Shown here: piece after piece, positions 1 through 64,000 of the stretch
Position numbering within the stretch: position 1 is the first letter of the stretch
How the letters are laid out: the number at the start of each line of letters is the position of its first letter
DNA from: Sminthopsis crassicaudata
Taxonomy: Eukaryota
Direction of reading: 5' to 3'
Assembly: GCF_048593235.1 (NCBI RefSeq)
Contig: NC_133622.1
Location: 239,227,198 to 239,291,197, forward strand
Length of the DNA: 64,000 nt
Position numbers and translations under genes: made by a program
Notes under the pieces: generated by a model
The model's database searches: none
Told to the model about the DNA's origin: nothing
What the model saw: the letters and a program-made list of their open reading frames with translations, nothing else

Positions 1-577
1 TGTTCATATCCTTTGACCATTTATCAATTGGAGAATGGTTCGGTTTCTTATAAATTAGGGTCAGTTCTCTATATATTTTGGAAATGAGACCTTTGTCAGA
101 ACCTTTGCTTTTAAAAATATTTTCCCAATTTGTTACTTCCCTTCTAATCTTGTTTGCATTAGTATTGTTTGTACAGAAACTTTTTAGTTTGATGTAATCA
201 AAATCTTCTATTTTGTGATCAATAATGATCTCTAGTTCTCCTCTGGTCATAAATTCCTTCCTCCTCCACAAGTCTGAGAGGTAGACTATTCTCTGTTCCT
301 CTAATCTATTTATTATCTCCCTCTTTATGCCTAAATCATGGACCCATTTTGATCTTATCTTGGTATATGGTGTTAAGTGTGGATCCATATCTAATTTCTG
401 CCATATTAATTTCCAGTTTTCCCAACAGTTTTTTTCCAAATAATGAATTTTTATCCCTAATGTTGGTATCTTTGGGTGTGTCAAAGATTAGATTGCTATA
501 GATGTACCCTTTTTTGTCCTTTGTATCTAATCTGTTCCACTGATCTACCGGTCTATTTCTTAGCCAATACCAAATGG
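1..577 (-). mobile_element. LINE-1 fragment (ORF2 3' region), runs off the window start
   Basis: Matches the minus-strand L1 text at 59700-60060 (tgttcatatcctttgaccatttatca..., gtaatcaaaa..., tctgagaggta.act). Ends at ...agccaataccaaatgg, after which sequence paralogous to 25700 and 40320 resumes. Confidence 0.85.
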
Positions 578-745
578 AGATTTCAAGGAATTATGATTAG
601 TATAGTTTAGCTGAAAAAAAGTGCCTTCATTTAAGAAAACATTATGGAGATAGTGTTGTGGAAGAAGGTATTTTTTTCAGCATAAAACAATGTAAAAAAT
701 TGAATGTCAGGTAATGCACTTGATGATTGACTTTTAGCTTTTCAG

Positions 746-804
746 ATACTCTAGTACAGAGGCTCTTTCAGATAATACCAAAGACTTCTTCCATCAAGTC
801 TCAG
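746..804 (+). other. Candidate non-coding 5' exon of the OR at 2608
   Basis: Pyrimidine tract plus AG (cttttagcttttcag), 59 nt, then cag|GTGAAT. Homologous segments lie at the same distance upstream of the other two clade-A genes (25850-25919, 40463-40522). Confidence 0.4.
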
Positions 805-1227
805 GTGAATACACCAGGAGCTCAGCTTTCTGAATCAGAATATTTTGTTGTTCAAAATGAATTTTCCCCTATTTCTGCTCAAACTATATTTTAGAGTTAA
901 TCAAAGGGCAGAATCTCTTCTTTGACCCCATCAAATGATAATTGTATTAAATCTATTACTGCATATGTCACATTTGAAAAGTAAGAATCATAATAGTAGG
1001 AAATGATGGTTTTTGGTTGTTGTGTTTTGTTTTGTTTTGTTTTAGGTAGTGACTATCTAACCTTCTATTTCCCGTCAACACTATTTTTAACAGCATAAAT
1101 GGCTGAATATTTTTGACTATGAAGATATTTCTTCTAATGTTAGAAATTATATTTGAGAGCAGTAAGAATTATAGTAAAAGTTTGGTAAAGTTTTAAATAA
1201 AGGATCATAGTAAAAGAAAATGGACTT

Positions 1228-1352
1228 GGGGTAGCTAGGTAGCACAGTGGATAGAGCACTAGCCCTGAAGTGAGGAGGACTTGAGTTTAAATCTGGCCTC
1301 AGACACTTAACACTAGCTGTGTGATCATAAGCAAATTACTTAACCCCAATTG
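1228..1352 (+). mobile_element. tRNA-derived marsupial CORE-SINE (WSINE1-like)
   Basis: ggggtagctaggtagcacagtggatagagcac...ctcagacacttaa...ctagctgtgtga...acttaaccccaattg. Same element recurs at 18123, 29889 and 35913. Confidence 0.85.
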
Positions 1353-2607
1353 TAGTGTGCTTTCCTTCTTAAAAATTTCTTCAAAATTTATAGAGTAGAT
1401 AACAAGTTTTGAGATTCAAGTGTATTTAGAGAATATATTCAAAATTAACAAACACTATTGTTAACAAACAATAGCAGGCTAATTTTTCCATTCCGTATAG
1501 CTTGGAAAAATGTACACTATTTGTGTCAAATATAAATTCTGAAATTTATATGAAGTGTTTCCTCTAATTCCCAGCCCCTGCTTAGAAATCACATAATAAT
1601 TCAGCAAGAGGATAAACAAACTAAATAGATAGAAAAATAGACAAAGAGATATCTCTATTCATAGATATTTATATATACATATATGCATATTGATAGATAT
1701 ACATCTATACATACACACATACACAAATGCACACAAATTTGTTAGAAAATAGACTTGAAAGAGAGATGAAATTATAGATAAAAACATATAGGAATTTTGA
1801 TAACTAAGTTAAATGATGACATTCCAGAAAGAGTGTCAAAAATTGAGTAGGGAAAAATTGAAAAGAAATAAAGATAAAAATGAATGATTATTTGTTTTAT
1901 TCCTGTCTGGAAATAAATGTTAGGAAAATTAACAAGGAAAGAAATGTATTTTTTGGATTTTCTCCATTCAGAATTTTCAGCATTTGGACATTGTTTTCAA
2001 TTGCATCATTTCATACTGACTATTAAATGTTTTATGGCTGTTGTGTTCAAAAACATGAGAGATCCTATCAGTCACCCCTAATTCTACACCCCTGTTCAAA
2101 CATAATATATCTCTCTTTACTTGGTCCTTTGCTCTCCTCTAAGTTATGAGTGCCTCTTATTCCCTCCTGTCTTCATGTATCCTTTATGAAAATTTTCACA
2201 AAACACAAATTCGAGTTTTCAGTAAAATCTAATTTCACAAATGAATTAGTACTAATTTTGTAGACCTATTATTTCTTTGACATAAATTGATTTCATTATG
2301 GACTTAAAACTCCCAATTAGACTGGAATTTGACCTGTAACTTTGAAATATTAGTGAGTTGCCTTGAATATTGAAAGGTTAAGTATTGGTGGGAGAATCAC
2401 AGTTAAGTATGTGTCAAAGGAAAGAAGAATCTAAGACTTTCTGAATTCAAGATCGATCTTTTATCGACTAGGAAATCTTGGCTTTCATGATGGAAACGTG
2501 ATTTCATTAAATGTCCTCTAATTGTCTTTATTTGTTGACCGTATCACCCTCTCATTTCACTATTCTTCTTTTCAGGATATATTTTAAAATTCCTTTCAAC
2601 TTCAGCC

Positions 2608-3543
2608 ATGATGACATCTAGCAAAAATCACAGTGTTGCTCCAGTCATTTTCATTCTGGTGGGATTTTCTGATTACCCAGAATTTCAGATTCCTCTCTTT
2701 TTGATATTTTTGACTATTTATGCAATCACTGTGATGGGTAATCTTGGAATGATTACAGTCATTATTATGAACACCAAATTACATACGCCAATGTATTTTT
2801 TTCTTAAACACTTATCCTTTGTGGATTTCTGTTACTCTACTGTTGTTGCACCAAAACTGCTGGAAAACTTAGTTGCAGAAGATAGGGCAATATCTTTTTC
2901 TGCTTGCATCACACAATTCTTCTTTGCTGCTAACTGTGCTTTGACTGACACCTTCATGTTGGCAGTGATGGCATATGATCGTTTTGTGGCCATTTGTAAT
3001 CCCCTTTTATACATGGTCATCATGTCCCAGAAACGTTGTGTTCTAATGATGGTTGCAGCATACTCCTGGGGCATACTCTTCTCTCTGCTTTTCACCTACT
3101 CTCTCCTTGTATTATCTTTTTGTGGGACTAATATTATTAATAATTTTGTCTGTGAGTATTCTGGCATACTCTCTGCCTCCTGCTCTGATAAACACTTCAG
3201 TGAGCTGATACTTTTTATATTTGCCAATTTTAATATGCTGAGTACACTCATGGTTATAACCTCTTCTTATATTTTTATTTTTGTAACTGTGATGAAAATG
3301 CATTCAGTTAGGGCAAGGCATAAAGCCTTCTCCACTTGTGCTTCTCATCTGACAGCTGTTGCAGTCTTCTATGGAACAGTCTTATTCCTCTACTGTATAC
3401 CCAACACTAAAAGCTCCTGGTTTACCACTAAATTGGGCTCTGTTTTCTATACAGTTGTCATCCCTATGCTGAACCCCCTTATATACAGTCTAAGAAACAA
3501 TGAAGTGAAGGAAACAATCAGGAAGTTAATGAACAAAAAATGA
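2608..3543 (+). CDS. Olfactory receptor, class II, OR5D-like (clade A1), 311 aa, intact
   Basis: Motifs [41 protein letters not shown] and N-glycosylation site NHS. Splice acceptor ttcttcttttcAG ends at 2575. The LYCIPNTK and GFSDYPE segments resemble the OR5D subfamily. Confidence 0.97.
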   Translation: MMTSSKNHSVAPVIFILVGFSDYPEFQIPLFLIFLTIYAITVMGNLGMITVIIMNTKLHTPMYFFLKHLSFVDFCYSTVVAPKLLENLVAEDRAISFSACITQFFFAANCALTDTFMLAVMAYDRFVAICNPLLYMVIMSQKRCVLMMVAAYSWGILFSLLFTYSLLVLSFCGTNIINNFVCEYSGILSASCSDKHFSELILFIFANFNMLSTLMVITSSYIFIFVTVMKMHSVRARHKAFSTCASHLTAVAVFYGTVLFLYCIPNTKSSWFTTKLGSVFYTVVIPMLNPLIYSLRNNEVKETIRKLMNKK

Positions 3544-4546
3544 TTTTCACTAAATTATCATCATCATCATCACCTTCATCACCAGTTCTACCAAAGATGA
3601 TAGCAACTAAACCAATAGCAAACAGTGGAAAACAATAGAAACACCTGTTATTTAAATATGCTACTTGAATTGATGCTCCTATTCCCCTAAATGAAAAAAA
3701 AAATAATACATTCAGTACCTCTTGTCCTCATCTGTTGTACAGGGTTTTAGCTACTTCAACTATGTTCCACTGTTGTGAATCCTTGCATAAGAGAAGGAAG
3801 AATATGAACACTGGAAAAAAAAGATATCCAAATAACCTTGATCTTTACTGTGTAGGATGGATTGGGCACCCACACATCACCCTAAATATTATTTCATTAA
3901 AATGCCAAACAAAATACAATTACATTATTAAGACCAGATATTTAGTAAAATATGGTCTTCCAGGTTTGGTTTTTAGATGTAGATCTAATCTATAAATCCT
4001 AATCTATATGTAGGAGCTTGTGACTGAATATTTTGGATACAGGAGAGGTCATGCCAGAAAATAAGATACTGAGAAATTATTGTTGATTATAATGAGGAAA
4101 AAAGAATATCACCAAACACTCAGAAATAGTATCAGGTTCATGTAATTCAATACAATTGTAAACTACCCAACAGGAATGCAATATTTTCTGAAAATAGTGG
4201 ATGTATCCCACTATTCTGAAATGTACTACTTTACTATCTTTTTGTACCTCTAGTTTTCTATACTGATTAGAAGTAGCACTGCTTTCTAGAGCTGAAGTAT
4301 TTTCTAATCCCCCTTTCCCCAATGACATGCATTAATTATACTCATATTATGTGGGTTTATGCACAAATTTATGTACATATTTACATAAACATGTATATGC
4401 ATATGCAATCCATCCACTTACATTGATGTACATATATGTCCAGAAATAACATTGTTGTAGGTATAAGTAATTGTATACAATTTGATGGATATTTCTAATA
4501 ATAATTGCAAAGCATTAAACAAGATCAAATAATTTTGATACAATTA

Positions 4547-4833
4547 TTATGGGAGTCACTTACTAGTGGCTGCTGAGGATATAATTCTGACCAGCAGAAT
4601 AGATTCTTTCATGTGAGAGGATAATAATGATACAAGGAGACTAAGAGGTAGTTGTATTCTCTGGCTTCCTTCTTCTTGCCTCTTTCCTCCAATTTATTTC
4701 ATTCCCAATTCACAAGCAACATCTGTGTCAGTAAAGGCTGATTTGAAATTCCTTCAAGTGTGTTATGATCCACAGCTGTGGGGCTATCTGGAGAACTGAC
4801 TTATCCTTTCACACTCACTCATAGTCCTTAATG
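4547..4833 (-). mobile_element. Degenerate solo LTR, same family as 34345-34652
   Basis: Shares taattctgaccagcagaat...caaggagac...tttatttcatt.ccaattca...cagtaaa.gctgat...attccttcaagtgtgtt with the 34.3-kb copy. Absent from the paralogous flank at ~45560. Confidence 0.65.
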
Positions 4834-6545
4834 TATAATTTTGTTGAGGCAAGTAGAAAATTAAAAATTATAACTCATAATTTTTAGTAATTTAATCATT
4901 TTATTAATAATTCCAGCAGATTATTAATAAGAGAGAGATCATTAGGTTACATCTCTTAGATCAGAGTTTTCATGGTAGTGGGATCACAAAGATCAGTTAT
5001 TGCCAACATATTTTGGGGTATATGACTTAGGTCACTCAAATTTTGGTCATAGAGATATCAGTTTCCATTAAACATGTCTTGATAATAGGTGTAGTCAACA
5101 TTTTCTCCTAATCTGTATAAGTAAGCACAATGAGCAGGAAAACATTCAATCAATTTAAACATTTGATTTCTTTTACTATCTCATTATATATCTTGATTTC
5201 AGGTAAGCTTAGAGAATTCCCAACACTGGATGATTTCTGGATGAAGAAATAGAAAAAGAAAAAAAAAAGCCTGGTCTAATACAATACCTCATCATTAAAT
5301 ATAGGGAAAATATTAATTTCCCCCAAAAGGAAGATTTTCCAAGAAGTAATTCTTATGAAAAATTCATTTTGAGAAAAAGTCAATTAGTTTGTAAACCCCA
5401 ATTTTATACTTACTCCACCAATATGTCCTTATTGAGAACAAACATGTATGGTGATTCAATGCTACTTTGAAATTAAAACTATTTTTAAATGGATTTGCAA
5501 TCTCTTAATCCAAATTAAAAGTGAGAATATATAGGTGTCAACAAATATTTATTCTATCTCAAATGAGATATGTCTTTATTTGTTAGGGTAAATTAAAGTT
5601 GATCCTTTTCTTGAAGCAAACAAAGATAAAAATGATAATGTATCGTCTGAATCTGAATTCTCTTCTCCTACCCTCTACCCACCAAAAAAAAAAAAAAAAA
5701 CACAAAACAAAACGAAAAACCAACTATTTTATTCCAGATACTTTCCACATTTTAGATTCTAAGAATGCTATCTTGTTTTCTGCTTGGTTGATGCAGTTGA
5801 AAAGGAGGCTAAATGAAAGTCATCTGTCACTTTCTCCCCTTCCTTTTTATTTGGTAATTTTGTTCTGACACAATATATTTTGTCAATTGTTTCCCCTGAA
5901 CTTAACATCACAGTTATCTAATTTTTCTGGTATAAATATCTGCATATTTTATGGCATTTCATATGTTCAAATCTGGAATGAAATTGTCTTTACAAAAAAG
6001 GAACCTAATGAAATATGTAGTCTATTTTTATATTAAAAAAAGTTGCTGTTGTTCAATGTTTTCATATGTGTCTGAGTCTGTGACTCTATGTGAATTTTTC
6101 TTGGAAGATATTGCAGAACTCAGCCTTTTAGTTCTCCAGAACATTTCATGTATAAAGAAATAAGGGAAACAGAATTAAGTGATCTATCCAGGATGACACA
6201 AAACTTAAATCTTTCTGACTGCCCAATGCTACCCTTTTCTGAATTACCCAGATCCCCAATAAAGAGTGATTAAACAATTGCAAGAATAACAGAATATCAG
6301 TGTTATGGAACAATATATACTTAATCATTATTATTATATCTTTGTTCCAGACAATTATATGACAAAAAGAAAAGGGGAATAAAACAGCAATTTAATTTTA
6401 AAATGAATATTGACTGTTCATGGCAATGTGCTGGGTAAGAGGAGTCTGGGAAAACACACACAATTGAATGGATAAAGGGTATTAATTCCTTTTTTGTATG
6501 GAAAATAGAGGGATTTTTTTACCACTTCATATAATATTCATAGAG

Positions 6546-6980
6546 TGTTGGGATTACTAGGTGAGAATTCAGGTTTTCTGGACAATTACAAGGTGAGAAC
6601 TCAGGTTGACTTGATAGAGGGGGCAAGCTCATTGGCTGGGGTGGTTCTTCCCAGAAGCCCTTGCATTATCCCACGCCCATTCTCTGGGAGGATAAAAAGA
6701 GACAGCACTGGGCGCAGAGAGCAGATCGGCCTGGAGAAGGATAAGAGCTGGAGGAGATTCAGAGCCAGGTTTCAAGAAGAAAAACTCTCTGCATTACATC
6801 AGGCCTGACGGGGCTCTCTGCAGGAAGGGAAGTCACTTCTAAGGACAAGAGTTAACAGCAACTGCCTGGAGACAACGGTTCACTACAGGAAGAAGAATCT
6901 GTCTGAAAGATTTGAGTAGACACAGCAGATCTCTTCCCAGAGAGCGATCCAGCAGCTTCTAGAGACGACAGCTCGTTATA
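6546..6980 (+). repeat. 5' LTR of the gag-only provirus
   Basis: Starts TGTTGG and ends CGTTATA. Reverse CCAAT (attgg) near 6631 and TATA-like GATAAAAA at 6691. No differences from 9564-9998 found by eye. Confidence 0.97.
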
Positions 6981-6982
6981 TT

Positions 6983-7000
6983 TGGCGCCCAACGTGGGGC
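6983..7000 (+). promoter_or_regulatory. Primer-binding site for tRNA-Lys1,2 (CUU)
   Basis: TGGCGCCCAACGTGGGGC, an exact 18-nt complement of the tRNA-Lys(CUU) 3' end, 2 nt after the LTR. Confidence 0.97.
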
Positions 7001-7051
7001 AAGGACTTTTGCTTATCCTGACAAGAAGAGCTAGACCAGACCTTCGCAATT

Positions 7052-7069
7052 TGGTGCCCGAACAGGGAC
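7052..7069 (+). promoter_or_regulatory. Second primer-binding site, for tRNA-Lys3 (UUU)
   Basis: TGGTGCCCGAACAGGGAC, a 17/18 match to TGGCGCCCGAACAGGGAC (HIV-1/MMTV-type PBS). The single C>T is at a CpG. Preceded by CA-ATT, like a U5 end. Confidence 0.92.
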
Positions 7070-7237
7070 AGACACAGTCCTGATTCCAGTGGAAAAGCTT
7101 CCGATCTAGATCTCAGTCTCTCTGACCCAGAACCGTGAGTAAGGAGGAAACTTTGTTAAAGATTAAGTGAGCGTGCTAATAGATAAATAAGGAACTTAAC
7201 TTGTTAAGGGCTAAACCAGGAATCTCTTATAGCTGAA

Positions 7238-9067
7238 ATGGGGCACATGTTAGCTAAATTCAATCCCTGGACCTCAGCCGACTCAACCCCAGCCCCAGAA
7301 GCAACCTCAGCCCCACCCCCATTCAGGAGTGGTACTATAGAGAGTATAATCAACATAATTGAGGAGCAGAGTTTACTTGTAACCTGGGTACAGATTGCTA
7401 AACTCTTGGCTGCATTAAGACGCACATCTCCTTGGTTCTTAGAGGAAGAAAAGATAGATGTAGATAAATGGAAGCTAGTGGGATATGAAATGAAAGAATT
7501 TCAAGCAAAAAATGGGCCTCGTTCAATTTCTGCAGAAGTATTTTATATCTACAACATAGTTCAATTAGCCTTAAACTATCAAGCAAGTTGTAGGAGAAGG
7601 AAAAGTTCTAAAAATGAACAGAGGAGGAAGTGTGAGGAAAAAAGGAACGATCAAGATCTTTCCCTAGAGCAAGAGGATTTAAATGAGGAATTATGGTATG
7701 ATTCTCTTGAAGAAGCTTCAACCCTGCCTAGAGAACAGATTATTGACAGGCCCACATCAACCCCACCTTCAGAGATGGAGGAAGAAAGAGGGGAAGAGGC
7801 AGAAACACAAACAGAATTGCCTGTGAAGAAGCCTAAGCCTATGACAAGATTAGAAAAAGCATTGGTTAAAGCTAAAAGAGAAGGACAGGATATAAGTGAT
7901 TTTATACATGCATATCCTGTGATTGAAAATACTGACTCTGTAGGTAAAAAAAGGAGAAGATATGCACCTTTAGATTTGAATAAAATTAAGGATTTGAAAA
8001 AAGGTTGTACCCTTTATGGGGCTACATCAGCTTATGTCAAAATGTTACTAGATGGTTTGTCTTATGAAGTCCTAACCCCGAATGATTGGAAATCCATAGC
8101 AAGGACATGTCTGGAACCTGGAGAAAATTTATTATGGCTTGCGGAATTTCATGAATTATGTAAAATTCAAGTCAGATGCAATTTGGAAATAGGAGTTAAC
8201 ACACAATTCACTTTTGAGCACTTAGCTGGTGAAGGTCAGTATGGAGAGAATTCAGAACAGATTCATTATACCATGACAATATATGAACAAATTGCTAAGG
8301 CTGCAATAAAAGCTTGGGGTGTCCTCCCTGGACAGAAAGATCGGGGAGAGGCTTTCACTAAAATACAGCAAGGTCCCAATGAACCTTTTGCAGATTTTGT
8401 GGGACGTTTGCAAACTGCTGTCAAAAGAACTATTGGAGAAAATTCAGCTACAGAAATAATGACCAGACATCTGGCTAAGGAAAATGCCAATGAGATTTGC
8501 AAAAGAATTATATGGGGATTAGACAAAGATGCTCCTTTAGAGGAGATCATAAGACGCTGTGCTACAGTGGGAACAAATGCTTTTTATACCCAGACAATGA
8601 TGAATGTGGAGAGACAGGGTCCCTCCTGGCAAGGGCCTTCTAGAGAAACTCGGAGATGTTTTCAATGTGGAAAAATTGGACATCTAAGAGCTCAGTGTAG
8701 ATTTGGAGATACAGTGAAAAGACAGGGTGAGAGAAGACCTAAAACCCCATGTCCAAAATGCAACAGAGGATTCCATTGGGCATCAGAGTGTAGAATAATT
8801 CAGGGAAATGGGATGAGGGGCCCAGGTCCAGGGCCCCAGGCAAAAAAGACTTGGGGCATGATGGCAGCTGATGTTACACCTAAAGAGCCTTTAGAAGGCC
8901 AGGACTCTGATTTAATCAATCAGCAGAGAAGCAATCACATGGCAGAAAGGGATTACCTGATAAGTCAGTCAAAAGGCAATCAGATTGCAAAAATGGATTA
9001 CACTTGGGGAGAATACAGGCCTTTTAAACCAACAGGGCTGTGTCCAGTGCAAACAACTCCAATGTAA
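7238..9067 (+). CDS. gag: Betaretrovirus-like Gag polyprotein, 609 aa, open
   Basis: MG start; MA motif SPWF...IDVDKWKLVG; CA motifs LTPNDWKSIARTCL and MHR FTKIQQGPNEPFADFVGRL; two CCHC knuckles CFQCGKIGHLRAQC and CPKCNRGFHWASEC; GNGMRG at the end of NC. Confidence 0.96.
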   Translation: MGHMLAKFNPWTSADSTPAPEATSAPPPFRSGTIESIINIIEEQSLLVTWVQIAKLLAALRRTSPWFLEEEKIDVDKWKLVGYEMKEFQAKNGPRSISAEVFYIYNIVQLALNYQASCRRRKSSKNEQRRKCEEKRNDQDLSLEQEDLNEELWYDSLEEASTLPREQIIDRPTSTPPSEMEEERGEEAETQTELPVKKPKPMTRLEKALVKAKREGQDISDFIHAYPVIENTDSVGKKRRRYAPLDLNKIKDLKKGCTLYGATSAYVKMLLDGLSYEVLTPNDWKSIARTCLEPGENLLWLAEFHELCKIQVRCNLEIGVNTQFTFEHLAGEGQYGENSEQIHYTMTIYEQIAKAAIKAWGVLPGQKDRGEAFTKIQQGPNEPFADFVGRLQTAVKRTIGENSATEIMTRHLAKENANEICKRIIWGLDKDAPLEEIIRRCATVGTNAFYTQTMMNVERQGPSWQGPSRETRRCFQCGKIGHLRAQCRFGDTVKRQGERRPKTPCPKCNRGFHWASECRIIQGNGMRGPGPGPQAKKTWGMMAADVTPKEPLEGQDSDLINQQRSNHMAERDYLISQSKGNQIAKMDYTWGEYRPFKPTGLCPVQTTPM

Positions 9068-9400
9068 TTGCCAGATGATGAGAAGAGATTTAGAAAGTGG
9101 TAAATAGAATGTAATTAGATAGGTTAACTGCCTGGGAGAGAGGGTTTGCTTGTATTTCTTCAGCAGGAGAAGGAATCAGATGGGTGCCAACAAGTCATAT
9201 TCGCCTTGTCCATCAGAGAGAGACAGAAAAAGAGAAAGACCTCAAAATAAAGGAGAAGATCTAAGAAACATCTGACACTGAAAGAGCATGGATAATAAGA
9301 AGACTGTTAAAGAACTTAAAAACCAGCAGGAATCATTGGACTTCCTCACACAAGATGAGAATAATGGACAATGGACTTATGGACATTTATAAATTTTCAA
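9010..9400 (+). pseudogene. Integrase C-terminal remnant followed by a decayed env TM heptad/ISD remnant
   Basis: gataggttaactgcctgggagagagggtttgcttgtatt reads DRLTAWERGFACIS..EGIRWVP (betaretroviral IN C-terminal domain). Then act gtt aaa gaa ctt aaa aac cag cag gaa tca ttg gac reads TVKELKNQQESLD, followed by atggacaat (MDN). Confidence 0.8.
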
Positions 9401-9547
9401 TTTATGATTATGATTATGTTATATACTTCTAGCATGTGTTATGTTACTATGTTACTATGTGCTTATGTAATTTATGTAATTATCTGCAATACTTCCCATA
9501 TTGATGGATTTATGTTTCAAGGTCATGACTGTCCTATGTTCTAAATC

Positions 9548-9563
9548 AAAAGAAAGGGGGAGA
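9548..9563 (+). promoter_or_regulatory. Polypurine tract
   Basis: AAAAGAAAGGGGGAGA immediately before the 3' LTR TG. Confidence 0.95.
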
Positions 9564-9998
9564 TGTTGGGATTACTAGGTGAGAATTCAGGTTTTCTGGA
9601 CAATTACAAGGTGAGAACTCAGGTTGACTTGATAGAGGGGGCAAGCTCATTGGCTGGGGTGGTTCTTCCCAGAAGCCCTTGCATTATCCCACGCCCATTC
9701 TCTGGGAGGATAAAAAGAGACAGCACTGGGCGCAGAGAGCAGATCGGCCTGGAGAAGGATAAGAGCTGGAGGAGATTCAGAGCCAGGTTTCAAGAAGAAA
9801 AACTCTCTGCATTACATCAGGCCTGACGGGGCTCTCTGCAGGAAGGGAAGTCACTTCTAAGGACAAGAGTTAACAGCAACTGCCTGGAGACAACGGTTCA
9901 CTACAGGAAGAAGAATCTGTCTGAAAGATTTGAGTAGACACAGCAGATCTCTTCCCAGAGAGCGATCCAGCAGCTTCTAGAGACGACAGCTCGTTATA
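9564..9998 (+). repeat. 3' LTR of the gag-only provirus
   Basis: 435 bp, apparently identical to 6546-6980, followed by the TSD ATAGAG. Confidence 0.97.
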
Positions 9999-10649
9999 AT
10001 AGAGTAAAAGATTTTTCTACTCTTTTCACACTTGCATCTTAGATTCATGCTTTTGAACATATAGCTTAATACTCTACAGGGATGACCATTTTTTTCCTAC
10101 ATCATATATTTTGAAATATCTCCTTACTTAAAGTACTTTAAAAATACCTTGGACAAGTTTGAAATATTTAGCAAATTCATTCTTGTGAAAGTCTTGCTTG
10201 GAGAGTAACCCAAGAAAAGTGGGATATTAGCATCCTAATTGTCTCATTTGAAAATGTCAACAAATTTCCTAGCTATGTTATTTAATTCAGAAATTTACTG
10301 TTTGTTTTTAAATAATTATAAAGTGTATGATCATTTTCCTCATTTCCAGGGTTATCTTTTATGCCTTTAATCAAATTTTTAGTTTTCTTACAAACATGAT
10401 TTTCAAAGGAATCTGAGTTTAACCTTAATCATTTACTTTACTTCTTTCTGAATATCCCCTAAAAGTGTAGTTCTTAAAATTGCTTAATAGTGTCATTTTA
10501 GTTGCTTGATGCTGTCGATTGCATGCAATGTTTCATTCATTGGATGCATATTCCAAAAGTTATCCTTTTCATAGTCTTTGTGCTGCTTTTTATTCTAGAA
10601 AATATTGTATGAGATTTTTCAGTAAAGTTTTCTTCTCTTTCTATTAGAC

Positions 10650-11978
10650 TTTCCATCAGAGCAGGTATTCTGAATTTGGGGGAGTTCTTGGAAGTGGTTG
10701 AGATTGTATGAATGCTACAGAGATTGGGGAGAATTCAAAGAAAAGCTTTCTTATAGGCACTTTTTAGCTTCCTGCAACAGTCTCATCATGTCTCAGGGAA
10801 TCCAATGATTCCTGAGAGTTTTCAAGTCTTGCAACAATCTTATCATATCTCAGGGAATACAATGATTCCTGAGGGTTTTGAGGGTTCCATTGCTAATTGT
10901 GTCCACCACTGAAAGAGCATGGCAGTTATGGCAATCGACTCATGAACATCAAAAATTGTTCATAAGACTGTTGCAGAACTTTAAAATCTTCAGGAATCAT
11001 TGGATTCCCAAGACATGATGAGACTGTTGCAAGACTTGAAGATTTTTAGAAATCATTGGATTCCCTAACACATTAAAAAAACTGTTGAAGGACTTCAAAA
11101 ACTTTCAGGGATCATTGGATTCCCTGACACGTGAAGCAATGGACAATAGATTGGTTTTGGACTATCTCTTGGCTGCTGAAGGAGGTATATGTGTGATTGT
11201 TATTTACATACCCTCCTTCTAAGACTTCTGGAAATCTTTTACAACACCATGTTGATTCATTTTCTTTGCTATATCATTACTTGCATGTATAAGTCAAAAT
11301 TGGCTATACTATATTGAGCCTGCACCGGCTATGGGGAGAGTCATCACTACTAGCCTGAGTAACACTAATATGTGCTTGTGTAATACCTCCCATGCTAATG
11401 GAGTTATATATAGTTGTTTGAAATACCCTACAGCACAGAGGAAACTGCCTAGTATCTGGTTTGACTCTCCATTTCTTTTTGGTGTTTTTACCTCCCTTCC
11501 TGAAAAGTCAGGGAGGGCATGATCACTTTTGTTCCAATACAAAAGAAAGCATGAGATGCAGAGGGTAGAAATCTGAAAGGGTGTATTTGAATCTAAGACA
11601 GCAGGGTGCTTGTAGTTAAGTACCCACTAGGTGTGAGATGGTCATTCTCTAAGCACATACCTGATGTAATGTAATGATGTGGTCAATTTAGCTGGGGTAT
11701 ACTTAGGGTAATGTGGTGATGTGATGTTCTACAGCTGCACATGCCCAGTGTGTAATGTAGTTGTGCTGAGGTATTTACAGGAGTCTCAAAGACAGAGGGC
11801 TCTTTCAGCCATGGCAATCTCAGCCACAGAGAAAATTTCAGGCTCCAGACTTCAGAGTCCAGATTTTGACCAGTCATATGGTGGCTGTTCTCCTGCCTCC
11901 TTCACTTCACTCCTCCACTAAGCCCAAAGCCTTGGGCTGATCCCTGAGGCCCACCTGAGAGCTTGCCTGGACATTACA
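10650..11978 (+). mobile_element. 3' remnant of a related ERV: env-TM repeats (partly inverted), ISD, PPT-like tract and LTR (11557-11978)
   Basis: Contains the translated segment SLDSLTREAMDNRLVLDYLLAAEGGICVIV. PPT-like aaaagaaagcatgaga (11541-11556) precedes TG...acattaCA. Shares cactgaaagagcatgg and the pre-PPT sequence with the two proviruses. Left boundary uncertain. Confidence 0.8.
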
Positions 11979-12489
11979 ATGAACATTATTGTTTATTTCT
12001 TATTTGTTCCATTAAAATTTAAGATCCTCTGTGTATCTCCAATATTAAGTGAAGCACTTGGATCATTCCAACTATTTATTAAAACTTTATTTTCTACTGG
12101 ACTTATTAGAAATGTCTTGCATGGGCTAGGAGTCTTGAATGGAGCAGTAGATATTGTCTAACTTTATCAATATTTGGTCACTAGAGTCATCAAAAGCCTT
12201 AAACATCTAGGAAATAAAGTACCCAAATAATTCAATGTAGAAAACATGTCTAACATTCATGATGATATTATGAGCTGAGGAATGCTGGTGTCCAGCAATC
12301 ATAGTAGCAGTATCCCAGATTAGAGATTCTTGACGTAGAATTGGCTGAACTCAAATCATCAAGTAGAGTCATTCTATGTATCTTCTGGTTCAAAAGAAAA
12401 TAGATGAAAGAATAAATTCTTTATCCTGAAACCAACTTTTTGCAAAGCCTTAATTGTCATGATCATGGTGAAGTCAAGAAATATTGTTT

Positions 12490-13030
12490 ACATTATCTCA
12501 ATAAGCATTTATTAAGATAATGTTGGCCAAGCCTTTCTCTAAATCCTCTGAGAAATGATCATTCAATTATGCAATGACTTGCATTTAATTATGTACTTTA
12601 TAATCTTAAGAAAAAAAATGATGTTAATACATGTGAAGGAATGCTAACTGCAAGGGAAATAACAAGGCATCTTTTTTTTTTTCTTGCATTACTTTTTTTG
12701 AGATCTCACGTATAGGGTCAGTAGAGAATCTCTAGGGCCTGGGTCCCACGGGTCTTAAAGACAAATGTAAGAGTTTCAGAGAAGCATCATGCTCAGTTTT
12801 TGAATAAAGTAAAATAATATATTTTTGAGGTTGGAAAATGGAATGAATCACCTCCTCCTTTTCCAGTTAGGGGACAAGTTTCTGATTTTCTGTTAATAAT
12901 ATGCAGCAATGGATTAATTCTGAGCTTGCTCTCTAAGAAATGGTAAGAGTATGATCTGATCTGGAAACTATCATGTCACAACATTCTTTGTATGTACTAT
13001 GGATCTAGAAAAATGAAACAGGATTCTTCA
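12490..13030 (+). promoter_or_regulatory. Candidate clade-B OR promoter/first-exon block, copy 1 (cut by L1)
   Basis: Homologous to 15127-15717, 49380-49966 and partly 60120-60330. CAATTA/TAATTA homeodomain-type sites (12564, 12586) lie upstream of O/E-like TCTCTAGGGC (12729) and GTCCCACGGG (12743). Confidence 0.45.
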
Positions 13031-14460
13031 GGGGTGGGATCAAGATGGTGGAGAAAAGTCAGGAAGCTATTCAAACATTCCCATTTTCTCCTGAAAACCA
13101 TTTGTAGCTGAACATCTGAACACAATTTGATGGAATGAAACCACTCCAACAGAAGAAACACTCGAAAATTTTCAAAAAAAGGAGAGTCTCATTGGAGTGA
13201 AGAGGATGTTGAGCACATCTCAAACAGACTTTGTGAAAGCTGGTAAGAGGGCTTTGATCACAGCAAATCATTAACTAAAACCTCAATTCCTGGTCCACTA
13301 GAGGTTAAATCAGTGGGGAAGCTTCCAGTCCCAGCTCAAAAGGCAAATTTTGGGAAACCAAGTCTTTCCTGAAAACAGCAGGCAAAGCTATTCCCTACAA
13401 AAAGAAGATAACCCCCGTCCACAAAGTCAAGGCTCAAAGTGTCATAGGAAGTTTGGCATAGTACTCCTTTACCCCAGGTATAGAACTCAATCATAAAAGT
13501 ACTAAAAGAGGAAATACCAAAAATAAAGAAAAGGAAAAAGAGCACTAAATGGAAAAGAAAAATTACTAAAATTGGAAATGTTAGTATCATAGTATCAAAA
13601 CAGCAACTCAGACAAGGACAGCATATGCATAGAAGGAATTTCAAAGAGTGATATGTATTGGTCTCAAGTCCAAAGAGCCTTCTTGGAAGTACTGAAAAAA
13701 AACAAAACATTAAAAGGCATATAAGAGATATAAAAGAATAAAAGAGAAAGGAAATGAGAGGTATGTATGAAAGAGTCAACAAAGTGAAAAAGGAAGGGAA
13801 AAAATGATTGAAAAAAATGGCCAAATGCAAAAAAAATAAAATAAAAAAGAATACAATAGCTAACTGAAGAAAATCATGAGACTGGGGCAAATGCAAGCTA
13901 ATGACTCTGTGAGACAGCAAGAATATGTCAAACAAATTAAAAAAAAATTTAAAAAATGAAAGAAAATGTGAAAGACCTCATTGGAAAAAAGGTGACCTAG
14001 AAAATAGATGCAGAAGAGACGATGTAAAACTATTGGCTTAACTGAAGGTCATGACCAAAATATGAGCCTAGATAGCCTTCTTTAAGAAATCATTAAGGAA
14101 AACTGTCATGATATTCTAAAAACAGAGGGAGAAATGCTCATTGAAAGAATCCATCAATCACCTTTTTACAGTGAACCCAAAAGGAAAACCCCAAGGAACA
14201 TTGTTGCAAAAACCCAGAACTACAATCTTAAGGAAAAAAATACTGCAAGTTGCCAGACAAAAACAATTCAAGTGTAAGGAGCAACATTTAGGATTACCCA
14301 GGATCATACAGCTTCTACAATTAAAGATTGGGGCTGACCATATAGTAGAAGGTAAAGGAGCTAGGGTTATAATCAAAAATTAACTATTCAAGGAGACTGA
14401 GCATCATTTTTTAAGGGGGAAGATGAAGCTTCAATGAAGTAAGAGATGTTCAATCATTTC
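13031..14460 (+). mobile_element. Old LINE-1 5' fragment (5'UTR plus decayed ORF1)
   Basis: Starts ggggtgggatcaagatggtggag. ORF1-like gacctagaaaatagatgcagaagagac...gaaagaatccatcaatcacc...ttgttgcaaaa. No 3' end present. Confidence 0.8.
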
Positions 14461-14482
14461 TATGGGGAAAATAAAAGAACCA

Positions 14483-15126
14483 GGGGTGGAGCCAAGATGG
14501 CAGAGAGTAGGCAAATTTTTATCAGACCTTCCCTGGCAACCCTCAGATCAACACCAAATAAAGCTTCTGTCCTGTTTTTGGAGTGACAGAACCCATCAAT
14601 ATTTAGAGTGTAGCAAATTTCCATCAGAAAATATTTTGGAGGAATTTCAGAAAAGTTCTGTTTCAATCAGGCAAGGATGGGAGAGAGGCAGCCAAGTGCA
14701 AGCAGAGCTTAGGGAACATGGGTAGTGTGGAGTTATATGCAGGACAAGGCCATGCCTACCCAGCATTGGGATGAACTGCTGCACCCGGCCACAGTAGACT
14801 ATAGCCTTTGTCACCTGTAATGGAAGATAGGAATAATCTTTACTTTGCCCTAAGAGCAGACCTCAACCTTCAGAAAAATAACCAGAAAAAGAAAAATAAC
14901 TCTGATCATAGATAGATTTTAAGAAGAAAGAGTAAAATAAACCTTGAAACCTGAGTAGAAATAAAAGTAAAGAGTAAAAATAAAAATATATATAACTTGA
15001 AGAAAAGAAGATGGCAAGAAATACAGAGTCATTTAAACTACAAATGGGAATAGGATGAACTCTCCCATAAAACAGAATCAGATAGCCAATTGAATTAATA
15101 ACCAAAATGCCACAATATATTGTTCT
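14483..15126 (+). mobile_element. Second LINE-1 5' fragment (5'UTR, scraps of ORF1 and ORF2 start)
   Basis: Starts ggggtggagccaagatggcagag. Ends in an EN-like segment, aaatgggaataggatgaactctcccataaaacag...ccacaatatattgtt. Confidence 0.7.
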
Positions 15127-15717
15127 CTCAATAAGCATCTATTAAGGTGAAGCTGGCTAAGTCTTATTTCAAGTCCTCTAAGAATAAATCTTACAATTCT
15201 TTGCAAATTTGCTTCTAATTATGCATTATATAATCTTAAGGGAAAACCATTTTAATATTTGTGAAGGAATTCAAAGTGCAAGATCAATATAATTGTTAGT
15301 AAATACATTCTTTGAAAGTGACAATCATTTTTTCCTTTAATTACTTCTTTTGAAATCACACATGTAGAGCCAGTAAAGAATCTCTGGGGCTTAGGTCCCA
15401 AAGCACTTAGAGGCAAATGTAAGATCCTCAGCAAAATGCCACACTCAGGTTTCTGATAAAGTAAAATGACATGTCTGTGATTCTTGAATTTTGCTGTACA
15501 ATGGAAAGAACCACATCCTCCTTATCCAGTCAATGAAAGAGATTGTGATTCTCTGTTAATAATGTACACAAATAGATTAATTTTGAGCCTGATTATTTGG
15601 AAGGGGTCAGGGAGAAATCTTTTGACAAAATTACCATGTTACAAGATAGCTTTTTATGATGTCTATATGACGAATCTTGGAAATGAAACATCCAGTAGAT
15701 TCTTTGTTCTGGTGAGT
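15127..15717 (+). promoter_or_regulatory. Candidate clade-B OR promoter/first-exon block, copy 2, ending in a splice donor
   Basis: O/E-like TCTCTGGGGC (15381) and GTCCCAAAGC (15395). Donor ctg|GTGAGT at 15712, matched by ttg|GTGAGT at 49961. Confidence 0.5.
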
Positions 15718-18122
15718 AGATATATGTTAATATACATTTTAATATACATTTTACCCCCAGACTATTAACTGGAAACTAGAATATTATTTTAATACTTCCC
15801 TAAAACTGAAAAGAACTGGTTAAAAAGGGAAAAGGGAGGGGTTATCAGTTCATATAGATGAGAATTTGATAGACACGTTGAAAAGGGAACAAGAATTGAC
15901 ATGTTTCAATAGTTAAAAGAAACATTTGTTGTCCTTTAGGGAAGCACAAGAAATCCTATAAATATTGGGGGAGATAACAATTCATTAGAATTCATGAAAA
16001 GCCAACGTTTGGTCATAATGTAACAGAAAGATGAAAATTAAGGAGGCATATGCTCAGGAAATAAGCTTTTGTTCAGGGGAGATGAGAATGAATGAGTGGA
16101 CCAAGCTGGAATTTGTTCATTCTGAAGAAAGAAAAGGGGGAAATTATTGAAAGGTTGGAACCTATGTGGGGAAAAATTTTGAAGAGGGAAAGACTGAAGT
16201 GAAAAATTTAATAGTTTCATTCCTTGGATGAAAAGTGACATTGGAATAATCTGGACATATGGGTTTACTACACTGAAATTTTAAATTTACTGGCGGTGCA
16301 TTTTCTCACAAAAGTCTGTTGTTGTTCATGGACACTTAGAGAATTGGAGAATGTTCTTCTGTTAGGCTTCTATAAAAAATAAATTCAAATTAAAATGCTA
16401 ACTTCCATCTCATTTTACCCAATCTATTTCCTAATCACCACACCTCAGTCATGTCTCAATGACCTAGGCCTTCACCACCTTAGGTTCTGTCTCTATCCCT
16501 CTCTTTATCTTTGTCCTATTTCTGTTTTGTCTCTGCCTTTCTGTCTCTCTGTCTCTGTCTCTTTCTGTTTCTCTGTCTCTGTCTCTTTCTGTTTCTGTCT
16601 CTATTTGCATATATTTTTTGTATTGCCTTTTTAAATTGTTATTTTATGGTTTGAAGAAAATTATTACATTGAGATGTTCTTTAAAGGGATCAATTTGGTC
16701 ATTCTCTGAAGGATAGAGAACTTTTAAGATTCCTAAGGCAACCTACTTCAGGCTTTTTCTACTTTTTTCTCTAACTTTATGATGACACCATTTAAGGATT
16801 CCCTTTTCAGTTTTACAGTATTGCCATTAGATTTAAGAAAACAGTTTCAGGACACTGACTATAAGATTCAATTAATAGGAACCTTCCTTGTTTATCTGGA
16901 CAATCTTTTCATATTATTTATGAAGAATGGAAAGCACTATAAAATGCAATATGAAAACATGAAAATGATTTTAAAACATCAAATATATAATGTTAGAGCT
17001 GGAACTCAAATTTAAATATTTTCTAGTCTAAACTCATATTTTATAATGCAGTAGATAGAAATTTAGGCCTGGAGCAGAGAATTCAAATTCAATGTCAAGG
17101 TACATCTCAGCCATTCATTTAACCTTTGTTAGCATCAGTTTCCCAAACAATAAAAATGAAATAATAATAGGATCTACTTTTTCAGGTTATTTTGCTTATC
17201 ATTTTTATAATCATTATAAAGCACTTAGCACAATGCATGACACATGAAAGTGCTATATAAAAGTTATCTATTATAGTTGTTATAAATCTTAGGAAAAATA
17301 GGTGAGGAGATTCATGATTATATAGTCATTAAAGTACACAGACAAGATTGAAGCTATTTAAACAAATAATAACTTATTAACAGAGTACTGACTATGTGCC
17401 AGGTATTGTGTTTGCAATTATTATCCCATTTGTTCTTCACACCAATCTAAGGAAGTATTTTCATTTTAAAAATGAAGAAACTGAGGTCAATAATAATTAA
17501 ATTTTTTTTCAGTTATATAGCTAGTCTGAGTCTTGTGGTGAATTTAGGTGGTTCTGATTACACACTTAGCACTCTATCACTTAGTTGTTTCTATCATATA
17601 CATATGTTAAATGTAATTGTTTTTATCAAAGGATATGATATTTTTGTTGCCATATTAGACTACTGAAATTTGGTGTATCTAAAAATTGCTCACTTCATTT
17701 TTCCTACTGAAAGTAACTCAAAAGAATAAGTCCAAATGTTGTTCTGGTAGAAAAGCATTTCTTAAATGTCAGCTTCTCTTCTAACATATGCTATTCAAAG
17801 AAAAGAGTAGAAAATTCTTAGGGGGATAATAAAACATAATGGGATACATATACACATATGCATGAATGTTATTGAGGGTATATGGACACATACAGAGACA
17901 CATGGAGACATGCATCTGTATATGTGTGTATGTATGTATGTTCAAATTTTTAAAAGATTACTAGGAGAAATAAAGCTTAGACTTCTTTTTCTGCGTTCCA
18001 GAAAAGTGAACTAGATCAAATGGGTAGAAGTAACAGACTGAATATTACACAATGAAGACCAAATGGAAAGGTGAGAGTAATCATCTTTGTTATTTCATTT
18101 TAATGCTTAAAGAAATAAGATA

Positions 18123-18281
18123 GGGGCAGCTAGGTGGCGCAATGGATAGAGCACCAGCCCTGAATTCAGGAGGATCAGAGTTCAAATCTGATCTCAGACA
18201 CTTAATACTTTCTAGCTGTGTGACCATGGGCAAGTCACTTAACCCCAGCCTCAGAAACAGAAAAAAAAAAGGAGAAAAAAA
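18123..18281 (+). mobile_element. CORE-SINE (WSINE1-like) with A-rich tail
   Basis: ggggcagctaggtggcgcaatggatagagcaccagccctgaattcaggagg...acttaaccccagcctc followed by an A-rich tail. Confidence 0.9.
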
Positions 18282-18415
18282 GAAGTAAGATAGACTTTTC
18301 CTAGGAGTTAATGGATTCTCCTTCTCCTACATATAAGAGTGTAGAATGAATGGACATCAATTTCACTTGTATTTCACTTTTCCTAATCCATTTTTAATTC
18401 TCTCCAACAGGAATC

Positions 18416-19360
18416 ATGGTGAGCACTGGGAAAAATCAGAGTGTGGCAGTCATATTCATCCTCTTGGGATTTTCTGAGTATCCAAAGCTCCAGGTGCCCC
18501 TCTTTCTACTGTTTCTCACCATCTATGCAGTCACTGTGGTGGGAAACTTGGGTATGATTGTGATCATCAGGATCAACCCCAAACTCCACACCCCCATGTA
18601 CTTTTTTCTCCAGCACTTGTCCTTTGTGGATTTTTGTTACTCAACTATTGCCACACCAAAATTATTAGAAAATTTAGTTGTAGAAGACAGGAGCATCTCT
18701 ATCAAGGGCTGCATCTCACAGTTTTCCATTGGTGTCACCTGTGTGGTGACAGAGTCAGTGATGTTGGCTGTGATGGCCTATGACCGCTTTGTTGCAATAT
18801 GCTATCCTTTACTTTATACAGTTTTCATGTCACCAAAACGCTGTATCCTACTAGTGTCTGTTACATATTCATGGGGAGTAATTTCTTCTATTATATTCAC
18901 TTATTCTCTTCTTGTATTATCATTTTGTGAAACGAAAATCATTAATAACTTTGTATGTGAATACTCTGTCATCCTCTCTGCTTCCTGCTCTGATAAACAC
19001 TTCAGCGAGATAATATTTTTTATCTTTGCAAATCTCAATGCATTGTGCACCTTGATCACTATCCTTACATCTTATTTTCTTATTTTTGTCACTATCTTCA
19101 AAATGAATTCATCCAGTGGAAGATATAAAGCTTTCTCCACCTGTGCCTCCCACTTGACAGCCGTTTCCATCTTTTATGGGACCATCCTCTTTCTTTATTG
19201 TATTCCCAGTTCCCAAAACTCATGGCTTTTAGTCAAAGTAGGATCTGTTCTTTATATTGTGGTAATTCCTATGATAAATCCCTTAATATATAGTCTAAGG
19301 AATAATGTTGTGAAGGAAACCATCAGGAAATTAATGCATCTCAAAATAATTTCTCAATAA
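18416..19360 (+). CDS. Olfactory receptor, OR5D-like (clade B1), 314 aa, intact
   Basis: All canonical OR motifs, NQS glycosylation site, acceptor tctccaacAG ending at 18410. Confidence 0.97.
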   Translation: MVSTGKNQSVAVIFILLGFSEYPKLQVPLFLLFLTIYAVTVVGNLGMIVIIRINPKLHTPMYFFLQHLSFVDFCYSTIATPKLLENLVVEDRSISIKGCISQFSIGVTCVVTESVMLAVMAYDRFVAICYPLLYTVFMSPKRCILLVSVTYSWGVISSIIFTYSLLVLSFCETKIINNFVCEYSVILSASCSDKHFSEIIFFIFANLNALCTLITILTSYFLIFVTIFKMNSSSGRYKAFSTCASHLTAVSIFYGTILFLYCIPSSQNSWLLVKVGSVLYIVVIPMINPLIYSLRNNVVKETIRKLMHLKIISQ

Positions 19361-20129
19361 GATCATTTATATGGATTTTATACTTCTGACTAAATAATTC
19401 TGATTGAATTTATAATGATAATTAATTCTCTAACTCCTATTCAATTATTCCTTTCTCTGGGATATACACCTACAGTTTCTGCAACCATTTGAAGAACAGT
19501 TCTAAAATCTTAAGCAAATGAAGAAAGGATGTAAAAAGTGAGAAAAATCATTTCAGGAAATCATTACTATCTACTCCACGATATAACAACACCCTCAGAA
19601 CCTTTCATTAAAGTTTTTTAACAAATTATTGCAAAAATAAATCTGTTCATTCTACAAGATTAAATGTCTGTTTTCTTTTTTCAATTTTTACATTAATTCT
19701 ATTTCATAGAAAAACAAGGAATAATAATCTAAGGTATTAACTAGTGAGGTGAGCAGGTGGTTTTTGGAACCCCACAAGCGACAAACACTTTGATTTGTGA
19801 TTATATTCAGTATTGAAAGATAATGATTGTCAGAGAAATTCAATGGCCTGAGACAATTCTTATGATGTACTTAGTACATGATGATATGTTTTTAATATAA
19901 TAAAAGGTTAAATACGTGTTGGTGGATGGATTTAATGACAATATGGAGACAATTACTAGCCTTGCACTCTATCAATAGCTTAAAATTTTGCTTGCAATTT
20001 ATTTTTTCAATTAATGAAATAAAATAAATATTCCCATAAGATGGTATAAAATAACAAAAGATGAATCAACCTAAAAGTATAGGTCTATTATATACAGCCT
20101 TCTATTCCTTTTAAGAAAAACATTTCATT

Positions 20130-21000
20130 TATTTTTTTTATTTTTATTTTTTTAATTTATGGAATAAAACAAGCCTTTCCACAACAGGGTACAATTTAAA
20201 AAAAAAGATTGCATATGAAATAATTAATATGTACAACTTACAACTTCTATTAAATTATATAATAAAAGTATTATATATTTCTTTTTTCTCCTTTTTTTCT
20301 TTCCTTTCCACCCATCCCCCTGCTCTAAAAATGACTATTATTAGACACAAATGGGTGTGTGTGCGTGTGTGCGTGCATGCGCGTGATACATAGCTCTATT
20401 TATCTGTTCTTTGATTCAGTATCTTTCTTCATACATTCTTTAGAGTTAATTTTGCTATTTCCAGTAGACAAAACAACTATTTACTCAGTTCTGAAAACTA
20501 TTTCTGTTACTGAACAGAATGTACTCTTGGTTATGCTCATGTCAATCTTCATTGTTGTGTGTAATTATTTCCATTATTCCTCTAACATTATTGAGCTCAT
20601 CATTTCCTACACCATACTCGTACTCCATCATAATAATGTATCACACTTTTTCTTCAGATATTCCTTTTAGACAAAATATAAAGATTTAAATATGTGCTAT
20701 TCCTTTTAAATATATGCTAAAATTATCATGTAAATTTCTTTCCCCCCTTTTTTTCCTATTTCCCCTCCCTAGAGATGTCTCCCATTAGACAAAAATATCT
20801 TTATATATGTAGAAGTACATATTTATGTAAATCATTCAATAAATATATTTGTCAGATCTTATTCCGGGTAAAATAGTGTCTTTTTCATATGTTCTTTCTA
20901 GTTAATTTTGGCATTTATAATATTATAAATGATTTAATTGTTAAAACAATATTGCTATTACTACATATAGTATTCTTTTGCATCTGCTAGTTTTGATTTT
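20130..21000 (-). mobile_element. Old LINE-1 3'UTR fragments
   Basis: T-rich tail followed by tttaatttatggaataaaacaagc and repeated ccc...ctagagatg/aaatgact..cattagacacaaat units. Highly decayed. Confidence 0.5.
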
Positions 21001-21657
21001 CATCATTTCTTGTAAATCTATACATAGAAAAAAAGTAAATTTGTTCAACTTGATGTTCCAGTACAGAGTAAACATTGACCAATGCCAAGAGAAAAGTCAA
21101 AATGCCTGACAATGGCCTAGGGTGCAATAGAGGAACTTCCTTTAATGATAAGAATAACTTTAAACAATCATTCTCTTTTAAATACAAGTGAGAATTAACT
21201 TTCATGATAAGAAAATGAATAAATTTAGAGCACCCAAACAAAAATCTATGTATTGAAACATAATATTTGGAGATAACTATAGAACAATTAACTTTTTTTT
21301 ATTAAACAAGAGAAGTCATGTGAGGATATCTAATTTCAAGGTTTTTTTTTAGACATCACTCATTAGTTTATCATATACTAAATAATTTTTTTAAGGGTAT
21401 GGGAATAAGCATTTATTAGTACCTACTATGGGCCTGGCTCATTTGAATCTCACAACAACCCTGGGAGTTAAATGATATTACTTTTCTTTTTTATTTTTTT
21501 TTATTTTTTTTTAATTTTTAGCAAATAGCATTTTATTTTTTTCCTTTTACATGTAAAGTTAATTTTCAACATTTTTTTTTTCATTTTAAGCAAACTTTAA
21601 TGGAAATGAAATAAAGGAGTTATTTTGTTATGCTTGTTATGGGCCAGAACTCTGAAC

Positions 21658-22327
21658 TTTTTTTTAAAATAATTTTTATTATATACTTTTTTATAATATT
21701 ATCCCTTGTATTCATTTTTCCAAATTATCCCCCCTTCCTCTACTCCCTCCCCCCGATGACAGACAATCCCATACATTTTACATGTGTTACAATATAACCT
21801 AGATACAATACATGTGTGTAAATACCATTTTCTTGTTGCACAATAAGCATTAGATTCCGAAGGTACATGTAACCTGGGCAGACAGATATTAGTGCTAACA
21901 ATTTACATTCACTTCCCAGTGTTCCATCTCTGGGTGTAGCTACCTCTGTCCATCATTGATCAACTGGAAGTGAGTTGGCTCTTCTTTATGTTGAAGATTT
22001 CCACTTCCATCAGAATACATCCTCATACATTATGGTTGTTGAAGTGTACAGTGATCTTCTGGTTCTGCTCATTTCATTCAGCATCAGTTGATGTAAGTCT
22101 CTCCAGGCCTCTCTGTATTCCTCCTGCTGGTCATTTCTTACAGAGCAATAATATTCCATAAACTTCATATACCATAATTTACCCAACCATTCTCCAACTG
22201 ATGGACACCCATTCAACTTCCAGTTTCTAGCTACAACAAAAAGAGCTGCCACAAACATTTTGGCACATATATGTCTCTTTCCGCTCTTTAGTATTTCTTT
22301 GGGATATAAGCCCAGTAATAGTACTGC
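21658..22327 (-). mobile_element. Young LINE-1 3' end, cut by a deletion
   Basis: T-run then ataatattatcccttgtattc...ctgatgtaagtctctccaggcc...gggatataagcccagtaatagtactgc. Matches the L1 3' ends at 32.8, 48.1 and 59.2 kb. Confidence 0.88.
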
Positions 22328-22759
22328 AGGAAGGGAAGTCACTTCTCTGGACAAGAGTTAGCAGCAACTGCCTGGAGACAACAGTTCACTACAGGAAGAA
22401 GAATCTGTCCGAGAGATTTGAGTAGACACAGCAGATCTCTTCCCAGAGAGCCCCGTCAGGCCTGATGTAATGCAGAGACTTCTCCTCTTCCTGGAGTGCT
22501 GTCCTCCAGCCCTTGTCCTTCCCCAGTCCAGAATGCTTGTCCAGGCCCAATGTTGCCTCTTTTATCCTCCCAGAGAATGGGCGTGGGATAGTGCAAGGGC
22601 TTCTGGGAAGAACCACTTCAACCAATGAGCTTGTTCCTTCTAGGATTCCTAAGGTGTAAACTCCCTTTACAGGTCTGAGCCAGAGAACTGTCAAGTCAAC
22701 CTGAGTTCTCACCTTGTAATTGTCCAGACAACCTGAATTCTCACCTAGTAATCCTAACA
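22324..22759 (-). mobile_element. Rearranged LTR of the same family as 6546-6980, with an inverted 117-bp segment
   Basis: 22452-22759 is the reverse complement of U3 (TGTTAGGATTACTAGGTGAG...). 22327-22443 matches 6821-6937 in the forward orientation. Confidence 0.92.
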
Positions 22760-23450
22760 AGAATCAATACTGAATTCCATAGCCCACATCTTTTTAAAGT
22801 CATTTGTCTTTGCGCATTTCTCTTACTCCACTGGAGTTACACCGAAGCACTCACCAAACTTAGCTGTTGAATACAGAAAGATTTCACACAGTACTATTTT
22901 TAAGTGTGTTGACAAACACTTTCTTTTTGGAAATTATGTCCTATGACTCTTTGGTGCCCATTTGTGATCTTCTTTTGTACATGATTACCATGACCCAGAA
23001 CCTATGCATGCTGCTGGTGACTGAAACATATGTTAGAGCAATAATTTCTTCCTTCATGCTTATCTCTTCTCTTATTAGATTGTCTTTTCTGTGGGATTAA
23101 CATCATTAATATTTTTTCTGTGGCTAAGTAGTTTTTTGTAATTTTTTTTTTTCTATAAGAGGATTTTGTCATCCTCTCAGCCTCATGTGCAAATACAGAT
23201 TTTAGTGAAATGAAACATTTTAGCCTTGCTGATTTTAATGTCTTATAAACAGTCATACCTATTCTTACCTCCTTTATTTTAGTTTTCATGCCTATCACAA
23301 AAATATAGTCAGCCAGGTTAGGCATAAAGCCTTCTTCTCTGTGCCTTCTATGCCTCCCAGCTACAAGTCATCTCCTTCATTTATGGGACTTTTGTCTTTG
23401 TCTATCGTGTCCCCAGTTCTAAAAATTAATGGCTTATAGACAAAATTACT
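22760..23450 (+). pseudogene. Olfactory receptor pseudogene lacking N-terminus/TM1
   Basis: Decayed motifs: agtcatttgtctttg..ttactccactggagttacaccgaag (SHLSF..YST..TPK), atgtcctatgac...gcccatttgt (MSYD..PIC), cataaagccttc (HKAF), ttatgggact...gtccccagttctaaaaat (YGT..VPSSKN). Multiple stops and frameshifts. Confidence 0.85.
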
Positions 23451-24154
23451 TGATTTCCTTATTTTCTTATTTTTTTAATAGAGTGTTCATTTCTTTTTGA
23501 ACTCCCTAATATTTGAATTCCCCTTCCAGGAATCTGGCCACAAACATTCTTTTCTACCCTGTACCAGTTAAGAGTGTCTTCCTCCCCCTGTAGATGTAAG
23601 ACCTAGTATACTAACAGTTGGGGCCAGGGATTTCACACTGGGCTCACACCCTATAGTCACAAATCATTTCTAAGTTGACTTCAGCAACTTTCTGATGCTC
23701 TAAAATTAGTTTAGAGTCATTATTTAAAAGAATTTAGAGCAGTTTGGGGGCGAGGCTTCCTAATGCACAGTCTTAAGAACAAAGATGTGAAAGAAACTAT
23801 CAGTAAACACCAAAATAGGTTCTCAAAATTATTTGTTGGCTTGGGGGGAGGTTCTAAGATTAATTTCCTTGTGTTTGCAAAATCTCTCAAAATTTCAGTG
23901 GCTATTTTGGATTGGAAAAAGGAGTATAATCAATAAGTGTTGTATTCTATAAGATTAAAAAAATTCTGTATCTCAAAGAGAGATACACAGAAATGCACTA
24001 GGACAGAGACAAAGACAATCAAGAAGAGAGATAGAGATAAAGAGATAGAGTCATTGAAACAGAAAAATAGATATATAAAAAGAGAAAAGGGTAACCACTG
24101 AAAGAGAGAGAGCTTTATTGTAAATCTCTCTTTTTTTGTCTCTGTCCCTTTGTT

Positions 24155-24157
<3 letters not shown>

Positions 24158-24192
<35 letters not shown>
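24158..24192. repeat. (CA)n microsatellite
   Basis: Pure AC run. Similar runs at ~40058-40092 and ~47222-47260; (TA)n runs at ~31027, ~38995 and ~43570. Confidence 0.95.
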
Positions 24193-24194
<2 letters not shown>

Positions 24195-24364
24195 CACGCA
24201 CAACACATATACACATATCACCCTATCAACTGTGTATAAGAAAATTCTTTCATGCTCTTTCAGTATCAATATGTCCCCTTTGAGATTACTTTTTACTTGC
24301 TCTAAAATCTATCATTTGAATGTCATTTGTAACTCAGGCCAGTGACACTAAAGAGTCAATAACT

Positions 24365-24620
24365 ATGGAAATAAGTGGTGTTTGTGGATAAAACACTGAC
24401 CTTATAGTCAGAAAGATCTGAATCCAAATATCGCCTCTTATAGCTATATTAGCATAGTCAAGTCACTTAATTTGCCTCAGTTACTTCATCTGTTTCATGA
24501 TTGAAAAAGAATAAAACTTTTTTCCAGGGTTATTATAAAAATCAAATTATATAAGATCCATAAAGTATTTAGCACAGTGTGTAACCCTCAGTAAATCCTA
24601 TATAAATGTTAGCTATTATT
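24365..24620 (+). mobile_element. MIR-like ancient SINE
   Basis: gataaaacactgac..tagtcagaaagatctgaatccaaat...caagtcacttaatttgcctcagttacttcatctg...aaagtatttagcacagtg. Similar decayed copies near 17060-17290, 53710-53900 and 58560-58680. Confidence 0.6.
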
Positions 24621-27451
24621 AAATGTCTGCAATGTGTCAATAATTATGGCAAACATTAAAAATACAAAGAATGAATATAATTATAATATTACAACATTTT
24701 GAATTATAGTTTTCTCTTGTGACTTGATCTTGGGAAAGTACTTCATTGATAATAGTAAAAGAAATTTTTGTCAATTCCAAATAACATGAATGGAAAATAA
24801 ATCTCTCATAGTAACTATCCCCTCTGATTTCAAGGAAATCCTATTCCCTAAAGCCAGAATTTTCACTTCTTGCTTGTTTGGGCCCTAGCCAGGAAAGGTC
24901 ATTAGTTTGTAGCATCACTTTCCCAAGGTGTGTTAAGATACAAGTAAAAGTGGCAGCATCCATGCAGAGTCAAGTGAAGAGCACAATAGGAACATGGCAC
25001 AATAGGAACACGTGTCTTTCACTCTGAGTTTTTCTGCCAAATGTAGAGATTTTTTTGTACAATACAAAAATGGTTTAAGTTTCCATTTGCATAGGCTATT
25101 AAAATGTCCTTTACTGACTTCTGATTCTGGTCAAATTTTAATGATGTGGTATTTTCTACTATGACCATTGTTTTCTATTATTTACAAGCTCAATATACAT
25201 TGAACCATGGATCTAGGAATCAACTAGCCTTAATTTGATGATAACTGTACTTGAACCTAGAAAATACCTTTTATTTTCTTTTCAGAAAATTTCATCAAAT
25301 GTTTTGATTTGAAAGGAACTGCCAAGTAAAGGAGGTAGGTCCTCTCATTTTATATTTTTCACTATCATAATTTCACATTTAGTGGATGGTTATTATTTTT
25401 AGATCAATGTGATAAGCCCCAAGGATACCAGGAAGTATCAGCCTCTGAATTCGAGATCTCACAGTTCATGTGGTAAGAGATACCTACAAATCAAAACCAA
25501 ATGCAGATATTAGGACCACAAACTAAATGCCTACTGATTCTTATAATTTCTGTAATTGATTTTAAGAGAAAGTGCAATCAATAAGTATATTTCCTGAGAA
25601 AATACTTGTGAAAAAGCACAATGGAACAAAACCTGAAGGAAATGGGAAACCCTGAAGAGTGAGGGCATTTTAGGAACAATTGTTTGAGTAAAATATTTCA
25701 GGTAATTATGATTAGTATATTATGTCTGAAACAGTGCCTTCATTTAGGAGAACATTTTGGAGATAAGGCTATGGAACTGGGTATTTCTCACTTTAAAACC
25801 ATACTTGAATATCAAGTAATATACTTGATGATTTTCTTTAGCTTAGCAGATACTGCAGATACTGCAGTGCAGAGACTGACCCAGATGATACCAAAGCCTT
25901 TTCTTCTATCAAATCTCAGGTGAAGATACCAGGAGAAAAGTTTTCTGGTTAAGAATCTTCTGTTGTTCCAAATGAGCATTTCTCCCTATCTCTGCTCAAA
26001 CTATTATAAAGTCAAGGAAAGGTCAGGATCTCTTATTTACCCCCCCCACACACACAAATAATTATATGCATTAAATCTATTCTTACATGTGTCAGCTTTG
26101 AAAAGCAAGTGTAGGCAAAAGGTTTTTCTAGATAGTGACCACCTCATTTTTACCTCCTTGACAATACCGTTGTCTAATAGCTTGTTTAGAGAAAGAGTTT
26201 TGACTACGAAGATATTTTTCTATATTATTAGAAATTATAAATTTTAGCAAAATAATAATGGCAAGTAAGGATTGCAAATTATTTAAATGATTGATCATAC
26301 TCAAAGATAGACTTTATTTCTAGAATGTGATTTCCTATATATTATATATATATACCCATATATGTATGTATTTTAATTTTTCAACTTTTTTATTTATAAA
26401 ATAGATAATTAATGAGTTCTCAGATGCATGTACATTTGGAGAATATACTAAAAATCAGGGAACATATTTCAATGGGTCAGAAAAGGCTATTTTCTTAATT
26501 TTGAATAGCTTGTGATAACAGAATATTTATAAAAATCAGAAATACAAGTTATGAAGTTTAGGACTTGTTTCCTATACTTCTCATCATGTGTATTTATAGA
26601 CTTGGAAAAGAAATTAAAGTATAAAAAGGAACATATGGTGTTAAGGAAAACTAAACTAAATGATGCGATTTTTGTTACACAGAAATTTTTGGATAGAATT
26701 TCTAGAAGCTGGGTAGAAAAAAAAACTGCAAAGAAAGAAAGTTTATAATGTAGGATTATTTTGTTTTATTCATGTGTGAAAACTGATCCTGGAAATACAG
26801 CAAAAAAAGAAGCTTTGTTCTTTGGCTTTTCTCTATTCAGAATTGTCAGCATTTAGAAATTACTTCTATTTGCATCATTTCCTCTGTTTTATGACTATTG
26901 CACTCAGATCCATGATAGATCATGTCACTCACTCCTAATTCCACCATCATATTCTTTGCTTGCAACCATAACATTTCCCCCCTCTCTAGTTCTCTCCTTT
27001 CTTCTCCTCCAACTTTCCTCATCTTTTCTTTATGATTTTTCACAAAATGCAATTTGAATTGAGTTTTCAATAAATACTAATTTCACAAGTCAATTAGTAT
27101 TAATTTTGTAGACCTATAATTTATCACAAATAGATTTCATTATAAAATAAACATCCACTTTAGATTTGCATCTGATCTGTAATATGGGGTACTTGTGAAT
27201 TGCCTGAACTACTTAGAAGCTGTGGATTTGTTTTGTAGAATCCCAGGTTAATATGTATCTGAAGAAGTTAAGAAACTAAGACTTTCTCAATTCAAGATTC
27301 ATCTTTTATCTACTAGACATGGTGGAAATGTGTGATTCTTATAAATGTGTTCTAATTGTCTTTATTTATTGAGATATATCAATTGTTTTTGTCTCTCATT
27401 TTACTATTCTTCTTTTCAGGAAATATTTTAAAATTTCTTTCAACTTTACCC

Positions 27452-28387
27452 ATGATGATCACTGAAAAAAACCATAGTGGTGTTCCAGTCATTTTCATTC
27501 TCTTGGGATTTTCTGACTACCCAGAATTTCAGATTCCATTCTTCCTGATATTTTTGACCATCTATATAATCACTGTGATGGGGAATCTTGGAATGATTGC
27601 AATCATTATCATGAACCCCAAATTACATACTCCAATGTATTTTTTCCTCAAGCACTTATCTTTTGTGGATTTCTGTTCCTCCACTGTTGTTGCACCAAAG
27701 CTGCTGGAAAACTTAGTTGCAAAAGATAGGACAGTGTCCATCTCTATTTGCATCACACAATTCTTCTTTTTTGCTACTTATGCTTTGACTGACACTTTCA
27801 TGTTGGCAGTGATGGCATATGATCGCTTTGTGGCCATTTGTAATCCCCTTTTATACATGACCATCATGTCCCAGAAACGTTGTGTCCTGCTGGTGGTGGC
27901 AGCATACTCCTGGGGCACACTCTTCTCTCTGGTTTTCACCTATTCTCTCCTTACATTATCTTTTTGTGGGACTAACATCATTGATAATTTTGTCTGTGAC
28001 TATTCTGGCATACTCTATGCTGCCTGCTCTGATAAACACTTTAGTGAGCTGATTCTTTTTATAGTTACTAATTTTAATATGCTGAGCACACTCATGGTCA
28101 TTATTTCTTCTTATGTTTTTATTTTTGTAACTGTCATGAAGATGCATTCAGCTAGAGCAAGGCACAAGGCGTTCTCTACTTGCGCCTCTCACCTGACAGC
28201 TGTTGGAGTCTTTTATGGAACAATCTTATTCTTGTACTGTATACCCAATACTAAAAGCTCCTGGTTTACTGCTAAATTGGGATCTGTTTTCTATGCAGTG
28301 GTCATCCCCATGCTGAACCCCCTTATATACAGTCTGAGGAACAATGAAGTGAAGGAAATACTCAGGAAGTTAATGGGCAAAATATGA
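27452..28387 (+). CDS. Olfactory receptor, OR5D-like (clade A2), 311 aa, intact
   Basis: True start is ATG 27452 (MMITEKNHS), aligned with the paralogs and downstream of the acceptor ttcttttcAG ending at 27419. All OR motifs present. Confidence 0.96.
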   Translation: MMITEKNHSGVPVIFILLGFSDYPEFQIPFFLIFLTIYIITVMGNLGMIAIIIMNPKLHTPMYFFLKHLSFVDFCSSTVVAPKLLENLVAKDRTVSISICITQFFFFATYALTDTFMLAVMAYDRFVAICNPLLYMTIMSQKRCVLLVVAAYSWGTLFSLVFTYSLLTLSFCGTNIIDNFVCDYSGILYAACSDKHFSELILFIVTNFNMLSTLMVIISSYVFIFVTVMKMHSARARHKAFSTCASHLTAVGVFYGTILFLYCIPNTKSSWFTAKLGSVFYAVVIPMLNPLIYSLRNNEVKEILRKLMGKI

Positions 28388-29888
28388 TTTCTGAGTAAAT
28401 TACTACTATCATCACTATCACCAGCTGCACAATGAACAGTAACTACAACTAAACCCACAGCTCAACAACTAAACAGTATCAACAATATTCATAATATTAA
28501 TATGTGTTGTTTTAATATTCTGCTGTAATTGATTCCCTTTAACTGAAAAATGAATATATTCATGGGTTCTCATACTCATCTGATCGGTAGCTTTTAGATT
28601 TAGTGTGTCCCACTATTGTTTATCCACATCTAAGAGAAGCAAGAATGTGAAAACAGAAAAAAAAAGTAGCTGCCCAAATCCCTTTGAACTTTACCATGTA
28701 GGTTGGATTGGTCTTCACACTTTACCTTAAATAACTTTTCCTTAATATAACAAGCAAAATGCAATCATTTTTTAAGACTAGATGTTTTATTTTATCCTGG
28801 ACTTCCTTGGTTCTTTTTAGATCTTCCTAATCTATGTCTAGTAGCTAGTGAATTAATGTCTTGAATTCAGGAGAAATTGTGCTAGAAAATAAGATACTGA
28901 CTGATGTGATTTGTTAATCTAAGAGGAGAATGGGAATAACTAAACACTCAGTAGTATTATCAAGTTGATGTAATTCAATGAAATGGTAAACTATGTTATA
29001 GAAATGCATTATTTTCTGAAAACAATAGGTGTATCCCTCTCTTCTTAAATTTGCTAGTTCATAATCTCTGCATTTAGTACCTCTAATTTTCTTTAAGGAT
29101 CACTTAAAGCACCACCTTCTAAAGCTGAGATATTTTCTAATCCTTTTCTCTCTTATGGTATGTATTCATTACCCTAAAACAGAGTCACAGTTTATATTCC
29201 CTTAAAGAGGAGGTCTTCCTAACTTTCATTGTTTAACACAATGAGAGACAGGCTATCTTGGGGCATATGATTTAGGTTTCTCAAATCTTGGTCAAAGAAA
29301 TATGAATTTCCATATTACCTGTCCTGATAACAGGTAGAGTCAACATTTTCCCCTAATCTGTCTAGGCAAACACAATGACCCAGAATATACTTATAACTTA
29401 AATTTTGGATTTCTTTAGCTGTCTGAAATTAATTTCTAGGAAAGAGTTCTCACATAGGTTTATTTATGCATAAGAAAATTATAAAGGGAAAATCCTTGAT
29501 CTAATCCAACATCAATTCACTAATTATATGATAGAAATATACATTTTTCACAAAAGGAAGATTTCCCAAACAGTAATTTGTGGGGAAATTTCATCTTTAG
29601 TTTAACAGTTGCATAATTTCCCAACCTCAATTTAATGTGTACACCACAAATATGTTATAATTAAGAACAAAAAGGTATGACTATACTGCTTTTTACATGA
29701 TTTTACTATCTCTTAATCCACATTTCTATCTCATTTGAAAAATAAAAAATGTGTGTGAAACAATATTTATAGTATTTCAAGTTAGATGTCAGCATAATTG
29801 TTAAGGTGAATTAAATTTGATTTTTATTTTTGAAGCAAACTAGTGTTAAAATGATAAGATAATAATGTGAATTTGAATGTTCATATGA

Positions 29889-30022
29889 TTTTTATTTTTT
29901 TTTCCTGAGGCTTGCCCAGGGTCACACAGCTAGGAAGTGGTAAGTGTCTGAGACCAGATTTGAACTCAGATCCTCCTGAATTCAGGGCTGTTGCTCTATC
30001 CACTGGGCCACCTAGCTGTCCC
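29889..30022 (-). mobile_element. CORE-SINE (WSINE1-like)
   Basis: Reverse complement reads gggacagctaggtggcccagtggatagagcaacagccctgaattcaggagg... Absent from the paralogous A1 and A3 flanks. Confidence 0.88.
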
Positions 30023-31299
30023 TGTTCATATGATTTAAAACAATCTTCCCTCCTCTCCTCTCTCCCCAAAATCCTTTCACAAAATTATTTTGCTCTCACA
30101 TCCAATATTTCAGACTCTGGGAATATTGCCTTGATCTCTAGTTTATTGATGGAGGTGAAAAGGAGAATGAGTATAATATGTGACATTATTCTACCTCCCT
30201 CTCCTTTTTTTTCCAACTTATTTTATTTTTTCACCCCCCCAAAAAAAATTTTAACATCACACATTTTGTTTACATCAGCATTATTTACATATTATATAGC
30301 ATTTCAGATTCTGAAGAATGGGGTAAAAATGCCCTTTTTGAAAAAGAACCTTCTAGATTAAATAGTTACTGTCCAGTGTTTTCAATTGTGTGTGATTCTT
30401 AGTCACCCCATTTGAGATTTTTTTGGAACTTACTTTTGGGCTTTGTGATTTCTAAAGCAATTTCATTTAAAAGATGAATAGTGACTGACAGATATAACAC
30501 TGGGTGTGCAAACTAGAGTAATAAGGCAAAACAACAGCCATGATATTAGTAAAGGAGTCTGGGAAAATGCACACATACACGATTGAATAGTTAAAGGTGG
30601 TTGGTTTCTTTTTAATGTGGAAAGAACATGGAGTTTTTACCACTTTGTATAATATTCACAGAATAAAATATTTTCCCCTTTTTTCACATTGCAAATTGCA
30701 TTTTGGATTCTTTGAACACATGGTTTAATACTCCACAGAGATGAGAATTTTCTTTCAGAAATCCTACATTTTGGAACATCTATTTAAGAAAAAAATTGGG
30801 CAAGTTTCAAATATTTTGTAAATTTCCTCTTGCAGAGGTTCTTCGTGGTGAGTAACCCAAAGAAAGTGGTATATTTGCATTCTAATTGTCTGATCTAAAA
30901 ATTTCAATGTTTCCTGGCTATGTGATTTAATTCAGAAATTTAATGTTTCTCTTAATGCAATTACAAAACATTTGATCAATTCCATAATTTCTAAGGTTAT
31001 CATGGGCAGATTTCAATTTGGTTATTACAAAAGTGTTTATAAGTTTAATATATATATATATATATATATAGAATTGCTTTTATTACTACCATGTTAGAAA
31101 GTACACATGTTAAATATAGTTTCTTCTTCATTTTTTCTATATCTAAAGCACCTAAAGGTGCTTAATATATTTTCCTTAATTGATGGATGTCCTTTTAGTT
31201 TGGTTGAACTTTGTTTGTCCTGACATATACTATATAAGTTCTGATATTTTTTAAATTTTAATTTGAAGATTGGTCTCAAGTAGAATACTTCTTTAATAA

Positions 31300-32230
31300 G
31301 AAAGATATTTTATTCAAAGGTGGCAATTATCAAAATAATTTCATTATCTAAGAAATAGAGGGTTGTATTGTTGGAGTACTTTAGCTATGAAATATAATGA
31401 ATTACACTTGATAATATAAACATAATATGTAAGCTATTACAAAAGAAATGAATTATTCAAGAAAAGCTACTAGGAAAACTGGAAAATTTTATCAGAGAAA
31501 CTAGTTTTGATCAACATATTGCATCATATATGAGGATAAGGTCCTAATGCATATATATTATAAATAATATCTGATATTACAAATAAATTAGGAGAGCATG
31601 AAAGAGTTTAATTAGAAAGATCTATGCACACATGGTTAAAGCATATGACAATTTTCAGACAAAGAAATTAAAGCTATGTCTAGGCATATAAAAATGTTCT
31701 AAATTACTACTGATTATAGAAATGCTAATTCAAGTAAATTTGAGATACAACCTAACACATATCATATTGGCCCAAATAAGAGAAAATGAAAATGACAATG
31801 ACACATTGCTGCTAACATTTTGAACTGATCCATCCATTGCAGAAATCTATTTGGAGCTATGTGAAAAAGAGCTACAAAACTGTGTGTACCCTTTAATTCA
31901 GTCATATCACTGATAGATCTTTATCCAAGAGACGTTTTAAATGGGAAAATGACCTATTAGGAAAAAAAAAAAACATATTTAAAGCACTTCTTTTAGTGGT
32001 GGCTAAGAATCAGAAATTGAGGGGATTCTCATCAAATTGTGAATGGCTGAACAAACTGTAGTAAATGATTGTAATGAAATATTAGTGTGCTGTAAGAAAT
32101 TGTAAGCAGGACTATTTGGAGTGAGGACCTGGTTATAAGAACTGATCCCAAATCCCAAAGTGAGTAGAATCAGGAGAACATTATGCACAATGAAAATAGT
32201 CTTGTATAATTATTTAGCTACTCTTCAGTA
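31300..32230 (+). mobile_element. Old LINE-1 ORF2 3' fragment
   Basis: Decayed gaaatgctaattcaagtaaatttgagatacaacctaacac (MQIKTTLRYHLTP-like) and downstream L1 3' text. Confidence 0.6.
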
Positions 32231-32344
32231 GTATAGTGAAAAAGGAGAATCCAAAAGGTGTCTTGAGAAAGCATGATCCCTACAAAGGGGAAAAAAAGGC
32301 AACAAAACCCCCCAAAACACTGATGTTGTCTAATACAGAATAAA

Positions 32345-32665
32345 GCTTGCTATTTTTCCTTTTTTCCTCTTTCTTTTCTTCTTTCTTTTCCTCCCTTCCC
32401 TTCCTCTCTCCATCCCTCCCTCCCTCTTTCTTTGTTCTCTCCATTTGCTCCCCTCTCTTTGTTTCTATCTCTCTGTCTCTCTGTGTCTCTTTCTCACTGT
32501 GTTTCTGTGTCTTTCTGTTTCTTTCTCTGTGTGTCTCTTCCTTCCTTCTTCATTCCCTCCCTTTTTCCTTCCCTCTTTCCTCCCTCCCTCCCTCCCTTCC
32601 TTTTTTTCCTTCCTTTCCCCCTCCCTTCTTCTTTCCCTCCCTCCCTTCCTTCCTTCTTTCCTTCA
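32345..32665. repeat. Pyrimidine-rich (CT/CCTT) low-complexity tract
   Basis: About 320 bp composed almost only of C and T with TG interruptions. Confidence 0.9.
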
Positions 32666-32744
32666 GCTGATCCTTCTTACATGCAATAAAATTCCAGGGG
32701 AAATTAGATCAAAATTAATTTGAAACTAATAATCTTATCCTAAA

Positions 32745-33315
32745 GAATGAATGGATATGAATATTATGAAATACTTTTGTTCTGTAAGAAATAATCAGCA
32801 GGATTGTTTCAGAAAAGCCTGGAGGGACTTACATGAACTGATGCTGAGTGAAATGAGCAGGACCAGGAGATCATTATATACTTCAACAACAATACTATAT
32901 GATGATCAATTCTGATGGACGTGGCCCTCTTCAACAATGAGATGAACCAAATCAGTTCCAATAGAGCAGTAATGAATAGAACCAACCACACCCAGTGAAA
33001 GAACTCTGGGAGATGGTTATGAACCACTACATAGAATTCCCAATCCCTCTATTTTTGTCCACCTGCATTTTTAATTTCCTTCACAGGCTAATTGTACATA
33101 ATTTCAAAGTCTGATTCTTTTTGTACAGCAAAATAACTGCAGGGACATGTACACATATATTCTATTTAACTTATACTTTAACATATTTAACATGTATTGG
33201 TTAACCTGCCATCTGGGGGAAGGGTTAAGGGTAAGGAGGGGAAAAGTTGGAACAAAAGGTTTTGCAACTGTCAATGCTGAAAAATTACCCATGTATCTTG
33301 TAAATAAAAACAAAT
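32745..33315 (+). mobile_element. 5'-truncated LINE-1 3' end
   Basis: ctgtaagaaataatcagcagg...gaactgatgctgagtgaaatgagcaggaccaggaga...tacccatgtatcttgtaaataaaaa. Confidence 0.85.
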
Positions 33316-34344
33316 CTAATCCCAAAGAATGAATGAGTGAAAGAATGAATCATAGACAGAATCAATAATTTCATCCAAGAGAATGATAATAATGGGACCA
33401 CATTCCAAAAGCAGTTCTTTAGGGATGTTTTATATCTCTAGATGCTTACATGCACATAAAATAGAGAAGAGAAAGCTCAATGAATTGGTCTTGCAACTAC
33501 AAAACCTAGGAAAAAAACAAATTCAAAACCTTCAATTAAATATCAAATTTGAAATTCTGAAAATAAAAGGGGAGATTAATAAAATTTAAAATAAGAAAAC
33601 TGTTGAATTAATAAATAAAACTGAGTTTTATGAAAAAAATAGATGAATCTTTAGTTAATTTAACTTAAAAAATTAAAGAAGAAAATCAAATCATTAGTCT
33701 AAAAAATGAAAAGGGAGAACTTTCCACCAATAATGAGGAAATTAAAGCAATAATTAGAAGTTATTTTAACCAACTTTATGTTAATGAATTTGATAAACTA
33801 AGTGAAATGGATGAATACCTACAAAAATTTAGATTGCCCAGATGAATAAAAGAGGAAAACATTACTTAAATAGTCCCATTTTAGAAAAAGAAATAGAAAA
33901 AGCTATTGTTCAGCTTTCCAAGAAAACATCTCTAGGGCCAGATGGATTTACAAGTGAATTCTACCAAACATTTAAAGAATAATTAGCTTCAATACTATGC
34001 AAACTATTTGGAAAAAATAAGGAAAAAAGGAGTCCTACCAATTTCCTTTTATGACAGAGATAGGGTACTGATACCTAAACCAGATAGGGTTAAAGCAAAA
34101 AAAGAAAATTATAAACAAATTTCCCTAATGAATATTGATCCAGAAATCTTAAATAGAATATTAGCAAAAGTATTACAAAAGCCATCACCAGGGAAATACA
34201 ACATATCCAAGTAGAATTCATACTAGGAAAGTAGGACTTGTTCAATATTAAGAAAACGATTAGTATAATTGACTATATCAATTAACAAACTAACAAAATC
34301 ATATGATTGTCTCAATAGATGTAGAAAAAGCATTTGATAAAATC

Positions 34345-34652
34345 TGTTACAAGAGCTACCTGCTAGTGATTGCTGGGGATCTAATTCTGACCAGCAGAAT
34401 GGAACTCTTTACATGAGAATATGATCATGACACAAGGAGACAGAGAGGTAATTGCATTCTCTGACCTCTCTCCTCTACTCTCTTGCCTCTGATTTATTTC
34501 ATTTCCAATTCATAAGACCATCTGCATCAGTAAAAGCTGATCTGCAATTCCTTCAAGTGTGTTTTGATTCACTGCCCTGGCCCTTAATGGTACAGTACCT
34601 TTTAACCCTAAACAAGCTTTCTGGGTTTTGCACTTGGGTATGGTCCTTAACA
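34345..34652 (-). mobile_element. Solo LTR inserted in the L1 RT region
   Basis: TGTT...AACA termini. Interrupts the L1 motif AFDKI|QH (gataaaatc|...|aaacatccaacactc). Confidence 0.75.
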
Positions 34653-35912
34653 AAACATCCAACACTCATTCCTATTAAAAATACTGGAGACTATAGGAAT
34701 AAAAGGAATTTTCCTTAAAAATTATCAGTAGTATCTATTAAAACCATCATCAATGGAAACTAAAAAGAACCATTCCCAATAATATTAGGGGTGAAAGAAG
34801 GTTGTCCACTGTCATCATTATTATTCAATATTCTATTAGAAATGCTAGTTTTGGCAATAAGAGAAGAAAAAGAGATTTAAAGAATTAGAATAGATAATGA
34901 GGAAACCAAATTATTATTCTTTGCAGATAATATGATGTTATACTTAGAGAATCCTAGAGAATTAATTTTAAAACTACTAGAAGCAATTCACAACTTTAGC
35001 AGAGTTTAAGAATACAAAATAAATCCACAGAAATCATCAGGATTTTTATATATTACCAAAAAAAGTCTAATAGCAAGATATACATTCCATTTAAAGAATT
35101 ACATTTAAAATAACTGTCAATAATATAAAATATTTTGGATTCTGTCTGCCAAGGCAAAGTCAGGAACCATGTGAAACAACTATAAGACACCTACCACACA
35201 AATAAATACAGATCTAATAGTTTGGGGAAATATCAAGTGCTCATGGATAGACTGAGAAAAAAAATATAATTACAGTGACAATTATTAAATTAATCTACTT
35301 ATTCAATGTCATACCAATCAAATTCCCAAGAAATTATTTAAACATCTGGAAAAACAATAATAAAGTTTTTCAAAAGGTCAAGAATTTCAAGAGAAATAAT
35401 GGAAAAAATGCTAATGAAGGTGACCTAGCTGTGCCAGACCCAAAACTATATTATAAATCAGCAGTTATCAAAACCATTTGGTACTGGCTAAAAAAATAGA
35501 GTAGTTGATCATTGGAATAGGTTAGTTTCAAAGGACAAAATAGTCAATGACTATAGTAATCTAGTTTTTTTGTTTGTTTGTTTTGTTTGTTTTTTTTTGT
35601 TTGTTTGTTTTTTGACAAACCCAGATACCCCAGCTTTTGTGATAGGAACTTATTATTTGACAAAAACTGGGAAAATTGGAAACTAGTATGGCAGAAACTA
35701 GGCATTGACCCTCACTTAATACCCTATGCCAAGATAAAATCAAAATGGGTTCATGATGTAATATAAACAATGTTATTATAAGCAAATTAGAAGAAGAAAG
35801 GATAGTGTACCTCTTATAGCTGTAGAGAAGGAATTTGCGTCTAAAGAACTGGAGTTCATTATTGCACACAAAATAGATAATTTTGATCATCAAGTTACAA
35901 AATTTTTGTAAA

Positions 35913-36068
35913 GGAGGCCGCTAGATGGCACAGTGTCTAGAGCACTGGCCCTGAAGTCAGGAGATCAAATTCAGCCTCAGACAATTAATACTTCCTAGCT
36001 GTGTTACTTTGGGCAAGTCATTTAACCTCAATTGCTTCAGCAAAAATAATAAATAATAATAATAATAA
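35913..36068 (+). mobile_element. CORE-SINE inserted in L1 ORF2
   Basis: gctagatggcacagtgtctagagcactggccctgaagtcagg...aacctcaattgcttc followed by an (AAT)n tail. Confidence 0.8.
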
Positions 36069-37284
36069 ATTAAATTTTGGAAAAAAGCTAAAACTATTTT
36101 TTAAAAAAGGTTTTGTTTATTTGTAAAAAGCAAACTAATTCAGACAAGATTAGAAGGAAAGCAATTAACTCAGAAAACCTTTTTATATTCAAGGGTTCTG
36201 ATAAAGTCCTGATTTCCAAAATATATACAAAATTGACTCAAATTTATAACAATTTAAGCCATTCTCTATTTGATAAATGGTCAAAGGATATGAACAGAAC
36301 ATTTTTAGATGAAGAGATTAAAACTATTTTTATTCATATGAAGCAGTGCTTTAAATTACTATTGATCAGAGAAATGCAAATTAAGACAATTCTGAGTTAT
36401 CACTACACATCTCTCAGATTGGTGAACATGAATAGGAAGAGATAATGATTAGTGTTGGAGGGGAATATGGGAAAACTGGGACACTAATTGATGGAATTGT
36501 GAACTGACCAACCCTTATGGAAAACAATTTGGTATTATGATCAATGGGCTATCAAAACGTATGGGATCTGGCAGTGTTTCTATTGGACTTATATTGCAAA
36601 TAGATCTTAAAAGAAGGAAAGGGACCCACATGTGCAAAAAATGTTTGTGGCAGCCCTTTTTGCAGTAGCAAGAAACTGTAAATTGAGTGGATGCCCATCA
36701 GTTGGAGAATGGATGAATAACTTATGGCATATGATTGTTAGGGAATATTATTTTTTATAGGAAATAGTGAACAGTATTAGAGAGGCCTGGGTGGACTTTC
36801 ATTTATTGATGCTAAATGAAGTGAGCAGAACCATGTTTTTACACAACAACAACAAAATTATACAAAGATCAATTCTGGTGAGCATGGCTCTTTTCAACAA
36901 TGAAATTATTCAGTCCAGTTCCAATGATCTTATGATGAAGATAGCCATCTACAACCAGAGAGAGTAGCATGGGAAATGGGTGTGTAACAAAACATACCAT
37001 TTTTACTCTTTTTGTTATTATTCACTTGCATTTTATTCTCTTTCTCATTGTTTTTCCTTTTTGATCTGATTTTTTCTTGTGCAGCAAGATAATTTTATAA
37101 ATATGTCTGCATATATTGGATTTAACATATATTTGTACTATGTGTGACATATATTGAATTACTTATCATCTAGTTAAAGGGATGGGGAATGGGGAAGGGG
37201 GGATTGGAACACAGTTTTGCAAGGGTCATTGTTAAAAATGATCCATGGATATGTTTTGAAAATAAAATGCTTTAATAAAAAAGG

Positions 37285-37730
37285 AAATTATCATATTTCT
37301 TACATTTCACTCCAATCATGAACATTGAGGCATCAGTAGAAGGAGTAGAGATCATGAACCATTTAGTTTCACCCTTCAAGTGAGACCTAAATTTTTCCTT
37401 GCAGGTAAAGATACCAGTGGATTCTATGACATACTCAGTGACAAAATCTCTACATTTAATATTGGTGGGATCATGCTCTTGGAAGAAGACAATGGCTTTT
37501 CCATTGATCATCATCTTTCCATTCTCAGCCTTGACTGTACCCTTGAACTCGCCATGCATGAAATCATATTGAAAGATATAAACCATTGATTTGATGTCAT
37601 GAAGAAGTCATCGATGGCCACAATGTGTACTTTGTTTGTGTTGAATACAGCTAAATCTTTTGACTCCAACTTTCAACATCTCATTTCAGTGATGTTGCCA
37701 AAGCTGCAGATACTGACAGTGAGCTTGGGA
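37285..37730 (-). pseudogene. GAPDH: GAPDH processed pseudogene, 5' ~140 codons only
   Basis: Translation MVYIFQYDFMHGEFKGTVKAENGKMMINGKAIVFFQEHDPTNIK...ESTGIFT...STPSTDASMFMIGV..KYDN. Upstream atgttgaaagttggagtc (M.KVGV) at 37679. No introns. Confidence 0.93.
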
Positions 37731-38379
37731 GAAGAATTCAGAGTGTTAGAGTCATTATTTTAAAAAAAATTTGGAGCTGTTTGGGGGAGAACATGGGGAG
37801 TTTTTGCTTTTATTCTGTCATCTTTGCTCCACCTCCTCACAATATAAATCAATATAATTTTTAACATGTAATTGATTAAAAATAAAGCACAGAGGAATAA
37901 GAAAGAAGTTGAATTATACTTGGAAATATATTTCCAATACTTATATTATTAATATATATTATTGTTTACTGGAGATATTTCTAATTATAATAGTAGTAGG
38001 TCTCTGGCTTCATCAACAGCCTTAAATGCCTAGAATATGAAGTATCCATACCATTACATATAGAAAAAATATCTACTACTGGTGACAATATTATTAGTTC
38101 AGGAAACCTAGTATTGAGTGGTCATAGTAGCAATATCTACAATCCTCACAAATTCTTGACTTACGGCAGACTGAGCTCAGATTACTATATAGAGTCATTC
38201 TATTTATCTACATAGTAAAAGGAAGAAATGTTTCATGCTGAAGCTAATTTTTTACAGTATTTTAATGGTGTTGGGCAAGGTGAAGTCAATAAATATTTGT
38301 TTAAGTTTCCTTAATATGCATTTATGGGAAATGCTAGACAAATCTTTACCCAAATCCTTTGAGGATAAGTCATTCAATT

Positions 38380-38730
38380 ATATGAAAATATGTATCCAGT
38401 TGTACATTTTTAAGGAAAAACTATGTTAATATTTTGAAGATATGTTACTTCACTTAGAGAATACTAGAGAATCACCCAAAAACCTACTTGAAACAATTAA
38501 ATGCTTACCCAATCTTTCAGGATTTAAAATAAGCCCACACAAATCAGCATGTATTTATCTTAGTAACAAAGCCCAGGAACTAGAGATACTAAGATTATAG
38601 GACGATCAATTCTGATGGACTTGACTTTTTTCAACAATGATATGATTCACGTCAATTCCTTTGGACTTGGGATGAAAAGAGCCATCCACATCTAGACAGA
38701 TTTATAGAGACTGACTGCGGATGAAAGCAA
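38380..38730 (+). mobile_element. Old LINE-1 RT and 3' scraps
   Basis: gaagatatgttacttcacttagagaatactagagaatcaccc...tttaaaataagcccacacaaatcagc (D.M..LEN.RES...KI.PHKS). Confidence 0.6.
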
Positions 38731-38988
38731 AGTGTTACCCCTATTTCTTCATCAGCAAAATGAGGATAAAAAAAAATAGAACCTATTTTACAAGGTTGTT
38801 ATAATAATCAAATGATTTATAAATTGGTTATTACAGAATGTGACACTTAGCAAATTCTATACAAATTTTCCCTATTATTAATTCCCTTCAATGTGTCAAT
38901 AGGTATGCCAAAGATTAAAAAGCAAAGATAACAGTCCCTGGTTTAAAGGAGATAATGTATGTCTCTCTGTTTATATAAACATATATGC

Positions 38989-39029
<41 letters not shown>

Positions 39030-40056
39030 CCTCTCATAAATAATTAATTGAAGAAAATTAAAGTGGAAAAGGACTAAGATTAAAAGGAAGGGTCAAAAAT
39101 ACTTTTGTAGTAGACAGGATTTTAATTGAGACTGGAAATAAACCAAGAGAGTAAAAAATATTTTAAAATAATTGTGGAAGTAATTCTATATCTTAAGCCT
39201 AGACTGTTATCCTGTTTGGTACAATCTTCTTATACTGGACACTCACCATCAAACTCCATTATGGGACAATTAATAAGTTGGATGTTTACACATAATATTT
39301 TGAATCATAGTTTCTTTCTTTTACTTCTTCATGGGACGCATCTTCACTAATGACAGTAAAAAGAGAGTTTAGTTGATTCCAAATACTATGGAAAATAATG
39401 GAAATGGAATGGAAAATAAACCTCTGATATTAACTATCCCCTTGATTTCAAGGAATTACTATTCTCTAAAGGCAGAATTTCCACTTATTATTTATTTGGA
39501 CACTAGCCAAGCAAAGTCATTAGTTCCTGGCATCTCTTTCATATTGTGTGTTGAGATATATGTAAAGCTAGCAGCATCCATGCAGAATCAGGTGATTTCT
39601 ACAATAGGAATATGTGTTTCTCACTCTGAATTTTGCTGCATAAATAGACTTTGCCTTATAGCAGTCAGTTCAAAAACGAGTTTAATTTTCCATTTTCATA
39701 GATTATCCAAAAGCCCATTACTGTTTTAATTCTGATTCTGATAAAATTTGAGGGAAGATAGTATTTTCTACTAATGGACACTGTTTGCTACTATTTACAT
39801 GGACTTAGGAATCAACCATCTCTAGAAATTATTGTAGATATACCTCGAAAATCCCTTCTATTTCCTGCTCCCAAAGACTGATAATACAAAATTTCTGCAA
39901 ATCTGTTGATTTGAAAACAACTGCCAGGTAAAGAAGGTGGGTACTATTCTTACATCATCCTTTTCCTTATCATTGTTGTACATGGATAGCTACTGTTTTG
40001 AGAGCTCTCTGCTAAGCTCCAATGATGCTAAGAAGTATTAGCCTCTCAATTCAATA

Positions 40057-40094
<38 letters not shown>

Positions 40095-41801
40095 CCCATC
40101 AATTCAACTATTGGAGACCACAAACTAAATGTCTATTGATTCTTGTAGATAACTTGTGTAATTAAATTTAAGAAAAGTGTAGTCATTAAGGCTAGTTACT
40201 GAGAAAACATTTCTTAAAGGTCAAAAAGGAACAAATTCTGAAAGAAATGGAATATGAAAATGGAGGGTCTTTCAGGTAGGGTCAATTGTACAAGTAAAAT
40301 CAGGAAGAATCAGGGATTTATGATCAGTATACTTTGACTGAAAAAATGTCGCTATTAATTAGAACATTATGGAAATTAGGCTGTACAATTGGGTATTTCC
40401 CACTTTAAAACAAGACTAGAATTTTCAAGCAATGGACTTGAGGATTTTCTTTAGCTTTCTAGATGCTCTGTACCAAGAATGATCCAGATGATTACAAAGA
40501 CTTTTCTTCCATCAAGTATAAGATAAAAACACCAGGAGTCAGCTTTCTATTCAGAAACTTCTGCTGTTCCAAATAAGCATTTACCCCAATCTCTGCTCAT
40601 TTTTATTTATATTTATCTCTGCTCTATTATTATACAGACAAGGAATGACCTGAATCACTTGTTTGTCCTCATGGAATGAAAATAAATATTAAATCTATTA
40701 CTGTATATGTCACATTTAAAAAGCAAGAATAATGGATTTTTGAAGGTAGTTAACATTTTACCTTCTATATCTCTGGAAATACCCTGTCTAATACTACAGA
40801 CAGAGGAAGGTTTTTGAATATTAAGTTTTTTCCTATAAGATTATAAATCACAATTGTAAAGAAATAAGAATGGCAACTAATGTTTGGAAGATTTTAAATA
40901 AATTACACTAAATGATAATGGACATAATTTCGATTGTGTTTTACTTTTTAAAAAAATTCTTAAACTATTTCTCTTTTCAGATTAGATAATTAGTGAGTTC
41001 TCAGATTCATGTGCATTTGGAGAATAAATTCAAAATTAACGAGCATAGTTTCAATAGGTAAGAGCATGCTGTGTTCTCCATTCACTATAGATTTGGATTA
41101 TGTCCATTCAGAATTTTCAGCATTTGGACATTGCTTTGATTAGCTTCATTTCTTATTGATGACTTTGTATTTTTGGCCATCATTCTCAGAACCATGACAT
41201 ATCCTATTACCCCTAATTCTACCCACTCTTCAGATGCAAGCATAATATCTCCTCTAAATTCTAGTTTTCTTATTTGGTGTCCTCTAAATTATGAGTACAT
41301 CTTATTCTCATCCTTTTCTCATCTATCCTTTATGGATTTTTAACAAAACCAAATTTGATTTGGGTTTTTAGTAAATACTAATTTCAAAAGTGAATTAGTA
41401 TTAATTAATTTACAAATTAATTTAATTTTTAAATCTATAATGTCATTGATATGAATAGATTTCTTTATGAATTCAACCTTTCCTAATTAGACTGAAATCT
41501 GACCTGTCTCTTGGGGTATCAGTGAGTTGTCTGGACTACTGAGAAGTTAAGTATTTCTGCCAGAAGCACAGGTTAGTTTTGTAGTAGAATCACAGGTTAG
41601 TATTAGTCAGAGAATATAAAAACCTTTCTGAGTTAAAGATTGATGTTTAATCAACTAGGGAATCTTCATTTATATCAGAAACATATAATTTTTTAAATGT
41701 CCTCTGTCTTCATTTATTGAGATATACCACTCGTCTATGTACTTCTCATTGCACTATTCTTCTTTTCAGGATATATTTTAAAATTCCTTTCACCTTTAGC
41801 C

Positions 41802-42737
41802 ATGCTGATCTCTGGTAGAAATCACAGTGCTGCTCCAGTTATTCTCATTCTCTTGGGATTCTCTGACTCTCCAGAATTTCAGATTCTTCTCTTTCTGATA
41901 TTTTTGACCATCTATGTGATCACTGTGATAGGAAATGTTGGTATGATTGCAATCATTATTATGAATCCCAAATTGCACACTCCAATGTATTTTTTCCTAA
42001 AACATCTGTCCTTTGTGGATTTCTGTTACTCCACTGCAGTTGTACCAAAGCTGCTGGAAAATTTAATGGCCGAAGATAGGACAGTGTCTTTTTCTGCTTG
42101 TATCACACAATTCTTCTTTTTTGTTACCTGTGCTTTGACTGACAACTTCATGTTGGCAGTGATGGCATATGACCGCTTTGTGGCCATTTGTAAACCCCTT
42201 TTGTACCTGGTCATCATGTCCCAGAAACGTTGTGTCCTGTTGATGGCTGCAGCATACATCTGGGGCACACTCTTCACTCTGACCTTCACCTACTCTCTCC
42301 TTACATTATCTTTTTGTGGGACTAACATAATTGACAATTTTGTTTGTGAATATTCTGGCATACTCTATGCCTCTTGCTCTGACAAACATTTCAGTGAGCT
42401 GATTCTTTTTATAGTAGCTAATATAAATATGCTGAGCACACTCATGGCCATAATTTCTTCTTATATTTTTATTTTTGTAACTGTCATGAAGATGCATTCA
42501 GTTAGGGCAAGGCACAAGGCTTTCTCTACTTGTGCTTCTCACTTGACAGCTGTTGGACTCTTTTATGGAACAGTCATTTTCCTCTACTGTATACCCAATA
42601 CTAAAAACTCCTGGTTTACTGCCAAATTGGGAACTGTTTTCTATGCAGTGGTCATCCCCATGCTGAACCCTCTTATATACAGTCTGAGGAACAATGAAGT
42701 GAAGGAAGCACTCAAGAAGTTAGTGGTCAAAGTATGA
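41802..42737 (+). CDS. Olfactory receptor, OR5D-like (clade A3), 311 aa, intact
   Basis: All OR motifs, NHS glycosylation site, acceptor tcttttcAG ending at 41769. Confidence 0.97.
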   Translation: MLISGRNHSAAPVILILLGFSDSPEFQILLFLIFLTIYVITVIGNVGMIAIIIMNPKLHTPMYFFLKHLSFVDFCYSTAVVPKLLENLMAEDRTVSFSACITQFFFFVTCALTDNFMLAVMAYDRFVAICKPLLYLVIMSQKRCVLLMAAAYIWGTLFTLTFTYSLLTLSFCGTNIIDNFVCEYSGILYASCSDKHFSELILFIVANINMLSTLMAIISSYIFIFVTVMKMHSVRARHKAFSTCASHLTAVGLFYGTVIFLYCIPNTKNSWFTAKLGTVFYAVVIPMLNPLIYSLRNNEVKEALKKLVVKV

Positions 42738-43559
42738 TTTCTCAATAAATTACCACCATCATCTTCAACATCACTATCCCCACCAGCACGATGAAAAAAT
42801 AACAGCATCTAAATTAACAGCAAACACTAAACAATATCAACCTTTGTTGTTTAAAGAATTAGCTTGAACTGATTTTCACTAAATAAAAAATAAATATATT
42901 CACTCGTTCTTATACGCATCTGGTGTGTAGCTTTATTTGCTCCTTTATTTTCAAGACTGCTCCACTGTTTTTAATCTAAGGCTACAAGAAATAAGAATGT
43001 GAGAACTTGAAAAAAAGTAGCTTCCCAAATCCCCTTGACCTTGCATTGGTCTTCATCACATTATCTTAAATATTTTTTCCCTTAATATAACAAGCAGAAT
43101 GCAATCATTTTTTTTTTTAAACCAGACGTTTTGTTTTATTCTGGTCTTCTCTAGTTGTTTTTAGATGTTCCTAATCTATCTCTAGGAGGTGAATTAACAT
43201 GATGGACTTGGGAGAAATTGTGCTAAAAAATAAGATACTGACAGATGTGACTTGTTGATCCAAGAAGAGAGTGGGGATCATCAAACACTCAGAAATATTA
43301 TCAGGTTGATGTAATTCAATGCAATGGTAAACTACCTTATAGAAATGCATTATTTTCTGAAAATAATAGGTATGTCCCTCTCTTCTTAAATTTAAATTTA
43401 AATTCATAATCTCTGTATTTAGTACCTCTAGTTTTCTTTAAAGATCAACTGAAGCACCAACTTCTAAAGCTGAGATATTTTCTAATGGTATGTATTCATT
43501 ATCCTCAAACAGATTGTATATAGGTTTGTGTTTGCAAATATGTCCATATTTACATAAAC

Positions 43560-43591
<32 letters not shown>

Positions 43592-43696
43592 GCATATATA
43601 TATATATACATATATATCTAATCATTTACATGAATCTATACTTATATTCAGAAATCTCATTGTTGTTGTAGTTAGTGATTAATGGAATTGATTAAT

Positions 43697-44072
43697 TGTA
43701 ATGTTCTGTTGTCTCCTGAGACTGCCAATCACTCTCTGGGAGCAGATCTGCTGTCTCAACTCAATCTCTCAGCCAGATTTTTCTTCCTGTAGCAAGCTGC
43801 CAACTCTGACGTAGAGTAGAGACTTCTGCCCTTGCTCAATGTTGTTTCTTTTATCTTCCCAGAGAATGGGCATGGAATAACTCAGGGGCTTCTTGGAAAA
43901 AATATTTCAACCAATGAACTTGCTACTCTTAAACATGCAAGCTCCTCCCCAGAAGTTCAAAGGGGTAAAACTCCCTTTAAGGCTGGAACTAGAAAATTTT
44001 TAAGTACAGACTTAGCACTTAGTAAGAAACTAATATCTCATTATCTCATTAGCAATTAGTAAGAACCTAACA
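43697..44072 (-). repeat. 3' LTR of the minus-strand provirus
   Basis: 376 bp, roughly 10% diverged from 45133-45507 by manual count. R/U5 is homologous to 6880-6980 but U3 differs. Confidence 0.95.
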
Positions 44073-44379
44073 TCTCCCCCTTTCTTTTGTTTTAGAACAT
44101 ATGGTGGTCATGACCTTGAAACATAAATCCATCAATATGGGAGGCATTACACATAATTACATAAATTAAATAAACACATAGTAACATAGTAACATTATAC
44201 ATGCTAGAAGTATATAACAAATAACATAATCAAATAATCATAAATTGAGAATTTATAAATGTCCATAAGTCCATTGTCCATTAGTCTCATCTTGTGTTAG
44301 GAAATCCAATGATTCCTGCTGGTTTTAAAATTCTTTAACAGTCTTCTTATTAGCCATGCTCTTTCAGTGTCAGAGTTTC

Positions 44380-45053
44380 TTAGATTTTCTCCTTTGTTTT
44401 GAGGTCTTTCTCTTTTTCTGTCTCTCTCTGATGGACAAGGCAAATACAGCTCATTGGCACCCATCTGATTCCTTCTCCTTCTGAAGAAATACAAGCAAAC
44501 CCTCTCCCCCAAGCAGTTAACCTATCTGGTCCCTTCCATTCACCACTTTCTGGGTCTCTCGACATCACCTGGAGATTATCTAAGGACAGTGGAGCTGCTC
44601 ACACTGGACACTGCCCTTCTGGTGGGTTATAAAACCTGTCTGCTGGAGCCAGTGCATCTTTGTCAAAAATTAGAAAATTAATGGTATAGAGAACTAAATT
44701 TAGACGTTCTCTAGGGTTACCTGTGGCTTCCCCTTTCTTTTGTTTTTGGAAGATTGTCTTATGTCTCTGTTTCTTTTCTCTACTATTGCCTGGCCTTGTG
44801 GATTAAAAGGTATTCCATTGGTGTGTAAAATCTTATACTGTGCACAAACATGCAGAAAATGTTTAGAACTATATGCAGGTCCATTATCTGTTTTTATTTC
44901 TTGTGGCACACCCATAATTGCAAATGCTTGGATAAGGAATTCAGAGACCACCCAGGCTGTCTCTTTTGACATTGGCACTGCAAAAGTGAATACTGAAAAG
45001 GTATCTACTACCACATGGATAAAAGACAGACGACCAAAATATTTATTTACTGA
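44380..45053 (-). pseudogene. Integrase remnant (catalytic core lacking the first Asp, plus C-terminal domain)
   Basis: FGRLSFIHVVVDTFS...MGVPQEIKTDNGPAY...GIPFNPQGQAIVE and WKGPDRLTAWGRGFAC...WVP. Frameshifted after DIRQ. Confidence 0.92.
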
Positions 45054-45129
45054 GCCTGGCTAGCTCAGTCAATAGAGCATGAGACGCTTAATCTCAGGGT
45101 TGTGTGTTCAAGCCCCATGTTGGGTGCAA
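45054..45129 (+). tRNA. Full-length tRNA-Lys(CTT) copy (pseudogene) with CCA-like end, occupying the PBS position of the provirus
   Basis: GCCTGGCTAGCTCAGTCAATAGAGCATGAGACGCTTAATCTCAGGGTTGTGTGTTCAAGCCCCATGTTGGGTG+CAA: 64/73 identity to vertebrate tRNA-Lys(CTT), with 6 of the 9 changes being CpG transitions. Anticodon CTT intact. Confidence 0.95.
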
Positions 45130-45132
45130 ATA

Positions 45133-45507
45133 TGTAATGTTCTGTCATCTCCAGAGACTGCCAATCACTCTCTGGGAGGAGATCTGCTGTCTCAACTCAA
45201 TCTCTCAGCCAGATTCTTCTTCTTGTAGCAAGCCACCAAGTATGACCTAGAGTAGACTTCTGCCCTTGCTCAATGTTGCTTTTTTTATCCTCCCAGAGAA
45301 TGGGAATGGAATAACTAAGGGGCTTCTGGGAAAAAAAATACTTCAACCAATGAACTTGCTCCTTCTAAACATGTAAGCTCCTCCTCAGGAGTTCACAGGG
45401 GTAAAACTCCCCTAAAGGCCTGAATTAGAGAATTGTTAAGTACTGACTTAGCACTTAGTAAGAACCTAATTCTCATTATCTCATTAACACTTAGTAAGAA
45501 CCTAACA
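45133..45507 (-). repeat. 5' LTR of the minus-strand provirus
   Basis: 375 bp. The U5 end (CATTACA on minus) lies 3 nt from the tRNA 3' end. Confidence 0.95.
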
Positions 45508-47218
45508 ATTAATGTTTCTAATGATAGCTGCAAGGCATAAAACAAGACCAAATGACCTTCATGGTGATCATTGTATTGTGGCAAGTGTGGCAATTAATAA
45601 GTACAACAGTCATAATTTCTGGGTAATTTAATCATATAATTAATAAGACTAGCAGATAATAAATAAAGGGTGATTATTTGATTTTCTCTCAGGCTAAAGA
45701 TCCCTTATGGTGGTGGAGTCACAGTTTATATTCCCTCAAAGAGGAAATGTTCCTAATTTCCATCATTTAATATAATGAGAGGAGGGCTATTTTGGGGCAT
45801 ATGATTTAGATCTCTCAAATCTTGGTCAAAGACATATCAGTTTCCATATTGCCTGGCTTGATGATTTGTAGAGTCAATATTTTCCTCTAAGATGCCTGAG
45901 CAAAAGCAATGAGCAGAAATACACTCATTAATTTAAACTTTTGATTTCTTTTGCTGGCTGATTATATCCTAAAAAATTAATCTCTAGGAAAGAGTTCCCA
46001 TGTAGGTTGATTTATGGTTAAGGAAATTAAAAAGGGAAAAATCCTTGGTCTAATTCAATATCCACTCTGTATATTGTAACTCTGTAACTATTAGATAGAA
46101 ATATTCCTTTCTCCCAAAAGGTAGATTTCCCAAACAGTAAGTCTTGGGGAAAATTCATCTTGAGTTTAAGAGTTGCTTCATTTCCAAACCTCAATTTAAT
46201 GCATATAACACCAATATACTCTGACTGAGAACATAAATGTATGATGATAGAATGCTACTTAGAATTCAATATTGCTTTTAAATGAATTTGAAATCTCTTA
46301 GTCCAAATATTACTATCTATGTGAAAAATAAAGGTGTATATGTGTGAAGCAATATCTATTTTATTTCAAGTTAAATGTCTGCCTAATTGTTATGGTAAGT
46401 TAAATTTAATATTTACTTTTTGAAGCCAACAAAGATTAAAATGATAATGTATAGTGTGAATTTGAATGTCCAATGCTTAAATAATCTTTCTTCCTCTTCT
46501 CTTTCCCCCAGAAAATAACAAAACTCCTTTCCACCCATGTACAACATTTTAGATTATGACAACATTGCCTTGATCTCTGGTTTATTGATCAAGGTGAAAA
46601 GGTGAGTGGATGAATGCTATATGCAGCATTCTTCTCCCCCCTCTTTTTTCCAACATATTTTATTTTGGCATATTCCCCTTGGACTTGCATCATACTTATC
46701 TCTTTTACATTAGAATTATCTACATATTATGTAGTATTCCAGATTATGATTTTGGGGGTAAAATCCTTTTTTTTTTTTAAAGGAACCTCTTAAACTGTTC
46801 TTCTAGATTAAAGAGTTGTTCAATATTTTCAACCGTGTCTGATTCCCATTTGGATCCCATTTGGGCTTTTCTTCTTTAGACCATGTCAGATATAAAGAAA
46901 ATGATTCAAACATTTTTAATGATTTGCCCTGGATCACACATTTGAATTAAAATCTTTTTACTCCATACCTCCACTCTATCCTCTGAGACATCTAGATCCT
47001 AATAAACAATAATCAATTAAGGCAATGATAATAGAATATCAATGATATGGAAGAAAACATATATAATCAGTTTTTATATCTTTGCTCCAGACAATTACAT
47101 GACAAATAGATACGGGTAATAGAAGGGCAATTTCATTTAAACGATGAATATTGACTGACATGGTAAATCTAGAGAAATAAGACAAAATGACAGCCATGCT
47201 ATTAGCAGAAAAGTTTTG

Positions 47219-47263
<45 letters not shown>

Positions 47264-48029
47264 TGCACAGATTGAAATGATAAAGGTGGTGTTTTTTGTG
47301 TTTTTTTTTTTTTTTTTTAGTATAGAAAGTACATGGAGCTTTTACCACTTTGTATAATATTCACAGAATAAAATATTTTCCTCATCTTTTCACATTGCAA
47401 ATTGCATCTGGAATTCAGGTCTTTGGACACATGCTTTAATACTTCACAGGCATGAGAAATTTCTTTCAGACATCATACATTTTGGAATATCTATTTAAGA
47501 AAAAAACTTGGAAAAGTTTCAAATATGTTGTAAATTCACTCTTGTGGAGGTCCTCCTTGGTGAGTGATACTAAGAAAGGGGTATATTTGCATTCTAATTG
47601 TCTGATCGAAAATTTTCAATACCTTTCCTGGCTATGTGATTTAATACAGAAATTTACTGTTACAATTAAAAAAACATTTGATCAGTTCCATCATTTCCAA
47701 GGTTGCCATGTGCAGATTTCAATTTTGTTACTACAAAAGCATTTACAAATTATAAAATATATTAAGATAAGGGTTACTCTTTTTACTGATATCTTTAAAA
47801 GTAAGCACATTAAATATAATGTTCTCCTTCATTTTTCTATAGCTAAAGTATCTAAATGTGTTTAATATCTTCTTCTTAATTAATGGACGTCTGCTTAGTT
47901 TGAAATTTTTTATTTTTTGTACCATTTACTATTTAAATTATTATTTTTTTATTTTAATGTGAGGATTGGGTTCAGGTAGATTCTTTCTTTTATAAGAGAT
48001 TTAATGAGAAAGAGACTGGGTCACTGACA

Positions 48030-48770
48030 CATTGTTGATGGAACAATTCTAGAGAGCAGTTTGGAACTATTTTCAAAAAGTTATCAAACTGTGCATACCC
48101 TTTGATCCAGCAGTGCTACTACTGGGCTTATATCCCAAAGAGACCTAAAAGGAGGGAAAGGGACCCACATGTGCAAAAATGTTTGTGGCAGCCCTTTTTG
48201 TAGTGGCAAGAAACTGGAAATTGAATGGATGACCATCAGATGGAGGAAGGCTGGAATATTATTGTTCTGTAAGAATCAATCAGCAGGATGATTTCAAAGA
48301 GGCCTGGATTTACATGAAATGATGCAAAATGAAATGAGCAGAACCAGGAGATTATACACAGCAAAAATGAGATGATTCAAATCAATTCCAATTGTTCAGT
48401 GACATCTGCTCCCAGAGAGAGGACAATGGGAATTGAGTGTGGACCACAGCATAGCATTCTCACTTTTTCTGTGGTTGTTTATTTGCATTTTGTTTTGCAA
48501 AGGAAATGATGCAAAAGAAAAGAAAATTTCCTTCTTGATCCATTTTTTCTTGTACAGCAGCATAACTATATAAAATGTATACATATTTGGATATAACATA
48601 TATTTTAACAAATGTAACATGTATCAGACTACCTACCATCTGGGGGAGAAGTTGAGGGGAAGGAGGGGATAATTTGGAACAGAAGGTTTTGCAAGGGTCA
48701 ATGTTGAAAAATCATCTATGCATATGTTTTGTAAATAAAAAGCTTCAATTAAAAATAAAAAATGATATAA
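48030..48770 (+). mobile_element. 5'-truncated LINE-1 3' end
   Basis: ttgttgatggaacaattctagagagcagtttggaactat...gtgtttgtggcagccc-type text...gtaaataaaaagcttcaattaaaaataaaa. Confidence 0.85.
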
Positions 48771-49379
48771 TTGAATAAAAATAAAACATAAAAGTATAAG
48801 GAAAATATTGCATGATACCTGGTAATCTATTCACTATGATTGTATTGTATATGTACATGATTATTTTTTGTCTTCTCCATTATAATCTAAGCTCTTTTGG
48901 GTCAATATTAACTGAAGTGCTTGGATCATTCCAAATGCTTATAAAATGCTTATTAGCTTGTGGATTGATTAAAAATGTCTCTCACTTCACAAACTTGATT
49001 ATTAAATCGACTAGGTGGCTTGAAAGGGGCAGGAGATATTTTCTAATCTTAACAGTAGTTAGCCACTAGGGCCATTAACAGAAATAAACTTCTAAGAATG
49101 AAGTACCCAAATCATTTCATGTAGAGAACATGTCTAGTAGTAATAATGGAATTATCAGCTCAGGAATGCTAGTGTCCAATGATCATAGGAGCAGCATCTA
49201 CTGAATATAGAGTTGAGGTTCTAGAGTTTGCTGAGCTTAGATCACCAATCTTGAGTTATTCTATGTATCTACTGGCTAAATAGGAGATAGAATAATGAAG
49301 AAATCCTTCATCCTGAAGATAACTTTTTACTCAACTTTAATTGTCCTAGGTAAGGCGAAGTCAAGAAATATTTATTAAG

Positions 49380-49966
49380 ATCTCTCAATAAGCATTTATT
49401 AATGTGATGTTGGCCAAGTTTTTCCCTAAGTCCTCTGAGGGAAAGTCATGCAATTATGTAATATATTCCATCTAATTATTCACTTTATAATATTAAGGAA
49501 AAAACTATATTAATATTTGTGAAAGAATTCTACCTGAAAATCAATTCAATTTTTAGGAGATTCCATTTTTGGCAAGTGAAACTACAGAAACATTATTTTT
49601 TTTCTTTAAATTACTTCTTTTGAGACCATATATATATATAAGGTCACTAGAGAGTCTCTAGGGCCTGGGTCCCAAAGGATTTGGAGGCAAATAAAAGTTC
49701 TTCAACAAAATACACACACTCAGTAAAATGATGTGTCTTTGACATTGAGCTTTGTCATAAAATAGAGATAACCAGTCTGTTTACAAAATTGTAATTTTCT
49801 ATTAATTTCTATTAATAAAGTATAGCAGTGGATTAATTTTGAGCATGATCAATAGAAAGTCGTTAGAGAGTGATCTAATCATGAAGCTCCTGTGTCACAA
49901 GACACTCTTTGTGTACTGTGGGCCTGGGAAATGAAACATGCTGGAGAATCAATGTATTTGGTGAGT
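49380..49966 (+). promoter_or_regulatory. Candidate promoter/first-exon block of the OR at 55515
   Basis: CAATTA/TAATTA sites, O/E-like TCTCTAGGGC (49655) and GTCCCAAAGG (49669), donor GTGAGT at 49961. Confidence 0.5.
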
Positions 49967-50589
49967 AAGCATCATTGGTAATTTTTGACCATGCACTTTC
50001 CCTGGTCTATTGACTGAAAACTGGAATATTTATTTCAATAAAGATAAAGCAGAAAGGAACTACAAAAAAAAAAAAGTGGGAGTGGATGGATTATCTCTGC
50101 TCACCTTCATCATTATCATCATAAGGGAATACTTTTTGGTTGTTTAGGCAACTTAGTATTAAGCAGGATCAGCCAGTGTAATCAAAGTAATTTTGTGGTA
50201 TCCTTCACAAAATCTTTTCAGTACATGTATTAAGATAATACAGATATGTATAAAGACCAATATTAATGCCATGTAGCAATCATTAAAGGTCCACTGGCAG
50301 TTACACTCAAGGTTGCAGAAGACAAGAGACTGAGGAATGTATGAGGAAGACAGGACTGTCAGCCAAAGCTTAACTTAAGCAAATTATATATGAAAGACTA
50401 GACTTAAGTCAGTAAGGATCAAGAGGGTTAATTTAATGGTAGATTAAGAATCTAGATAGAATTTAGGTTCACATTCTGCTTGTAAAAAATTCTAGCTGAG
50501 TGAAAATGGGGGGGGGATATTAATGTCTGTAAACCGAAATAATTATCAAAAACTAGCCATTTCAAGATGACTAAGCTGTATCAGTGGAG

Positions 50590-51410
50590 ACGGTTTTCAT
50601 TTCTGAAGCTCCTTATAACATTGGAAGCAAAGATACAGACGGTAATCACACTCTTTGACTCTAAATTATTATTGAGATTTTCTCGATAAACTGAAGATTA
50701 TTTTTAGAATTATTTTCTAAAGTGTTCAGAAAAAAAAAAAACAATTGTAACAAAGACAAATCTGCAGTCAACTTAAAACTTTGACAATAAAAATAGTTTA
50801 TTTGCCATAAATTAATGTGTTTGACAACTATAATGCTACCATAGCTGACAAGTATGAAATGTGAAATAAAACCTGAAAAGAGACCTGTGTGTAAAGTGGA
50901 CAAGCATGACAGTCTTCAGTAGAGTAGCATAGAGCCTCAAGTAGTGGGATGGAAGCTAAGAAGAAAAAGAAAATAACTTTCATGTTAGGCAGATCTTCTG
51001 AATAGTTAAGATGTAGCAAATACATTCCCTGACATCAATGGTTCATAATTCCTTCTAGTAAGGTGGATATCTGCACACAAAGATAGATATTAATATTAAA
51101 ACACACAAATGCCTATTGTACCTTATAAAATTTTCCTATAGGTTTGAGAGGAGAGAGTGAGCAGAAAATGGTCAATGAATGCTTTGAACATAGAGAAATT
51201 TGCTTCAAAGTTAAACAGAATTTAAATTTTCTAGAATTAGAAAAGTTTAAAGGGGTCAATGAGGCAAGGACTATGGTGAGAACAAAGATATGAAACCAAG
51301 AATACATATTGTGTTGATGGTATAGAAAATGTATACTTTGAATAGAAACTACTGCTAGCCATACAGATATAATTGGGATGGAAAATCCAAGTACATGACA
51401 ACAAAGTTAA
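50590..51410 (-). pseudogene. Possible ancient, highly decayed OR relic on the minus strand
   Basis: Collinear, roughly correctly spaced traces: FVVMYL (TM1), cacaatatgtattc (HT.MY), HFLLTL (TM3), N.KVIFF..IPLL.ALC (ECL2), FILVSYGSII (TM5), LTA (TM6), I.SFRN (TM7 end). Confidence 0.45.
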
Positions 51411-52241
51411 GGAAAGACTTGAATGTCAGGATAAGAATTGGAGACTGTTTGGTTTTTAATAAAATCTGAAATAGAAGTATCTCCATTTTTAAAGATGAGA
51501 CATAGGGTAGTGTAAGAGAGGTGGAACTGGAACCATATCAGGATCGCAGCTCTGCTGTTTGATGTAATCCTGAACAAATTATTTAACCTCAATGAGTAGC
51601 TGGACTAGATGGCTAATAAGTCTTAAAGACTCAATATCTGATAATAAATCATAAACTCGAAAGTATATACTAAAATGAGGGACTGGATGAGATAACTGAT
51701 AAATCTTTCAGTCCTAAATCTATGATAATAAATTATATATTTGCTAGGAACATGAGCCTAAAACATGCATTGAAGATATCTGATATGGACAAGATTGGAA
51801 AAGTAATTAAAAATCTAGAAAGGTAAACAGGTATGTTAATTATTTTTTTTTAAATTTACTAACTTACTATTTTATTTTTGATTGTTGACTTTTTAATTAT
51901 CCTGCAGATGATTGAGTTTATCCATATGCAATGTGCAGTACACACACGCATCCTTGTGTATGTTTATGTGTGAATATATGTACATATAAAATACACACAT
52001 ATTTATAATTATGTATACAGACAAAGATAAACACAGGGTCACACATACGTGATACAAATATAAAAGAAAAAATTAGTAAACTATATGAAAAGTGAAAGAA
52101 CAAGAAGGGAGCTCTTTATTCTAGCTCCATCTTTGAAGAATTTAGTATAGAGGGTCTGGATTAAAAGACATTGAGCAAGTCATTTGACTACCTTTTGTGC
52201 CCCAGGAATGAGACTGTGAGAAAAAAGAAAATGAATGATCA

Positions 52242-52450
52242 AGGAGCAATTGGGTGGTCCAGTGGATAGAGCATGGCTCTGGAGTCAGTGAGTTCATATC
52301 TGGAATCAGACATTCATAGTTGGATGACAAGGACAAATAATAATCCTCTTTGCCTTAATTTCCTCAAATGTAAAATGAGTTGGAAAAGGAAATGGCAAAC
52401 AAGGAAAATCCCAAATAGAATCAGAAACAATGGGACATGACTGAAAAAGA
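52242..52450 (+). mobile_element. Older marsupial CORE-SINE (MAR1/MIR3-like)
   Basis: gggtggtccagtggatagagcatggctctggagtcag...ttcctcaaatgtaaaatgagttggaaaaggaaatggcaaac...gggacatgactgaaaa. Confidence 0.65.
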
Positions 52451-54539
52451 AACAAAAGTCTCAGGTAACTCTGTAATTGCATGTTATAAATAGTTCTCAC
52501 CAGCATTTCTTTACATATATACTATGTAATAACTGATTGTATAGATTATATAAATGAGAATTATATAGATTATATAAAATATATAGATGAGAATTTGGGA
52601 GAGACATTTAAAAGGGAACAAGGACTATAGGTTCCACTTGTCCTTCATAGAAGCTCAGGAATTATTTAAATATTTTGGGGGAAAATGAAAGCTCATTAAA
52701 ATTTAAGAATTTAAGAAATTTCAACTATTGGCCACAGCATTACAACAGAAATATAGTTAAGGGGAAAATATCCCAGGGGAGAAACTTTTTTTTTTTACAA
52801 GAGATAAGAATGATTGAAAGGAAAATCCTGGAATTTGTACATTTAAAGAAGGAATTGGTGGTTTATAGAAGCCTTGGAAGCTACATGTAGAAAAATGTTA
52901 AAGTGGTAAAGACTGGAGTGAAACTTAATAGTATTAATGTTGAATGAAATGTGATATTGGAATAATATACACATCTGCACTTACTAGGTAGCACATTCTC
53001 TTACAAAAGTCCATTGATTAAGGACACCTAGGGAAGTTGGCGAATAATCTTCTGTTAGACTTCTATAAAAAGAGAAGTCCAAATTGAAATGTTAACTCCT
53101 AGCTCATCTTCATACCCTATTTCATAATCCTCACGTCATGTATCTTACTTGTCATTGAATTAAGCCTGCACCATCTTTGGTTAATTTCTTTATGTCCTTG
53201 TCCTCTGTCTCTGTGTCTCTCTTGTGTCTTTGTCTTTGTCTTTGTGTTTCTCTCAGTGTCTTGTCTCTGTAGCTATCTAGTTAGTCATTCATTTGTTTTT
53301 ATTTTCTGTTTTGTTTTTTTTTTAAATTGTTTTCTACTCAAAAGATAATCACTACATTGTGCTATTTTTTAAAAGGGATATACTTGATCACTTTCTAGAA
53401 GGAAAGAAGTTACTAGATGTCTAAAAAAACCCTCTTTTAGGCTTTCTCTAATTTTTCTTAGTAAGTTTATGTTGACTTGTTTTCCACTATAGCCACCAAC
53501 TACATAGAAACCGTTTCAGATGGTTGAATTTAGGATTCAACAAATAGGGACCTTCCTTGTCCATCTGAAGACATTTTTCATACTATTTATAAAGAATAAA
53601 AAGGACCATAAGATATTAATGTAAAATTTTGGAAATGATTTAAAAATCTTGAATATATAATGTGATATCTGTAATTAAAATTTAAATACTGTCTAGTGTA
53701 ACCTCATATTTTATAGCGCAGTAGATAGAAATCTGCCTCTGAAGCATGAGAACCTGAAGTCAAATCCAAACTCAAGATGCTAGCTGTGAGCATACATCTG
53801 GGTTAGTCTTTTAACCTCTGTCAGCCTCAGTTTTCCCAATCTATAAAAATTAAATAATAAAATAAACAATTAAATAATTAAATAACAAAGCAAATAAAGC
53901 AAAAATATCTCCAGGACATTTTTGAAGATCATTTTAACAACAATTAAATGTACTTTGCACTATACATGGCACAAAGAATAGTTAGTTTTTATTGTTGGTA
54001 TAAATCTTAGGAAAATAACTGAAATGATTGATTAATAATTTCACAATCATTAATGCTCATGAACTAGATTGAAATTGTTCTAACATTAATAGAGCTCTAT
54101 ATGCTGGGTATTATCTTTAGTTCTTTTCAAATATCATCCCATTTAGTCTTCACAACAACTCAAGAAAGCATTTTCTCCATTTGAAAAATGAGGAAATTGA
54201 GGTAAATAGTGGTTAAAGAAATTTTTAGAGTCACATAAGTGTCTGAGCCTAGATACGAACTTAGAGTACTGTGTGGAATCAGTAAAACCTATCACTTAGC
54301 TACCTCTACAGCAAACTATTGCTATGTGTAAATTTTTATGTTAAAGAAAACATTATCTGAATTTTATTGCCGTACTAATTTACTGAAACATGGTGTATGT
54401 AAAAATTCCTCATCAGATTCTTCCTGCTGAAATTACTCCAAATAATAGCTCCAACTATCATAGCATAACTTAAAAATAAATATTGTCCTCTTTTACCATC
54501 TATTAATTGAAGAAAAAATTAGGAAATGTCTTACATTTT

Positions 54540-54772
54540 NNNNNNNNNNNNNNNNNNNNNNNNNNNNNNNNNNNNNNNNNNNNNNNNNNNNNNNNNNNNN
54601 NNNNNNNNNNNNNNNNNNNNNNNNNNNNNNNNNNNNNNNNNNNNNNNNNNNNNNNNNNNNNNNNNNNNNNNNNNNNNNNNNNNNNNNNNNNNNNNNNNNN
54701 NNNNNNNNNNNNNNNNNNNNNNNNNNNNNNNNNNNNNNNNNNNNNNNNNNNNNNNNNNNNNNNNNNNNNNNN
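54540..54772. other. Assembly gap (233 N)
   Basis: Run of N, flanked on the right by (TA/CA)-rich low-complexity sequence. Confidence 1.
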
Positions 54773-55514
54773 GTGGGTACTTATACATTTACATATGTAT
54801 GTCTATATACACACATATGTACACATATATACATTCATATACACATTACTGTGTGATGTATGTATATGACTTAATGAGTTTATACACATCCATGTACATA
54901 TACATTACATACACACACGTATATGTATATATATATACATACAGATATACATATATGTTTGTGTGTACTTATATTTAAAGAGATAGTGTGTTAAATAGAG
55001 TTTTGGCATCTTTTTCTGTCTTCCAGAAAAGTGAATTACATCAAATGGGTAGAAATGTCACACTCAGAATGATGCAATGAACACCAAAACGGAAGGTGAG
55101 ATTAAGGACCTTTGTCCTTTCACTTTAATGTGTAAAGAAATGAGGTAGACTGCCTTATGAGTTAAGGGGCTCCTACATTTAAAAGTTCTAAATGAGCTTC
55201 ACTTTTTAGAATGGACATTTCTTGAAGTAGAAATTTTAGCAATTCTGTGAATTTTTACCCATCTATATAATCAAATCATTATCTTTCTCACTGTACTTTT
55301 GGCTTTTTTTCCAGGATCTATAATTTGCTCTCAGAATAAATGTATAGGATTGAAAGTGATACTAACTTTGAAATTAATCCTATTACTATTTTCATAATTA
55401 TAATAATAATTTCTAATTCACATTTCATGTCCCACACCCTTAGCTACAGTTCCACAATTTTGCTCATGTTTTACTTCTCTTAAACTATTTCTCTCCATTT
55501 TCTCCAACAGGAAC

Positions 55515-56459
55515 ATGATAACCACTGACAAAAATCAGAGTGCAGCAGTCATGTTCATCCTCTTAGGATTCTCAGAGAATCCAGAGCTCCAGGTGCCCCT
55601 CTTTCTACTGTTCCTCACCATCTATTCAGTCACTGTGGTGGGAAACTTGGGCATGATTGTGATCATCAAGATCAACCCAAAACTCCACACTCCCATGTAC
55701 TTTTTCCTCAAGCACTTGTCTTTTGTGGATTTCTGTTACTCCACTATAGTTACACCAAAATTACTAGAAATTTTAGTTGTAGAAGATAGAAGCATTTCCA
55801 TCAAGGCCTGCATCTCACAGTTTTCCACTGGTGTCACCTGTGTGGTGACAGAGATGGTGGTGTTGTCCGTGATGGCCTATGACCGCTTTGTTGCCATATG
55901 CTATCCTTTGATCTATCCAATTTCCATGTCTCCAAAGTTCTGTGCTGGGCTAGTGACTGTTGCATATGCATGGGGCATAATTTCTTCTATTATATTCACT
56001 TATTCACTTCTTATAGTGTCATTTTGTGTGACCAAAATCATTAATAACTTTGTATGTGAATACTCTGTCATCCTCTCTGCTTCCTGCTCTGATAAACACT
56101 TCAGTGAGACAATATTTTTTATCTTTGCAAATCTCAATACATTATCCACCTTGATCATTATTCTTACATCCTATCTTTTTATTTTTGTCACTATCCTCAA
56201 AATGAAATCAACCAGTGGGAGATATAAAGCTTTCTCCACTTGTGCCTCCCATCTGACAGCTATTACTATCTTCTATGGGACCATTCTTTTGCTTTACTGT
56301 ATTCCCAACTCTCAAAACTCATGGCTTTTTGTCAAAGTAGGATCTGTTTTTTATATTGTGGTTATTCCTATGTTAAATCCCTTAATATATAGCCTAAGGA
56401 ACAATGATGTAAAGGAAACCTTCAAGAAATTAATGCATCTCAAAATTATTTCTCAGTAA
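55515..56459 (+). CDS. Olfactory receptor, OR5D-like (clade B2), 314 aa, intact
   Basis: All OR motifs. Closest to 18416 (shared C-terminus LMHLKIISQ). Acceptor tctccaacAG ending at 55510. Confidence 0.97.
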
Positions 56460-58899
56460 CTCCATTGACATGAATTGTATGACTACTGGCTAAACTAATT
56501 CTGATGAATTTTAGAGTAATATTTAATGAATTCTCTGAGTTCTAGTCAGTTACTCATTTCTCTGGTATTGATACCTACATTTTCTACAATTATCTGAAGA
56601 AAAGTCATTGAAATTCTTAGGTAAATGAAAAAAGAATACATGAAATGAGAAATAAGACTGCAGTTAAATCATTACAATTTACTCCATGATGTAACATCAA
56701 ACTCAGAAATTTTCATTAATATTCCTTGTCAATTTATTATAAAAATCAATCCATCTACAAGATTTGAAGCATGGTTCTTTTTATTTCATTCTTTCTATTT
56801 CCACTATTTTATAGATGAGAAAGGTCCAAAAAATTTAAGATATGAGTTAGTTGAGTGAGCTGGTGGTTTTTTGAAGTCTGCCACAAATAGCTGTTTTGAT
56901 GAATGAGATTATTAAATTTTGGAAGGGAACAATAATCACTTTATCCTGCAACAATGCAATGGGCTAATAGAATTTTTATAAAGTTGAGGTTTTTTTTTTT
57001 TTGACAAAATGATTAGTATAGTTCTTGGAAAATCATGAAATGGCTGAATAATTTTCATATATGAAGGTAATGAAATACTCTTGTTCTACAAAAAATGATG
57101 AATAAACTAATTTTAGAAAGGCCTGGAAAGATCGACGCAAACTGGTGTTTAGCAAAACAAGCAGAACCCGTACACAGTAACTTCAAGGTTACACAATGAT
57201 CAAAAATGAAATATTTGATTCTTCTTGGTAGTTTAACTTTGGATAGAAAATACCGACTGCATCCAGAAAGAGAATTATAAAGAATTAATGTAAATCAACA
57301 CATGCTGTGTTGATTTTTTTTGTCTGTTTTTTTTTTTTTTTTACTCTCTCATGATTTTTCACTTTTGTTCTAATTTTCCTCTTCCAATGTGATTTACAAA
57401 TATATTTGTATTAAAAAAACTAGAAAATAAAATCATTTATAAATAACTAAAAGAAACAAATTCATAACAAAATTATCATATATGTATCTACATATATATG
57501 AATGTGTGTGAATAAAATCATTGTATAAATACCTCTGTTTATGAGTTTTTTTCTCATTGCAGGTAATACATTTCTTCATATGTTGTTTATAGATAGTTTG
57601 GGTTTTTAAATAGACAAAGTAACTTACTTGCTTATAATTTAACTTATAGCTTATGTCATATTTAAGAAAATCTTACTGTTACTATATAAAATATTATCTT
57701 CTGCTTATTCCATTCTTCATAATTTCATGTAACTTTCTCCATATTTCTTCTAAAGTCATTGAACTCATTATTTTTATACCACAGTTGTATATACCATTAC
57801 AATCATATACCACAACTTGTTAAGCCATTCCTTTTAAGTATATACTAAATCAAATATACATGTGTGTATGTAATACCTGTAAAAATATATTAATATTTTC
57901 ATATAAACAATATTTTTTGCTTTTTTGTCACTGCCTTCATTCTTGAGATATCTGCCATTAGATTACACATACACACACACTTACACAAGGATATGTATAT
58001 ATGCATTTATGAATGCATACACATATATTTATGTAAAATCACATTGTATATATTGTCTCCAAATAGTTCTTACTATAGATATAAATAGCATCTTTAATCC
58101 ATATTAACTATGAAGGTTTTTTTTTATTTTTTATTTTTAAAGCTTTTTATTCTCAAACGATATGCATGGATAATTTGACAACATTGATTCTTGCATAGTC
58201 TTGCATCAGATTTTCTCCTCCTTCCTCCCACCCCCTCCTTTAGATGGTAAGTGATCCGATATATATATTAAACACATTAAATATATGTTACATCCCATAT
58301 GTGTAAATACATTTATACAATTCTCTTGTTGAACAAGAAAAATCAGATCAGAATACAAGGGATAATATTATATAAAAATATATAATAAAAATTATTTTAA
58401 AAATTTTGTTACAAAAGATGTCTTGCTGGGGAGGGAAGAATAAAGGCATATATTCAGAAATGAAGGTGATATGAAAATAAAAGATAGCAATAAAAATTTC
58501 AAATAAAAAAGTGAATCTGCTCCTGGCTTAATCAGAATAAAAATAGATCAACTTTTTTTGTTTCTACTTGTGTAACTTTGGATAAATCATTTAAGCCTTC
58601 TGGATTCAAGTTTTTCTCATCTGTAAAATGATGATATTGGACTAGATGATATTTGACGATTATTTTTAAAATTTCTAAATTCTGGATACTGTTATTCTGC
58701 ATACTCTCATAAAAATGAAACTTTTTGTTATTGGAATTTTATTGGAATTTTTTTGGAATTGGAATGTTATTGGAATGTTTTTTGGAATTGGAATTTTTTT
58801 GGAATTGGAATGTTATTGGAATTTTCATTGCACTAGTTTTCAAAGAGGCCATACATCTGTTGCTTATAGAATGTAGGCTAATGCATGAATGGATAAATA

Positions 58900-60060
58900 A
58901 ATTGTTTCTGACTGAAAAAAAAAATCAGATCAAAAAATTTTTTTAAAAAAAGAAAGTAAATGAGTAAGAAAACAAAATGTAAGCAAACAACAAGAGTGAG
59001 AATATTGTGCTGTGATTCACACTCAGTTCCCACAGTCCTCTCTCTGGCTCTCTTCACAAGATCACTGGAACTGTCATCAATCATCTCATTGCTGGAAAGA
59101 GTCTCATCTGTAAGAACTGATCATCATATAATATTGATGTTATCATGTATACTGATCTCCTGTTTCTGCTCATTTTACTTAGCATCAGTTCCTTTAAGTG
59201 TCTCCAGGCCTTTCTAAAATCATCCTCCTGATCATGTTTTATAGAACAATAATACTCCATAACATTCGTATATCATAACTTATTCAGCCATTCTCCAACT
59301 GATGGGTTTCCAATTTCTTGCTGCTACACAAAGGCCTGCCACAAACATTTTTGCGCATGTGAATCTCTTTCCTTTCTTTAAGATCTCTTTGGGATATAGG
59401 TTTAATAGAAACACTGCTGGGTCAAAGAATATGCACAGTTTGATAACTTTTTGAGCATACTTCCAAATTGTTCTCCAGAATGGCTGGATCTGTTCATAGT
59501 TCCAATAACAATGTATCAGTGCCCAACTTTTCCCACATCCCCATTCATCATTATCTTTTCCTGTCTTGTTAGCCAATCTGAGAGGCATATAGTGGTATCT
59601 CAGTGTTATTTTAATTTCTATTTCTCTGATCAATATTGATTTTGATCACCTTCTTACATGATTAAAATGATTTTAATTTTTTCATGTAAAATTTTTCTAT
59701 TCATATCTTTTGGCCATTTATCAGTTAAAGAATGGCTTGAATTCTTATAAATTTGAGTCAATTCTCTATATATTTCAGAAATGAGGCCTTTATCATAACC
59801 CTTAAATGTAAAAATGATTTCCCAATTTATTTCTTCTCTTCTGATCTTATCTGCATTAGTTTTGTTTGTTCAAAAACATTTTAATTTAATGTAATCAAAA
59901 TGATCTATCTGGTCTACAATTATGATTTCCAATTCTTATTTGGATAGAAATTCCTTCCTTCTCCACAGATCTGAGAGGTAAACTATCCTATATTCTTCAA
60001 ATTTGCTTATAATGTCACTCTTTCTTCTAAATCATGAAGATCTTATCTTGTTATATATTA
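58900..60060 (-). mobile_element. LINE-1 3' region (ORF2 C-terminus plus 3'UTR), decayed
   Basis: Minus-strand translation MIREIEIKITLRYHYMPLRLANKTGKDND..WGCGK...LIHC. Confidence 0.88.
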
Positions 60061-60119
60061 TTAGGCATAGGTCAAGCTCTAATTTATTCCACACTAGTTT
60101 CTAATTTTTGCTTTCCTTC

Positions 60120-60330
60120 AAAATGAAGGAAGCAACTACTCCTTTCTCAGTCAGTGGATAAAACTGTGATTGTCTATTATTTTCTAAAATTGCTATAGTA
60201 ATGAATTTATTCTGAGCTTGATCGATAAGAAGGAGACAGGGAGTGATCTCCTCATGAAATTACTGTCACAAGATACTCGTGTTTACTATCTGTAGAGAGT
60301 CACAGTCAGTGGGGAAGTTCTAGGTAAAGT
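60120..60330 (+). promoter_or_regulatory. Fourth, partial copy of the clade-B first-exon block, abutting the young L1
   Basis: ctcctttctcagtcagt...tttattctgagcttgatc...gagtgatctcctcatgaa..tgtcacaagatactc aligns with 12850-13000, 15510-15660 and 49770-49910. Donor-like tag|GTAAAG at 60324. Confidence 0.45.
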
Positions 60331-61204
60331 ATAAGGTGGAGAGGGGGCGGAGCCAAGATGGCGGAGAAGAAACACACGACTCAGTGAACGTCCTCACTCC
60401 CTCACAACCAATTAGATAAATTAAGTCTCAAAATTAGCTCAGGACTGATAGATACCACAAGGACTGGAAGCACGACTTACCAGCTGAAGAGAATCTGGAG
60501 TTTCAACAGGAAAGGTCAGTTCTCAGGGGAGGAATAAGAAAGACCAGCACAGACGGTGGGGTAGGGGCACACTGCGCCCATTGCGCTGGGAAGGGCTCTG
60601 GGATCAGAGAAGCCACTGAGGTAAAGGAATCTGGCACAGGCTGTTAGCTCTTCTCTGCTAATTATTTAGCAGTTCAGAAGAAAAAGCCAAAATATTTTAA
60701 AACTCAGATTAAATTTTCCCCGGACCCTGGGGGTGACTCGGCACCAGGGGGTGTGGCCTCAGCTACCTCCTGAGAATAGTTAAGAGACTGACAAGTGGGT
60801 GGATACGGCCCAAGGCAACACACACTGCCTAGCTTAGCTGGAGGGAGTGGAACTCAGCTCCAGGAAGTCCCAGAGAAGCGGAACCTTTGAACTACGGACC
60901 GCGGTTTCTGGCAGACACTTCCAGTTTGAGCACAGGGGCTTCTCACGTCACCTGCTGCAGACATCCACGCCCCACCCGGACACATAGGCTGAGCTTCTTG
61001 CTGTCTTCACTATTCTACGCCCTCAAAGCACAGCAGTGCTAATCACCTCTGAGGCACTTCCAGGGAGGGGGTGGGGAACTCTCTCCCAGAGCTCTCTCTT
61101 AGCGCGGGCGCAGGGGCCGCTGCATCCATCCGGTCTGGGAGGAAGCTGGTAAAGAAGTAAATAATTTCCTACCCCAGGGACAGACCCCAAAACATTTTTT
61201 AAGT

Positions 61205-62331
61205 ATGAGCAAAAAAGCTAGAAAAACTATAGATTCCTTCTATACAGAGAAAGAGCGGGTATCCAACCCCGAGGAAGTTAACAGCAAAGATTCAGAAGAT
61301 AACAACCTAAAGGGGAATGATTCCTGCCCCCCATCACATAACTCTCTCCTAGAAGAAGCTCTTAAGAAATTGAGGGAGATCGAAGAAAAATGGGGCAAGG
61401 AAAGGGAAGTTATGATAGAGAATAACAACGTCCTGAAATTGGAGTTGGAAAAAATAAAGAATTCACAGGAGATGCAGGGAAACAAAATTAGTGAATTAGA
61501 AAAGGTTAAAAAAACACAGGAAAGTAGGATTTCTGAATTGGAAAAGATAAAAAAGTCTCAAGAAAATAGAATTTCTGAATTGGAAAAAGAAAATAATTCT
61601 CAAAAAAAAAAATTAGGGAAATGGAAAAAAATTCAATAGAGCAAAACAATTCATTTAAAAACGAAATTGGGCATTTACAAAAAGAACTAAAAACTGTGAA
61701 AGAAGAAAATAACTCCTTAAAAGTCAGGATGGAACAAATAGAAATGAATGATTCACAGAGAACCCAAGAATCAGTCAAACAAAACAAAAAAAATGAGAAG
61801 CTGGAGAACAACGTCAAATACTTACTGGGAAAATCTATAGACCTGGAAAATAGATCTAGGAGAGATAATCTACGGAGCCTAGATTCTATTTTACAGGAAA
61901 TTACCAAAGAGAACTGTCCAGAGATAATAGAAACAGAAGGGAAAGTAGATGTGGAAAGAATTCATCGAACTCCTTCTGAAATAGACCCTAAAAAAAGAAC
62001 ACCACGGAATATTCTGGCTAAGCTGCAGAATTACCACACAAAGGAGAAAATCCTGCAAGCAGCTAGAAAAAAACAATTTAAATACCAAGGTGCCACAATA
62101 AGGGTCACCCAAGATCTGGCTGCCTCCACATTAAAAGATAGAAGGGCCTGGAACCTGATATTCCGTAAGGCAAAAGATCAAGGACTGCAACCAAGAATGA
62201 ACTACCCAGCTAAGTTTAGCATCTTTTTCCACGGAAGAAGATGGTCATTCAATGAAACAGAGGAATTCTATATGTTTCTAAGAAAAAAACCAGACTTAAA
62301 CAAAAAATTTGATCTACATCCACAAGACTGA
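61205..62331 (+). pseudogene. L1 ORF1 (coiled coil, RRM, CTD) with a 1-nt frameshift in an A11 run and a 12-codon in-frame deletion
   Basis: Two ORF-track pieces (61205-61639, 61621-62331) join if one A is removed at 61602-61612. Motifs DLENRSRRDN, ERIHR, ARKK...YQG...QDL, MNYPAK. Confidence 0.9.
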
Positions 62332-62852
62332 AGAGAAACAGAAAAAGGTACACAGAACCCTTGAGAACTGTAACTCTGTTGTGGGTATATAAAAAATACT
62401 CAAGGATAATTTGATTTTACTGATATAAAAGAAAAAAAGGGGGGTGTAGTAAAGGGAAGGAGGTCGGTTCAGAAAAAGGGGAAGAAGTGATAAAAAGAGG
62501 GAAACTACATCCCAGGAAGAGACATAGAAAATACACCATATCTGAGGGAACTTAGTGAGGGGGAGAATCATTGTGTGAATCTTACTCTCATCAGAAGAGG
62601 CTCAAAGAGTAAATAATTAACATATTTGTTTTTCAGAGAATTTTCTCTCACCTTATTAAAAGGGGGGAGAGGAAAAGGGAAAAGGAAAAGGGGAATAAGT
62701 GAAGGGACTTGGAGGGAGGGGGGAGGGATCCTAAAAAAAAAAAAAAAAAAAAAGAGGGAGGGTTGTGCGTCACAAGGGGGGTCTGTAAATTAAATATCGG
62801 GGAGGGGGATCAGGGGGGTCAAGGGAAAAAAGCATAATCTGGGGATAATACG

Positions 62853-64000
62853 ATGGCAGGAAATACAGAATTAGTAATTTTAACTGTAAATGTAAATGGG
62901 ATGAACGATCCCATCAAACGGAGACGGATAGTAGATTGGATCAAAAAGCAGAACCCTACAATATGTTGCCTACAGGAAACACACTTAAAGCAGGGAGATA
63001 CATACAGAGTAAAGGTAAAAGGTTGGAACAGAGCCTATTATGCTTCAGGTAAAGCCAAAAAAGCAGGGGTAGCTATCCTTATCTCAGATCAAGCAAAAGC
63101 AGAAGTAGATCTCGTTAAAAAGATAAGGAAGGAAACTATATCCTGCTGAAAGGTAGCATAAATAATGAAGCCATATCAATACTAAACATATATGCACCAA
63201 GTGGTATAGCATCTAACTTTCTAAAGGAAAAGTTAAGATAACTGCAAGAAGAAATAGACAGTAAAACTATAATAGTGGGAGATCTCAACCTTGCACTCTC
63301 AGATTTAGACAAATCAAACCACAAAACAAACAAGAAAGAAATTAAAAAAGTAAATAGAACATTAGAAAAACTAGGTATGATAGACCTTTGGAGAAAACTG
63401 AATGGCAATAGGAAGGAATATACTTTCTTCTCAGCAGTTCATGGATCCTATACAAAAATTGACCATATACTAGGACATAAAGATCTCAAAATTAAATGTA
63501 GGAAGGCAGAAATAATAAATGCCTTCTTCTCAGATCACAATGCAATAAAAGCTACATTCAGTAAAAAGTTAGGGGTAAATAGACCAAAAAGTAATTAGAA
63601 ACTGAATAATCTCATCTTAAAGAATGACTGGGTGAAAGAGCAAATTATAGAAACAATTAACAATTTCACCCAAGATAATGATAATGATGAGACATCATAT
63701 CAAAATCTTTGGGATGCAGCTAAAGCGGTAATAAGGGGAAATTTTATATCTTTAGAGGCTTATTTGAAGAAAATTGAGAAAGAGAAGATTAACGAATTGG
63801 GCTTACAACTTAAAAGGCTAGAAAAAGACCAAATTATAAACCCCCAACCAAAAATTAAACTCGAAATACAAAAATTAAAAGGAGAAATCAATAAAATTGA
63901 AAGTAAAAAAACTATTGAATTAATAAATAAAACCAAGAGTTGGTTTTATGAAAAAGCCAATAAAATAGATAAACCTTTGGTAAATTTGATCAAAAAAAAG
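62853..64000 (+). pseudogene. L1 ORF2 endonuclease and linker, disrupted
   Basis: LTVNVNGMN...ICCLQETH, GDLN, TKIDHILG, SDHNA. Frameshift near 63120, stops TAA at 63239-63241 and TAG at 63596-63598. Confidence 0.92.

What the first reader, a model, noticed from the sequence alone, without database searches (positions are those of the whole stretch)
6546..9998. Very young gag-only provirus with apparently identical LTRs and an intact 609-codon gag
Seen: no differences between the two 435-bp LTRs by eye, a perfect 6-bp TSD, and an uninterrupted gag with both zinc knuckles, but no pro, RT, RNase H or functional env. Inference: a recently mobilised non-autonomous element that depends on Pol in trans. 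It could still make Gag, either as its own packaging protein or as a dominant-negative on helper virus. It may be insertionally polymorphic.
Basis: partly seen in the sequence, partly recalled or inferred. Interest (0 to 1): 0.7.

Follow-up and report, generated by a model that had tools for sequence, protein, structure and literature searches.

The report
Young gag-only dunnart retroviral parasite element
This is a recently inserted, stripped-down endogenous retrovirus of a dunnart-like marsupial that has lost its copying enzymes but kept one intact structural gene; it belongs to a multi-copy family that most likely spreads by borrowing enzymes from complete relatives.

Summary
Observation confirmed: two 435-bp LTRs with 0 differences, a 6-bp target duplication, and an open 609-codon betaretroviral gag with both zinc knuckles. 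Two paralogous olfactory-cluster segments show the empty site.

The element is an internal-deletion derivative of the published env-less dasyurid clade MEBrv 3. About 3 kb of pro, RT, RNase H and integrase core is missing, and the last ~17 Gag residues are integrase-derived. The same junction-derived tail ends 6 of 28 retrieved proteins, all Sminthopsis RefSeq models on 4 contigs, so this is a family, not a one-off deletion.

The integrase remnant and pro frame are decayed, while gag is open and capsid is more conserved than the rest of Gag. Best reading (0.7): a helper-dependent retrotransposon that keeps Gag under selection, like mouse IAP 1Δ1 or plant TR-GAG.

Extras: a mosaic gag, a second unused primer-binding site, and a non-canonical TA end on both LTRs. 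Not shown: a helper with this LTR, expression of this locus, and polymorphism (one hint only). LTR identity bounds the age only to about 1–3 My. New variant of a known kind; interest 0.42.

The parts
6540..6545 (+). 5' copy of 6-bp target-site duplication
   Evidence: single copy of the corresponding 6-mer at two paralogous empty sites
6546..6980 (+). 5' LTR, 435 bp; starts TG, ends TA (non-canonical); no AATAAA or ATTAAA signal
6983..7000 (+). Primer-binding site for tRNA-Lys1,2, 18 of 18 match, 2 nt after the LTR; the one used in the last replication
   Evidence: motif identity in PMC8775094 passage
7052..7069 (+). Second PBS-like site, tRNA-Lys3 type, 17 of 18 match; not used in the last replication (the 3' LTR does not extend to it)
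   Evidence: chance about 2e-6
7238..9067 (+). gag ORF, 609 codons; no upstream ATG in the leader
7346..7573 (+). Matrix domain (Gag_p10, residues 37-112); different ancestry from the capsid
7961..8554 (+). Capsid N- and C-terminal domains with major homology region
8657..8791 (+). Two CCHC zinc knuckles (residues 474-487, 505-518)
8803..9014 (+). gag/pro overlap: slippery-type heptamer at 8803; the -1 (pro) frame has 3 stops (8869, 8881, 8908), the gag frame none
   Evidence: comparison with MEBrv 3 record by eye
9014..9015 (+). Deletion junction: start of pro joined to the integrase C-terminal region, about 3 kb missing
   Evidence: by eye against the MEBrv 3 record; bridged by a contig with 17 differences in 176 nt
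9015..9264 (+). Decayed integrase C-terminal remnant; its first ~17 codons are read in frame as the Gag tail; three indels, two of them frameshifting
9265..9547 (+). Short 3' untranslated region with one unit of the repeat seen in tandem in MEBrv 3; no env ORF
9548..9563 (+). Polypurine tract
9564..9998 (+). 3' LTR, identical to the 5' LTR
9999..10004 (+). 3' copy of the target-site duplication

Best explanation
A recent insertion of a multi-copy, non-autonomous sub-family of the env-less dasyurid betaretroviral clade MEBrv 3, in a dunnart (Sminthopsis-like) genome. Shown: LTR-PBS-gag-integrase remnant-PPT-LTR anatomy, integrase-type insertion, a junction shared with other loci, and an open gag beside decayed pro and integrase remnants. 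Inferred: the LTR drives a ~3-kb RNA that is translated into Gag; this Gag binds its own RNA and co-assembles, inside the cell, with Gag-Pro-Pol from complete MEBrv 3-type copies; helper protease, RT and integrase then copy and insert it, primed by tRNA-Lys1,2. Making its own Gag gives the RNA a cis advantage, which keeps the frame under selection. Co-packaging with related RNAs explains the mosaic gag and the leftover second PBS.
For: Anatomy and empty paralogous sites. The junction-derived C-terminus ends 6 of the 28 proteins retrieved, all Sminthopsis RefSeq models, on contigs of 4 different lengths. One of them differs from this Gag at 47 of 409 aligned residues, and a contig bridges the junction with 17 differences in 176 nt, so the deletion is older than this insertion. 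The integrase remnant differs from the window's related element at 37 of 249 bases with 3 indels; by eye all three indels lie on this element's side, since the other two sequences agree in length. Two frameshifting indels in 250 nt against none in 1777 nt of gag-derived sequence: P about 0.015. Three stops in the pro frame against none in the overlapping gag frame. P(gag stays open) by substitutions alone is 0.02 at 5% and 0.0015 at 10% neutral divergence. Variable columns among junction-sharing copies: 2 of 219 in capsid against 22 of 390 elsewhere (Fisher P 0.004; two other groupings P 0.02 and 6e-5; copies are not independent). Summed contig depth on the element is about 0.5-2 million against about 30 on the flanks in run X2 (not a copy number, but high-copy). 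Intact gag-pro-pol MEBrv 3 copies with identical LTRs are reported in the fat-tailed dunnart (PMC11334065). Precedent for a cis effect of the encoded protein: IAP 1Δ1 (PMC6466679 passage).
Against: No helper with this LTR or this Gag type was found: searches for longer Gag-Pol and Pol proteins returned nothing (weak negatives), and no genome was held. This Gag differs from the devil proteins that resemble the MEBrv 3 representative at 85-87 of 219 capsid residues, so co-assembly with that lineage is not assured. The open gag could come from recent recombination with helper RNA rather than selection in cis; the discordant matrix and capsid trees show that recombination happens. Expression of this locus is not shown: runs X8 and X17 are only guessed to be RNA, and X8 has a contig on non-element flank. 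The 6 other loci are known only as proteins; their LTRs were not seen. The TA end should lower integration efficiency (general statement in PMC2857682 passage) and is unexplained.
Confidence: 0.7

Rival explanations
1. Same non-autonomous family, but its Gag is a passenger: the RNA is packaged wholly by helper Gag (as ETn, VL30 or bovine D-type elements), and gag is open only because it is refreshed by recombination with helper RNA.
For: Matrix and capsid trees disagree: matrix groups with P0004 and the P0007/P0009/P0010 set (100/100), while capsid groups with P0003/P0027/P0028, which carry the other matrix type. Recombination between competent and defective genomes is documented for a bovine ERVK (PMC10924933 passages). 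4 of the 8 members of the 90% cluster are well under full length (341-566 aa).
Against: The segment just upstream of the junction has a dead pro frame (3 stops) but an open gag frame, so it was not recently taken from a helper with a working pro. The integrase-derived tail is also kept in frame in 5 of the 6 sharers.
Confidence: 0.17
2. The Gag acts as a host-tolerated dominant-negative or decoy that limits the parent element (restriction-factor-like), and is kept for that reason.
For: Open frame with conserved capsid; an altered C-terminus; this copy has His at residue 3 where the close copies have Gln, which fails a simple N-myristoylation pattern that they pass (pattern recalled, weak). One family member has at least 4 RefSeq isoform accessions.
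Against: The family is multi-copy and this insertion is young; a strongly poisonous Gag would block the particles that carry its own RNA (inference). No fixed ortholog: the one homologous-flank contig seen does not enter the LTR.
Confidence: 0.06
3. A full-length provirus inserted here and lost pro-pol afterwards, or the copy was moved by L1 or by segmental duplication.
For: Internal deletions after insertion are common in ERVs (own knowledge); the cluster is rich in duplications.
Against: The integrase remnant is 15% diverged from a relative and frameshifted while the LTRs differ at 0 of 435. The junction tail is shared with 6 other models. Complete LTRs at both ends, no poly(A), a 6-bp duplication and empty paralogous sites.
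Confidence: 0.03
4. LTR identity is an assembly or polishing artefact (or gene conversion), and the insertion is older than it looks.
For: High-copy family; the window has a 233-N gap elsewhere; the TA end on both LTRs would be explained by one later mutation plus homogenisation.
Against: At least 5 internal positions differ from nearly all family contigs in all 4 runs (7143, 7312, 8611, 8703, 9487; list truncated), so the copy was not polished to the family majority. Gag differs from three full-length copies at only 12-16 residues. The target duplication is perfect.
Confidence: 0.08

Closest known systems
MEBrv 3 (marsupial endogenous betaretrovirus 3; Harding et al. 2024, PMC11334065; read parts 1-5 of 7 and supplement parts 1, 3, 4)
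   Same: Env-less class II ERV amplified in dasyurids. Integrase C-terminal stretch matches at 30 of 37 residues by eye; same gag/pro overlap layout, Lys-type PBS and 3' repeat unit.
   Different: The described form is 7.3 kb with intact gag, pro and pol. This one is 3.45 kb, lacks about 3 kb of pro-pol, has an unrelated-looking LTR, a Gag about 55-60% identical to the devil proteins closest to the representative, an integrase-derived Gag tail, a second PBS and a TA end. The parts I read do not mention a gag-only sub-family.
Mouse IAP 1Δ1 (PMC6466679, passages)
   Same: Internally deleted, non-autonomous derivative of an env-less class II ERV whose remaining ORF joins gag to pol sequence; reported to act in cis.
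   Different: 1Δ1 loses part of gag and encodes a long gag-pol fusion; here gag is complete and only ~17 integrase residues are appended.
Plant TR-GAG elements (PMC8704663, passages)
   Same: Two LTRs and a single full-length gag ORF; mobilised by a related autonomous element.
   Different: The example read is a copia-derived plant element; here the element is a mammalian betaretroviral derivative with a residual integrase piece.
ETn/MusD, VL30, bovine ERVK[2-1-LTR] D-type, recKoRV (PMC6466679, PMC10924933, passages)
   Same: Non-autonomous ERV morphs that depend on competent relatives and can outnumber them.
   Different: The bovine D-type has no intact ORF (read); ETn and VL30 are non-coding (recalled). 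This family keeps a full gag.
Zebrafish Bhikhari-1/-2 (PMC13269885, passage)
   Same: Multi-copy ERV families whose Gag is retained and made.
   Different: Host developmental roles are reported there; none is shown here. That they are gag-only is recalled, not read.

Membership tests
Class II (betaretrovirus-like) ERV | Gag most similar to betaretroviral Gag (matrix p10, capsid, two CCHC knuckles) | tested here: met
   Top PDB hits are HERV-K Gag (E 1.6e-39) and related p27 capsids; Pfam Gag_p10, p24, p24_C
Class II (betaretrovirus-like) ERV | RT phylogeny within class II | not testable with these tools
   The element has no RT
Class II (betaretrovirus-like) ERV | tRNA-Lys PBS, PPT, 6-bp target duplication | tested here: met
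Class II (betaretrovirus-like) ERV | TG...CA termini | tested here: not met
   TG...TA on both LTRs; relatives in the window and the MEBrv 3 record end in CA
MEBrv 3 clade | pol sequence groups with the MEBrv 3 representative | tested here: inconclusive
   Only an integrase remnant is left; 30 of 37 residues match by eye; no tree could be built with the record
MEBrv 3 clade | No env ORF | tested here: met
MEBrv 3 clade | Intact gag, pro and pol in a ~7.3-kb element (autonomous form) | tested here: not met
   3453 bp; pro frame closed, RT and RNase H absent. Filed as a derivative, not as the described form
MEBrv 3 clade | Dasyurid host | tested here: met
   98% identical Gag in Sminthopsis crassicaudata RefSeq models; the host is inferred from this
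Non-autonomous gag-retaining LTR element (IAP 1Δ1 / TR-GAG mode) | Same deletion structure at many loci | tested here: met
   Junction-derived tail in 6 of 28 proteins, on 4 contigs; protein-level evidence only
Non-autonomous gag-retaining LTR element (IAP 1Δ1 / TR-GAG mode) | Autonomous partner sharing LTR and packaging sequences | tested here: inconclusive
   Not found; contig loose ends show copies that share the LTR, PBS or 3' region but carry other internal sequence; intact copies reported
Non-autonomous gag-retaining LTR element (IAP 1Δ1 / TR-GAG mode) | Gag is translated and favours its own RNA in cis | not testable with these tools
   Only indirect signs of selection

The most novel reading that the evidence does not exclude
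A still-mobilising mammalian counterpart of TR-GAG elements: a high-copy, gag-only parasite of MEBrv 3 that has kept its own Gag under cis selection through many replication cycles, swapped matrix domains and primer sites by recombination, and integrates even with a non-canonical TA end. It could be a main source of new germ-line insertions in dunnarts.
Probability: 0.35. Interest if true: 0.62.

Novelty: new variant of a known kind. Interest (0 to 1): 0.42.

Why it matters
Non-autonomous ERV morphs dominate new insertions in mouse and cattle, but those described either encode nothing or a truncated fusion. A natural mammalian family that keeps a complete Gag while discarding Pol gives a population-level test of whether retroviral Gag favours its own RNA in cis. 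It could also revise counts of what drives the MEBrv 3 expansion in dasyurids, and supply polymorphic markers in a laboratory marsupial. As a single locus between olfactory receptor genes (nearest ORFs end at 3543 and start at 18398) it is unlikely to matter to the host.

Tried and rejected
No genome held, so no copy census, helper search or dN/dS. Longer Gag-Pol proteins: none of 2207 candidates passed. Pol proteins related to the neighbouring element's integrase: none of 38 candidates passed. Both are weak negatives. Full HMMER search with the Gag tail gave 4 hits; only P0006 (devil) is a clear relative and it ends before the junction tail; the 3 others were not followed up. LTR-end patterns: 0 hits in viral contigs and metagenome contigs. 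Earlier scan findings: nothing in 3 look-ups. Leader RNA fold is no more stable than shuffles (z 1.14; 86 of 100 fold as well), so no packaging structure is claimed. The Tox-GHH match at 9268-9429 (E 0.024, below cut-off) is treated as chance. No PPxY, P[ST]AP or YPxL late motif in Gag (motifs recalled): fits intracellular assembly but is weak. Transcription was not concluded from X8 and X17, because they are contigs and only guessed to be RNA. Literature: 9 answered searches listed no paper on a gag-only dasyurid ERV family; only open-licence papers are covered, and Repbase/Dfam entries could not be checked. Supplement parts 2 and 5-12 of PMC11334065 were seen only through a term search, and its GitHub annotation files not at all; they may list such copies.
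Full report
Observation. The element spans 6546-9998. Its LTRs are 435 bp and identical at every base, with identity ending exactly at both boundaries. A 6-base duplication flanks it (chance about 3e-4). Two paralogous segments of the surrounding olfactory-receptor cluster align to both flanks contiguously, at about 30660 and 47365, with one copy of the corresponding 6-mer. The insertion is therefore real and later than those duplications. gag (7238-9067) is open for 609 codons, has no upstream ATG, and carries matrix, both capsid domains, a major homology region and two CCHC knuckles. Its best solved relatives are HERV-K Gag and p27-type capsids.

Host and family. The closest proteins are Sminthopsis crassicaudata RefSeq models: a 90% cluster of 8, the best at 98% identity. 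The exact window protein is not in the collection. I infer a dunnart host. Harding et al. 2024 (PMC11334065; parts 1-5 of 7 read) describe MEBrv 3, an env-less class II clade amplified in dasyurids, with intact gag-pro-pol copies and identical LTRs in the fat-tailed dunnart. Their MEBrv 3 record (supplement parts 3 and 4) could be compared only by eye. Its integrase C-terminus matches our remnant at 30 of 37 residues, and the gag/pro overlap and 3' repeat unit correspond. Our Gag is a distinct sub-lineage: it differs from the devil proteins that resemble that record at 85-87 of 219 capsid residues.

The deletion. Sequence up to about 9014 is gag plus the first part of the overlapping pro frame. 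From 9015 it matches the integrase C-terminal region of a related element at 43697-45506. By eye against the MEBrv 3 record, about 3 kb is missing. The join is in the gag frame, so the last ~17 Gag residues are integrase-derived, and the gag stop falls at a frameshifting deletion in the remnant. Of the 28 proteins held, 6 end with this tail (P0001, P0020, P0022, P0026, P0028, and P0002 with a late shift). All 6 are dunnart models, on contigs of 4 lengths. A contig in run X8 bridges the junction with 17 differences in 176 nt. The deletion is thus an old, replicated family trait. Limits: these loci are known as proteins only, and one could be an allele of this locus.

Selection on gag. The remnant differs from its relative at 37 of 249 bases with three indels. 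Two frameshifting indels in 250 nt against none in 1777 nt give P about 0.015; one of them defines the stop, so this is mildly favourable by construction. In the 70-codon overlap the pro frame has 3 stops and the gag frame none. A gag of this length stays open in 2% of neutral simulations at 5% divergence and 0.15% at 10%. Among close copies capsid varies less than the rest of Gag in three groupings (P 0.004, 0.02, 6e-5; not independent). Against: matrix and capsid trees disagree (13 of 28 proteins lacked matrix and were left out of that tree), so recombination could refresh gag; and 4 of 8 cluster members are well under full length.

Oddities. First, a perfect Lys1,2 PBS at 6983 is followed by a 17-of-18 Lys3-type site at 7052 (chance 2e-6). 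The 3' LTR ends where the 5' LTR meets the first site, so the second was not used in the last cycle; with the mosaic gag it points to a recombinant leader (inference). PBS switching between these two types is reported for SERV (PMC8775094, one passage). Second, both LTRs end in TA where relatives end in CA. Loss of CA is said to reduce coordinated integration (PMC2857682, passages), yet the duplication here is perfect. Either the end was tolerated, or the base changed later and was homogenised; I could not see whether other copies share it. Third, residue 3 is His where close copies have Gln, failing a recalled myristoylation pattern; weak.

Age, copy number, polymorphism, expression. Zero differences in 435 bp bound the age to 1.1-2.9 My under assumed rates. 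At least 5 internal bases differ from nearly all family contigs in 4 of 4 runs (list truncated), which argues against polishing to the family majority and allows some age. I laid 4 of the 22 runs listed. In X2 the summed depth is 0.5-2 million on the element against about 30 on the flanks: high-copy, but not a count. One X2 contig reaches the target site and does not enter the LTR, a hint of an empty allele on a haplotype 1-3% diverged. Expression is not shown, because X8 and X17 are contigs guessed to be RNA.

Mechanism. Most likely (0.7) the RNA makes Gag, is bound by it in cis, and co-assembles intracellularly with helper Gag-Pro-Pol that supplies protease, RT and integrase. Shown: structure, integrase-type insertion, shared junction, and frame-specific conservation. 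Inferred: translation, cis preference, identity of the helper, and present activity. No helper was found directly (no genome). Rivals: passenger Gag refreshed by recombination (0.17), artefactual LTR identity (0.08), restriction-like Gag (0.06), and local deletion or passive copying (0.03).

Comparison and novelty. It works like IAP 1Δ1 (PMC6466679, passages) and plant TR-GAG (PMC8704663, passages). It differs from the ORF-less bovine D-type (PMC10924933, passages) in keeping a full gag. Bhikhari Gag (PMC13269885, passage) shows that such Gag can be co-opted, but nothing suggests that here. It is a derivative of MEBrv 3, not the described autonomous form. Nine literature searches listed no description of this sub-family; repeat libraries and closed-access papers were not covered. 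Verdict: real, a new variant of a known kind, interest 0.42.

Noticed in passing
window 43697-45506 (-): Older related provirus with a different LTR (LTRs differ at 37 of 373 bases), a 6-bp target duplication, a decayed Lys1,2-type PBS and an internal region reduced to a broken integrase plus the same 3' region (87% identical to the focal element). A second, independent internal-deletion form, with no gag.
   Followed up: partly
window 22324-22759: LTR of the same subfamily as the focal element (242 of 273 aligned bases match) on the minus strand, with its 3' part inverted (22324-22451, 95%), lacking its U5 end and abutting what looks like L1 sequence. It has a 48-nt stretch that the focal LTR lacks.
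   Followed up: partly
window 10770-11980: Old MEBrv 3-like 3' fragment with several units of the tandem repeat (the first two inverted), a region resembling the env remnant of the MEBrv 3 record by eye, and a third LTR type ending in CA, only 770 bp from the focal element.
   Followed up: partly
window 6114-6541, run X2 record 13: A 558-nt contig lies on the 5' flank up to the target site, and its other 124 letters do not enter the LTR: a hint of an empty allele. That contig differs from the window at 15 of 434 bases and the second piece was not shown, so a diverged haplotype or paralogue is possible.
   Followed up: partly
window 2539-3543, 18398-19360, 27356-28387, 41721-42737, 55410-56459: Five open olfactory-receptor-like ORFs in tandem, 70-91% alike in 300-nt blocks; identified by eye, not scanned.
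   Followed up: no
P0003, P0027, P0028 (Sminthopsis): Gag models with nearly the same capsid but a different matrix type, like devil P0008; P0028 also has the junction tail. Shows matrix swapping within the family.
   Followed up: yes
window 61103-62331 and 13030-15100: L1-like ORF1 pieces; the one at 61 kb has two long open stretches (178 and 244 aa) and may be fairly young.
   Followed up: no
window 54540-54772: Assembly gap of 233 N.
   Followed up: no

Follow-up and report, generated by a model that had tools for sequence, protein, structure and literature searches.

The window, by which we mean the whole 64,000-nt stretch of DNA analysed here, carries at 6546–9998 a class II element that is young, gag-only and 3.45 kb (3,453 bp) long, and whose parts are arranged as follows:

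6540..6545, + strand: left target-site duplication (TSD), 6 bp, identical to 9999–10004
6546..6980, + strand: 5′ LTR, short form, 435 bp, with 435/435 bases identical to the 3′ LTR
6983..7000, + strand: outer primer-binding site (PBS), for tRNA-Lys(CTT), 18/18 against the end of the host tRNA gene; the LTR stops 2 nt before it
7001..7048, + strand: CA-terminated spacer, read from its alignment with donor LTR ends as the shortened U5 of an older donor LTR family
7049..7051, + strand: 3-nt gap from the inner CA to the inner PBS (donor copies have a 3–4-nt gap)
7052..7069, + strand: inner PBS, for tRNA-Lys(TTT), 17/18 in the window copy
7070..7237, + strand: leader, with a start common to the Lys3-type donor copies
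7238..9067, + strand: open gag frame of 609 aa (matrix, capsid and two zinc knuckles; Pfam Gag_p10, Gag_p24, Gag_p24_C and zf-CCHC)
9130..9258, + strand: integrase C-terminal remnant (IN_DBD_C, E=0.0011, below the curated cut-off)
9298..9345, + strand: possible env immunosuppressive-domain (ISD) remnant, from translation by eye; repeat family D8
9548..9563, + strand: polypurine tract
9564..9998, + strand: 3′ LTR, short form, identical to the 5′ LTR
9999..10004, + strand: right TSD, identical to 6540..6545

The Gag protein matches a predicted Sminthopsis crassicaudata protein at 98% and predicted Sarcophilus harrisii proteins at 43–60%; the remainder of pol, the protease, the reverse transcriptase (RT) and env are all absent from the window element. 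The initial annotation was right in placing two PBSs within one element, but what it called a provirus is not a full one, being an LTR–gag–integrase remnant–LTR arrangement. A second type of gag shares the leader and the LTRs and differs in the matrix region (L205, L206, L207, L224 and L284, compared with window 7245–7766), with ~70% protein identity over the N-terminal part. Both window LTRs terminate in TA (6979–6980 and 9997–9998), where the relatives have CA, and the TSD is exact: either the integrase acted on a TA terminus, or the change passed from one LTR to its partner by conversion. The motifs AATAAA, ATTAAA and TATAA are absent from the LTR and leader (6546–7240), where only a GATAAA occurs, at 6691; thus, the promoter and poly(A) signals are either non-canonical or simply not recognised. 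Elsewhere in the window, rearranged or partial LTRs related to 6546–6980 are found at 22324–22759, with one part inverted relative to the other, 43706–43923 and 45142–45367. An open 320-codon frame at 18398–19360 (+), olfactory receptor-like by eye, lies in a duplicated cluster, with paralogous stretches near 2549–3319 and 27393–28163.

The pair of PBSs bears out what had been read from the letters alone. With the tRNA-Lys(CTT) and tRNA-Lys(TTT) genes located in the same genome as references, 6983–7000 is a perfect Lys1,2 PBS, matching the reverse-complemented 3′ end of tRNA-Lys(CTT) plus CCA at 18/18 positions, and 7052–7069 is a Lys3 PBS matching tRNA-Lys(TTT) at 17/18. They are spaced 51 nt apart, CA-ATT directly precedes the inner site, and a scan of the whole window for Lys PBS motifs yielded these two and no further one. 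A 17/18 match would arise at random within 100 nt with a probability of ~5e-9, and the single mismatch in the window copy is a CpG-type change. Indeed, the inner PBS is perfect in 57/80 short-LTR copies and, among 23 long full copies, in 18, with three others one change off and two carrying a Lys1,2 sequence. A separate tRNA-Lys(CTT)-like gene at L062 (1498–1571), to which ARAGORN assigns the anticodon TTA (stop), is probably a pseudogene.

The window element is one member of a large family. An exact pattern spanning the inner-site junction (spacer end plus inner PBS start) has at least 2,473 matches in the genome, against 0 for the control. In a positional sample, comprising the first 100 such matches along contig C1, the outer PBS or its one recurrent variant lies 68–69 nt upstream in 100/100 copies. 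Copy length is ~3.5 kb in 65 of the 85 copies measured and ~6.3–6.5 kb in nine; the LTRs are ~373–482 nt long, many of them 464–468 nt, and their divergence within a copy has a median of 0.2%, with 27/72 pairs identical. Of the nine ~6.3-kb copies, six have both the gag-pro and the pol frame open, with no further long frame and no env. The pol of one ~6.3-kb copy displays RVT_1, RVT_thumb, RNase_H, Integrase_Zn, rve and IN_DBD_C domains, and its best PDB match is the 7sr6 polymerase, followed by the 7usf and 3jca integrases, which we take to be HERV-K and MMTV proteins. Thus, the family is class II (betaretrovirus-like) in its RT and integrase, and combines these with a p10 matrix, a p24 capsid and two zinc knuckles. 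Priming by Lys tRNAs and a 6-bp TSD are features of class II ERVs, and the family has both. Betaretroviruses typically have a dUTPase before the protease and a frameshift between gag and pro; in the ~6.3-kb copies (L103–L202) gag and protease share one 795-codon stop-free frame, which pol overlaps in another frame, and no dUTPase match was obtained at E<=0.01. The element is covered by contigs of sequencing runs guessed to be RNA, all 21 from one organism, a coverage that is not proof of transcription.

Where a canonical element has a single PBS and a single U5 end, this family features two PBSs and two TSD-flanked U5 ends. Genome sites in which the spacer end is followed by a flank other than the PBS number 269 (control, 0), and a similar filter for the short end gave 2,053 matches, a check of 30 of which revealed two false ones and several segmental duplicates; the crude long share from these two figures is 12%. 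On inspection, the long end was real in 88/90 cases, the two false junctions being left out, and these ends belong to 49 solo LTRs, 37 3′ LTRs and two unplaced cases. A TSD with at most one mismatch flanks 40/49 of the solo long LTRs, the other nine lacking a clean one by automatic call, and is visible at 15/37 of the long 3′ LTRs, a count limited by the DNA examined. The positional sample comprises 80 short copies, seven long, two tandem and 11 without a 3′ LTR; with the tandem copies and those without a 3′ LTR left out, seven of the 87 copies with two LTRs are long (8%, 95% interval 3–16%). Five long ends found in both samples were entered once. The long LTRs are 68–69 nt longer than the short ones and include the outer PBS and the spacer, so that 7001..7048 is their terminal part: they stop where it stops, with TSDs present. 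In all seven sampled long copies the TSD adjoins the long end and is missing from the short one, and in the reciprocal control on short copies 0/78 showed a TSD match at the long distance. Moreover, the outer-PBS allele is concordant between both LTRs in 14/14 long copies scored. Hence, LTRs extending to 7048, for which the initial annotation proposed searching among the copies, exist in the hundreds, and its prediction that priming from the inner PBS would extend U5 by ~70 nt agrees closely with the observed length. The short LTRs of the window copy suggest that this particular copy was primed from its outer PBS (6983..7000).

Further traces of priming are recorded in the PBSs themselves. As passages of Cullen and Schorn 2020 (PMC7472051) state, the last 18 nt of the primer are copied into the plus strand; hence, a rewritten PBS marks the position at which a primer sat. 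In 10 copies a Lys1,2 sequence has replaced the inner Lys3 site, and among those with a 3′ LTR six of eight are long with TSDs present, compared with 7/87 in the positional sample (Fisher p=4.8e-5), the other two being short. In L357 a 73-nt copy of tRNA-Lys(CTT), 71/73 identical to the host gene, stands right after the long end. Copying of the primer tRNA past 18 nt, whole in L357 and long or partial in L270 and L292, indicates that the usual stop was read through. Conversely, L232 and L066 carry an outer site rewritten to Lys3. The rewritten PBSs thus speak against the notion of priming kept separate by lineage, given that either tRNA appears able to prime at either site; the predicted duplex energies, −24 to −28 kcal/mol for cross-priming versus −38 to −42 for the cognate pairs, would allow this.

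Errors of strand transfer are also in evidence. Spacer-deleted copies, with either PBS, account for about 7/30 in a set drawn from 64 sites and 3/30 in one drawn from 254 sites, and are scattered in the gag-core tree; such copies are to be expected if the second strand transfer sometimes hits the wrong site. In two samples, 5/30 and 5/10 cases jump to unrelated sequence straight after the 18-nt PBS. Separately, ~11/30 Lys1,2 PBS sites with other flanks display head-to-head LTR-PBS/PBS-LTR joins, often between LTR families, at about position 1500 of L268, L269, L273, L275, L277–L280, L283, L288 and L290; these apparently represent two strong-stop DNAs primed on each other.

Taken as read from integrated DNA, the TSDs, LTR lengths and tRNA footprints make it very probable that both PBSs are used, and the LTR-length counts suggest that the inner site primes roughly a tenth of insertions. 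We accordingly favor, with a probability of about 85%, an explanation of the whole in which the two tandem PBSs yield either type of end through reverse transcription starting from the outer or the inner site. Both sites would act on one RNA. Priming at the outer one, mostly by tRNA-Lys(CTT), would make the outer CA the terminus of the DNA, with the inner site remaining part of the leader. If the inner one is primed, mostly by tRNA-Lys(TTT), the spacer and outer PBS would be copied into both LTRs, and the integrase would take the donor’s old CA end. Short insertions (~9/10) or long ones (~1/10) would result. As short and long copies should yield the same leader RNA, the form would be chosen anew in each round.

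The outer site has a recurrent variant (one substitution and one inserted base, e.g., L104 and L106) in about a third of the copies. It occurs on all linked backgrounds, independently of linked markers, and in 30/80 short versus 42/88 long LTRs (p=0.21). Outside its normal context we found it at only three sites, all of this family, compared with 254 for the perfect Lys1,2 PBS with other flanks; in L263 the variant sits at the inner position with unrelated DNA after it. A third host tRNA was considered as its source and rejected: two patterns matched no tRNA gene, and the variant is confined to this family. We read it as heritable and primed by tRNA-Lys(CTT) through a G-U pair and a bulge, for which the predicted energy is −35.3 kcal/mol as against −41.8 for the perfect site. 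In this it parallels the mismatched PBSs that are common in ETn and MusD, going by passages of PMC7472051.

Whether natural selection holds the pair together is a distinct question. It is conceivable, though we rather doubt it, that the pair is actively maintained, either evading control by tRNA fragments or KRAB-zinc-finger proteins or buffering the tRNA supply, a reading that takes the mismatched outer variant too as a means of escape. Consistent with this, the pair is retained in LTR subfamilies with a gag that matches that of the window at only 89–92%, spacer-deleted forms arise repeatedly and yet are rare relative to the 2,473 intact junctions, and the outer variant is common, like the mismatched PBSs described for ETn/MusD in those passages of PMC7472051. 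However, the inner PBS of the short copies is not better conserved than the spacer, with non-CpG deviations at 31/880 positions (3.5%) versus 24/2,080 (1.2%), much of the inner-PBS deviation stemming from a few drifted lineages; a drifted inner site is also seen in older lineages. Moreover, the spacer is perhaps kept for packaging or structure instead of priming, and the excess of the variant in long LTRs falls short of significance. Thus, the pair probably persists as tolerated and occasionally refreshed, not through an established benefit, and the proposal that two working PBSs for different tRNAs are kept as a hedge against host PBS-targeted silencing is a tentative one that we judge to be the less probable. 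If it were true, each of thousands of insertions would document which primer and which site had been chosen in the germ line.

The origin of the arrangement can be traced to some depth. Older LTR subfamilies already have the same PBS pair, a ~70-nt spacer and long solo LTRs with TSDs (L240, L251 and L261); hence, the pair predates the present burst. A looser-matching search of flanking DNA already collected uncovered a candidate donor in nine LTRs of an unrelated family. In these, the first 22 nt of the spacer recur with 0–3 mismatches close to the 3′ terminus, immediately downstream of the poly(A)-signal region; TSDs of their own flank six of these LTRs. Three donor LTRs can be aligned with the older 69-nt spacer over its entire length and terminate at the same position (scores 60–62, shuffle maxima 31–39), and the donor and present LTR families have no overall similarity (best local score 24). 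Ninety donor ends precede a PBS-like start, which by eye is of the Lys3 type after a 3–4-nt gap in ~30 and mostly of the Lys1,2 type in the others. Two donor copies with a Lys3-type PBS are located at C1:532789957 and C1:446223779, minus strand. Fifteen of the Lys3-type ends run directly into the same five leader bases as the present family, and in one of these 15 copies leader homology continues past them, with a downstream motif at the expected distance. A different LTR family that ends in a homologue of 7001–7048 and leads into a Lys3 PBS was therefore found, as the initial annotation had suggested looking for. The donor family’s possession of both PBS types undercuts the associated framing of Lys1,2 (MPMV) and Lys3 (MMTV) as marks of separate lineages.

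Very probably, then, the U5 tip, PBS and leader start of the donor were captured. The idea that the pair is the scar of a recombination holds in so far as these three parts match the insert, but the inner site would be more than a scar, as it primes and gives daughter copies with long LTRs. The junction lies exactly at the 3′ end of the 18-nt outer PBS, and this position, together with the frequent jumps seen there, suggests an aberrant second strand transfer. We lean towards this route of LTR replacement, in which the plus-strand strong-stop DNA, consisting of the new LTR and an 18-nt Lys1,2 copy, would have made its second jump onto donor DNA and landed just behind the donor poly(A) signal. 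The donor LTR would thereby have been replaced, with its U5 tip, PBS and leader staying in place.

The window itself contains an old remnant (~10,770–11,978) that displays ISD-like tandem repeats related to 9298–9345 and a donor-type LTR (~11556–11978). That LTR is 66–69% to L099 and sits behind repeats related to the element’s 3′ region, a hint that the whole body of the element may descend from the donor lineage. An exact-anchor search for a donor without the outer PBS recovered none, its 26 matches being mostly older double-PBS subfamilies and deletions. Other Lys3-primed families were tried as relatives and proved unrelated (gag 22–33%), and a comparison of the spacer with reverse-transcribed tRNA was negative. 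Several older copies (L237, L238, L251, L258 and L374) have two or three tandem repeats of the spacer’s 3′ part before the inner PBS.

A duplication inside the family’s own U5, as opposed to capture, is a most improbable source of the spacer. It could point to the older sibling LTR L278, which has a 16/18 look-alike of the spacer end, and to the repetition of part of the spacer in some older copies. The likeness in L278 does not reach significance, however, with p=0.05 as the best of 78 tests, and colinearity with the donor spans ~69 nt and extends into the PBS and leader, with the donor and present LTR families being overall unalike.

Returning to the use of both sites by one family, its trees bear on the idea that the long and short copies are two separate subfamilies, each limited to its own site. 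In a gag-core tree of 100 copies, from which 23 of 123 were dropped for having too little of the gag core, the 20 long copies require 20 changes of form (shuffled mean 18.5), none of them has another long copy as its nearest neighbour (0/20), and the median distances are alike for long–long (0.023), long–short (0.022) and short–short (0.021) pairs; the tree is poorly resolved, with 3/96 branches starred. In a tree of 160 LTRs the form label needs 47 changes, compared with 52.8 in shuffled data (23/500 shuffles as low), and the starred branches force at least 11. Thus, long and short LTRs are interspersed on the LTR tree with mild clustering. This clustering is what the idea of separate subfamilies has in its favor, and we give it very little credence in view of the forced changes on the LTR tree and the number of changes and like distances in the gag tree. 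The clustering, along with the poor resolution of the gag tree, does mean that some source-dependent bias is possible. Least probable of all is that the inner site is a dead scar, with the long LTRs arising by recombination or deletion after insertion: the outer end in ~9/10 copies and the drift of the inner site in some lineages would fit it, but TSDs flank the long end exactly, full copies have both LTRs long, and long copies, including L357, bear sequence copied from a tRNA at the inner site.

If both sites are used as proposed, thousands of natural insertions depart from the rule that an element has one PBS and one U5 end. Each copy would record the site in its LTR length and often the primer in its PBS sequence; hence, primer choice, cross-priming, PBS correction and strand-transfer errors become countable in the germ line, not in vectors. 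The family might also capture an LTR replacement with the junctions of both parents still readable, which would represent one route to new LTRs and to a tRNA switch. Furthermore, there are two LTR lengths within a single family, and the long solo LTRs have an internal PBS that could recruit PBS-binding repressors. In the literature searched, with subscription journals, Repbase and Dfam lying outside the search, we came across no natural element that combines two tandem priming sites with LTRs of two lengths; accordingly, an existing annotation in subscription papers or repeat libraries is possible.

Among known systems, one close parallel is with laboratory HIV-1 carrying dual PBSs, for which Voronin and Pathak in 2004 and Li et al. 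in 1997 reportedly observed frequent dual initiation and stable maintenance. Both have two PBSs on one RNA, but the HIV-1 versions are engineered or culture-derived and not germ-line. In anatomy, and compared from descriptions, the family resembles MEBrv 3, which passages of Harding et al. 2024 (PMC11334065) present as an env-less class II ERV amplified in Dasyuridae. The two have in common a class II pol, gag-pro-pol without env, identical LTRs, a very high copy number and a dasyurid host. MEBrv 3 is also described with an ISD remnant behind pol, to which the ISD-like motif noted by eye at 9298–9345 might correspond. MEBrv 3 is given there as ~7.3 kb with ~469-nt LTRs, whereas the full copies here, at 6.27–6.48 kb, are ~1 kb shorter; the words “PBS”, “primer” and “tRNA” do not occur in the main text of that paper. 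In ETn, MusD and IAP, passages of Cullen and Schorn 2020 (PMC7472051) describe mismatched PBSs as common, with perfect revertants across the tree, and switching between Lys3 and Lys1,2 as in the present family. Those elements are described with one PBS each, however, and tandem sites or two LTR lengths are not described in these passages. Finally, Drosophila gypsy has 5′ and 3′ tRNA-Lys2 sites, of which only the 5′ one primes, and Ty3 has a bipartite PBS (passages of PMC1635307). By that account both have two tRNA-binding sites for one tRNA species at opposite genome ends. In a bipartite PBS the second site pairs with another part of the same tRNA and does not prime on its own. The arrangement described here is not of this kind: further complementarity to the tRNA bodies amounts to at most 6–8 nt, and the inner site is a full 3′-end match to a different tRNA with a DNA end of its own. 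Unlike gypsy and Ty3, it thus comprises complete 18-nt sites for different tRNAs, 51 nt apart, both of which appear to set DNA ends.

What the first reader, a model, noticed from the sequence alone, without database searches (positions are those of the whole stretch)
45054..45132. Provirus with the entire tRNA-Lys primer copied into its primer-binding site
Seen: directly inside the 5' LTR (3 nt from U5) the minus-strand provirus carries the complement of a whole tRNA-Lys(CTT), nucleotides 1-73 plus CAA where the non-templated CCA would be. The sequence then jumps straight into integrase, about two codons after the first catalytic Asp. Flanking 6-bp TSDs show the structure integrated as one unit. 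Established: plus-strand strong-stop synthesis normally halts at m1A58 of the primer, giving an 18-nt PBS; read-through is known mainly from in vitro work or hypomodified primers. Inference: RT copied the primer to its 5' end, the over-long strong-stop DNA could not pair at the normal PBS, and it transferred to an internal pol site, deleting leader, gag, pro and RT in one step. A58 is copied as A (45111), so there is no misincorporation scar. If more copies exist, this is a non-autonomous LTR family carrying a Pol III-type RNA, loosely analogous to 5S-bearing plant Cassandra TRIMs.
Basis: partly seen in the sequence, partly recalled or inferred. Interest (0 to 1): 0.9.

Follow-up and report, generated by a model that had tools for sequence, protein, structure and literature searches.

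The report
Proviruses that copied their whole primer
This dead retroviral insertion carries a backwards copy of a whole lysine tRNA where only its last 18 bases belong, and it is one of more than a hundred differently joined insertions of this kind in the same genome, which likely arose when reverse transcriptase ran past its normal stop on the primer tRNA and which appear to record that tRNA's chemical modifications in the DNA.

Summary
A 1.8-kb minus-strand provirus with a 6-bp TSD reads: 5' LTR, 3 nt, the complement of all 76 nt of tRNA-Lys(CTT), a 7-nt insert, integrase tail, 3' LTR. A contig from another sample spans the tRNA/integrase junction.

It is not the founder of an amplified family; its junction is unique. 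It is one of at least 121 read-through junctions among 3,526 LTR-PBS junctions (3.4%). Partners differ almost every time: deletions, inverted U3-U3 elements with perfect TSDs, or direct joins to host DNA.

Opposite A58 the copies read T67/A22/C11/G0 of 100, against 6 mismatches in 833 at other T columns. That is an m1A-type scar, so the mature tRNA was the template. tRNA-Lys(CTT) is copied past 41 nt in 98 of 100; tRNA-Lys(TTT) in 2 of 30 (maximum 44), fitting the known ms2t6A37 block. tRNA-Pro sites show 0 of 360.

Ordinary copies of the parent betaretrovirus-like family carry two tandem primer sites, both apparently used. The chemistry is known in vitro; I found no report of such a germline fossil set in ten literature searches.

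The parts
45508..45513 (.). target-site duplication, copy beside the 5' LTR (ATTAAT)
45133..45507 (-). 5' LTR, 375 bp, TG...CA
   Evidence: about 90% identical to the 3' LTR
45130..45132 (-). 3-nt spacer between U5 and the primer-binding site
   Evidence: 2-3 nt in sister loci
45112..45129 (-). ordinary 18-nt primer-binding site for tRNA-Lys(CTT), complement of nt 59-76; CCA decayed to CAA
45054..45111 (-). read-through part, complement of tRNA nt 1-58; A58 at 45111 copied without a scar; G18/G19 (box A) decayed, box B motif kept
45047..45053 (-). 7-nt junction insert not matching the comparison copy; its first 5 nt are the reverse complement of the tRNA copy just made (likely fold-back priming)
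44410..45046 (-). 3' part of a betaretrovirus-like integrase gene, starting just after the first catalytic Asp; broken further on by frame changes and stops (lower bound approximate)
44727..44743 (-). internal near-copy of the polypurine tract inside integrase
44073..44090 (-). 3' polypurine tract
43697..44072 (-). 3' LTR, 376 bp, short form, no tRNA copy
43691..43696 (.). target-site duplication, copy beside the 3' LTR (ATTAAT)

Best explanation
This is a defective provirus carrying the complement of a whole tRNA-Lys(CTT) at its primer-binding site, one of at least 121 such junctions in the genome, and it likely formed when the reverse transcriptase of a betaretrovirus-like element read past m1A58 to the 5' end of its primer. 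Shown: the structure, the TSD, the counts, the excess of A and C opposite A58, the different stopping points on the two lysine tRNAs, and the variety of junction partners. Inferred: the over-long plus-strand strong-stop DNA could not pair with the minus-strand end, sometimes folded back on itself, and was joined with little or no homology to whatever end or template was near. Here that was the minus strand inside integrase, which removed leader, gag, pro and RT. Integrase then inserted any product that had two CA-bearing ends (U3 plus U5, or U3 plus U3). Each insertion is likely a separate accident and a dead end. Why this family does it often is open. A permissive RT working inside germ cells is my preferred cause; simultaneous priming at the two tandem primer sites likely adds stalled intermediates.
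For: Counts: 121 exact read-through matches of 3,526 LTR-PBS matches, controls 0; a canonical LTR start was found in 83 of the 100 loci fetched. Template was mature tRNA: the copy starts at CCA, which the genes lack; opposite A58 T67/A22/C11/G0 of 100 versus 6 of 833 mismatches at other T columns, P 9e-29; 8 of 8 Lys-CTT and 5 of 5 Lys-TTT gene matches have A58. m1A is known to leave misincorporations as well as stops (PMC4787781, passages). Stops follow modification chemistry: Lys-CTT copied past 41 nt in 98 of 100 and to the end in 39; Lys-TTT past 41 nt in 2 of 30, maximum 44, P 8e-24, matching the ms2t6A37 stop described for HIV-1 in vitro (PMC13191261, passages). Independent events: 93 junction keys in 101 loci; the six copies sharing the commonest junction differ in the base opposite A58 (C, T, A, A, T, T) and in LTR type. 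Of 55 junctions placed on comparison copies, 37 are direct and 18 inverted, with 0-3 nt overlap or 1-12 nt unmatched. Fold-back of 5 nt or more in 9 of 100 versus 2.2% by chance. Integrase-type ends: 28 direct and 15 inverted matches end in CA plus a 6-bp TSD with at most one mismatch.
Against: No intermediate was observed; the order of steps is inferred. 67 of 100 copies, this one included, have no scar, so some primers may simply have lacked m1A58. For 40 of 100 loci no second end was found within 8 kb and for 17 no LTR start. At least one match (L133) lies in rRNA-like DNA and is probably not LTR-attached. Three pairs are double counts: L127/128 are one element; L130/170 and L135/136 share flanks. 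The search pattern requires 8 nt of read-through, so shorter overruns are unseen and the rate is a floor. A second LTR family in which I saw no second primer site supplies 7 of 83 typed loci, so tandem sites are not required. No other genome could be searched, so 3.4% may not be unusual for intracellular ERVs.
Confidence: 0.85

Rival explanations
1. The primer was never removed from the minus strand and was copied only at the very end of plus-strand synthesis, giving 3' LTR plus tRNA. The two-LTR structure then came from end-joining of two DNA molecules or from a circle. The chemistry is the same (RT copies its primer); the timing and the joining enzyme differ.
For: Colicelli and Goff proposed this for a tRNA between the LTRs of a circular MLV DNA (as summarised in PMC12220202, passages). 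39 of 100 junctions lie exactly at the tRNA 5' end with almost no homology. Two read-through LTRs are preceded by a PPT, that is, they are 3' LTRs (L145, L178). Head-to-head products exist (L127/128, L119).
Against: Most direct products have the tRNA after an LTR that abuts host DNA with a TSD, and 20 of 24 other LTR pairs are at least 99% identical, as expected from one round of reverse transcription. Fold-back inserts imply a free single-stranded 3' end that was still being extended.
Confidence: 0.25
2. Host hypomodification: germ-cell tRNA-Lys often lacks m1A58, so any RT would read through.
For: 67 of 100 Lys-CTT and 51 of 61 Lys-TTT copies have the correct base opposite A58. Loss of m1A58 relieves the stop in vitro (PMC8599865, passages).
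Against: A third of the Lys-CTT copies are scarred, so those primers were modified. tRNA-Pro primer sites in the same genome show 0 read-throughs in 360, P 9e-6 against Lys-CTT. Caveats: the Pro motif was recalled and not checked against a Pro gene here, and those elements may replicate in other cells.
Confidence: 0.2
3. A non-autonomous LTR family carrying a Pol III-type tRNA gene, amplified from a founder (Cassandra or Helenus-like).
For: 15 loci join the whole tRNA to the CA end in front of the second primer site; two of them (L273, L274) are single LTRs with the whole tRNA inside and a perfect TSD. ARAGORN calls a tRNA-Lys(CTT) in 54 of 100 loci.
Against: The window's junction is single-copy. 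No two-LTR copy examined has the tRNA in both LTRs. Shared junctions come with different LTR variants and scars. The single tRNA-bearing LTRs can form in one round, like L147 and L175, which jump to the U5 tip. Box A of the window copy is decayed.
Confidence: 0.04
4. An independent L1-mediated tRNA retrocopy, or gene conversion, landed in an existing primer-binding site.
For: tRNA retrocopies with CCA exist in mammals (recalled). One locus has an A run soon after the junction (L152).
Against: In the window there is no TSD or tail around the tRNA. Across loci the copy always begins with CCA at the PBS position and always in primer orientation, and it comes with viral deletions or inversions bounded by integrase-type TSDs.
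Confidence: 0.02
5. Assembly artefact.
For: Highly repeated LTRs, and no DNA-run contig listed across the tRNA.
Against: A contig of another sample bridges the tRNA/integrase junction and carries the gene-type base at 45110. The copy has decayed in step with its LTRs, and more than a hundred sister loci have their own TSDs.
Confidence: 0.01

Closest known systems
Over-long plus-strand strong-stop products of HIV-1 RT in vitro (P1 to the tRNA 5' end, P5 to ms2t6A37; PMC13191261 and PMC8599865, passages read)
   Same: Same two end points: the 5' end of the primer, and the anticodon loop of tRNA-Lys3.
   Different: There they are minor or artificial products said to be unable to finish synthesis and integrate. 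Here they are integrated germline DNA, the full-length copy comes from scarred (modified) Lys-CTT, and they make up at least 3.4% and 1.6% of the two junction types.
Deletion proviruses from strand-transfer errors in spleen necrosis virus vectors (Pulsinelli and Temin 1991; title seen in the reference list of PMC9278108, text not held, content recalled)
   Same: Wrong termination of strong-stop DNA at the PBS giving large deletions, by recall with capture of extra sequence.
   Different: Isolated vector clones in culture, not a natural genome-wide set. I could not check how much tRNA they carried.
tRNA between the LTRs of a circular MLV DNA (Colicelli and Goff 1986) and tRNA pieces in HIV-1 recombinants, both as summarised in PMC12220202 (passages and two parts of the text read)
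   Same: Reverse-transcribed, nearly whole tRNA joined to an LTR or to viral DNA.
   Different: Non-cognate tRNAs (Gly, Asp, Glu) in single clones. Here it is the cognate primer at its own PBS.
MEBrv 3, env-less betaretrovirus-like ERVs of dasyurid marsupials (PMC11334065, sections 7 and 10 read)
   Same: gag-pro-pol without env, recent activity, LTR of 469 nt (463-468 nt in many loci here), class II pol.
   Different: No sequence comparison was possible. The comparison copy is about 6.5 kb versus 7.3 kb. That paper's main text has no occurrence of 'tRNA' or 'PBS'; supplements not read.
TRIMp3 elements: Cassandra, Helenus, Ajax (PMC10886601, abstract and passages read)
   Same: A small-RNA gene inside an LTR element; L273 and L274 have a whole tRNA inside an LTR.
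   Different: Those are amplified families with the RNA gene in both LTRs, unrelated to the primer and proposed to come from SINE insertion. Here it is the primer itself, normally outside the LTR, and not amplified.
Drosophila Gypsy with two tRNA-Lys,2 binding sites (PMC1635307, abstract read)
   Same: Two primer-binding sites in one element.
   Different: Gypsy's sites lie at opposite ends for one tRNA, and only the 5' one is needed. Here two sites 50-75 nt apart serve two different tRNAs, and each defines an LTR end with its own TSD.

Membership tests
Integrated retroviral provirus | two direct LTRs with TG...CA ends, PPT, 4-6 bp TSD | tested here: met
Integrated retroviral provirus | 18-nt PBS followed by viral leader | tested here: not met
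   76-nt tRNA complement, no leader
Betaretrovirus-like (class II) ERV | pol most similar to class II proteins; tRNA-Lys primer; 6-bp TSD | tested here: met
   best matches 5cz1, 5cz2, 3jca, 7usf and 7sr6 (that these are MMTV integrase and HERV-K RT is recalled); no tree built
MEBrv 3 | gag-pro-pol without env; LTR about 469 nt | tested here: met
   comparison copy L201: gag, protease, RT, RNase H and integrase domains, about 300 nt between pol and the 3' LTR; LTR lengths. The window's own LTR is a 375-nt related type.
MEBrv 3 | RT falls in the MEBrv 3 clade | not testable with these tools
   reference sequences not available here
TRIMp3 (Cassandra, Helenus) | small-RNA gene inside both LTRs | tested here: not met
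   window: between LTR and internal part only; none of the two-LTR copies examined has it twice
TRIMp3 (Cassandra, Helenus) | multi-copy family with shared structure and distinct TSDs | tested here: not met
TRIMp3 (Cassandra, Helenus) | Pol III transcription | not testable with these tools
   only contigs were available; X7 is only guessed to be RNA; box A decayed in the window copy
L1-mediated tRNA retropseudogene | own TSD and/or A tail, position independent of a PBS | tested here: not met
Plus-strand strong-stop read-through product | copy of mature tRNA starting at CCA at the PBS, in primer orientation | tested here: met
Plus-strand strong-stop read-through product | RT signature at m1A58 | tested here: met
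   met for the class (33 of 100); absent in the window copy itself
Plus-strand strong-stop read-through product | arrest at ms2t6A37 on tRNA-Lys3 | tested here: met
   28 of 30 end at or before 41 nt; the modification itself was not measured in this host

The most novel reading that the evidence does not exclude
This marsupial-type ERV family naturally uses two tandem primer sites for two different lysine tRNAs, makes two LTR lengths, and fails plus-strand transfer so often that the genome holds a dated archive of germline tRNA modification (m1A58 scars, the ms2t6A37 block, isodecoder use). The same accident also produces LTRs with a whole tRNA gene inside, the predicted first step to Pol III-driven LTR elements and to the old 'strong-stop DNA' idea of tRNA-Lys SINE origin (recalled).
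Probability: 0.4. Interest if true: 0.88.

Novelty: new variant of a known kind. Interest (0 to 1): 0.74.

Why it matters
The textbook view, restated in PMC8599865, is that copying past m1A58 prevents completion and integration. Here such DNA was rescued and integrated more than a hundred times in a germline.

The set offers a natural, dated read-out of tRNA modification in germ cells, and in vivo support for RT stops so far described in vitro. It also shows integrase accepting two U3 ends with a normal 6-bp TSD.

It gives a concrete route by which an LTR element can pick up a whole tRNA gene, which makes ideas on TRIMp3 and SINE birth testable.

In practice these copies can inflate tRNA-Lys(CTT) gene counts: ARAGORN called 54 of 100 loci, against 8 strict gene matches.

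Tried and rejected
1. An amplified family from this copy: the junction search with 2 mismatches gave only the window and one non-LTR chance hit, with 1 control hit.
2. Second-round amplification through the Lys3 site: 15 loci have the right junction, but none examined has the tRNA in both LTRs.
3. The spacer between the two primer sites as a decayed ancient tRNA copy: in 32 distinct spacers only the last 14 nt resemble the complement of the tRNA 5' end, and I had selected on 5 of those letters. Without them the median Z is about 1, no better than for other tRNAs (one search crashed and had a contaminated set). Left as a weak lead.
4. Homology-guided transfer as the general rule: rejected apart from two hotspots.
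5. Expression: only contigs were available and X7's RNA status is a guess, so nothing is concluded. Missing DNA-run cover over the tRNA is uninformative. Small-share runs were not used.
6. The second LTR family's ORFs gave no Pfam match in 3 of 3; it stays unidentified.
7. Rfam on 7 unexplained loci found an rRNA match only at L133.
8. Literature: ten searches returned no report of whole-primer proviruses in a germline or of tandem Lys1,2/Lys3 sites. The library lacks most subscription papers, and three primary papers were not held, so absence from print is not established. PMC4408412 passages showed nothing on it.

Full report
OBSERVATION. On the minus strand the window holds an LTR element from 45507 to 43697, flanked by ATTAAT on both sides. 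After the 375-bp 5' LTR and 3 nt comes the complement of tRNA-Lys(CTT) nt 76 to 1 (45129-45054), colinear with a gene of this genome, with 10 substitutions. Seven unmatched letters follow, then the integrase gene from the fourth codon after its first catalytic Asp, a PPT and the 3' LTR. The LTRs are about 90% identical, the lowest of 25 direct pairs measured; 20 of the other 24 are at least 99% identical. This copy is therefore old and the process went on until recently. A contig from another sample bridges the tRNA/integrase junction.

IT IS ONE OF MANY. A DNA search of the own genome gave 3,264 candidates, of which 40 were scored; the 29 other loci fetched all show LTR plus a long tRNA complement, nearly all with different partners. 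An exact pattern (LTR end, PBS, 8 more tRNA letters) matched 121 times and the PBS-only pattern 3,526 times, controls 0. The strict pattern caught 16 of 29 loci found by similarity and misses the window copy itself, so the true number is likely nearer 200 (inference). I fetched 9 kb for the first 100 listed matches; 21 were not listed. Three pairs among the 100 are double counts and at least one (L133) is probably not LTR-attached.

THE TEMPLATE WAS MATURE tRNA. Copies begin at CCA. Opposite A58 they read T67/A22/C11/G0, against 6 of 833 mismatches at other T columns, while 8 of 8 gene matches have A58. RT misincorporation at m1A is documented (PMC4787781, passages). Both Lys-CTT isodecoders present among the genes appear in the copies. 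A second class reads through tRNA-Lys(TTT): 61 of 3,698 junctions, T51/A7/C3/G0 opposite A58, genes 5 of 5 A58. In the 30 fetched, copying ends at 26-44 nt, 28 of them at or before 41, whereas Lys-CTT passes 41 nt in 98 of 100 and reaches the 5' end in 39. Position 37 is copy position 40, and ms2t6A37 of tRNA-Lys3 is a described RT stop (PMC13191261, passages). That Lys-CTT lacks this bulky form is recalled. tRNA-Pro primer sites show 0 read-throughs in 360 matches (motif recalled; a few sites are counted twice).

HOW THE ENDS WERE RESCUED. 55 of 101 junctions could be placed on natural comparison copies: 37 direct, 18 inverted, with 0-3 nt overlap or 1-12 unmatched letters. Nine of 100 start with 5 or more letters folded back from the tRNA copy, against 2.2% by chance, and so does the window. 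There are two hotspots. One is an inverted join in pol with 7-8 of 12 matches, used six times with different A58 bases and LTR types. The other is a join to the CA end in front of the second primer site (15 loci). By outer ends, 27 matches are direct with a short LTR end, 1 direct with a long end, and 15 inverted with U3 on both sides (14 elements), each with a TSD of at most one mismatch; 40 had no end found and 17 no LTR start. In L113, L142 and L159 the tRNA abuts host DNA with a 6-12 bp duplication (L142 lies in a simple repeat). Some elements keep only a tip of the second LTR, 17-41 nt from the tRNA end (L147, L148, L175, L176).

THE PARENT FAMILY. Comparison copy L201 has gag, protease, RT, RNase H and integrase domains and no room for env. 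It resembles MEBrv 3 (PMC11334065), untested by sequence. Ordinary copies carry the Lys-CTT site, a spacer ending in CA, and a Lys-TTT site 51-72 nt further on: 14 of the first 30 unselected loci. Three of those 30 are single long LTRs ending at that second CA with a perfect TSD (L067, L072, L081), and L115 has a long 3' LTR, so the second site also primes. L118 carries the whole Lys-CTT copy, the second CA, and 39 nt of Lys-TTT, with a short 3' LTR, which suggests both primers in one particle (inference). A different LTR family, in which I saw no second site, gives 7 of 83 typed loci, so tandem sites are not required.

FAMILY OR ACCIDENT. The window's junction is single-copy; there are 93 junction keys in 101 loci; no copy examined has the tRNA in both LTRs. 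L273 and L274 are single LTRs with the whole tRNA inside and perfect TSDs. They look like the first step to a TRIMp3-type element (PMC10886601) but can form in one round.

COMPARISON WITH PRINT. Over-long strong-stop DNA is known in vitro and is said to block completion and integration (PMC8599865, passages). Single clones with tRNA next to an LTR are known (PMC12220202). A 1991 vector study of strand-transfer deletions is the closest precedent, but I saw only its title. Ten searches found no germline census, no fossil modification signature and no tandem Lys1,2/Lys3 sites; the library is incomplete and supplements were not read. Three unchecked earlier notes from this scan describe similar accidents in other genomes, which hints that the process may be general; I did not test them.

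VERDICT. Real, and larger than reported: a new variant of a known reverse-transcription error, preserved at scale. Confidence in read-through of the mature primer with illegitimate rescue is 0.85; the cause of the high rate is open. Interest 0.74.

Noticed in passing
L061-L090, e.g. L076, L083, L067, L072, L081: Ordinary copies of the family have two tandem primer-binding sites (Lys-CTT, then Lys-TTT 51-72 nt on), each preceded by CA, and two LTR lengths, both with TSDs.
   Followed up: yes
window 44727-44743; L201 internal position about 4865: A near-exact copy of the PPT lies inside the integrase gene, like a central PPT; three junctions (L128, L151, L154) fall at its edge.
   Followed up: partly
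L098, L103, L114, L125-L128, L158, L160, L176, L177: Elements with U3 at both outer ends (inverted LTRs or only a U3 tip) and perfect 6-bp TSDs.
   Followed up: yes
L088, L196, L198: Inverted LTR copies also occur beside ordinary 18-nt primer sites, without read-through; aberrant joins straight after the PBS in a few of 30 unselected loci.
   Followed up: partly
L105, L188: A Lys-CTT primer site continues with Lys-TTT T-arm sequence, suggesting a switch between two tRNA templates.
   Followed up: no
L272-L274: Single LTRs with a whole tRNA-Lys complement inside the U5 end; two have perfect TSDs.
   Followed up: partly
spacer between the two primer sites, 32 distinct copies: Its last 14 nt resemble the complement of the tRNA-Lys 5' end: a possible second pairing site or a relic; the rest of the spacer shows no significant likeness.
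   Followed up: partly
L133:952-1226: A tRNA-Lys complement sits inside 18S rRNA-like sequence with no LTR found.
   Followed up: partly
L111, L120, L143, L185: A second, young LTR family (about 575-bp LTR, Lys-CTT primer site) with long ORFs that match no Pfam family also shows read-through.
   Followed up: partly
L194, L199, L205, L206: A young subfamily of about 2.5 kb internal length, keeping a gag-sized ORF and lacking most of pol, with 99-100% identical LTRs.
   Followed up: no
window 54540-54772: 233 N in the window, far from the element.
   Followed up: no
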